Shown here in pieces: positions 1 to 41,874 of a stretch of DNA of 41,874 nucleotides. The notes below the pieces were generated by a model. The model was not told the DNA's origin and did not search any database. It saw nothing but the letters and a program-made list of their open reading frames with translations. Position 1 is the first letter of the stretch. The number at the start of each line of letters is the position of its first letter. Made by a program: the position numbers and the translations under genes. The DNA comes from Macrostomum lignano (taxonomy: Eukaryota): positions 1 to 41,874 of the forward strand of contig NIVC01004564.1 of NCBI GenBank assembly GCA_002269645.1, read 5' to 3'.

Positions 1-44
1 CCTGCGACCCGAGCGCACGGGTGAGACGGTAAGTGGCCAGCGAC

Positions 45-829
45 TGACAACACACGGAGCTAGTGAAACAGCACAGCGAGGCTAAAACGGCGGCTGCAGC
101 GGCCACACTACCGGTGGATAACAACAGCAGCCTCGATCACAGCGGCTGGAGCAGACAGCAGCGGTGGGGCTCGTCTGCTGGGCCGAAGCAGCAAGACTCG
201 CAGGCGGCTACCCAGCGCCCAGCAGCGGCAGCAGCTGCAACAACAGGACTCGCAGCCCCAGCAATCGCAGCCACTGCAATACAAGCGGCTCGTCCGACCC
301 CGACCGCCGCCGCCGAGTGCGGCTCAGCGGCTGCGCGAAAGTCGCGAGCAGCTGTCACTGCTCATGACGCTGCTCACTATTCAGATGCAGGAACGGCAGC
401 AGGCGATGCAACAGGCCCAGCTAGAGGCGAGGCGGCGCGAGATCGAGCGACGCAGGCAGCTGGCCGAGATTGACAACCTGAACAGGCGGCTGGCGCAGGT
501 GCCGCAGACGTTAACCAACCGACGCCGCAGCAGCAGCAGCAGCAACAACAAAGACAGTTGGGACAGCAGCAGCAGCCGCTGCAACAACCGCAACAGCAAA
601 GACAGTTGGCACAGCAGCAGCAGCCGCAGCAACAGGCCGCTCCACGGCTACCGGCTATTGCGCAAGCGTTCGAAGCAACTCCACAACGACTCAGAGAGGT
701 GTACTAGCAGAACAGGTGGCGGAGGTGGAGGCAGCAATGGTCACGCCTGAGACGCATGGCTGGTGCGAATGGCTAATGCAGCTGTCAGTGACCCAACTCG
801 CACCCGAACTCGAGGATACGGTGTATTGA
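45..829 (+). pseudogene. Gln-rich, coiled-coil-like coding segment broken by about three frameshifts (pseudogene or assembly indels); product unknown
   Basis: Protein-like text switches frame: frame 3 (..KQQDSQAATQ, to ~210), frame 1 (QQQDSQPQQSQ..LEARRREIERRRQLAEIDNLNRRL, to ~520), frame 3 (PTPQQQQQQQQRQLGQQQQ..PQRLREV, to ~700), frame 2 (VLAEQVAEVEAAMVTPETHGWCEWLMQLSVTQLAPELEDTVY*, TGA 827-829). GC-rich compared with the AT-rich flank after 830. No family recognised. Confidence 0.35.
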
Positions 830-2191
830 AAGACTTCGACTTGAATTTTTATATGCACCAAAAATCAGAATTTGTGCTTTTTTTCTGTGATCCCATGAAA
901 ACCGCTTTTGCAGACAAATAGGCTGGTTCGACTGTTTTATAGTGCGACTCTCTCTCCACACACACACGTGCATGTATGTACAGCGATGCACTGCTATCTG
1001 CAGTGCAACAGTAGCTTTCCACTGCATAGATGATTAAGTTTGTTACCTTTCCGCATCGCATTGTCCTAATGCTTTCAAATCTGAAACTATTTGCTTGCTT
1101 AACCGCTGTCAAAGTGCTATGTATTTTAGTTTTATAAATTTGCCAGGTCTTTATATTTTCCCTATAATATTATATAGAGTCAAGCTTTCTATAATCGCTA
1201 TCCAAAAATAGGCTGTCAATCGTGATTTTATTTCTGTAGAACGATAGATCGCATGTCCTAAATAAATGGACGTTCCGTCCACACAGATAGATAATATACG
1301 GTTTAAAAGCTTAAAAAAGGCAAAGTATGGAAGTCTTAAAAGTAGTCATGTATTTTAACTTCGTTAAAATTGTAACGCAGAAAGAGAATTTAATTACACG
1401 CAAATATCTACTACAAAGCTTTCATAGACAGACGGCTTCATTCTTAGCAGAATTTTTAAACCGTCAATTTTAACAAATGCAAGCGGTATTATACTACTGA
1501 TTAGAATGAAAGTAGTATCGCTTTTGAATATTGACAGTCACTCTATTAGTCATTTGAGCTGTGGTGCTTTGGACATAGGCTATAAAATAAACAAAAAAAT
1601 GGGAAAATGACTGTCGATACGGGACTGGGAGCTAAGTGACATGTTTATCTGACCAGTTTTACTATCCATTTTATATTAGTCTATGCACAATGACAAACGT
1701 GTTAGCATAAAATACTGTGTTTGTTATTGACTATAGTCAAGTTTGCTTGTCTAAAGTCCCGATCATCGTAAAAGCGAGATTTTTGCAGAGCCCATTTGGG
1801 CTTACACACATTGAGTTTAATCCAAGATATGTTTGCCAATTAGTAATGGAGCTTTTGTCTATGGTAGCAAAGGTGTGGTCCAACAATTTGGTCCATACCG
1901 GCATAACTGACAGGCAGTGAGGACGGAAGCACGAGAGCAAGATCAGCCCCAGAATCGGATAATACGCCAGACTGTTGAACAAACGCCATTGGCTTTTGAT
2001 CGAAGCGCATTTTTGACCATGCTAAATAAAATGCTCTTTTTGTTTTTGTTATAATTGAGCCAATTGAATTTTTGACGTCACCCTCTGGTACAAACTACAA
2101 CTATAACTCACGATTGGGTTTCAAATTGATGCTTATTGGACCAAATTAAACGTAATAGCAATTTTTCTAGCGAGTTCCGAGTTGCAGAGAC

Positions 2192-2562
2192 TCAAGGCGA
2201 CTGCGGATCGGCCACGGTATCCGACTCCTCCGTGACCTCCTCCTCGCTGATGCCCACCTCCTCCTCTTCGTCGTCCATCTCCTCATCTTCCTCCTCCTCT
2301 TCCGTCTTCTTCTTCCTCCTCATCTTCGTCGTTACGCCGCCGTCCTCGGAGGAGGCGAGCGAGGCCGACCGGCTGGCACGGACGGCGGGTGCAGCCGGCC
2401 TGCACAGCTGCTTGGCAGCGGCGGAGAACTTGGCAGCCAGCTGGGCCTCGAGCCGGCTCAGCAGCTCCTCCTCGTTCACTGGCCTGTCCGGGTCAAACCA
2501 GCACCGGCTGGCGAGGGCGGCAGAGTCTCAGAGAACAGCGTGGCAGTTGGCAAGCCGGCCAT
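2192..2562 (-). CDS. Small acidic protein of unknown family (helical N-part, Glu/Asp-rich tail); 5' part needs a frameshift or a splice
   Basis: ORF 2192-2479 reads VNEEELLSRLEAQLAAKF..KKKTEEEEEDEEMDDEEEE..PQSP*, GC-rich and codon-like. An upstream ATG at 2562 (after CAG|CCC) reads MAGLPTATLFSETLPPSPAGAGLTRTGQ* (stop 2476-2478), one base out of frame with the acidic ORF. The acidic frame itself has a TGA at 2528-2530. Confidence 0.4.
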
Positions 2563-2603
2563 GGGCTGCAATTGGGAATTGATGAATTTCGCCTTGCAAC
2601 TGT

Positions 2604-3440
2604 GAGCATCCTCTACTGAGCATCCTCTCTACTGAGCATCCTCTACTGAGCATCCTCTCTACTGAGCATCCTCTACTGAGCATCCTCTCTACTGAGCATC
2701 CTCTCTACTGAGCATCCTCTCTACTGAGCATCCTCTCTACTGAGCATCCTCTCTACTGAGCATCCTCTCTACTGAGCATCCTCTCTACTGAGCATCCTCT
2801 CTACTGAGCATCCTCTACTGAGCATCCTCTCTACTGAGCATCCTCTCTACTGAGCATCCTCTCTACTGAGCATCCTCTCTACTGAGCATCCTCTCTACTG
2901 AGCATCCTCTCTACTGAGCATCATCTCTACTGAGCATCCTCTCTACTGAGCATCCTCTCTACTGAGCATCCTCTCTACTGAGCATCCTCTCTACTGAGCA
3001 TCCTCTCTACTGAGTATCATCTCTACTGAGTATCATCTCTACTGAGTATCATCTCTACTGAGTATCATCTTTACTATCATCTTTACTGAGCATCATCTCT
3101 ATTGAGTATCATCTTTACTGAGTATCATCTCTACTGAGTATCATCTCTACTGAGTATCATCTCTACTGAGTATCATCTCTACTGAGTATCATCTTTACTG
3201 AGTATCATCTCTACTGAGTATCATCTTACTATCATCTTTACTGAGTATCATCTCTACTGAGTATCATCTTTACTGAGTATCATCTCTACTGAGTATCATC
3301 TCTACTGAGTATCATCTCTACTGAGTATCATCTCTACTGAGTATCATCTCTACTGAGTATCATCTCTACTGAGTATCATCTTTACTATCATCTTTACTCA
3401 GCATCATCTCTATTGAGTATCATCTCTACTAAGTATTATC
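2604..3440. repeat. 16-bp minisatellite ACTGAGCATCCTCTCT grading into the variant ACTGAGTATCATCTCT
   Basis: Direct tandem copies are visible; the unit switches at ~3010; occasional 14-bp units. Confidence 0.95.
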
Positions 3441-3790
3441 CTTAATAAATTCAAATCCCATGTACTTACAGCTAGAAAGATTAATATGTCTTAAAAAGTA
3501 CTATAGCAAATTATATAAAAAAGACAGGCAAAACATTGTAAGGCAACAACCAGGTCTCTTAATACGAGCTAATAGATCAACTATATAATTTTCGCATACA
3601 AAGAGTGCAAATTTTCGCGGAAAAATGCAGATCTCCTACTACATTTAAGAGCATAACTAAATGCTCAAAATATTGGTTGGTATGTAGTGTTAGACTCGTT
3701 TCTGTCTGTCACAATTGTTCTTAATATCTCCAGCTGAAATTTCTATAAACATGCGAGTATTCCCTATCTTTTAAAACACTGTGCACTTGC

Positions 3791-4115
3791 GACACCCTGC
3801 AGCACGTGACTGACACTCCCAATCCGACTTCATGACACCCTGCAGCACATGACTGACACTCCCAATCCGACTTCATGACACCTGCAGCACACGACTGACA
3901 CTCCCAATCCGACTTCATGACACCCTGCAGCACATGACTGACACTCCCAATCCGACTTCATGACACCCTGCAGCACATGACTGACACTCCCAATCCGACT
4001 TCATGACACCTGCAGCACACGACTGACACTCCCAATCCGACTTCATGACACCCTGCAGCACACGACTGACACTCCCAATCCGACTTCATGACACCCTGCA
4101 GCACACGACTGACAA
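3791..4115. repeat. 42-43-bp minisatellite GACACCCTGCAGCACATGACTGACACTCCCAATCCGACTTCAT, ~7.5 copies
   Basis: Direct tandem copies read from the sequence. Confidence 0.95.
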
Positions 4116-4166
4116 CCCAAACAGCTCTTTAACGCAAACATAAGCCAGCCAGCTGGCAATCGTGCA

Positions 4167-4552
4167 TCACAAGGCCTCTCGGCGGTTTTGCCTAGCCTTG
4201 GCCTGCTGCAGGAACTGGCCGTACTCGGAGGTCATGCCCTTGGCCTGCTGGCTCAACCGATTCGCTTCGTCGACGTCAGTCGGTCCGCCGTCGCCTCGCC
4301 GCATCATGACGGCCAACAGGCCGCAGCCGGCTCCGTCGCCGGCGTCGCACGCGGTGCCGGCCAGTTTGCGGGCCTCGGCAGCCTGGCCGGCCTGAAGGCA
4401 TTCAACAGCAGCGCTGACGCAGGCGAGGCCGACGCCGTCGCGATCGCCGGGACCGAGGCAGGCGCGGCGGAGCAGAGCCATGCCGGCTTCCAAGCTGCCG
4501 CGCTGCGGCCGCCGTCAATAGACGGGAGCGGGCCAGGCAAATACAGGAGCGC
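4167..4552 (-). CDS. COA7: COA7-like Sel1-repeat protein, exon 2 (last coding exon; 5' boundary or frame ambiguous)
   Basis: LEAGMALLRRAC..LACVSAAVECL..ARKLAGTACDAGDGAGCGLLAVMMRRGDGGPTDVDEANRLSQQAK resembles the COA7 C-terminal Sel1 repeats (human [31 protein letters not shown], recalled). Stop TGA at 4167-4169. Candidate acceptors: CAG|4552 or CAG|4502. An in-frame TGA lies at 4515-4517. Confidence 0.75.
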
Positions 4553-4619
4553 CTGCGGATTCAAGATTTAGCGCTTGCAAATTATGCTGTCTGTTAGCCT
4601 TGGTTTGTCTGCCTCCAGT

Positions 4620-5125
4620 GTTTGCGTTTCAGGTGCATTAGTGTCTGTCTGTGTTTCAGGTGTATTAGTGTCTGTCTGTGTTTCAGGTGTATTAGTGTCT
4701 GTCTGTGTTTCAGGTGTATTAGTGTCTGTCTGTGTTTCAGGTGTATTAGTGTCTGTCTGTGTTTCAGGTGTATTAGTGTCTGTCTGTGTTTCAGGTGTAT
4801 TAGTGTCTGTCTGTGTTTCAGGTGCATTAGTGTCTGTCTGTGTTTCAGGTGTATTAGTGTCTGTCTGTCTGTGTCTCAGGTGTATTAGTGTCTGTCTGTC
4901 TGTCTGTGTCTCAGGTGTATTAGTGTCTGTCTGTCTGTGTTTCAGGTGTATTAGTGTTTGTCTGTGTCTCAGGTGTATTAGTGTCTGTCTGTCTGTGTCT
5001 CAGGTGTATTAGTGTCTGTCTGTCTGTGTCTCAGGTGTATTAGTGTCTGTCTGTCTGTGTTTCAGGTGTATTAGTGTCTGTCTGTCTGTGTTTCAGGTGT
5101 ATTAGTGTCTGTCTGTCTCGGTGTC
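4620..5125. repeat. 27-bp (later 31-bp) minisatellite GTTTCAGGTGTATTAGTGTCTGTCTGT filling the COA7 intron
   Basis: Direct tandem copies; explains the spurious VSVCVSGVL and HLKHRQTLI ORFs. Confidence 0.95.
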
Positions 5126-5359
5126 TCAAGTGTCATAATCTCTGTCTGTCTCAGTGTCTCAAGTGCCCTAGTGTCTGTGTGTCTCTGTCTTAAGTGTTCC
5201 AGTGTCTCAGTGTTTCAATATCTGCCTGACTCGGTGTCTCAGCTCAAAGTCCCTATGTATCATTGTGTAAGTGGCTGTTTATGTACAAGTGTCTGACTAC
5301 GCCTTAGTCTCAATAATCTCAATGTCTCTATGCCTCAGCCAGCCAGCAGACCTACGCAC

Positions 5360-5772
5360 CGATGCAGCAGCCGGTTGCAGGCCCGGTCATAATAAGCATT
5401 AGCCTCGGCCGGGTCGCAGTCCGGATGCGCTGGAGCCCCAACCGGATGGCCATGCGGCCCGTTCCGCTTATAGTTGGCGTACTTGAAGCAGCTCTCCGCG
5501 TGGCCGTGAAGATCGCAGTTGTGCTTGAACACGGCCGCGCCCTCGGCTGGCTGCTTCCGCCACATGGATAGCCACTGGCCGAGTGAGTGACAGGCGTCCT
5601 TGTTACCGTCCTGGTAGCAGGCGTAGCTGAACTGGAAGCCCCGTTCGCGCATCTGTTCAACTAGTTCAGACTCCGTCTTTAGCTCCATCAGGCCGTGATC
5701 GGGGTTGGCAGGATCGTAATCGGCCGCAGCCTCCAATATTGGGTCATCATCTTCTTCCGGCTTCTTCGACAT
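5360..5772 (-). CDS. COA7: COA7-like Sel1-repeat protein, exon 1
   Basis: ATG at 5772 (MSKKPEEDDD..). FSYACYQDGNKDACHSLGQWL..AAVFKHNCDLHGHAESCFKYANY..AYYDRAC resembles human COA7 ([46 protein letters not shown], recalled). Donor CG|GTGCGT at 5360/5359; alternative donor TGC|GTAGGT 4 nt further on. Confidence 0.85.
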
Positions 5773-5856
5773 TGCCTGATGGCGAAGTCGCAGAAGTTTT
5801 GCCGATTGGCCGAATACACAGCAATGAAGAATATGTAGGGACAGACGGAATAAATT

Positions 5857-8800
5857 GCAGGTTGTTGACATGGCAGGTTGGTGAAATGGCAGTTTGGTAA
5901 AATGGCAGGTTGGTGACATGGCAGGTTGGTGACATGGCAGTTTGGGGAAATGGCAGTTTGGGAAAATGGCAGGTTGGTGACATGGCAGGTTGGTGAAATG
6001 GCAGTTTGGGGAAATGGCAGTTTGGGGAAATGGCAGGTTGGTGACATGGCAGGTTGGTGACATGGCAGTTTGGTGAAATGGCAGGTTGGTGAAATGGCAA
6101 GTTGGTGAAATGGCATGCTAGTGAAATGGCAGGTTGGTGAAATGGCATGCTAGTGAAATGGCAAGTTGGTGAAATGGCATTCTAGTGAAATGGCAGGTTG
6201 GTGAAATGGCATGCTAGTGAAATGGCAAGTTGGTGAAATGGCAGGTTGGTGAAATGGCAAGTTGGTGAAATGGCAGGTTGGTGAAATGGCAGGTTGGTGA
6301 AATGGCAGGTTGGTGAAATGGCAGGTTGGTGAAATGGCAGTTTGGTGAAATGGCAGGTTGGTGAAATGGCAGGTTGGTGAAATGGCAAGTTGGTGAAATG
6401 GCAGGTTGGTGAAATGGCAAGTTGGTGAAATGGCATTCTAGTGAAATGGCAGGTTGGTGAAATGGCAGGTTGGTGAAATGGCAGGTTGGTGAAATGACAT
6501 GCTAGTGAAATGGCAAGTTGGTGAAATGGCATGCTAGTGAAATGGCAGGTTGGTGAATTGGCATGCTAGTGAAATGGCAAGTTGGTGAAATGGCAGGTTG
6601 GTGAAATGGCAGGTTGGTGAAATGGCAAGTTGGTGAATGGCAAGTTGGTGAAATAGCAGGTTGGTGAAATGGCAGGTTGGTGAAATGGCAGGTTGGTGAA
6701 ATGGCAGGTTGGTGAAATGACATGCTAGTGAAATGGCAAGTTGGTGAAATGGCATTCTAGTGAAATGGCAGGTTGGTGAAATGGCAGGTTGGTGAAATGG
6801 CAGGTTGGTGAAATGGCAAGTTGGTGAAATGGCAAGTTGGTGAAATGGCAAGTTGGTGAAATGGCAAGTTGGTGAAATGGCAGGTTGGTGAAATGGCAAG
6901 TTGGTGAAATGGCAGGTTGGTGAAATGGCAGGTTGGTGAAATGACATGCTAGTGAAATGGCAAGTTGGTGAAATGGCATGCTAGTGAAATGGCAGGTTGG
7001 TGAAATGGCAGGTTGGTGAAATGGCAGGTTGGTGAAATGGCAAGTTGGTGAAATGGCAGGTTGGTGAAATGGCAGGTTGGTGAAATGGCAAGTTGGTGAA
7101 ATGGCAAGTTGGTGAAATGGCAAGTTGGTGAAATGGCAGGTTGGTGAAATGGCAGGTTGGTGAAATGGCAAGTTGGTGAAATGGCAGGTTGGTGAAATGG
7201 CAAGTTGGTGAAATGGCAGGTTGATGAAATGGCAAGTTGGTGAAATGGCAGGTTGGTGAAATGGCAGGTTGGTGAAATGGCAGGTTGGTGAAATGGCAGG
7301 TTGGTGAAATGGCAAGTTGGTGAAATGGCAGTTTGGTGAAATGGCAGGTTGGTGAAATGACATGCTAGTGAAATGGCAAGTTGGTGAAATGGCATGCTAG
7401 TGAAATGGCAGGTTGGTGAATTGGCATGCTAGTAAAATGGCAAGTTGGTGAAATGGCAAGTTGGTGAAATGGCAAGTTGGTGAAATGGCAGGTTGGTGAA
7501 ATGGCAGGTTGGTGAAATGGCAAGTTGGTGAAATGGCAGGTTGGTGAAATGGCAGGTTGGTGAAATGGCAAGTTGGTGAAATGGCAAGTTGGTGAAATGG
7601 CAAGTTGGTGAAATGGCAGGTTGGTGAAATGGCAGGTTGGTGAAATGGCAAGTTGGTGAAATGGCAGGTTGGTGAAATGGCAAGTTGGTGAAATGGCAGG
7701 TTGATGAAATGGCAAGTTGGTGAAATGGCAGGTTGGTGAAATGGCAGGTTGGTGAAATGGGAGGTTGGTGAATTGGCATGCTAGTGAAATGGCAAGTTGG
7801 TGAAATGGCAGGTTGGTGAAATGGCATGTTGGTGAAATGGCAGGTTGGTGAAATGGCATGTTGGTGAAATGGCAAGTTGGTGAAATGGCAGGTTGGTGAA
7901 ATGGCAGGTTGGTGAAATGGCAGGTTGGTGAAATGGCAGGTTGGTGAAATGGCAAGTTGGTGAAATGGCAGGTTGGTGAAATGGCAAGTTGGTGAAATGG
8001 CAGTTTGGTGAAATGGCAGGTTGGTGAAATGACATGCTAGTGAAATGGCAAGTTGGTGAAATGGCATGCTAGTGAAATGGCAGGTTGGTGAATTGGCATG
8101 CTAGTGAAATGGCAAGTTGGTGAAATGGCAAGTTGGTGAAATGGCAGTTTGGGGAAATGGCAGGTTGGTGAAATGGCAGGTTGGTGAAATGGCAAGTTGG
8201 TGAAATGGCAGGTTGGTGAAATGGCAGGTTGGTGAAATGGCAAGTTGGTGAAATGGCAAGTTGGTGAAATGGCAAGTTGGTGAAATGGCAGGTTGGTGAA
8301 ATGGCAGGTTGGTGAAATAGCAAGTTGGTGAAATGGCAGGTTGGTGAAATGGCAAGTTGGTGAAATGGCAGGTTGATGAAATGGCAAGTTGGTGAAATGG
8401 CAGGTTGGTGAAATGGCAGGTTGGTGAAATGGCAGGTTGGTGAAATGGCAGGTTGGTGAAATGGCAAGTTGGTGAAATGGCAGTTTGGTGAAATGGCAGG
8501 TTGGTGAAATGACATGCTAGTGAAATGGCAAGTTGGTGAAATGGCATGCTAGTGAAATGGCAGGTTGGTGAATTGGCATGCTAGTGAAATGGCAAGTTGG
8601 TGAAATGGCAAGTTGGTGAAATGGCAAGTTGGTGAAATGGCAGGTTGGTGAAATGGCAGGTTGGTGAAATGGCAAGTTGGTGAAATGGCAGGTTGGTGAA
8701 ATGGCAGGTTGGTGAAATGGCAAGTTGGTGAAATGGCAAGTTGGTGAAATGGCAAGTTGGTGAAATGGCAGGTTGGTGAAATGGCAGGTTGGTGAAATGG

Positions 8801-9308
8801 CAAGTTGGTGAAATGGCAGGTTGGTGAAACGGCAAGTTGGTGAAATGGCAGGTTGATGAAATGGCAAGTTGGTGAAATGGCAGGTTGGTGAAATGGCAGG
8901 TTGGTGAAATGGCAGGTTGGTGAAATGGCAGGTTGGTGAATTGGCATGCTAGTGAAATGGCAAGTTGGTGAAATGGCAGGTTGGTGAAATGGCAGGTTGG
9001 TGAAATGGCATGTTGGTGAAATGGCAGGTTGGTGAAATGGCATGTTGGTGAAATGGCAGGTTGGTGAAATGGCAAGTTGGTGAAATGGCAAGTTGGTGAA
9101 ATGGCAGGTTGGTGAAATGGCAGGTTGGTGAATTGGCATGCTAGTGAAATGGCAAGTTGGTGAAATGGCAGGTTGGTGAAATGGCAGGTTGGTGAAATGG
9201 CATGTTGGTGAAATGGCAGGTTGGTGAAATGGCATGTTGGTGAAATGGCAGGTTGGTGAAATGGCAAGTTGGTGAAATGGCAAGTTGGTGAAATGGCAGG
9301 TTGGTGAA
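5857..9308. repeat. 3.45-kb 16-bp minisatellite GGTGAAATGGCAGGTT (~215 units) with higher-order structure
   Basis: Continuous tandem copies with recurrent variants (GGCAAGTT, GCATGCTA, TTGATGAA); source of all the PFHQPAISPTCHFTNL ORFs. Confidence 0.98.
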
Positions 9309-9659
9309 AAAGCAATCGCATGCTGTTTAAACAGAATGACATTGAATACAGTCTTCCGTTGTCTCATACTCTTAGAATACCTCTGCCAAAAGAACAAACT
9401 AAATTTTCAGTACAGCTACCAAATCACTTATGATAGAAAAGAATCAGTCTGAATTATTATTTAGAACAAAGCAAACAATATACATTCGGCGCCAATGCGA
9501 GTGATTACATTTTGGCAAAATCATTATTAGAGACATCACAGAATCCGTACAGAAAACAAACTGACTTTTTATTTATTCAAGTCACGCAATATTAAATTCG
9601 CCTGGTGACAGAACATATGAAAAACTTACTTTGATTTGATTAATCATGAAACCATCCCA

Positions 9660-9850
9660 TGTCATTTGATTAGGGAATTAGGGATTCATTAGGGAATTCA
9701 TTAGGGAATTAGTCATGACACCATTTCAAATCATTAGATTAGTCATTACACTATACCAGACCATTAGATTAGTCATGATACTATCCCAAGCCATTGAGTT
9801 TGACACCATCCTAGGTCACTGAAATAGTCACGACACCATCGCAGGTCATT
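9660..9850. repeat. Short degenerate tandem repeats (ATTAGGGAATTC x3-4, then ~30-bp ATTAG..GTCATGACACCAT units)
   Basis: Imperfect direct repeats visible downstream of the WASHC5 stop. Confidence 0.5.
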
Positions 9851-10183
9851 AGATTTTTTATCATTGAAATATAGGATTTGCTTGTAGGACGCTACGCAAC
9901 AAGATTAATGCAAAGGTGCATTCGGGAATAATCAAAATTTGATCAGTAATAAAAATTTCAGATTATAATTTACCAAAATTAGCACGCAGAGAATGTTGGC
10001 TTGAAGTACAAACGAATTTGATAAGAAATCTCTCTGAATAATTCCACTCACTACTAACAGTAGCGCTAGTATTACTAGACGTTCAAAATGGCAGATGCAT
10101 AAGAATATTGTGATCAGGAAGTCGAAAACAACTTTGAAAGTTAATGCTTTTAATGGGCAAAATTTTCAAACGAAGAAAATGAA

Positions 10184-10340
10184 TCATTTCGAAGATTTCG
10201 CCTGACTGTAAAACTCCAGCAGGGCATAGGTCGGTATGTAGTTCTCCAGCTTCTTCATAGGCAGCCTAGATAGAAAGCAATAGTCGCGCAGGAATACCAT
10301 AGTATGAATGAGGTCTGGCGGGTACTCCGGCTGCTTGCCT
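10184..10340 (-). CDS. WASHC5: WASH complex subunit 5 (strumpellin), exon 8 (last; missing from the ORF track)
   Basis: Acceptor TTTCCTGCAG|A. Reads GKQPEYPPDLIHTMVFLRDYCFLSRLPMKKLENYIPTYALLEFYSQAKSSK* (TGA 10184-10186), matching the human C-terminus [43 protein letters not shown] (recalled). Phase 2 agrees with exon 7. Confidence 0.9.
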
Positions 10341-10385
10341 CTGCAGGAAAGTGTATTAGAAATTTGTGTATATTTTATTTACTAA

Positions 10386-10471
<86 letters not shown>

Positions 10472-10527
10472 ATAGTAGTAATAGTAGTAGTAGTAGTAGT
10501 AGCAGTAGAAGTAGTAGCAGCAGCAGC
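10386..10527. repeat. (TAG)n microsatellite grading into (CAG)n, filling WASHC5 intron 7
   Basis: About 40 TAG units read directly. Confidence 0.97.
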
Positions 10528-10537
10528 AAGCACTCAC

Positions 10538-10811
10538 TGCGGCAGCTGGTCCAACTGTGAGCGCACCACTTTGCCCAGCATAGCCAGCAGGTCTTCCTGT
10601 GTGTCGGAGTGAAACTGCCGCATGACGGTCACGCAGCCGGCAGTGAACGGCATCCCGTCGATGGTGCCAGCCCGTCTGGCTGTGAGAGTTGTGACGGACT
10701 TGTCAAACTGCAGAGCCTGCACAGCACCACTGATAGCCAGCAGCATCATGGCGGGCATCAGAGGCTGGCTCTCGGTGGTCACGTAGATCTTGCTTAGCGG
10801 CTCGTGCATGC
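10538..10811 (-). CDS. WASHC5: WASHC5 exon 7
   Basis: Acceptor CCCAG|GC; GMHEPLSKIYVTT..MRQFHSDTQEDLLAMLGKVVRS; donor CA|GTGAGT at 10538/10537. Confidence 0.9.
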
Positions 10812-10916
10812 CTGGGCAGGGCGAGGTGAGGTGTGGAATAAGAAAGAAATATACAGAATGTGGCCGTGCACGGACTACCAATCCAGGGTCTATCAGAAAA
10901 ATCTCTCGCCCCTCAC

Positions 10917-11673
10917 CGTTTGCCTCCAAGAAGGACACCACCTCGAACAGCAGATCGTTGTCCTCGGCCGGGTAGGGCTTAGTGGGGTCCCTGTAGTGCT
11001 CGTGAATCTCCGCTAGCAGAGAGTCGTTTAACGCGCCAAGCACCGCGTGCATGCCCTTGGAGTTGAGCCGGGACGAGCGGCAGAGCTGGCCGGCCAGCTG
11101 GCGCCTCAGCAGCTGCAGCTGTCCAACTCTCAGCAGGCTGTCCGTCAGCTGCTGCAGCTGGCGTTGCAGCCGGCCGGCCGCTCCTGCCAACAGTTTGGCC
11201 GGCGGCTGTCCGGTAGGCAGCAGGCTGTCGAATGGGCGCATCAGGTCGGCTAGGCCGGTCAGCTGATCCACCGCCAGCTTGTCTTTAGTCACGTGACGCT
11301 GAAATTGCCTTAGCAAAGTCTGCAAAGCGCTGACCAGCATGAAGCTGAGCAGGCGGTCCAAGCCGGACAGGCCGAAACTGTCCAGCGCCGTTTCCATGGC
11401 GGCCCAGACGCGCGAGTTCAGGACCTCCTGGCGGGACTTGGCATCGTACCAGGCGGCCATCTGGTCAATGTAGATAGTCTGCTTGGGATCCGTGACGCGC
11501 AGCAGCTCAGTTGCTAAGCGACCAATAAAATTAACGGCCCGATCGCCGGCCGGGGGCGGGAATTTGGGGATCGGGATGGCCTTGGACTGGTAGACCGATT
11601 GGAAGTCCTGCACCTTCTCGCGCAGGAAGCTGTTGCACTCCTGCTCGACGTTGTAGTTGATAATGCGGCTCAC
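10917..11673 (-). CDS. WASHC5: WASHC5 exon 6
   Basis: Acceptor CTCAG|GTG; VSRIINYNVEQECNSFLR..IPIPKF..FIGRL..GLSGLDRLL..YPAEDNDLLFEVVSFLEAN; donor G|GTGAGG. Confidence 0.97.
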
Positions 11674-12244
11674 CTGAGGGTTAGGGGGATGCCGAGTACG
11701 GGATCAGCTTGTTAGTGGCGTTCCATGTATCGAATAAGAAAGAATAGAAGAAGAAGAAATGAAGTTTGTTTCATTAGGAGATGAGATTACCCAATAGCTA
11801 AAATTCGAATTAGTCTGTCTATCAGCCTGTCTGTCACAATCGGATTATATTCCTTGGTTTTAACAGTTAATAAGAAATTAATCCTTGTGTGAAAGCTTGG
11901 AAACCAAAAACTAGTACACTCGTATTTTTTAAGCAACGTCTTGGTACCTTGGTGCGTTTGTCAAAGTTGATTTGGTATAAAGTCTTGGCGGTCCCTAGTT
12001 GTCTGTGACAAAGAGAGCCAGAGACCAACTAAAAGCGGCGCTAAGAGCCAGAAAACCTTTTTTGGCCTGGTCCACCAAAATCTACGTAAAATGATGGTCC
12101 AGTTAAACCATGTTCACCTAAACATACATAGATAGCATTTAGCGCCTTCTCAGATTCAAGGAATAGCTAAACAATCTGATACCAGCGGACGGCACTGAGA
12201 ATAGTTTTGCTAGTTTGCTAGTGTGGTCTATCTAAGGCATTATC

Positions 12245-12608
12245 GAGGGGACCGTAGCCCACTTGTCTGGCGCGGTGCTCTGATGTGCCAGCGGCCCAGG
12301 CTCGATTCCAAGTGCAGTCATTAATTTGGGGCTGAATTGGAATCTCGGCTTGGCTCTGCTCGTGCAATCAACGGCCTTGAGGGCCGACCCCCAAGGCACA
12401 GTGAAGTGTACATGCCTAACGATAAATAAAGTTAGGGCCGCTGTACACTCCTGTGTGAGTGTGTGCCTGTGCGTATGACTGCGTACGTATCCGCGCTTGT
12501 GTGCCTGCTCAGGGGAGTCAGCGGAATGGGCAGCAATGCCTCTCGCCGGTTGTGTGACAATTTCACTTAAAGTGCGCCATCTGGGTGCACACATCCCCCT
12601 GCATCTAA
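12245..12608 (+). mobile_element. tRNA-derived SINE, full length, with 12-bp target-site duplication (WASHC5 intron 5)
   Basis: Head GGGACCGTAGCCCACTTG (A-box-like) and GGCTCGATTCC (B-box-like). Flanked by TAAGGCATTATC at 12233-12244 and 12609-12620. The body recurs inverted at 14790-15080. Confidence 0.85.
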
Positions 12609-12757
12609 TAAGGCATTATCAAATAAACAGTCCATCTAAACAAACGTACACTGGTATGCGTTCTTGTGTGTCCGTGTCTATCTATGTGCCTTAGCGTCTT
12701 TCTGTCCTGATGTCTAAGTGGTAAATTCTAATCAAGCACCAAATAGAGTCCCAGTAC

Positions 12758-13201
12758 CTCCTCCTGCCAGATCTTCAGCCCGTAGATATTGACATAGTCC
12801 TGAATGTACTCAAATGACCGCCTGAAGCCGTCCATGCGCTCGCCTAGCGCCACCAGCCGGGCCTGCAGCTCATTAGCTCTGCCAGCCTTCGGATTAGCCG
12901 GGAAGATGAGCGCCTCGTGCAGAGCGAAAGCCACCTGCGCAACCAGCTCCTTCCTAATTCCGTCCTCCAGCAGCTTCTGCGGGTCCAGCTTCACAATGCC
13001 GACTAGGGTGGTCTTCATCGCCAGGATGCCCTCGCTGAATGTAGAAATCTCGTGGGTGAGCTGTGACACCTGGTAGCGCTCCTCCAGCATGCCGTAGTCC
13101 TTCACCTTGTCCTTGTCCAGCCGGGTTGGCAGCTCCTTCAGCTTGTGCGTCTGGATGCTGATGATCTCCGCTAGGCGCTTGAACATGGTCTTGGGGATCA
13201 C
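12758..13201 (-). CDS. WASHC5: WASHC5 exon 5
   Basis: CCCAG|GTG..GAG|GTACTG, 444 nt, phase 0-0; [59 protein letters not shown] is nearly identical to vertebrate strumpellin. Confidence 0.97.
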
Positions 13202-13235
13202 CTGGGAGTGGAGGGGCTCACTGCTGTCAGACATG

Positions 13236-14040
13236 GGCTAGGTTAGCAATCCATTCTATTCCTTTATCCATTTTGGCTAGGTTAGCAATCCATTCTATTC
13301 CTTTATCCATTTTGGCTAGATTAGTAATCCATTTTAATCCTTTATCCATGTTGGCTAGGTTAGCAATCCATTCTATTCCTTTATCCATTTTGGCTAGGTT
13401 AGCAATCCATTCTATTCCTTTATCCATATTGGCTAGGTTAGCAATCCATTCTAATCCTTTATCCATATTGGCTAGATTAGTAATCCATTTTAATCCTTTA
13501 TCCATGTTGGCTAGATTAGCAATCCATTCTATTCCTTTATCCATATTGGCTAGGTTAGCAATCCATTCTAATCCTTTATCCATATTGGCTAGATTAGTAA
13601 TCCATTTTAATCCTTTATCCATGTTGGCTAGGTTAGCAATCCATTCTATTCCTTTATCCATATTGGCTAGATTAGTAATCCATTTTAATCCTTTATCCAT
13701 GTTGGCTAGATTAGCAATCCATTCTAATCCTTTATCCATTTTGACTAGATTATCATACCAAACCATTCAAATCCCTTATTCATGTTGGCTAGATAAGCAA
13801 TCCTATATAATAAAATCCAATCTAATCTTTTATCCATGTTGGCTAGATTAGCAATCCATTCTAATCCCTTATTCATGTTGGCTAGATAAGCAATCCTATA
13901 TAATAAAATCCAATCTAATCTTTTATCCATGTTGGCTAGATTAGCAATCCATTCTAATCCCTTATTCATGTTGGCTAGATAAGCAATCCTATATAATAAA
14001 ATCCAATCTAATCTTTTATCCATTTTGGCTAGATTAGCAA
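13236..14040. repeat. 39-bp minisatellite TGGCTAGGTTAGCAATCCATTCTATTCCTTTATCCATTT, becoming a 39+54 = 93-bp higher-order unit after ~13760 (WASHC5 intron 4)
   Basis: Tandem copies; the 13-aa and 31-aa periodicity of the spurious ORFs confirms the unit sizes. Confidence 0.95.
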
Positions 14041-14166
14041 TCCAGTATATTACCTCATTTATGATAGATTAGAACTCGATTCTATTTCAATAAATAAATG
14101 ATACTCGTAACTTAACTAGTTGCTAGAAAAATCTAAATAGACTAATATCAAGGCGCTAAGGCTCAC

Positions 14167-14604
14167 CTGAAGCACCTTACGAACATAGGTGACTAACTCG
14201 GCAGAATAGTACTGGCTAACGCTAGCCAGATCAGGACTATTAGCCTGGCTAATTCTCAACAGCGGCTGCTCCATAGCAGTGGCCAGCTTGAGAAACATGG
14301 CCTTGAGCTGGATAGTAATGCGGGGGTTGCGCTGTATGCCGACCTGCATAAAGTTAGTGTAGGTGTCAATAATGACCCAGGCGTAGCTCAGGTCGGCCAC
14401 AATGTCCAGATGGAGCAGCACCTCCTCTTTAACGTTGATGATGCGCATCATCTGGTAGAGCTTGGCGCAGGTCTCCTGCAGGAATTGCACAACCTGCATG
14501 TTGGCGTCCAGCTGATGAAATTCTTGAACCTCGCGCAGCGCCTGCATCAGCTGGTCGACTTTCCGACCGGATTCGGTGGCGTTAGCGAAGTCCAGCTTGT
14601 CCAC
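14167..14604 (-). CDS. WASHC5: WASHC5 exon 4
   Basis: CGCAG|GTG..CAG|GTGAGC, 438 nt, phase 0-0; [57 protein letters not shown]. Confidence 0.97.
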
Positions 14605-14672
14605 CTGCGAGCAACAGCAGTGTTTGCGCTTTCAGAACTGCTTTAAAGATTTTACCTTCCCTGACAGAGAGC

Positions 14673-14735
14673 GCCACCTCAGATAGCGCCATCTTAGACA
14701 GCACCAGCTCAGGTAGCGCCACCTTAGCGCCATCA
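14673..14735. repeat. Short degenerate 15-bp repeat AGCGCCACCTCAGAT, x4-5
   Basis: Imperfect tandem copies in WASHC5 intron 3. Confidence 0.55.
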
Positions 14736-14789
14736 AGAATCAAGCTAACCTTGGTAGATAGGGCTATTTTGGCCACTATTTTTTTCAGT

Positions 14790-15218
14790 TAGCGACAGAG
14801 GGGCTGTGTGCACCCAGATGGCGCACTTTAAGCGACATTGTCACACAACCGACGAGAGGCAATAATGCCCATTCCGCCGACTCCCCTGAGCAGGCACACA
14901 AGCACGCGGATACGTACGCAGTCATACGCACAGGCACACACTCACACAGGAGTGTACAGCGGCCCTAACTTTATTTATCGTTAGGCATGTACACTTCACT
15001 GTGCCTTGGGGGTTGGCCCTTAAGGACGTTAATTGCACGAGCAGAGCCAAGCCAAGATTCCAATTTAGCCCCAAATTAATGTGAATGCAATAATTTAATT
15101 AGTTTAATTTTTCTTATTAGTCTAGTTTATTTAATTTAATTTAATTAATTTAATTTGTAATGAGCCTGGGTAACTGGCACATCAGAGCACCGCGCTGGAC
15201 CACTGAGCTACGGCCCCC
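14790..15218 (-). mobile_element. Second copy of the same tRNA-derived SINE, inverted, with an AT-rich insertion replacing its B-box (WASHC5 intron 3)
   Basis: The reverse complement begins GGGGCCGTAGCTCAGTGGTCCAGCGCGGTGCTCTGATGTGCCAG (tRNA-like A-box TAGCTCAGTGG). Its body matches 12330-12595 at roughly 94% by eye, including ~109 identical nt. A TAATT-rich insert occupies ~15085-15158. Confidence 0.85.
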
Positions 15219-15323
15219 TACAGCGCCACCATGGATGGCGCCATCAAATGCGAAGCGCCGCTCAAAAGCAGCTGCTTCAAGTATGACCAGATCCACCAAT
15301 ATATTCATAGTGAAGATTATTAC

Positions 15324-15481
15324 CTGAGCGGCCAAATTGGCGAACCAATCCTGCAGTTTGGCGTTGGCAGCCACCCTCGTTAGGGGTTTGGTGCCGCTAA
15401 ACACGTCGCTGAGCTCGCGCAATCGTTCAGAGCACTCCACCTTTAAAGCCTCCCAGGTGTCCGCCTTGCGGCTGAGTATGC
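15324..15481 (-). CDS. WASHC5: WASHC5 exon 3
   Basis: CACAG|GC..CAG|GTAATA; ILSRKADTWEALKVECSERLRELSDVFSGTKPLTRVAANAKLQDWF (human [30 protein letters not shown], recalled). Confidence 0.95.
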
Positions 15482-15567
15482 CTGTGTATGTATGCATGAG
15501 TCTGATTAAATCAGATTTTCACGTCCGGTAACCACACGTTTCCGTCAACTCTTAAGATCTTTCAGTC

Positions 15568-16431
15568 CTGCCCCGCTCTCTCCGATTCCTGTCCCACTCT
15601 CTCTCTCTGTTTCCTGTCCCGCTCTCTCCGGTTCCTGTCCCACTCTCTTCCCACTCTCTCTGTTTCCTGTCCCACTCTCTCTGGTCCCTGTCCCACTCTC
15701 TCTGTTTCCTGTCCCACTCTCTCTGTTTCCTGTCCCGCTCTCTCCGTTTCCTGTCCCACTCTCTCTGTTTCCTGTCCCACTCTCTCTGTTTCCTGTCCCG
15801 CTCTCTCCGTTTCCTGTCCCACTCTCTCTGTTTCCTGTCCCACTCTCTCCGGTTCCTGTCCCACTCTCTCTGCTTCCTGTCCCGCTCTCTCCGGTTCCTG
15901 TCCCGCTCTCTCTGTTTCCTGTCCCGCTCTCTCCGGTTCCTGTCCCGCTCTCTCTGTTTCCTGTCCCGCTCTCTCTGTTTCCTGTCCCACTCTCTCTGTT
16001 TCCTGTCCCACTCTCTTCCCACTCTCTCTGTTTCCTGTCCCACTCTCTCCGGTTCCTGTCCCACTCTCTCTGTTTCCTGTCCCACTCTCTCTGTTTCCTG
16101 TCCCACTCTCTCTGTTTCCTATCCCACTCTCTCCGGTTCCTGTCCCACTCTCTCCGGTTCCTGTCCCACTCTCTCTGTTTCCTGTCCCGCTCTCTCCGTT
16201 TCCTGTCCCACTCTCTCCGTTTCCTGTCCCGCTTCCTCCGTTTCCTGTCCCGCTCTCTCTGTTTCCTGTCCCGCTCTCTCCGGTTCCTGTCCCACTCTCT
16301 CCGGTTCCTGTCCCGCTTCCTCCGTTTCCTGTCCCGCTCTCTCCGGTTCCTGTCCCGCTTCCTCCGTTTCCTGTCCCGCTCTCTCCGGTTCCTGTCCCGC
16401 TTCCTCCGTTTCCTGTCCCGCTCTCTCCGTT
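15568..16431. repeat. 21-bp pyrimidine-rich minisatellite TCCTGTCCCACTCTCTCTGTT (WASHC5 intron 2)
   Basis: About 40 tandem copies; source of the EWDRKQR and GTGNRES ORFs. Confidence 0.96.
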
Positions 16432-16543
16432 TACGCAGAATGCCCTGTATTACCTCATCCCAATCAAAGGTTATCTGCAATTCTTTCTCTATAAGCTGGT
16501 TTCTTAGCCCTAGTTTGAGTTCAAAGTTCTGTCGGGCACTAAC

Positions 16544-16856
16544 CAGTGAAAACCTCCTTAAGCCGGAACTCAAACTGAGCAGTCAGCAGCAACAGCTGGA
16601 ACAGCTGCTCGCCATTGAACCGACTGTCGGACAGCACCGAGTCGCGCAGCTGCTTGCACAGCCGGCTTCGCTCCTGCGGCGGAGACAACGGAGTCGTGTG
16701 CAACATCAGCCAGCGAAGCGTCACATTGCAATCTCGGGCCGCATTGAGCAGCTGTGGAATCCGGTCCAACACCAGATTCTCAACCAGAACGCCTTCCTTT
16801 AATAAGTCGGCAGTGCGGGCAAGCAGCTCGCCGACTTTGGCGCCGTGCATAGCGGC
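16544..16856 (-). CDS. WASHC5: WASHC5 exon 2
   Basis: CGCAG|GCC..G|GTTAGT; LLKEGVLVENLVLDRIPQLLNAARDCNVTLRWLMLHT..LFQLLLLTAQFEFRLKE. Confidence 0.95.
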
Positions 16857-16974
16857 CTGCGTATTGTTCAGTTTGAATGGCTTTCCGTTAGTGTCGGGTT
16901 GGAAAAGTACAGCAGATACTTTTATTTTACACCAATACACCCAAAGCGACATCAGCAACCAATTCATCTAGGCA

Positions 16975-17182
16975 ACATCAGTGACCAATAAACTCAAGCA
17001 GCATCAGTGACCAATAAACCCAAAGCAGCATCAGTGACCAATATAGCAACATCAGTGACCAATAAACTCAAAGCAGCATCAGTGACCAATATAGCAACAT
17101 CAGTGACCAATACACATCTCGTACGTAAAACCAGTGACCAAAATATTAATAAATTGATAGCAAAATCGGTGACCAATAAATC
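16975..17182. repeat. Alternating 27/21-bp repeat built on GCATCAGTGACCAATA (WASHC5 intron 1)
   Basis: About 8 copies of the CAGTGACCAATA core. Confidence 0.85.
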
Positions 17183-17224
17183 AACCTTATGTTTATTTAA
17201 ATCAGCTGATTCTAAAAAACCCAC

Positions 17225-18199
17225 CTGCCGCTTAGCATTAGGCAGCGCAATGGAATTAGCGAGAGCCTTCGCCGCCGCCTTGTACGGCTGCCAGGCCTCG
17301 GCCAAGTTGACCAGCATGCCCATGTGCAGCGACAGTACCCAATTATCCGGAAAGAATTTGTCAACAATTTCTCGCATTTTCGCCTCCTCCAGGTGCAGCA
17401 GATCTGGACTAAAGTACAAACAGACGTATAGCATAGCAGCCTGGTGAGCCAGGGCGGTGCTCCGGTGCTCGGGAAAGGGGAACGAAGCCACCATGCTGTA
17501 CACATCGTCAGACCTCAGCCTATCAATGACCATCTGTACGAATCGGGGGTTAATCGGCACCCGGCTAAAATAACTCTCCGGATATTTGGCCGGCCGGCGG
17601 GCGTGCGGCGAGCTCGGATCGTACTCTGTACTGCGCAGCAGCTTGCACACGTCATCAATTTGAGTGCTGCTCCCGCTGGAGTGCCTGTAGTAAGCTACTA
17701 GCAGGCGTTCGCGCAACGGACCGGGAAATTTGGCCTCCACAGTCAGTAGCATGATGCCGTATAAGGCTAGCGATTCGCATAGCAACTGTTTGCCCTCCGG
17801 GTTAAGCAGCACAGTCTCCAGCATCTGCTGCACGTAGATACCATTCTCCAGGTCGCTCAGGTAAGTATTCAGCTTAATAACATAGCTATAGACGCTTTCA
17901 AATGTCTTATAGAACCGAGTCAATATCTCCAGGTGATTCTCGCGGAACTCCTCATCTAAGTCTTGCAATTCGGCTCGGGATTGAATTTTGTTTTCAAAGA
18001 ATTCCGGAGTGCGCAGATATTCGAAATCGAATATGATCTCGTGATAGCGCTGGCTCTCCGCATTAGTCTCCTGCTTGAAAGCGTTCGGCACAAATGCTGA
18101 CAGGTTTAACAGTTCCGAGATGATGCTGGAACCGCTGGATACAATTTTGAGCAGATTCCTGCCGCACAGATTACCCTCAGCTAGGAAGTCGCTCATCAT
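17225..18199 (-). CDS. WASHC5: WASHC5 exon 1
   Basis: ATG at 18199/18196; [70 protein letters not shown] matches the strumpellin N-terminus; donor CAG|GTGGGT. The eight exons total 3516 nt = 1171 aa + stop, with consistent phases. Confidence 0.98.
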
Positions 18200-18463
18200 G
18201 CATTTAATTGCTTTTTTAATCATCTTTCTTAAATAATTTACACTCCTTTTTACTAACAGTAGCAGGTTGATAAACGATCCTGTCCATTTGAGTTTTTTAT
18301 ACACTAATTTTCTTTTATTCTTACCGTCAGTAGGCGGAGATGCACACAATTTTATTACTAGCTATTGATTTCACCTGACTCTAATTTTTGTATTGGAGAA
18401 TTATCATTGTAAAACTGGATGGACATTCTAGGCTCTTTACTACTCTTAGCTTATGTACAATAA

Positions 18464-19778
18464 GGGAGAGGTTTCATCTTTCCGAAACGTCATATCTCCG
18501 ACACTTCAGCTGAGCAGCCTCGTTCACAACTCCGAAACTTCATATCTGCGTTAGGGATAGGATTAGGGTTAAGTTTGTCGGATTGAAGTTTCAGGGTATG
18601 ATGTGTCAGAGATATGAAGTGTCGGAGATATGGAGTGTCGGAGATATGGAGTGTCGGGGGAGATATGAAGTGTCGGAGATATGAAGTGTCGGAGATATGG
18701 AATGTCAGAGATATGAAGTGTCGGAGATATGGAGTGTCGGAGATATGAAGTGTCGGAGATATGAAGTGTCGGAGATATGAAGTGTCGGAGATATGGAGTG
18801 TCGGAGATATGAAGTGTCGGAGATATGGAGTGTCGGAGATATGAAGTGTCGGAGATATGAAGTTTTAGAGATATGAAGTGTCGGAGATATGAAGTGTCGG
18901 AGATATGAAGTGTCGGAGATATGAAGTGTCGGATATATGAAATTTTAGAGATATGAAGTGTCGGAGATATGAAGTGTCGGAGATATGGAGTGTCGGAGAT
19001 ATGAAGTGTCGGAGATATGGAGTGTCGGAGATATGAAGTGTCGGAGATATGAAGTTTTAGAGATATGAAGTGTCGGAGATATGAAGTGTCGGAGATATGA
19101 AGTGTCGGAGATATGGAGTGTCGGAGATATGGAGTGTCGGACATATGAAGTGTCGGAGATATGAAGTGTCGGACATATGAAGTGTCGGAGATATGAAGTG
19201 TCGGAGATATGAAGTGTCGGAGATGTGAAGCGTCGGAGATATGGAATGTCGGAGATATGAAGTGTCGGAGATATGAAGTGTCGGAGATATGAAGTGTCGG
19301 AGATATGAAGTGTCGGAGATATGAAGTGTCGGAGATATGGAGTGTCGGAGATATGAAGTGTCGGAGATATGGAGTGTCGGAGATATGAAGTGTCGGACAT
19401 ATGAAGTGTCGGAGATATGGAGTGTCGGAGATATAAAGTGTCGGAGATATGGAATGTCGGAGATATGTGTCGGAGATATGAAGTGTCGGAGATATGATGT
19501 GTCGGATATATGAAGTGTCGGAGATATGAAGTGTCGGAGATATGAAGTGTCGGAGATATGAAGTGTCGGAGATATGAAGTTTTAGAGATATGAAGTGTCG
19601 GAGATATGAAGTGTCGGAGATATGAAGTGTCGGAGATATGAAGTGTCGGAGATATGAAGTGTCGGAGATATGAAGTGTCGGAGATATGAAGTTTTAGAGA
19701 TATGAAGTGTCGGAGATATGAAGTGTCGGAGATATGAAGTGTCGGAGATATGATGTGTCGGATATATGAAAGCATCCC
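18464..19778. mobile_element. Mutator/foldback-like non-autonomous element whose right-arm 16-mer subrepeat (GTGTCGGAGATATGAA) has expanded to ~75 copies
   Basis: Termini GGGAGAGGTTTCATCTTTCCGA and TCGGATATATGAAAGCATCCC are imperfect inverted repeats. Flanks TGTACAATAA (18454-18463) and TGTACAATTA (19779-19788) match 9/10. The left arm carries the 16-mer in reverse orientation (CATATCTCCGACACTTCA). Central TTAGGGATAGGATTAGGGTTAAG. Confidence 0.7.
18580..19770. repeat. 16-bp minisatellite GTGTCGGAGATATGAA
   Basis: Continuous tandem copies; source of the ISPTLHISDTSYLRHF ORFs. Confidence 0.97.
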
Positions 19779-20426
19779 TGTACAATTACGCAGTCTTAAA
19801 AGTTTAAAACATTAATTACGTAATATTTTAGGGCACTTGTCACACTTCCAACTGATATATTGCATACTTGGGGCGGTGTTATAATACAGTGTTATAATGA
19901 TCTCAAGCAAAATCTGGATATGTTTAGATAATAGACACTGCGCAGGTCTCTATATTTAGTAACAAGTCTCAGAAAATACTAATGATAAAAGATCAAAAAT
20001 AAATAAAGAGTTTCTAATATATATTTTCATATCAAAGATCCGTGATGTCTAGTTGTAGGATAGCTCTGCGAATTAAAAAGTAATTGTCAGAAAACAGCAA
20101 AAAAGGCACATTAATAAACAGCTTTTAAAAAAAAAAAAAGCTAAATAAATCTAACTTAGACTGACAGTCAAAAGTGCTTTGAATTACAATAGATTTGCAA
20201 GTTTTTTGTTTATCTCTCAATCTAAAATAAATTAAAATTGTAAATTTTACCAACACAACATCGGAGTATAAAATTATGACAGCAATATTTGAAAGGGCAT
20301 CAGATATGTCAACTGGAATGATTTCAGTTTAAAAAAAAGAAAATAGCAAACCCACAGAGTCGAACTAAAATGCGCACCTACTACTACCAACAGACAAGTA
20401 GTATAGATACAAGTCCTCTGTCCTCA

Positions 20427-20783
20427 TCACCTGTCGCAGCAGCCGAGGGCGTCGCTATTAGTGAGCAGATTAACCATGGGCTCAGCCAGGCTGAGCAGCC
20501 GGAACGGTGGGTGCTGAGCAATCTGCCTGGCATGCGGTAGGCTGTCGGTGATCCAGAAGTGCTCAAATAGGCCCTGACCGTCGGTAAATCGGCGCCACGA
20601 TTCGCGAGGAAACACAGCGTGCGGAACGAAAGCGCTGACAGCGCTGGCGCCAAGAGATTTCAGGGCGGCGGCGCACTGAATCAGAGTGCCGCCTGTCTGC
20701 ACCAGGTCGTCAACTATCACCACGTGGCGACCGGCTGGGGAGCCTTCCTTGACGCGGATAACTCGGCTGTCGCCGTCGCGGAC
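20427..20783 (-). CDS. Ribose-phosphate pyrophosphokinase, plant-type class II (PRS3/PRS4-like), last exon
   Basis: AAAAG|GTC; VRDGDSRVIRVKEGSPAGRHVVIVDDLVQTGGTLIQC..SAFVPHAVFPRESWRRF..FWITDSLP..FRLLSLA; contains the PRPP-binding loop. Phase 0 agrees with the previous exon. Confidence 0.9.
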   Translation of the reverse strand, partial: VRDGDSRVIRVKEGSPAGRHVVIVDDLVQTGGTLIQCAAALKSLGASAVSAFVPHAVFPRESWRRFTDGQGLFEHFWITDSLPHARQIAQHPPFRLLSLAEPMVNLLTNSDALGCCDR

Positions 20784-20844
20784 CTTTTAAACATGAATGG
20801 GGGAGAGAATGCAGGGCTTTTGGGGCAACCAATCTGAATAAATG

Positions 20845-21255
20845 AGGTGGTGAGTGCTGTAGGGTGGTTGGTACTGTGGGGTGGTGGGTGCTGTAGGGTG
20901 GTTGGTACTGTGGGGTGGTGGGTGCTGTAGGGTGGTTGGTACTGTGTGGTGGTGGGTGCTGTAGGGTGGTTGGTACTGTGGGGTGGTGGGTGCTGTAGGG
21001 TGGTTGGTACTGTGGGGTGGTGGGTGCTGTAGGGTGGTTGGTACTGTGTGGTGGTGGGTGCTGTAGGGTGGTTGGTACTGTGGGGTGGTGGGTGCTGTAG
21101 GGTGGTTGGTACTGTGGGGTGGTGGGTGCTGTAGGGTGGTTGGTACTGTGGGGTGGTGGGTGCTGTAGGGTGGTTGGTACTGTGTGGTGGTGGGTGCTGT
21201 GGTTGGTGGGTGTTGTGGGGTGGTGGGTGCTGTGGGGTGGTGGGTGCTGTGGGGT
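20845..21255. repeat. 34-bp G-rich minisatellite GTGGTGGGTGCTGTAGGGTGGTTGGTACTGTGGG (PRS intron)
   Basis: About 11 tandem copies. Confidence 0.95.
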
Positions 21256-21300
21256 TGGTGTTGTTTCTATACCAATTAGAAAATCAGGTAATGCGAATAC

Positions 21301-21699
21301 CTTCAGGCAGGTGATGAGATCGTCGGCGTGTTCAGGCACGCTAAATGACAGATGAAATCGCTTAAACGCGCCCTCGTCGGGAAAGGCGATTGCTAGGCCA
21401 GGCTGGGCTCTGCGCAGGTCATAGAGCTGCGGATAGAGCAGGCTCATAGCACTGGCTAGCAGCGGCACAACGCAATCGGTGAAGTAGAACCGCTCCTGCA
21501 GCGCGTGAATGTCGTACACAACCAGCTGGCAGGGACCGTGGCGTGTTAAGGGTGTAGAGTTGAGTAGCCTGGCTACGGACATCGCCGTGGCCACTTGACC
21601 TTCACGATCTACGCGCTCCATGGTGCCGCATGGAAAATAGGGCAACAAAAGGGTCAGCGAGCGGACAAAATAGCGAGGCAGACTGTGGATTAGCGACAC
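21301..21699 (-). CDS. Class II ribose-phosphate pyrophosphokinase, middle exon
   Basis: CGCAG|GTG..AAG|GTATTC, 399 nt; [47 protein letters not shown] matches Arabidopsis PRS4 motifs ([44 protein letters not shown]; recalled). Confidence 0.93.
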
Positions 21700-21759
21700 C
21701 TGCGGGCGGCAAGCGATAAGGAATTTTAGTGAGGTTGACAAATTGGAGTTCATTAGTTT

Positions 21760-23427
21760 GACTGTGTGCACCTGAGTGCTGATAAGAGAGGACTGTGTGC
21801 ACCTGAGTGCTGATAAGAGAGGACTGTGTGCACCTGAGTGCTGATAAGAGGGAACTGTGTGCACCTGAGTGCTGATAAGAGGGGACTGTGTGCACCTGAG
21901 TGCTGATAAGAGGGAACTGTGTGCACCTGAGAGCTGATAAGAGAGGACTGTGTGCACCTGAGTGCTGATAAGAGAGGACTGTGTGCACCTGAGTGCTGAT
22001 AAGAGGGGAATGTGTGCACCTGAGTGCTGATAAGAGGGGAATGTGTGCACCTGAGTGCTGATAAGAGGGGACTGTGTGCACCTGAGTGCTGATAAGAGGG
22101 AACTGTGTGCACCTGAGTGCTGATAAGAGGGGACTGTGTGCACCTGAGTGCTGATAAGAGGGAACTGTGTGCACCTGAGGGCTGATAAGAGGGAACTGTG
22201 TGCACCTGAGTGCACCTGAGTGCTGATAAGAGGGAACTGTGTGCACCTGAGTGCTGATAAGAGGGGACTGTGTGCACCTGAGTGCTGATAAGAGGGGACT
22301 GTGTGCACCTGAGTGCTGATAAGAGGGGACTGTGTGCACCTGAGTGCTGATAAGAGGGGACTGTGTGCACCTGAGTGCTGATAAGAGAGGACTGTGTGCA
22401 CCTGAGAGCTGATAAGAGAGGACTGTGTGCACCTGAGTGCTGATAAGAGAGGACTGTGTGCACCTGAGTGCTGATAAGAGGGGACTGTGTGCACCTGAGT
22501 GCTGATAAGAGGGGAATGTGTGCACCTGAGTGCTGATAAGAGGGGACTGTGTGCACCTGAGTGCTGATAAGAGGGAACTGTGTGCACCTGAGTGCTGATA
22601 AGAGGGGAATGTGTGCACCTCAGTGCTGATAAGAGGGGACTGTGTGCACCTGAGTGCTGATAAGAGGGAACTGTGTGCACCTGAGTGCTGATAAGAGGGA
22701 ACTGTGTGCACCTGAGTGCACCTGAGTGCTGATAAGAGGGGACTGTGTGCACCTGAGTGCTGATAAGAGGGAACTGTGTGCACCTGAGTGCTGATAAGAG
22801 GGGACTGTGTGCACCTGAGTGCTGATAAGAGGGGACTGTGTGCACCTGAGTGCTGATAAGAGGGGACTGTGTGCACCTGAGTGCTGATAAGAGAGGACTG
22901 TGTGCACCTGAGTGCTGATAAGAGGGGACTGTGTGCACCTGAGTGCTGATAAGAGGGGACTGTGTGCACCTGAGTGCTGATAAGAGGGGACTGTGTGCAC
23001 CTGAGTGCTGATAAGAGTGCACCTGACTAAGAGTGATAATCAGTGATTAAGAGTGATAATCACTCTGTGTGCACCTGAGTGCTGATAAGAGGGGACTGTG
23101 TGCACCTGAGTGCTGATAAGAGGGGACTGTGTGCACCTGAGTGCTGATAAGAGGGGACTGTGTGCACCTGAGTGCTGATAAGAGGGGACTGTGTGCACCT
23201 GAGTGCTGATAAGAGTGCACCTGACTAAGAGTGATAATCAGTGATTAAGAGTGATAATCACTCTGTGTGCACCTGAGTGCTGATAAGAGGGGACTGTGTG
23301 CACCTGAGTGCTGATAAGAGGGGACTGTGTGCACCTGAGTGCTGATAAGAGGGGAATGTGTGCACCTGAGTGCTGATAAGAGGGGACTGTGTGCACCTGA
23401 GTGCTGATAAGAGGGGACTGTGTGCAC
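21760..23427. repeat. 31-bp minisatellite GTGTGCACCTGAGTGCTGATAAGAGGGGACT (PRS intron)
   Basis: About 50 copies, with a duplicated ~50-bp interruption at ~23015 and ~23213; source of the HSGAHSPLLSALRCTQ ORFs. Confidence 0.97.
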
Positions 23428-23469
23428 TGGTTAAGGAGGGCCGTGCATTAATAACCAAAAGTTGCTTAC

Positions 23470-23694
23470 CTGCTCAAAGATTACGCTGGGCTCGTGCAAG
23501 CTAGCCAAGAAGACAACATCCTGGCCCGCCATTTGTTGAACATTGTGTATAAAAATATTGGGAAATCCGTCTGCAAATCGATCCCAGCTGACGGAGTCTT
23601 TGTAAACAATGAGGCGACTCTTTTGGCCAGCGGCGGTGGCAGCTGAGTGATCAGCGATCTCCTTGGCTAGCTGGGCCATTGAGCTGTGCGCCAA
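23470..23694 (-). CDS. Class II ribose-phosphate pyrophosphokinase, first recognisable coding exon (true start unresolved)
   Basis: (RPLW)[56 protein letters not shown] resembles PRS4 [41 protein letters not shown] (recalled); donor CAG|GTAAGC. The first in-frame ATG is at 23679. Confidence 0.88.
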
Positions 23695-23804
23695 CAGCCA
23701 CAGCGGTCTGCTTTGATCAGCCAGTGTGGATGAAGCCGCGGGATGGGAAAATACAATGCTCTTCTTCCCTACCCTGGGTCAACAAAACTACGCTTAGTTT
23801 ACTA

Positions 23805-26490
23805 AATATCACTCAGTGAGCAGTCTAATATCACTCAGTGGACAGTCTAATCACTCAATGAGCAGTCTTATCACTCAGTGAGCAGTCTAATCACTCAATG
23901 AGCAGTCTAATCACTCAGTGAGCAGTCTAATCACCCAGTGAGCAGTCTAATATCACTCAGTGAGCAGTCTAATCACTCAATGAGCAGTCTAATCACTCAG
24001 TGAGCAGTCTAATCACCCAGTGAGCAGCCTAATATCACTCAGTGAGCAGTCTAATCACTCAATGAGCAGTCTTATCACTCAGTAAGCAGTCTAATCACTC
24101 AGTAAGCAGTCTAATCACTCAATGAGCAGTCTAATCACTCAGTGAGCAGTCTAATCACTAAGTGAGCAGTCTAATATCACTCAGTGAGCAGTCTAATATC
24201 ACTCAGTGAGCAGTCTAATATCACTCAGTAAGCAGTCTAATATCACTCACTGAGCAGTCTAATCACTCAGGGAGCAGTCTAATCACTCAGTGAGCAGTCT
24301 AATCACTCAGTGAGCAGTCTAATATCACTCAGTGAGCAGTCTAATCACTCAATGAGCAGTCTTATCACTCAGTAAGCAGTCTAATCACTCAATGTGAGCA
24401 GTCTAATCACTCAGTGAGCAGTCTAATCACTAAGTGAGCAGTCTAATATCACTCAGTGAGCAGTCTAATATCACTCAGTGAGCAGTCTAATATCACTCAG
24501 TAAGCAGTCTAATATCACTCACTGAGCAGTCTAATCACTCAGGGAGCAGTCTAATCACTCAGTGAGCAGTCTAATCACTCAGTGAGCAGTCTAATATCAC
24601 TCAGTGAGCAGTCTAATCACTCAATGAGCAGTCTTATCACTCAGTGAGCAGTCTAATCACTCAATGAGCAGTCTAATCACTCAGTGAGCAGTCTAATCAC
24701 CCAGTGAGCAGTCTAATATCACTCAGTGAGCAGTCTAATCACTCAATGAGCAGTCTAATCACTCAGTGAGCAGTCTAATATCACTCAGTGAGCAGTCTAA
24801 TCACTCAATGAGCAGTCTAATCACTCAGTGAGCAGTCTAATCACTCAGTAAGCAGTCTAATCACTCAATGAGCAGTCTAATCACTCAGTAAGCAGTCTAA
24901 TCACTCAGTGAGCAGTCTAATATCACTCAGTGAGCAGTCTAATCACTCAGTAAGCAGTCTAATATCACTCAGTGAGCAGTCTAATATCACTCAGTGAGCA
25001 GTCTAATATCACTCAGTGAGCAGTCTAATATCACTCAGTGAGCAGTCTAATATCAATCAGCGAGCAGTCTAATATCACTCAGTGAGCAGTCTAATATCAC
25101 TCAGTGAGCAGTCTAATCACTCAGTGAGCAGTCTAATATCACTCAGTGAGAAGTCTAATGTCACTCAATGAGCAGTCTAATATCACTCAGTGAGCAGTCT
25201 AATATCACTCAGTGAGCAGTCTAATATCACTCAGTGAGCAGTCTAATCACTCAGTAAGCAGTCTAATATCACTCAGTGAGCAGTCTAATATCACTCAGTG
25301 AGCAGTCTAATATCACTCAGTGAGCAGTCTAATATCAATCAGCGAGCAGTCTAATATCACTCAGTGAGCAGTCTAATATCACTCAGTGAGCAGTCTAATC
25401 ACTCAGTGAGCAGTCTAATATCACTCAGTGAGCAGTCTAATGTCACTCAATGAGCAGTCTAATATCACTCAGTGAGCAGTCTAATATCATTCAGTGAGCA
25501 GTCTAATATCACTCAATGAGCAGTCTAATCACTAAGTGAGCAGTCTAATCGCTCAGTGAGCAGTCTAATCACTCAGTGAGCAGTCTAATCACTCAGTGAG
25601 CAGTCTAATATCACTCAGTGAGCAGTCTAATCACTCAGTGAGCAGTCTAATATCACTCAATGAGCAGTCTAATCACTAAGTGAGCAGTCTAATCACTCAG
25701 TGAGCAGTCTAATCACTCAGTGAGCAGTCTAATCACTCAGTGAGCAGTCTAATCACTCAATGAGCAGTCTAATCACTAAGTGAGCAGTCTAATCACTCAG
25801 TGAGCAGTCTAATCACGCAGAGAGCAGTCTAATCACTTACTGAGCAGTCTAATCACTCAGGGAGCAGTCTAATCACTCAATGAGCAGTCTAATCACTCAG
25901 TGAGCAGTCTAATCACTCAGTGAGCAGTCTAATCACTCAGTGAGCAGTCTAATCACTAAGTGAGCAGTCTAATCACTCAGTGAGCAGTCTAATCACTAAG
26001 TGAGCAGTCTAATCACTCAGTGAGCAGTCTAATCACGCAGAGAGCAGTCTAATCACTCAGTGAGCAGTCTAATATCACTCAGTGAGCAGTCTAATCACTC
26101 AATGAGCAGTCTTATCACTCAGTAAGCAGTCTAATCACTCAATGAGCAGTCTAATCACTCAGTGAGCAGTCTAATCACTAATTGAGCAGTCTAATCACTC
26201 AGTGAGCAGTCTAATCACTAAGTGAGCAGTCTAATCACTAAGTGAGCAGTCTAATCACTCAGTGAGCAGTCTAATCACGCAGAGAGCAGTCTAATCACTC
26301 AGTGAGCAGTCTAATCACGCAGAGAGCAGTCTAATCACTCAGTGAGCAGTCTAATCACTCAGTGAGCAGTCTAATATCACTCAGTGAGCAGTCTAATCAC
26401 TAAGTGAGCATTCTAATCACTCAGTGAGCAGTCTAATTACTCAGTGAGCAGTTTAAATACTCAGTGAGCAGTCTAATTACTCAGTGAGCA
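23805..26490. repeat. 2.7-kb minisatellite of mixed 18/20-bp units CACTCAGTGAGCAGTCTAAT(AT)
   Basis: Continuous tandem copies; each unit has the internal dyad CACT-C-AGTG. Confidence 0.98.
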
Positions 26491-27242
26491 CTCCCATTAC
26501 ACAGTAATTACCCAGTGAGAAATAAAGACCATTTCAAAGCATAGAAGTTGGCTAAACAAGACATAGAACTAACTGAAAACTCTGTTATTTAAAAATAAAG
26601 AGACAAAAACTAGCAATAAAATACCAGTGGAAATTTTACTTGCGAAATTTGACAAATTCAATATGAATTAAATTTGTAGATAAACGTACATCAAAGTACA
26701 CCTATGGAATGGAAAAGTGCAGTCACTGAGTACTGTTAAAAGCAAAAGTTAAATTCAAATTATTGTTGGTTCATATCAATAAAGCTACAATAGCTTGCAA
26801 TTAATAAATAAAATTTACAATTCTATTTTGTAAAGAAAAAATTTTTGTTAAAAACGCTAGCCAATACAGAATGATTTCCCAACAGTGTGCCAAAAACTAA
26901 CAGGAATGGATATCGAGTTCATTTTTTAACAATAAAGAAACTAACTAGCCAGTAGTTGAATGAGTACCATTAAAATTGAAATTATGATAAATAAGACATT
27001 CAAAAAGACTGGCACAGAGCGCACAGCCTTAGGTAACGCGCGCACAGCACAGCCTATTTGATCTAACAAAAATAATTTTTATAAAAATTCAAAACTAATA
27101 TCTAAATATAGATAGACAAACACAAGTTAGGAAATTGCATAATAAAAAGTGACCCAGACTCAACAATGATCCTACTTTAGTAATAGTCTAATAGAAAAAC
27201 ACACGAGCTCAAGTCACAGGGTGTTATACTAATAAGTGCTTC

Positions 27243-28844
27243 TCAGTCTTCGTCTGACGAATGCTCCGATTCGAACTCCGGACTTCCATAGGACTCAGCA
27301 GCCGCCTCTTCGTCTTCATCATAGTAATAATCCCCAACAGCCTCTCTAGTGTAAGATTCCCCAGCCGGTTCCTCCTGCGAATATCGTCGCCTGGCCATGG
27401 CGGCCGCGGCCTCGGCGCCGCCAACCCCGGTCTCGCTGGCGACCAGGTGGCCGACAATGGCGTCGCTAGCCGTCAGCAGCTCTCCGGCCGCGTCGGTCAG
27501 CATCTCGTCTAGCAGCTGCTCGGCGATGGCGTCAGTCAGCTGGGTTGGTCGGAAAGCGGCGCCTCCGGACGACGGATCAGCGGCGGCGGCGGTGGTCAGG
27601 AAGTCCCGATAACGATCACGCTGCGACCGGATGCTCTGGACCTCCGCCGGGGTCAGCTGCAGCACCGCTGGCTGCCTGCTGCCGCCGAGTCCGCTGCTTT
27701 CGCCAAGTTCAGCGGCCGCAGCCGGCCGTCTGGAGCCGCCGGTTTTAACAAATCGCAGCGGATCTGGCGGCCCTGCCTGCCAGCGGCCGTCAACAGAGCA
27801 TATCGGCTCGTCGCCGGCGGCCAGAGCGGCGGCCCAGCGATCGCGAATGTCGTCACCTTCGGTCTCCAGCTGGCTGAGCCGATGGTCGATGTTGCACAGC
27901 TCTGCTAAGCTTCCAGCGATGCTACCGCGGATCAGCGAGCCGGCCGAAGCCGACAGAGCCGGCGTGGCCGACGGGACGAAGCCGCCGCCGGCACGGCCGC
28001 CGCCGCCTCCTCTCAAGCCGAGCTCGCGCTTGACCGCGGCCAGCACCTCGGCAACGATGCGGGACCGCTCCGAGTCGGAGCTGGCGGCGGCGGCGGCCAC
28101 TTGGCCACTTGAAGTCGCCGGCTGGTCCGCGACAACGGCGGCCGTACGCGCTGGAGCTGGAGCGGATGGCACAGCAGTAGTCGGTGGGCGATAACGCGAC
28201 GATGGCTGGCGTTGCTGCTGTTGTTGTTGCGACACAGCAGACGGAGCGACTCGGGCACTCCTGGGTCTTGTAGGAAACGGCAAGGCTCCTGGACGGCGCT
28301 TGGCGGCGCCACCAGTGGAGCCGCGTCCAAGCAGACGTTCGGCCTCCAGCTCGGCCATCCTAGTCGCATACTGTTGAACTTCCTCGCGTAGGCGGCGCAG
28401 CTCCAACGCTTCGTGGCGCTTCATTGAGGCGGCGTTCTCGCGCGGATGCCTTGAAGAGGCGGCGCCGGCGCCAGTGGGATTGGGGCGCCAGGCGCGATCA
28501 GTGTCGCGAACTGGAGGCGAATGACTTCTCGATGGCAGCTGCTGTCTTTGCTGCCGCTGCTGCTGTTGCTGCTCGGCCGTTTTCCTAGAAACCACCGCCC
28601 GGCTCTGGCGCAGCCGCCGTTCAACATTTTTCGGGCCCGGCGGCAGGCCGGCGTCCAGCCTCTCGCGGCTGTGCTGCAGCTCTCGCCTGGCCAGCCGGCC
28701 CATCAGCTCCATTCGGCGCGGATCGATTCGTTTCTCAATGAGCAGCGGCTGCGGATTGGCCGGCAGCCGGGTGACCAGGTTGCTGGGGGACGCCCGATGG
28801 TCCAGGTTGAACTGCAGCTGGTTGACCGCCTGGCTTAAATCCAT
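27243..28844 (-). CDS. KIAA0753: KIAA0753/Moonraker (OFIP)-like centriolar protein, single coding exon, 533 aa
   Basis: N-terminal VNQLQFNLDHRASPSNLVTRLPANPQPLLIEK..LARRELQ resembles human [33 protein letters not shown]. C-terminal PTQLTDAIAEQLLDEMLTDAAGELLTASDAIVGHLVASE resembles [39 protein letters not shown]. Human sequences recalled, not searched. The middle is low-complexity. Confidence 0.75.
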   Translation of the reverse strand: MDLSQAVNQLQFNLDHRASPSNLVTRLPANPQPLLIEKRIDPRRMELMGRLARRELQHSRERLDAGLPPGPKNVERRLRQSRAVVSRKTAEQQQQQRQQRQQLPSRSHSPPVRDTDRAWRPNPTGAGAASSRHPRENAASMKRHEALELRRLREEVQQYATRMAELEAERLLGRGSTGGAAKRRPGALPFPTRPRSARVAPSAVSQQQQQQRQPSSRYRPPTTAVPSAPAPARTAAVVADQPATSSGQVAAAAASSDSERSRIVAEVLAAVKRELGLRGGGGGRAGGGFVPSATPALSASAGSLIRGSIAGSLAELCNIDHRLSQLETEGDDIRDRWAAALAAGDEPICSVDGRWQAGPPDPLRFVKTGGSRRPAAAAELGESSGLGGSRQPAVLQLTPAEVQSIRSQRDRYRDFLTTAAAADPSSGGAAFRPTQLTDAIAEQLLDEMLTDAAGELLTASDAIVGHLVASETGVGGAEAAAAMARRRYSQEEPAGESYTREAVGDYYYDEDEEAAAESYGSPEFESEHSSDED

Positions 28845-28904
28845 GATGCTGGCGGCAGGAATTGTGAGTCATTACAATATAGTTAGAATATATTTATAAA
28901 ATTT

Positions 28905-29065
28905 TCAGAAGGGCTGTGGGCACCCTGGTGCAACACTGAGACAATTCTGCACATTCCACTGACTCCTGAGCACATACAAGCCCACGAATGCTGTACGCAG
29001 GCACGCACTCACACACACGCTCATTCAGGGTGTACAGCGGCCCTGGCATGTACACCTTGTTTTTT
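28905..29065 (-). mobile_element. Diverged partial copy (3' half) of the SINE family at 12245 and 14790
   Basis: AGGGCTGTGGGCACCC..CATTCCACTGACTCC-TGAGCA..GTGTACAGCGGCCCT..GGCATGTACAC is collinear with 14798-15000. Confidence 0.6.
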
Positions 29066-30606
29066 ACTCGTATTTTAATTGTAAATCATGGCTGGCTGAC
29101 ATTTAGCGCCTACAACTAAAGTACCTCCTGCCGAGTTGCATCCATTGTATTGCCTAAGATGCACATCTTGACTAATGGCTGGCAGGCACTCAATGCATTT
29201 CCCATATCCCAACCATGTGTTTATCAATCACCATCTGTATTTTATTGATCCAAACAACCCAATCATGCATGCAAACACAATTGAAGGTGCCTAGGTATAT
29301 GTGAAGGCAAAGTTCTGCAGCCAGCATGGCACTAGTGACAACCTCTTTGACTCCCATCTTAATGAGTTCCTCTAGCACCAACTCTACCTAGAGAAGTGCT
29401 TTGGCAACTCCCTATACTAAGTGACCTATTACTATACTGTGCCTTTAAGACCTCCATAGCTTAGACTTGCACAGATCTTAAGTATGCCTTAGTAAACTCA
29501 TTTTGGTTCATTTGTTTAAAATTTGGTGTCAAAATAATGTAATAGAAGAAACTAGGACATGGCCAAATAGTATTACATGGCCCACATTGGTTGTAGGGCT
29601 ATCATTTTATGCTAAATGTTAATAAATAAATTGCACTTATTTTTCATAATTATACTTTGTTTAATGCAATTTGTTTACAAACAAAAATTTCCCCTATTGT
29701 TAATTCTCAATTGTCAATTCTATTGCACTCAATATGATTAGGAATATGGCATCAATGATACGTTTATCTATAATTATTTTAATATCTTTTTATTAAAAGG
29801 TATTTTGTAAATTTTTTATTTTGTTAATTCTATTCTGAATTTTTAAGTTCCAACTATTTCAATATTTTACCATAGACAGTGATTATTCCCATAGCCCCAT
29901 GCCAAAAATGACAATATTATCTATATAAAATCATGCCAACAATACTCTGCTTATTTGTATAGGCCTAGGCCTACTGTATTGCAGCTTAATTATAATAGGC
30001 CTACTTAATATTACCTTGGCCAAGGTGAAATTCATCCTAAAAATAATTTTGTATAGAAAAAAAATTAAATGTATATATATGCAAAACTTTATTAATTTTT
30101 TCTTTAGCCCTAAGAGAGTTTAATAAATTAATATTAGTTTTAGTATTTACTATTGCTATATTTAAATGGGTCATTCCACGAAAGAGACCTATTATGTTTT
30201 TGAACTTTAAGCACTTGTAACTTTTGAACCATAATTCAAAAGTCCTATTAGATAAAGCTGCAAAAAGCAATCTATGTCAAACTTCTAGTTCTATATTTTT
30301 CACATGGCTACTTATGAAGTCTAAAACAATTGAAAAAATAGCAGAGCATAAACTATGTTGATTGTTGATGGCTATTTGGTAACAAAAAAGGAGTCATGCA
30401 TACCAACTCAACTGTGCATACCTAACTTTTGGTATACTAGGCAAATGCATACCCAAATTTTTGGGTGTATTGTATACTACATGATCTAGAGTATAGCATA
30501 GATAATATTTTCATTATTAGCACGAGACCATGGGAATAAGCACTGCCTTCACTATATACTTTTAGTAGACATTGACTTGTCCTGACCTGAATTAAGTATG
30601 CTAAAA

Positions 30607-30647
30607 AAGAATAGTTATACCATAATGGCTATGGTATAACTATTCTT
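30607..30647. other. Perfect 18-bp inverted repeat with a 5-nt loop (hairpin/cruciform)
   Basis: AAGAATAGTTATACCATA-ATGGC-TATGGTATAACTATTCTT. Confidence 0.85.
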
Positions 30648-32281
30648 ATTCTTCTATTCTTATTCTTATTCTTCTTATTATATGGTATGGACCTATGGTT
30701 ATACCATAAGAAATTAAATAAGTCATAAAATATAATAAAATGATCCTAAGCCTAAAGTTAAGCGCTTGACTAAAAATAGTAATACTATTAACCTTAACTA
30801 GCGTGGCGAGTTAAGAAAGCCCAAAATTCCTAATGAATTCAGAATTGAAACAATGAAGCATGCATGTCAAATGGCTGGCTTGAACATCATTGACAATTTG
30901 TGCAGGCTAAGACTAGCAGCATAGTTTTTTAAATGGTCATAGACAAGGATGAAATAATTTAAGCAAATTTGTGCTTTTAGCTATTCTTTTTATAAGCCGT
31001 ATGAATTTTGCTTTTTCCCTCGGTTTGGGTTTAGTCGTTAAGTTTATATATTGGAAAATGTGTTTTTTGTGGAGGTAATTCATTTCTTAGAAAATCTGTT
31101 CAATTTACATTTCAAATTATCTGCATGTTTTACAGAAAACCAAAAGCTAAATACTTGCCTTTTTGTTATTGATAACAGAAAATAAAAGCGTTTATTTTTT
31201 AGTCTGTAACTTGATTTTAGTAGTTTGATTGATCTTTTGTCCCTACGCTTAAAAAATTATTTGTTTCTCATTACGAGTAAACCTGCATACTTGTAGAACG
31301 AATTTGTCAAATGGAGATTCTTCCGCGACTAAGAAAGCATAAGTCACACCAAATGCATTATCGAGTAAAGTACTCGGAGATAGATTATTCTGTTAGGAAA
31401 ATTGATCATGTATAAGTGTAATACTTTTGGAAATGTGAATCGTGGCACAATACAGCACATCGATCATATAATTATGCATGTACATGTAATAAGTTCTAAG
31501 CTGTTAGCGTGCTTTCTGAAAAACCTACCCACTCGGGCAAATAAATTTTGCGAAGCGTCTCTATTTAACTTTAAGATTTCGAAAACCAATTTTTGCTCTA
31601 GATGTACGAGCAATATGCTAGGATCGAACTACATGCAGCTGTGTGGGCGTAGACGCATTTGTGCCATACAGCATATCCACTGTAACAGCATGTGTACACC
31701 CTCTTCATTCAAAAAAGGTAATCTCTATATATATGCACTGCAACTGGTGAAAACTCGTAAACTACCCCATACAGAGGTAGATCACTAAAACAAAGTCAGC
31801 GGGCACATTTGAACAATATTTGACTTTTTCGGCACCGTTTTGTGCTATGCGAAAACCAAAAAATCAAAAACCAAAAAACCAAAACTCACTCCATCAAACA
31901 CCCAAACAGGCCGGGCCGGACAGCACAAAATAGGAGACAATTTCTTAAAAATCCTTTAAAATCATTTGCACTCAAACAGTAAATAAATGAGAATGCGACG
32001 GATTTTGTCGGATATTCATTTTTAGATCGGAGAATATATAGTGCTGCTAGCTGTTTATTCATATTTATTAAAAGACGGCTTATGTTTTTCCCATCCAGTC
32101 TAAACTTTGATTTTCTGATTAAATCGACTCTGACTATCAAATATCTATGGTAGTTAGTTAGATCGATCTTAGCGTACACTTAACTTTTAGAACACTTTTT
32201 GTATCGAAGAATCCGCGAAATTTTTAATTAGCAGAAGCATCTTAAAAAGCAATTACAATTACCATTCTGCAATTATAGAGC

Positions 32282-32890
32282 ATGGATGGCCTGGATGAAC
32301 AGGATTTGAAGCGAGCGGAGCTTGATTACTGCCTAAAAAATAGTCTGAACTTCGTAGACACACAGGCGCTTGCCGAAGCCAGGAAAGGTAACGGCGACGT
32401 CAGCGAAGCGGATAATGAAGAGGAAACACCGGATGAGTGGCTCGTGGACGTTCGCTATACAAGCCGGCTGCTCAAGAAGGCAAACGAAATGCGCATTAAA
32501 AAGCGCCTCTGCGACCTCACCATTGGCTTGAAAGACGGCAAGCTGGAGGCGCACAAAAGCATGCTGGCCGCCGGTTCACCTTTCTTCAAGCATTTGACGG
32601 AAACGACTCGCGCTTCTACGTTAAATTTCTTCCACGTGACCTGCAGCGTGGCGGACATCCTGTTCGACTTTATGTACACCGGTGAGGTCAGCATAGAGAA
32701 GGCGGAGAAGCTGGGCCGCTCGGAGCGACAAATGCTACGCGAGAAAGCCGAGCTGTTCGAAGTTGACCAGCAGCTTCAAGCGCTGTGGGATCGGCTTGGA
32801 GTCGCTACTAAGAATTCCGGCAAGCAGAGCCAGCAGGCAGAACGCCAAGAGGTGCCATTGGAGGATGCCAGTGAAATAGTAAAACGCAAG
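32282..32890 (+). CDS. BTB-BTB-BACK protein with possible jacalin-like C-terminus, exon 1 (first BTB)
   Basis: LCDLTIGLKDGKLEAHKSMLAAGSPFF..ILFDFMYTGEV is a BTB/POZ signature; donor AAG|GTGAGT at 32890/32891, phase 0. Confidence 0.88.
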
Positions 32891-32993
32891 GTGAGTTAGC
32901 AAGTGCTACTCGTATTCTTCTAGCACGAAACAAGGCTTGGAGCTGCTCCGGTAAAGTACAAAGTATTGTACATACTCTGCCACTTCCCCGCAG

Positions 32994-34517
32994 GTTCTCT
33001 ACATGAACGATCGTCGAAAACAGGGCGACTTCGCGGACTGGAAGATCCGCATCAGCGCCGTAGACATTCCTGTCAGCAAGGTTTTCCTGGCCGCTAGCAG
33101 CACCTATTTCGCCGACTTCTTTGCCAGAAATCCCATGGAGGCCAAGTCTGAAACTTACACTTTGACGGAGCTTAATCGTCGAACTTTTCGAAAGGTGCTC
33201 AACTTTATTTATACTGGTCACGTGATCACCACGGGACGAGACCTGGCCGAACTCAAGGACCTCCTGTTTCAGGCTAGCTACCTGGGCGTAGGCGATCTAT
33301 CTAGCCGACTTGTGGAGGAGTTCGAGTCGCGTCTTACCACCGAGAACTGCTTCGCAATGTTCTCTTATTCGAACAGCATAAACTGCCGTCAGTTATTTAA
33401 ATCGGTCTCGCACTTCATTGGTCGCATAGGTGCCAAGTGGTCTCACAACTCTGGCTTCCTGGGTCTTGAATTCAATGATCTGCGCGCTGCGCTGCTGAAC
33501 CCGGATCTGCGATTCGATGGCGACGACTCTGACTCTGATGAGGAATGCAGCTGCCTTCCCTGGCCAGTCGACTTTGAGTCGCGCACGCTTGACTTGCTCA
33601 TTGCTTGGATCCGCGTTGATCGCGTCCGACGATCAAGTCACGTGACTGAACTGTTCGACCTGGTTGACCGGCTGGGCAGGCTACCGTACACCGGCCGGAG
33701 AGAAGAGATGCACCAACGGCTGCCAGCAGAACTGAACAATGTGATGTCTGCGTACTACTTGAAGCTAATAAAAGAACAGCAAGGAAAAACTTGCCCAACC
33801 AAGCAACCATCGCCGCAGACCAAACAGTCGCCCATCCGAGCTCGTCGCTACCTGTTTCCCACCCAGCTGCTCATGTCCCGGGAGTTTCACCTAGCGGGTC
33901 CTCAGCTGCCGGGCTCTGCCCTGCTTCCGACAAAATTACAGTCCTCTCCGGATGAGGAAGAGCTCAGAGGCTGCTGGCAACTGTCGCCAACTGAATGGCG
34001 CTTGCAGTCGATTGAAATTCAAGCGTCCGATCAAGAGCTGACTTGGCTATCTGGCCTCAAACTGATCTATCAGCGGTACCCAATGCTCGCTAAGTCTGAA
34101 GATCCCCCAACCGAACTGCGCACCTTCTGCTGCGGTTACCGCGGCTCGTTCCAGCACAGTATCGAACTGGACGAGACGGAGAGAGTGGTTCAGCTTGGCC
34201 TTGGCAGCGCGACTGCTGGCAGCAGCGGCCGCAGAAGTTATATCAGCTGGTTGAAGACCTGCAAGGGTCGACGACTTCAAGTACCAGTGGCGGCGGCAGC
34301 GTCAGAGACGACGAGTGTCAGCAACAGCAACCAGAGCGCCGACGAGAACCCAACTACAGTTGTCAAATCACCGAAGAAAAGTCACGGCTTCTTGCACGGC
34401 TTTGGATTGCGCTTCAGCGAGGCTGGAGGCGGCGCCATGACCATTGTCTGGGCAGTCGAAACCGACGTTGACGGGCTGGGCGACTCTCCTTGGAGCTCTG
34501 TGGTCGAGAATGAATGA
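32994..34517 (+). CDS. Same gene, exon 2 (second BTB, BACK domain, jacalin-like beta region); spliced product ~710 aa
   Basis: Acceptor TTCCCCGCAG|GTT CTC TAC ATG is in frame with exon 1 across a 103-nt intron. ADWKIRISAVDIPVSKVFLAASSTYF..FRKVLNFIYTG is BTB; LTTENCFAMFSYS..FLGLEFNDLRAALLNPDL..LLIAWIRVDRVRR is BACK. Confidence 0.9.
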   Translation, partial: VLYMNDRRKQGDFADWKIRISAVDIPVSKVFLAASSTYFADFFARNPMEAKSETYTLTELNRRTFRKVLNFIYTGHVITTGRDLAELKDLLFQASYLGVGDLSSRLVEEFESRLTTENCFAMFSYSNSINCRQLFKSVSHFIGRIGAKWSHNSGFLGLEFNDLRAALLNPDLRFDGDDSDSDEECSCLPWPVDFESRTLDLLIAWIRVDRVRRSSHVTELFDLVDRLGRLPYTGRREEMHQRLPAELNNVMSAYYLKLIKEQQGKTCPTKQPSPQTKQSPIRARRYLFPTQLLMSREFHLAGPQLPGSALLPTKLQSSPDEEELRGCWQLSPTEWRLQSIEIQASDQELTWLSGLKLIYQRYPMLAKSEDPPTELRTFCCGYRGSFQHSIELDETERVVQLGLGSATAGSSGRRSYISWLKTCKGRRLQVPVAAAASETTSVSNSNQSADENPTTVVKSPKKSHGFLHGFGLRFSEAGGGAMTIVWAVETDVDGLGDSPWSSVVENE

Positions 34518-34896
34518 GTAGGCACTCATAACCACAACACTAGCTGTAGATCTACTAATTCTGGATTAGGACTGCTACAAAAGGTGAAGCAACGTCCAAC
34601 TAATCGTAGAAATTGTACTAAGCTAAAAGCACTCCTCGTCCAAATAATTTATAATATTTTTATAATTTTGTTTTTTTCAGCAAAACAATCCCATCGCTTT
34701 CTACTAACAGTAGCTAATATGTCTCGTAGAAATGAATATATGCTACGCTCGTAGGCACAAAAATCTTTAAACTCTTGAACCACATCCAAAGCAGGCGTCG
34801 AAACAGTGAGCAACTTTTAAAAATAGAACACTGTGCTACCCTACTTGAGGGTCTTTGTTTTTGCAATTATATTTTACTTCTGTCCTCGATCTAGTT

Positions 34897-35218
34897 CAGG
34901 GGTCGGCAAATGCGTTTCGCGAGTCACATGCGGCCCGCAAAGACTCTCTATCCGGTCATCGGGTCCTTCGAAACTTCACAATAGCAATCTAGCCCGCTTA
35001 AGGTTTGTGTCTCTTCTCAGCTCACTTTCTCTTCTCTCCTCTCTCCTTTCTCTCCTCTCTCCTTTCTCTCCTCTCTCCTTTCTCTCCTCTCTCCCTTCTC
35101 CTCCTCCTCCCCTCATCTCTCATTTTCTATTCCCTCCTCCTTTTCTCTCTCATCTGGCCCGCAGCCATGAGCTTGATTCTTAATCTGGCCCTTGAGGTAA
35201 AAAAGTTGTCGACCCCTG
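34897..35218 (+). mobile_element. hAT (Charlie/MER1-type) MITE with TIRs and 8-bp TSD
   Basis: 5' CAGGGGTCGGCAA ... TTGTCGACCCCTG 3' (13-bp TIR, 1 mismatch). Flanks ATCTAGTT (34889-34896) and CTCTAGTT (35219-35226) match 7/8 and resemble the NTCTAGAN Charlie target preference. Internal CT-rich tract. Confidence 0.85.
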
Positions 35219-37974
35219 CTCTAGTTCCACCGGTGGTAAGCCCTCCGCAAATGAAGGTAACAATTATTAACACGGCAGAGATTCTGGGTGTACGCTTGAA
35301 TGGCTCGCTATGTAGTAATATATCGAAAATTGGTATTTTAATTCCGTCTGCAGCTTTCACTGGTTAGAATGCTAAATAGCCCGTGTGGGTGGGCTCACCA
35401 GCTCATCATCCAGGCACTGAAGTATCAACTCGTGCAGTCAGGCAAACCGGAGTCTGGAATTCATGGAATTTAGGTTTTGAGACGAGAACTTTCGGGAGAA
35501 AAAATACCATCCATAAAAGATTCAGGGATCCTTATCTGCCTGCAGAAAAAAAATACATTAAAAGTACATTGAAAGCAAAGACATGCTGGGCTAATTGGAG
35601 CACAGAAAAAGCCCCTATATAGCAACTAACTAAATAGCATCAATCAATTTATGCTTGTGTGCGTTGCTCCCAGAGCCAGCTGCTGCGAAGGCTTGTAGGG
35701 CGATAGGAGTTACAAATTCATGAAGAGTCTGAGCCGCTGAGTCCGACGCCTTTAGCTGGCGTGCGAAACTTTGCTGTGACAGGAAACACACCAACCCCTG
35801 TGCTATGTGTGCCCACATAGAATATTTGCTAGCTAGAAAAAAAGTCAAAAGGCAAATGGCTCGCACAACCACTTCTAGCGAATCAATCAAATCCTGTCAT
35901 TCATTCTCGATGAGGCTGCAATACATGCAGGCGCAATTTAATGCACTGTAAGCCCCTGACTTGCATGGCGGAGAAAGAGATTACGCTTTAGAGTTCTCCG
36001 AAGTGCCTTGCTTAGAATGTAACATTTACTGGGTGTGTTGTAACAGTACGCGCTAGAATTACGAAATTGGGAATGTAGCTACCCTATATATAACAATCCT
36101 CTTCTCAACTGCACCGAGAAGAGGGCTTGCAGCCAAACAGCCAAACATTATTCAACGGATGTTCAATCAAGAAATGGTTGAATATCTCTACGATGGTGAA
36201 TGATCTTGACATGAAACTGTGAGGATGCGTCGTTTCGTACAGGCGTTATGCCAGTCGAGCAGTCGGCGAAGTCGAAGGGGTGGGGTGAAAGTATTGATAA
36301 TATTCGCAAGAGGACTGTGGCCCCCTGGCCCAACGCTGGCAATTCTGCCCATTCTGCCCGTTTACCGCTGAGCTGCCCTGCCTCATGAAGTCCGGCGGAA
36401 GAAATTCCACAAATTTCCATCCACTATGGTTTCATTTTAAAGCAGAAAAACAGCTTGGAATTGCTACAGCTAAAGCTGCATGGATTCTGTTCAATAATGG
36501 TACTCAACTATAGACTGTGTGTCACCTGCACACTGGTGTCACAGTGTTACAATGGATGCTTTTGCAGTTTACAGAGAGCACAATTTTATGATTTTATGAC
36601 AGAGCGACGACGGAGCTATGAATTAAAATACATGCCATTAGCCCTGTACAGTTAGGATGCAGACACGGAGCCAACACAAGACAGCCAGCCATTACGTCAA
36701 TTGCTCGCGTGCACTTTTAGCTTGTATCACTGAAGCGGCGCGCAATTTTGCTGATTTGCTTTGTTTGAAAAGGTTTTTTTAAAAATATACCTGTGTACAG
36801 TTTTGTTCTGGATTGAATGATATACCATTCTCAGTATAGATTTCTATCTACTGTTTTGACCCTCTCCTCTGTCTACCCCGTCCATCACTCATGTTTAAAG
36901 TGTCTTCCCAAGTAGAAAAGTGCAAATCAGCAGCGAATATTCTCGCACAGGGCACAGCTTGTAGATAGGGAGAAACTTCCAGCCGATCGCGAAGTTTTAC
37001 AGCGCAACGACCGTGTGCGGTGATCCAGGAAAGTCAATAAACAGTTGTGCATCAGGGCCGGACCAGCTTACATTCGGAAGAGAGGGTTGGTAACTTTGGA
37101 AGAGAATATGCAGTGCAGGAAAAGATGCACTAAAATTTATACATAGTCGAATGTACATACCATGCCGTGTTTGGTGCACGAATTAGTTTATAGTGCACAG
37201 TGAACGCATTGGTGCTGTTTTGGTTGCATTAGCTAGTTGGAATATAAAATAGCGATCCGATCTGAAACGTAAGACAAGGCAATATAGATGGAGAGAGAAA
37301 GAATTATAGCTGGAACTCGATTTTTCGAGTTCCAATTCGGCAGACTGTTGCCATTCAAGCAGCCGCATTGAGATGCTGGAGCAAGTCATGCGCGGAACGC
37401 GAGGACTTGGAGAGGGAGAGTATGGGATTCTGTGGGAGATAGTTCCCCAAGTCCATAGCCATCGGGTACCGCCGGATTCTCAAGGCTTAATTGGCAGCCC
37501 GCCAGACGAGACTGTGACGATCCAAGTCCCATGAGGGAAAAGTGCAACTGGGTGCAGACTGGGCGCAGTTCGGATTTTCTCATCGTTGTGGGAGTGACAG
37601 CGGCATGGCCATTTATTGATCCAACGGGATCAATGGCCAATCGATTGAGCAGCTTGGGGGGGGACGTCGGGTGCAGCTGTTTGCAGGCTGCCCTGAATCA
37701 GCAGAGCTCGTTAATTCGCCGGCTTTTTCCTTGCATGCAGTTGATCGAAAATTTCGAAAGTATGAAAAGTCAAAACATTTTTGCTAGTCAAACGCAAAAG
37801 TCCATTAAATTGAGCTAATTTTGAGGGCGGGTGGGTCATCTCCAACCGAGAAAGTAGTTAATGAGGATGTTAGGAAGGAAAAATACATTGATATAAAGGT
37901 GAAAGTTCAGAATTTTTATCAAGTAAAAGTGTTATAAATTACTTCGTAGTCTTTAGCTGAAAGTGTCTGTAGCA

Positions 37975-38266
37975 GCACTCCTTAATCACGGATGTTCCGA
38001 CAGCTCATGTGTAACCGACAGCTAAGCCACAGCTATTGCGCGGCGCATCTGAAGGCTGCGTACGGCTGTTCAGTCCAAGGACTGGGGGGTCGCCACACAC
38101 CCTCAATTACCCCAGCTAATGCTGGCACCCATTTTACAGCTGGGTGAACTGAAGCAGTGCAGAGTTAAGTGTCTTGCTCTAGGACACAAATTGTTCCGAG
38201 TGAGTCGAGAATCGAACCCCCGACCTTCAAATCGTGAGTCCGACGCTCTACGCACTTGGCTACATT
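37975..38266 (-). mobile_element. tRNA-derived CORE-type SINE (3' end approximate)
   Basis: The reverse complement reads GTAGCCAAGTGCG (A-box), GGGTTCGATTCTC (B-box), then TTGTGTCCTAGAGCAAGACACTTAACTCTGCACTGCTTCAGTTCACCCAGCTGTAAAATGGGT, which resembles the MIR/CORE consensus (..CTTGGGCAAGTCACTTAAC..CTCAGTTT..CTGTAAAATGGG, recalled). Confidence 0.8.
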
Positions 38267-39125
38267 CCTTGTGTGAAGATACATGAATATAAATTACATG
38301 AAAAACGGCGGCCACCTGTTGCCTCAATAAACTTTTGCATAATTTTCACGACGTATGAATAGAAAATCAATACAGATTTTGATTGCATCATCATCCAGCT
38401 ATTTCTCTAGCTATCTAACACACTTCACTCTCTGTCGGCAATGAAACCAGCATTACGCAATAGTTAGTTATCTTTTAAAAGTTGATGACGAGGCTTCTTC
38501 TCCGTCGCCAGCCAACTAGAAGGATGCTGATAGCGTTTTATCGCATGATAGGGTTTCGCAGCTTTCCCTGTCACGTCGGCCCTCTAGCTGTATGCAATCG
38601 TTATACTGTGAAGGACCGACCGCCCAGCCCTCACTTGGATCCTCATTAACGATAGCCGCGTGCAGTTCCGCCTGCCAGCTGGGCCCCGCCAGATAAAACC
38701 AGCAGCCCAAGGAATTACAGTGGAAGCCACAGACAGACAGGGCCTATAGGCGCAGGGGTCAAACTGGCAAATGGGGAATGGCGTCAAGCGTCTATTCCTC
38801 TTATATCTCCCTACCCACTCAGCGATATACGCAAACAAGCATCTATAGTAGGCAAGTTTGGTTGAACTAACATTTATCCTGCAGCCGCCGCGCACAATCA
38901 TTATGATATTGCCAACTGCCCTCCTAACGATGACTCATTCAATACCAAGATAGGAGGCAAATTTTGGAATAAGAATATAGAACTCTCTGACCATGTTGCT
39001 TTGCAGAAAAGAAATTACAAGTGGAGTTCAAAATTCAATGGCTTCTGTAATCGCTCCGACCCTTCAAATTAGTGAAGCTTAGGTAAGGGAGCGAAACAGC
39101 ATAGCAACTCGAGAGGGCTGAGAGT

Positions 39126-39239
<114 letters not shown>

Positions 39240-41144
39240 CACGCTCGACACTTGAGACACCTGGATGAAGGAGGAGGGACAGCAGCTTTATAAATATTTG
39301 CTTGAAAGCCCGCCTGATCTGTGCGCGAGTGTGTCTTGTTTGCGGGCCTGAGCCTGGGGGGGGGTTACCGAATAATAAGCTTCAAGCTGCCGCCTCCCAC
39401 CCCGATTGCGTCATCGGCAAACCGACCATAGACAGGCAGCAGTGGGCCTCATCGAGCCCCCCCCCCTCTCCAAGCGGGTGAGTCAGCGAGAACCGGGTCA
39501 GCAGTGTCTCTCTGGCTGCAGCGGCTGGGCCTCGAACAAAAGGTTTAAACTGGGCCCGCTCGGCGCTCTAGAAAATTCAATTTCCTGCCTCGCGCTGTTT
39601 TCTTTGGAAGCTGCTGTCTCCGCTGCTTCTGCAGCTCATCTCAAAGCGCTCTTTTTCCTAATGGCAGGTGGCGGAAAATTGGCAATAATAATAAGAAGAA
39701 GAATAATTCTGACCTGTCACGAAAGCGAATCAACTGGAATTCATTCGCCAAAATTGCGTGCTGCGCTTATTTTGGTTCGCTGGGATTTTCTTCGAAATAA
39801 TAACATTTTGAGGCCAGGAGCTTGAAACTGCAACCTCGAGTTGCTATGTATCAGAGAAATGAAACCTTCCTGCATTAGCTACAGTCTTTTTTAATAAGGC
39901 TGAGAAGCAACATACAATTAAAATTCTATGACAGTCGCTAGAAGGTACACTTAAAGAAGCTTTCTGGCTGTCATGAGGACACCCGCACTCGAACCAGTAT
40001 TTGGCCTCCTTTAGAAGAGGGCAGCTACATGGCCAAATGCAATTAGTTTCCAGCCTGACTAAGGCCTTGAACTCAAAATCGTATCTCTTCCCAGACTGGG
40101 GTATGGAGGATCCTTATAAACCCGATAGAGAGACAACTGCGAGTCAGCTATTCTACAAGTTAGTACAAGATCTACTCACATAATTTGTAGCAGCACTAAC
40201 AATACGCTCGTACTAATTGGGCTTGTTGCGGCGATTCACGCTCATGAGGGCAAGCGTTCACGGGTTCAGAGAGTGTGAATGTACATACCTGACGATTAGA
40301 AAGTCGTCATCATCACCCTGAGTGATTGCTCCTCATGGGCCAGCAGAATGGCACCTGGGTGGGCTTCGGTTTTACTGTTGTCTTGACTCTTGCTGCAGTG
40401 CACAACCCCCCCCCCCCCTCCCTCGTTGCGAACCAAGAGGCACCATTGTTAAAAAGAAATTATTCATTCGGTATGTTCAAAAAAGCAGCACTACAAGCAA
40501 TGGGGCCGCACACGCAGTAAATTGCAGCGTTGCAAGTCGCCCACGAAGTTTTGCTTTTTGGATCCAGAAAGTAGCTTCTGCTTCTGCTTGAGTGATGCCT
40601 ATAGCAACCAGCCACCCAGCTAGCTACTGGTAACGGATGCCGCGGCAAAAACACGAACAAGTTTGATACAAGCCAAATGCAAGCAAGGCTGTGGCTCGGC
40701 CTGACGCGCACTGCATAGCCGGTCATTGGCTTTTTTATCGCTAAGCTCTGGGAAAGATTGGAGGTTAGAAAAACATTGCTAGCTTTAGTGCTTGCATGTG
40801 TAGTGCGGGTGCATGTAACGCATGTAGTAAAAGGAACCGATGCAGCTGCTAAGCATAATTTTGCTATTCCCACGAGCTTCTAGGTTCGTTAAGTGGATTT
40901 CGAAACTTGGCGCTAAGGTCCTTCATTCTGCGAGTCAGTGGGTCCAGACCGTCCTGCTCTGAAACTCAGAGACTTGGTCCTGGCCCAGCCCTCGAAGCGA
41001 TCTGTTGCGTCGTAGGCGACTTCTCGTCTTGAGTCCAATCTTACAATCTTTAAAAATCGTATTTTTGTTTTTGTTTTGGTCCCTAGGACTTGCAAAAATC
41101 TTTAAAAACCTAGATCTCTATCAGATTTTTACAAAACTTTATTT

Positions 41145-41562
41145 CAGGAGCCGTCGTCAAACTATTTTTAATCTAAAGGACAAGATAGAGAATCTTGTCG
41201 TGACTGCGGACCAGAGGAGGGGAAGAGGAGAGGGTCAAAGAGAATAGAGAAGAAATAAAAGAGATAGGAGAAGGGAGAGAAGCGAGAAGCGAGAAGCAAG
41301 AAGAGAGAAGAGAGAAGAGAGAGAGAGGAGAAAAGAGGAGAGGAGAGGAGACGAGGAGAGAATGGAGAGGAGAGGGGACGGAGATGGGAGAAAAAGAGGA
41401 GAGAAAATAGAAAAAATAAATGAGCTGAGAAATGAGAATTGGAGATTAACTCTAAGATAAGAGAGTTGAGAAGCGACACAAACCTTGAGCGGGCCAGAAT
41501 CGCTATTGTGAAGTTTCAAAGAACCCGAGGGCCGGATAGAGAGGCTTTGCGGACCGGATCTG
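41145..41562 (-). mobile_element. Decayed inverted copy of the hAT MITE at 34897-35218, with an enlarged GA-rich core and one TIR lost
   Basis: The reverse complement of 41470-41555 matches 34935-35020 (CCGCAAAG.CTCTCTATCCGG..GAAACTTCACAATAGC..GCCCGCT.AAGGTTTGTGTC). 41145-41215 aligns with the other terminus. Confidence 0.75.
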
Positions 41563-41874
41563 CTCTATTCAATTGATTGTATCTACGAGTATCAAACACA
41601 AAATCAAATATCAAGCGTTACTGCAGTTAAAAACTTCGAAACATGAGGCATGAGATGTTTATTGTCGCTTAGGACGCGAAACTGTTACAGCAAGTTCAGT
41701 AAGTGTCGTATTTGCTTGATAATTCCATGCAACTAAACTGCACTCTTATAAAAAAACAGAATTCATGCAACAGATATTTACAAACAAAAAACAGAAAAAA
41801 CAGTTGCACAGGGTTCAATTTTGCGTAGTCTTATTGATTTTATGATAGGATCGAAAGTGTGTACGGGACGAAAC

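Follow-up and report, generated by a model that had tools for sequence, protein, structure and literature searches.

The window analysed here, a whole contig of 41,874 bp from the flatworm Macrostomum lignano, carries on its minus strand (23721..20427) a three-exon gene with an intact reading frame, the product of which is, as judged from its sequence, a class II PRPP synthase. The locus is very probably one of two near-identical class II (subclass 1) PRPP synthase genes of M. lignano, inherited vertically from the class II gene of Holozoa and most invertebrate phyla. Class II enzymes have been described 'across most metazoans, excluding Craniata' and dated to LECA (Karki et al. 2025, PMC12238573). 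A later preprint, in whose survey M. lignano is the only flatworm, lists PAA76673.1, encoded by the sister copy, under class II, subclass 1 (Karki et al. 2026, PMC13252144). The enzyme class and the gene of this species are already known and the finding is an ordinary one; the novelty implied by a first-pass annotation of this DNA is gone, since class II is widespread and already described in both papers. Only three minor points seem to be new: the gene has an intron at none of the six positions that sponge, sea anemone and brachiopod have in common, it has no genomic start codon, and a putative splice acceptor reads TG in place of AG in this copy.

Gene structure and assignment to class II

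All exon, intron and motif coordinates are on the minus strand. Exon 1 (23470..23721) comprises 84 codons and ends with ...VIFEQ at the donor GAGCAG|GTAAGC; its translation is identical to P0001/PAA47127.1. Encoded here are the first beta-strand, PLWLLAHSS, at the N-terminus (23706-23680), and an 11-residue motif of the class II 'FLAG region' (23580-23548). Exon 2 (21301..21699, 133 codons) contains the class II regulatory-flexible-loop motif of 10 residues (21642-21613), the catalytic His motif of 12 residues (21516-21481) and a further motif of 11 residues quoted in the first-pass annotation (21387-21355); its last codon specifies the Lys of the catalytic K-V-R. The rest of this catalytic flexible loop (VRDGDSR) is encoded by exon 3 (20427..20783; 118 codons plus TGA, the stop lying at 20429-20427), together with the ribose-5-phosphate loop VVIVDDLVQTGGT (20723-20685) and a metazoan-type C-terminal motif, FWITDSLPHARQIAQHPPFRLLSL (20558-20487). 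Intron 1 (21700..23469, 1770 nt, FEQ / VS boundary) and intron 2 (20784..21300, 517 nt, CLK / VR boundary) are both GT..AG introns in phase 0. A minisatellite with about 52 copies of a 31-bp unit (21760-23427) makes up 94% of the former, and about 12 copies of a 34-bp unit (20846-21260) make up 80% of the latter. The three exons and canonical, minisatellite-filled introns recognized at first pass are confirmed by this structure. The spliced frame of 335 codons contains all four motifs quoted there, and its translation matches, at 100% identity, the GenBank record PAA47127.1, a partial 'hypothetical protein' encoded on the same 41,874-bp contig.

The product matches Pribosyltran_N (PF13793) at 35.6 bits (cut-off 25) and Pribosyltran (PF00156) at 34.8 bits (cut-off 26.3), with the domain order required of the PRPP synthase superfamily, an N-terminal Pribosyltran_N followed by a C-terminal type I phosphoribosyltransferase domain. 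TIGR01251 gave E = 1.4e-30; the 106 bits fall just short of the 113-bit cut-off, as class II proteins are expected to do. Class I PRPP synthases in the PDB matched residues 32-317 at only E = 1e-19 to 1e-7. The catalytic residues of DxH, PD.G, K-V-R and DD....GGT are all kept. In the alignment, D147/H149, P191-D192-G194, K217-V-R219 and D242-D243...G249-T250 of P0001 have as human counterparts D128/H130, D171, K194/R196 and D220/D221...G227/T228; K-V-R falls opposite K-E-R only when the MAFFT alignment is shifted by one residue. Class I enzymes (human PRPS1/2 and PRPSAP1/2, E. coli Prs, B. subtilis Prs) belong to the same two-domain phosphoribosyltransferase-type fold family and carry out the same reaction. 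They share with the Macrostomum protein the DxH His, the PD.G Asp, the flexible-loop Lys and Arg, and DD....GT in the loop for ribose 5-phosphate.

The class II assignment made at first pass holds on the grounds of identity, tree, diagnostic columns and loop features. Among the matches listed, the protein is 48-57% identical to 'ribose-phosphate pyrophosphokinase 4-like' or 'PRS4-like' proteins of animals, of Capsaspora and other unicellular holozoans, and to plant PRS4; the best non-self matches have E = 1e-113 to 1e-94, far beyond chance. Identity to class I proteins (human PRPS1, E. coli Prs) is 22-27%. With class I as the root, a neighbour-joining tree places the Macrostomum protein in a class II clade that has 100% bootstrap support, and at the 46 columns that separate the two classes the protein carries the class II state 39 times and the class I state once. 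Its regulatory flexible loop, CGTMER, replaces the class I ARQD (in the context P(C/Y)F(P/G)YARQD); it is of the 'T(T/G)MER' type, with a variant Cys at the first position in Macrostomum, and lacks an equivalent of the adenine-contacting Arg96. The FLAG region, FADGFPN, aligns with class I FSNQE(T/V), and the Glu that contacts adenine N6 (human E39) is absent. At the C-terminus (...LLTNSDALGCCDR), a gap lies opposite human NGESVSYLFSHVPL, the class I allosteric and filament-interface residues are missing, and the class I SVSYLF region is absent. A remodelled loop, a lost FLAG Glu and a missing class I C-terminal region are all class II traits (PMC13252144). The earlier statement that class I motifs are absent is likewise borne out when the protein is aligned with human PRPS1 and E. 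coli Prs.

Start of translation and the sister copy

The sister locus (PAA76673.1) is collinear with this one and lies on a 353-kb contig. Flank identity between the two is about 98% over 10 kb (97.7% over 9.8 kb of upstream flank). Coding differences between the copies amount to 12 synonymous and 3 conservative non-synonymous changes, a ratio that indicates constraint; the gene is under purifying selection. Intron 1 differs about two-fold in length (1770 nt here, 824 nt in the sister copy) and intron 2 by about 13% (517 versus 584 nt).

No in-frame genomic ATG was found at or before 23721. The first-pass annotation had predicted a product of ~320 aa; the spliced gene it described is real, but a start at the internal ATG of exon 1 (23679) was rejected because it would remove the conserved first beta-strand, PLWLLAHSS, which aligns with both classes. 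The real coding sequence begins at or upstream of 23721. The PAA47127.1 and PAA76673.1 models are both 'partial' and both begin at the same GCT. Directly upstream of this annotated CDS start is a pyrimidine-rich stretch (23722..23760) that we take as a putative outron with a spliced-leader trans-splice acceptor; the frame stays open throughout it. In the sister copy, the GCT codon is preceded by a polypyrimidine-CAG acceptor (...TTTTCCCATCCCGCGGCTTCATCCACACAG|GCT). The M. lignano spliced leader is 35 nt long and has ATG at its 3' end, and about 30% of genes are trans-spliced (PMC8629364). Its terminal ATG could be trans-spliced in frame onto the GCT at 23721 to give MADQSRPLW..., the expected junction in the mRNA running from the end of the spliced leader, ...TTGCATG, into GCTGATCAA. 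The initiator codon is probably supplied in this way, and this probably accounts for the 'partial' status of PAA47127.1.

In the window copy the corresponding letters read CTG|GCT (23724-23722), so that the putative acceptor is TG and not AG, which counts against a spliced-leader start. Upstream in-frame AG acceptors (..GGGAAGAAG|AGC) were judged unlikely, given their purine-rich context and 2 non-synonymous inter-copy differences within the stretch. Neither the spliced-leader sequence nor any Rfam family was found in a search of the window.

We consider it very unlikely that the window copy is a decaying or non-catalytic duplicate, whether a pseudoenzyme or a gene with a crippled 5' end, beside a sister copy that works. 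The CTG acceptor, against CAG in the sister copy, would fit such decay, and the A-to-T change could silence the window copy if its ATG is borne by the spliced leader; however, this lone T/A difference (23723) could be an assembly error, and the window copy has an intact open frame and keeps all its catalytic residues. Pseudoenzymes do arise often in the PRPS family, including the Priapulus class II subclass 1 protein, and two residues of the Macrostomum protein are odd: a Cys in the loop (PCGTMER, consensus PTGTMER) and a Met (ATAMS) where metazoans conserve Lys. Both, however, are common to the two copies, and plants, with active enzymes, have Phe at that Lys position. The 12:3 ratio, a sign of constraint, points in the same direction.

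Origin of the gene

A homology search, with the best 120 matches per list and all taxa taken together, recovered homologues from at least 13 animal phyla. Among the matches listed, those with 48-57% identity came from Porifera, Cnidaria, Mollusca, Annelida, Nemertea, Brachiopoda, Bryozoa, Priapulida, Nematoda (Trichuris), Echinodermata, Hemichordata, Cephalochordata and Tunicata. Nearly all invertebrate phyla sampled have a class II gene, and inheritance is therefore the parsimonious reading. The first-pass annotation had suggested either a retained ancestral eukaryotic enzyme lost in most animals or an old horizontal acquisition. Retention fits these data, loss in most animals is wrong, as homologues occur across animal phyla, and horizontal acquisition is not favoured.

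The Branchiostoma lanceolatum class II subclass 1 protein (CAH1247366.1) is 52% identical to the Macrostomum protein over its full length; the two agree in the class II features of loop, FLAG region and C-terminus and in their catalytic residues, and have the C-terminal motif FWITDS.PHARQI.QHPPF.LL in common. Compared with other metazoan class II proteins, that of Macrostomum forms a long branch, has Cys for Thr (PCGTMER) and Met for Lys in ATAK, and ends in a short Cys-rich tail, ALGCCDR; its gene also differs in lacking a genomic ATG.

Horizontal acquisition in the flatworm lineage from a plant, alga, protist or bacterium is highly improbable. Overall identity is nearly equal for plants (about 51%) and metazoans (about 52%), and plant PRS4 proteins (Neltuma, Prosopis, Turnera) match at 51-53% identity and E about 1e-95 with the same class-defining motifs; the term 'plant-type' is a historical label that says nothing of origin. 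In the neighbour-joining tree, Macrostomum falls beside Trichuris (41%) inside a weak group with plants and an alga (22%). However, bootstrap values between Macrostomum and the class II node are 2-41%, and plants, tunicates, Trichuris and Macrostomum, all of them long branches, group together artefactually. Because of the low bootstrap and this long-branch cluster, no placement within the class was taken from the tree; it was based instead on diagnostic columns and subsampled HMM scores. At 39 columns diagnostic of metazoans versus plants, the protein has the metazoan state at 24, the plant state at 8 and neither at 7. The plant HMM trails the metazoan HMMs by 42-81 bits in 40/40 subsamples; metazoan HMM scores for the Macrostomum protein are no higher than those of the unicellular-holozoan HMMs. 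The C-terminal PHARQI.QHPPF.LL is found in Macrostomum, Branchiostoma and Lingula but not in plants, and Macrostomum has the holozoan versions PYFP.GTMER, LPRYFVRS and FWITDSLPHARQ, at which plants differ (e.g. FWITDSCP.TVKA).

Intron positions were compared by anchoring the junctions on trimmed exact tblastn cores. Ephydatia, Actinia and Lingula share six conserved positions (KD|VIF, LP|RY, TAK|TL, VIP|RL, IKE|G and C.K|A), some of which also occur in Capsaspora and in Trichuris. The comparison covered these genera and the plant Turnera, except for one junction interval each in Turnera and Trichuris suis; it left out the deuterostomes (Branchiostoma, Anneissia) and the plants Prosopis and Neltuma. 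Neither Macrostomum intron (FEQ|VS, CLK|VR) falls at any of the six holozoan positions (0/6 shared). This lack of retained holozoan positions would be in keeping with horizontal acquisition, but the introns of the plant (Turnera) class II gene likewise occupy positions unlike those of Macrostomum. The intron data give no positive support for vertical descent; since introns may disappear and new ones arise, they do not speak against orthology either.

No supporting evidence was found for contamination or misassembly, beyond a contig of only 42 kb that is highly repetitive; a locus foreign to the flatworm genome is effectively refuted by the collinear second copy on the 353-kb contig, by the multi-exon strumpellin gene and the BTB/BACK genes at the flanks, by one style of minisatellite in the introns of this gene and its neighbour and in intergenic DNA, and by the agreement of the spliced model with the deposited annotation, which bears out the first-pass view that contamination was unlikely.

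Possible intron turnover and predicted enzyme properties

Against the background of vertical descent, the two private phase-0 introns that replace the six holozoan positions leave room for a tentative proposal, which we regard as possible but do not favour over its negation: the gene may have been rebuilt in the flatworm lineage, with six ancestral introns lost, two phase-0 minisatellite introns gained and the initiator ATG handed over to the spliced leader. Loss of all six ancestral introns might have proceeded via a processed retrocopy. The new introns would consist almost wholly of expandable minisatellite, and their lengths differ between the copies. If this proposal is true, the locus would illustrate, in compact form, how introns turn over and how initiation comes to depend on the spliced leader in M. 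lignano; such lineage-specific rebuilding would bring no novelty in PRPP metabolism.

The predicted reaction is transfer of the beta,gamma-diphosphoryl group of ATP to C1 of ribose 5-phosphate, which would give PRPP and AMP. It was on plant class II enzymes (spinach and Arabidopsis PRS3/PRS4) that independence of phosphate, freedom from ADP inhibition and the use of many donors were established, according to work cited in PMC12238573 and PMC13252144, and the class II enzyme of Branchiostoma lanceolatum is active with ATP without binding to class I subunits (PMC13252144). By analogy with the spinach and Branchiostoma enzymes, the Macrostomum protein should be active without phosphate activation or feedback inhibition by ADP/GDP. 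On the same analogy, it probably has a relaxed specificity for the nucleotide donor and should form small homo-oligomers that do not enter class I complexes. A feedback-insensitive second route to PRPP, kept by many invertebrates and lost by craniates, has already been published (PMC12238573, PMC13252144).

For annotation, the gain is a name for PAA47127.1, class II (subclass 1) ribose-phosphate diphosphokinase; beyond that the result is of little importance. M. lignano is genetically transformable, and the gene could serve in a knock-down model for class II PRPS in a stem-cell-reliant animal, as an application rather than a discovery.

A class II PRPP synthase gene in three exons

The PRPP synthase (PRPS) gene lies on the minus strand in three exons (23721..23470, 21699..21301 and 20783..20427), whose spliced frame comprises 335 codons followed by TGA. 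All four motifs quoted in the first-pass annotation, which had proposed a three-exon gene of class II, are present in this frame. The introns had been described as GT-AG introns filled with minisatellite, and both indeed have canonical boundaries in phase 0 (GAGCAG/GTAAGC...CCCGCAG/GTG and CTGAAG/GTATTC...TTAAAAG/GTC). Using Tandem Repeats Finder, a 31-bp minisatellite was found to cover 94% of intron 1 (1770 nt, 21700-23469) and a 34-bp minisatellite 80% of intron 2 (517 nt, 20784-21300). The 31-bp array is broken twice by one variant block of about 60 bp (GTGCACCTGACTAAGAGTGATAATCAGTGATTAAGAGTGATAATCACTCTG...), at 23016-23075 and 23214-23273, 198 bp apart, which points to higher-order repeat structure within the array.

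The Pfam domains Pribosyltran_N and Pribosyltran both score above cut-off in the product, and the general ribose-phosphate diphosphokinase model of NCBIfam matches it at 1.4e-30, with class I PRPP synthases of solved structure matching at 1e-19 or weaker. A large protein database returned at least about 120 matches (E = 1e-113 to 1e-94, 46-59% identity), and many of those listed are named 'ribose-phosphate pyrophosphokinase 4-like'. Animal sources among the matches listed are molluscs, annelids, nemerteans, a brachiopod, a bryozoan, Priapulus, Trichuris, echinoderms, hemichordates, amphioxus, tunicates, cnidarians and sponges; the others are Capsaspora, further unicellular holozoans and plants (PRS4 of Neltuma, Prosopis and Turnera).

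We aligned 60 sequences, including the Macrostomum copy in the window and a sister copy, PAA76673.1. Class I was represented by E. coli Prs (from the K-12 genome) and by a human PRPS1 sequence identical to PDB 8dbc_A over 318 of 318 residues. Both Macrostomum copies fall in a class II clade with 100% bootstrap support, and the identity of the Macrostomum protein is about 52% to class II as compared to 22-27% to class I. Class-separating columns carry the class II residue at 39 of 46 positions and the class I residue at only one, so that the initial class assignment was right. In comparison with class I, a CGTMER loop stands in place of ARQD, FSNQE is replaced by ADGFPN with loss of the adenine-N6 glutamate, and the C-terminal SVSYLF region is missing. 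All class II-defining traits named in a 2026 preprint (Karki et al., PMC13252144) are visible in the alignment. No catalytic residue has been lost: D-x-H, P-D-x-G and the flexible-loop K-V-R are in place, as is the ribose-5-phosphate loop, DD....GGT. We conclude that the gene is intact, encodes a class II PRPP synthase and evolves under purifying selection.

The predicted enzyme would convert ATP and ribose 5-phosphate into PRPP and AMP. Class II enzymes lack allosteric control by phosphate or ADP/GDP and form small oligomers, without assembling together with class I subunits; those of plants accept several nucleoside triphosphates as donors, and that of amphioxus is catalytically active (PMC12238573, PMC13252144). 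The flatworm protein would be expected to share the class II properties in regulation, donor use and oligomeric state.

Origin and intron turnover

According to Karki et al. (Nat Commun 2025, PMC12238573), class II PRPS dates to LECA and occurs 'across most metazoans, excluding Craniata', and its disappearance from craniates went along with an expansion of class I. The suggestion that this enzyme had been lost in most animals is therefore incorrect, and the implied novelty does not hold, since the class is common among animals and previous work has covered it well in this lineage (PMC12238573; the preprint lists the sister copy under class II subclass 1). The gene is genuine and correctly classified, and its biology is ordinary and already catalogued.

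Within class II, no node on the path between Macrostomum and the class II node has more than 41% support, and long branches (plants, tunicates, Trichuris, Macrostomum) group together. At 39 columns where metazoans differ from plants and algae, the Macrostomum residue is of the metazoan type in 24 cases, of the plant type in 8 and of neither in 7. Each metazoan HMM was made from four randomly drawn metazoans, all from different phyla; its advantage over the plant HMM was 42-81 bits in 40 of 40 trials (52-162 bits for held-out metazoan controls). These topology-independent alignment tests favour a holozoan affiliation. Amphioxus has almost the same C-terminal motif as Macrostomum (PHARQIAQHPPFRLL). 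On the other side, metazoan HMMs score the Macrostomum protein no better than unicellular-holozoan HMMs.

Splice junctions are common to holozoan class II genes (PMC12238573). Six intron positions are shared by sponge, sea anemone and brachiopod, two of which occur in Capsaspora and at least three in Trichuris suis. Macrostomum has none of the six (comparison with loci L002, L003, L004, L005, L007 and L008), and its own two positions coincide with neither holozoan nor plant ones in the genes compared. The introns thus give no support for a holozoan affiliation. Because almost every invertebrate phylum carries class II PRPS, vertical descent with heavy lineage-specific change is by far the simplest reading.

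The 5' end and a putative trans-splice acceptor

Upstream of 23721 the reading frame stays open, yet no ATG occurs in it. The genomic sequence has its first ATG at 23679, beyond the conserved first beta-strand, PLWLLAHSS; the counterparts of this strand in the alignment are VLLFAHPS in amphioxus and IKIFSG in human PRPS1. In GenBank, the models of both copies carry the label 'partial' and start with the same GCT, which in the sister copy directly follows TTTTCCCATCCCGCGGCTTCATCCACACAG, a good 3' acceptor. About 30% of M. lignano genes are trans-spliced, and the spliced leader CGGTCTCTTACTGCGAAGACTCAATTTATTGCATG has an ATG at its end (PMC8629364). Joined to GCT GAT CAA, the leader would give MADQ... 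in frame, and its terminal ATG probably supplies the start codon.

The dinucleotide preceding the annotated coding sequence is TG in the window (CACACTG/GCT, 23722-23724, minus strand) and AG at the sister locus L001 (CACACAG/GCT, 9998-10000). If the sister's AG is the trans-splice acceptor, the window's copy has lost it; the TG could reflect either an error in the assembly or a genuine lesion. Splicing to the nearest AGs downstream would not keep the leader's terminal ATG in frame. As far as we have seen, the start codon, the probable acceptor, its change and the intron turnover are absent from Karki et al. 2025/2026.

Sister copy and neighbouring genes

With 100% identity, the spliced product corresponds to GenBank PAA47127.1 ('hypothetical protein BOX15_Mlig028349g1, partial [Macrostomum lignano]'), whose entire contig, 41,874 bp, is the window. 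PAA76673.1 differs at 3 of 335 residues (12 synonymous and 3 conservative non-synonymous substitutions). Both introns are present in this copy with different repeat numbers (824 versus 1770 nt for intron 1, 584 versus 517 nt for intron 2). Neither contamination, already thought unlikely, nor misassembly is a serious possibility, given this collinear copy on a 353-kb contig, with common intron positions and 97.7% identity across 9.8 kb upstream, and neighbours encoding strumpellin/WASHC5 and BTB/BACK proteins.

The strumpellin gene (WASH complex subunit 5; 18349..10534, minus strand), directly downstream of PRPS, has at least five exons; five ORF pieces span positions 1-1001 of the 1084 of the Pfam model, and its introns also hold minisatellites (13236-14044 and 15566-16432). 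Upstream of PRPS lies an uninterrupted 533-codon ORF (27243-28844, minus strand), in a region with a GC content of about 60%. Pfam gave no above-threshold family for it, only a sub-threshold 'moonraker' match (E = 5e-4); at the corresponding position, the sister contig has an annotated gene of 532 aa with no domain. Two adjacent plus-strand ORFs (32282-32899 and 33003-34517) each encode a BTB/POZ domain, the second also BACK. They are probably exons of a single gene or a tandem pair; the sister contig carries one annotated 710-aa BTB gene at this place.

Tandem minisatellites with units of 16 to 43 bp, intronic and intergenic, occupy about 13.6 kb, roughly one third of the contig. The largest arrays lie at 5852-9309, 23808-26490, 21760-23427 and 18597-19770; examples are a 16-bp unit in 216 copies and, immediately upstream of the PRPS gene, a 20-bp unit in 130 copies.
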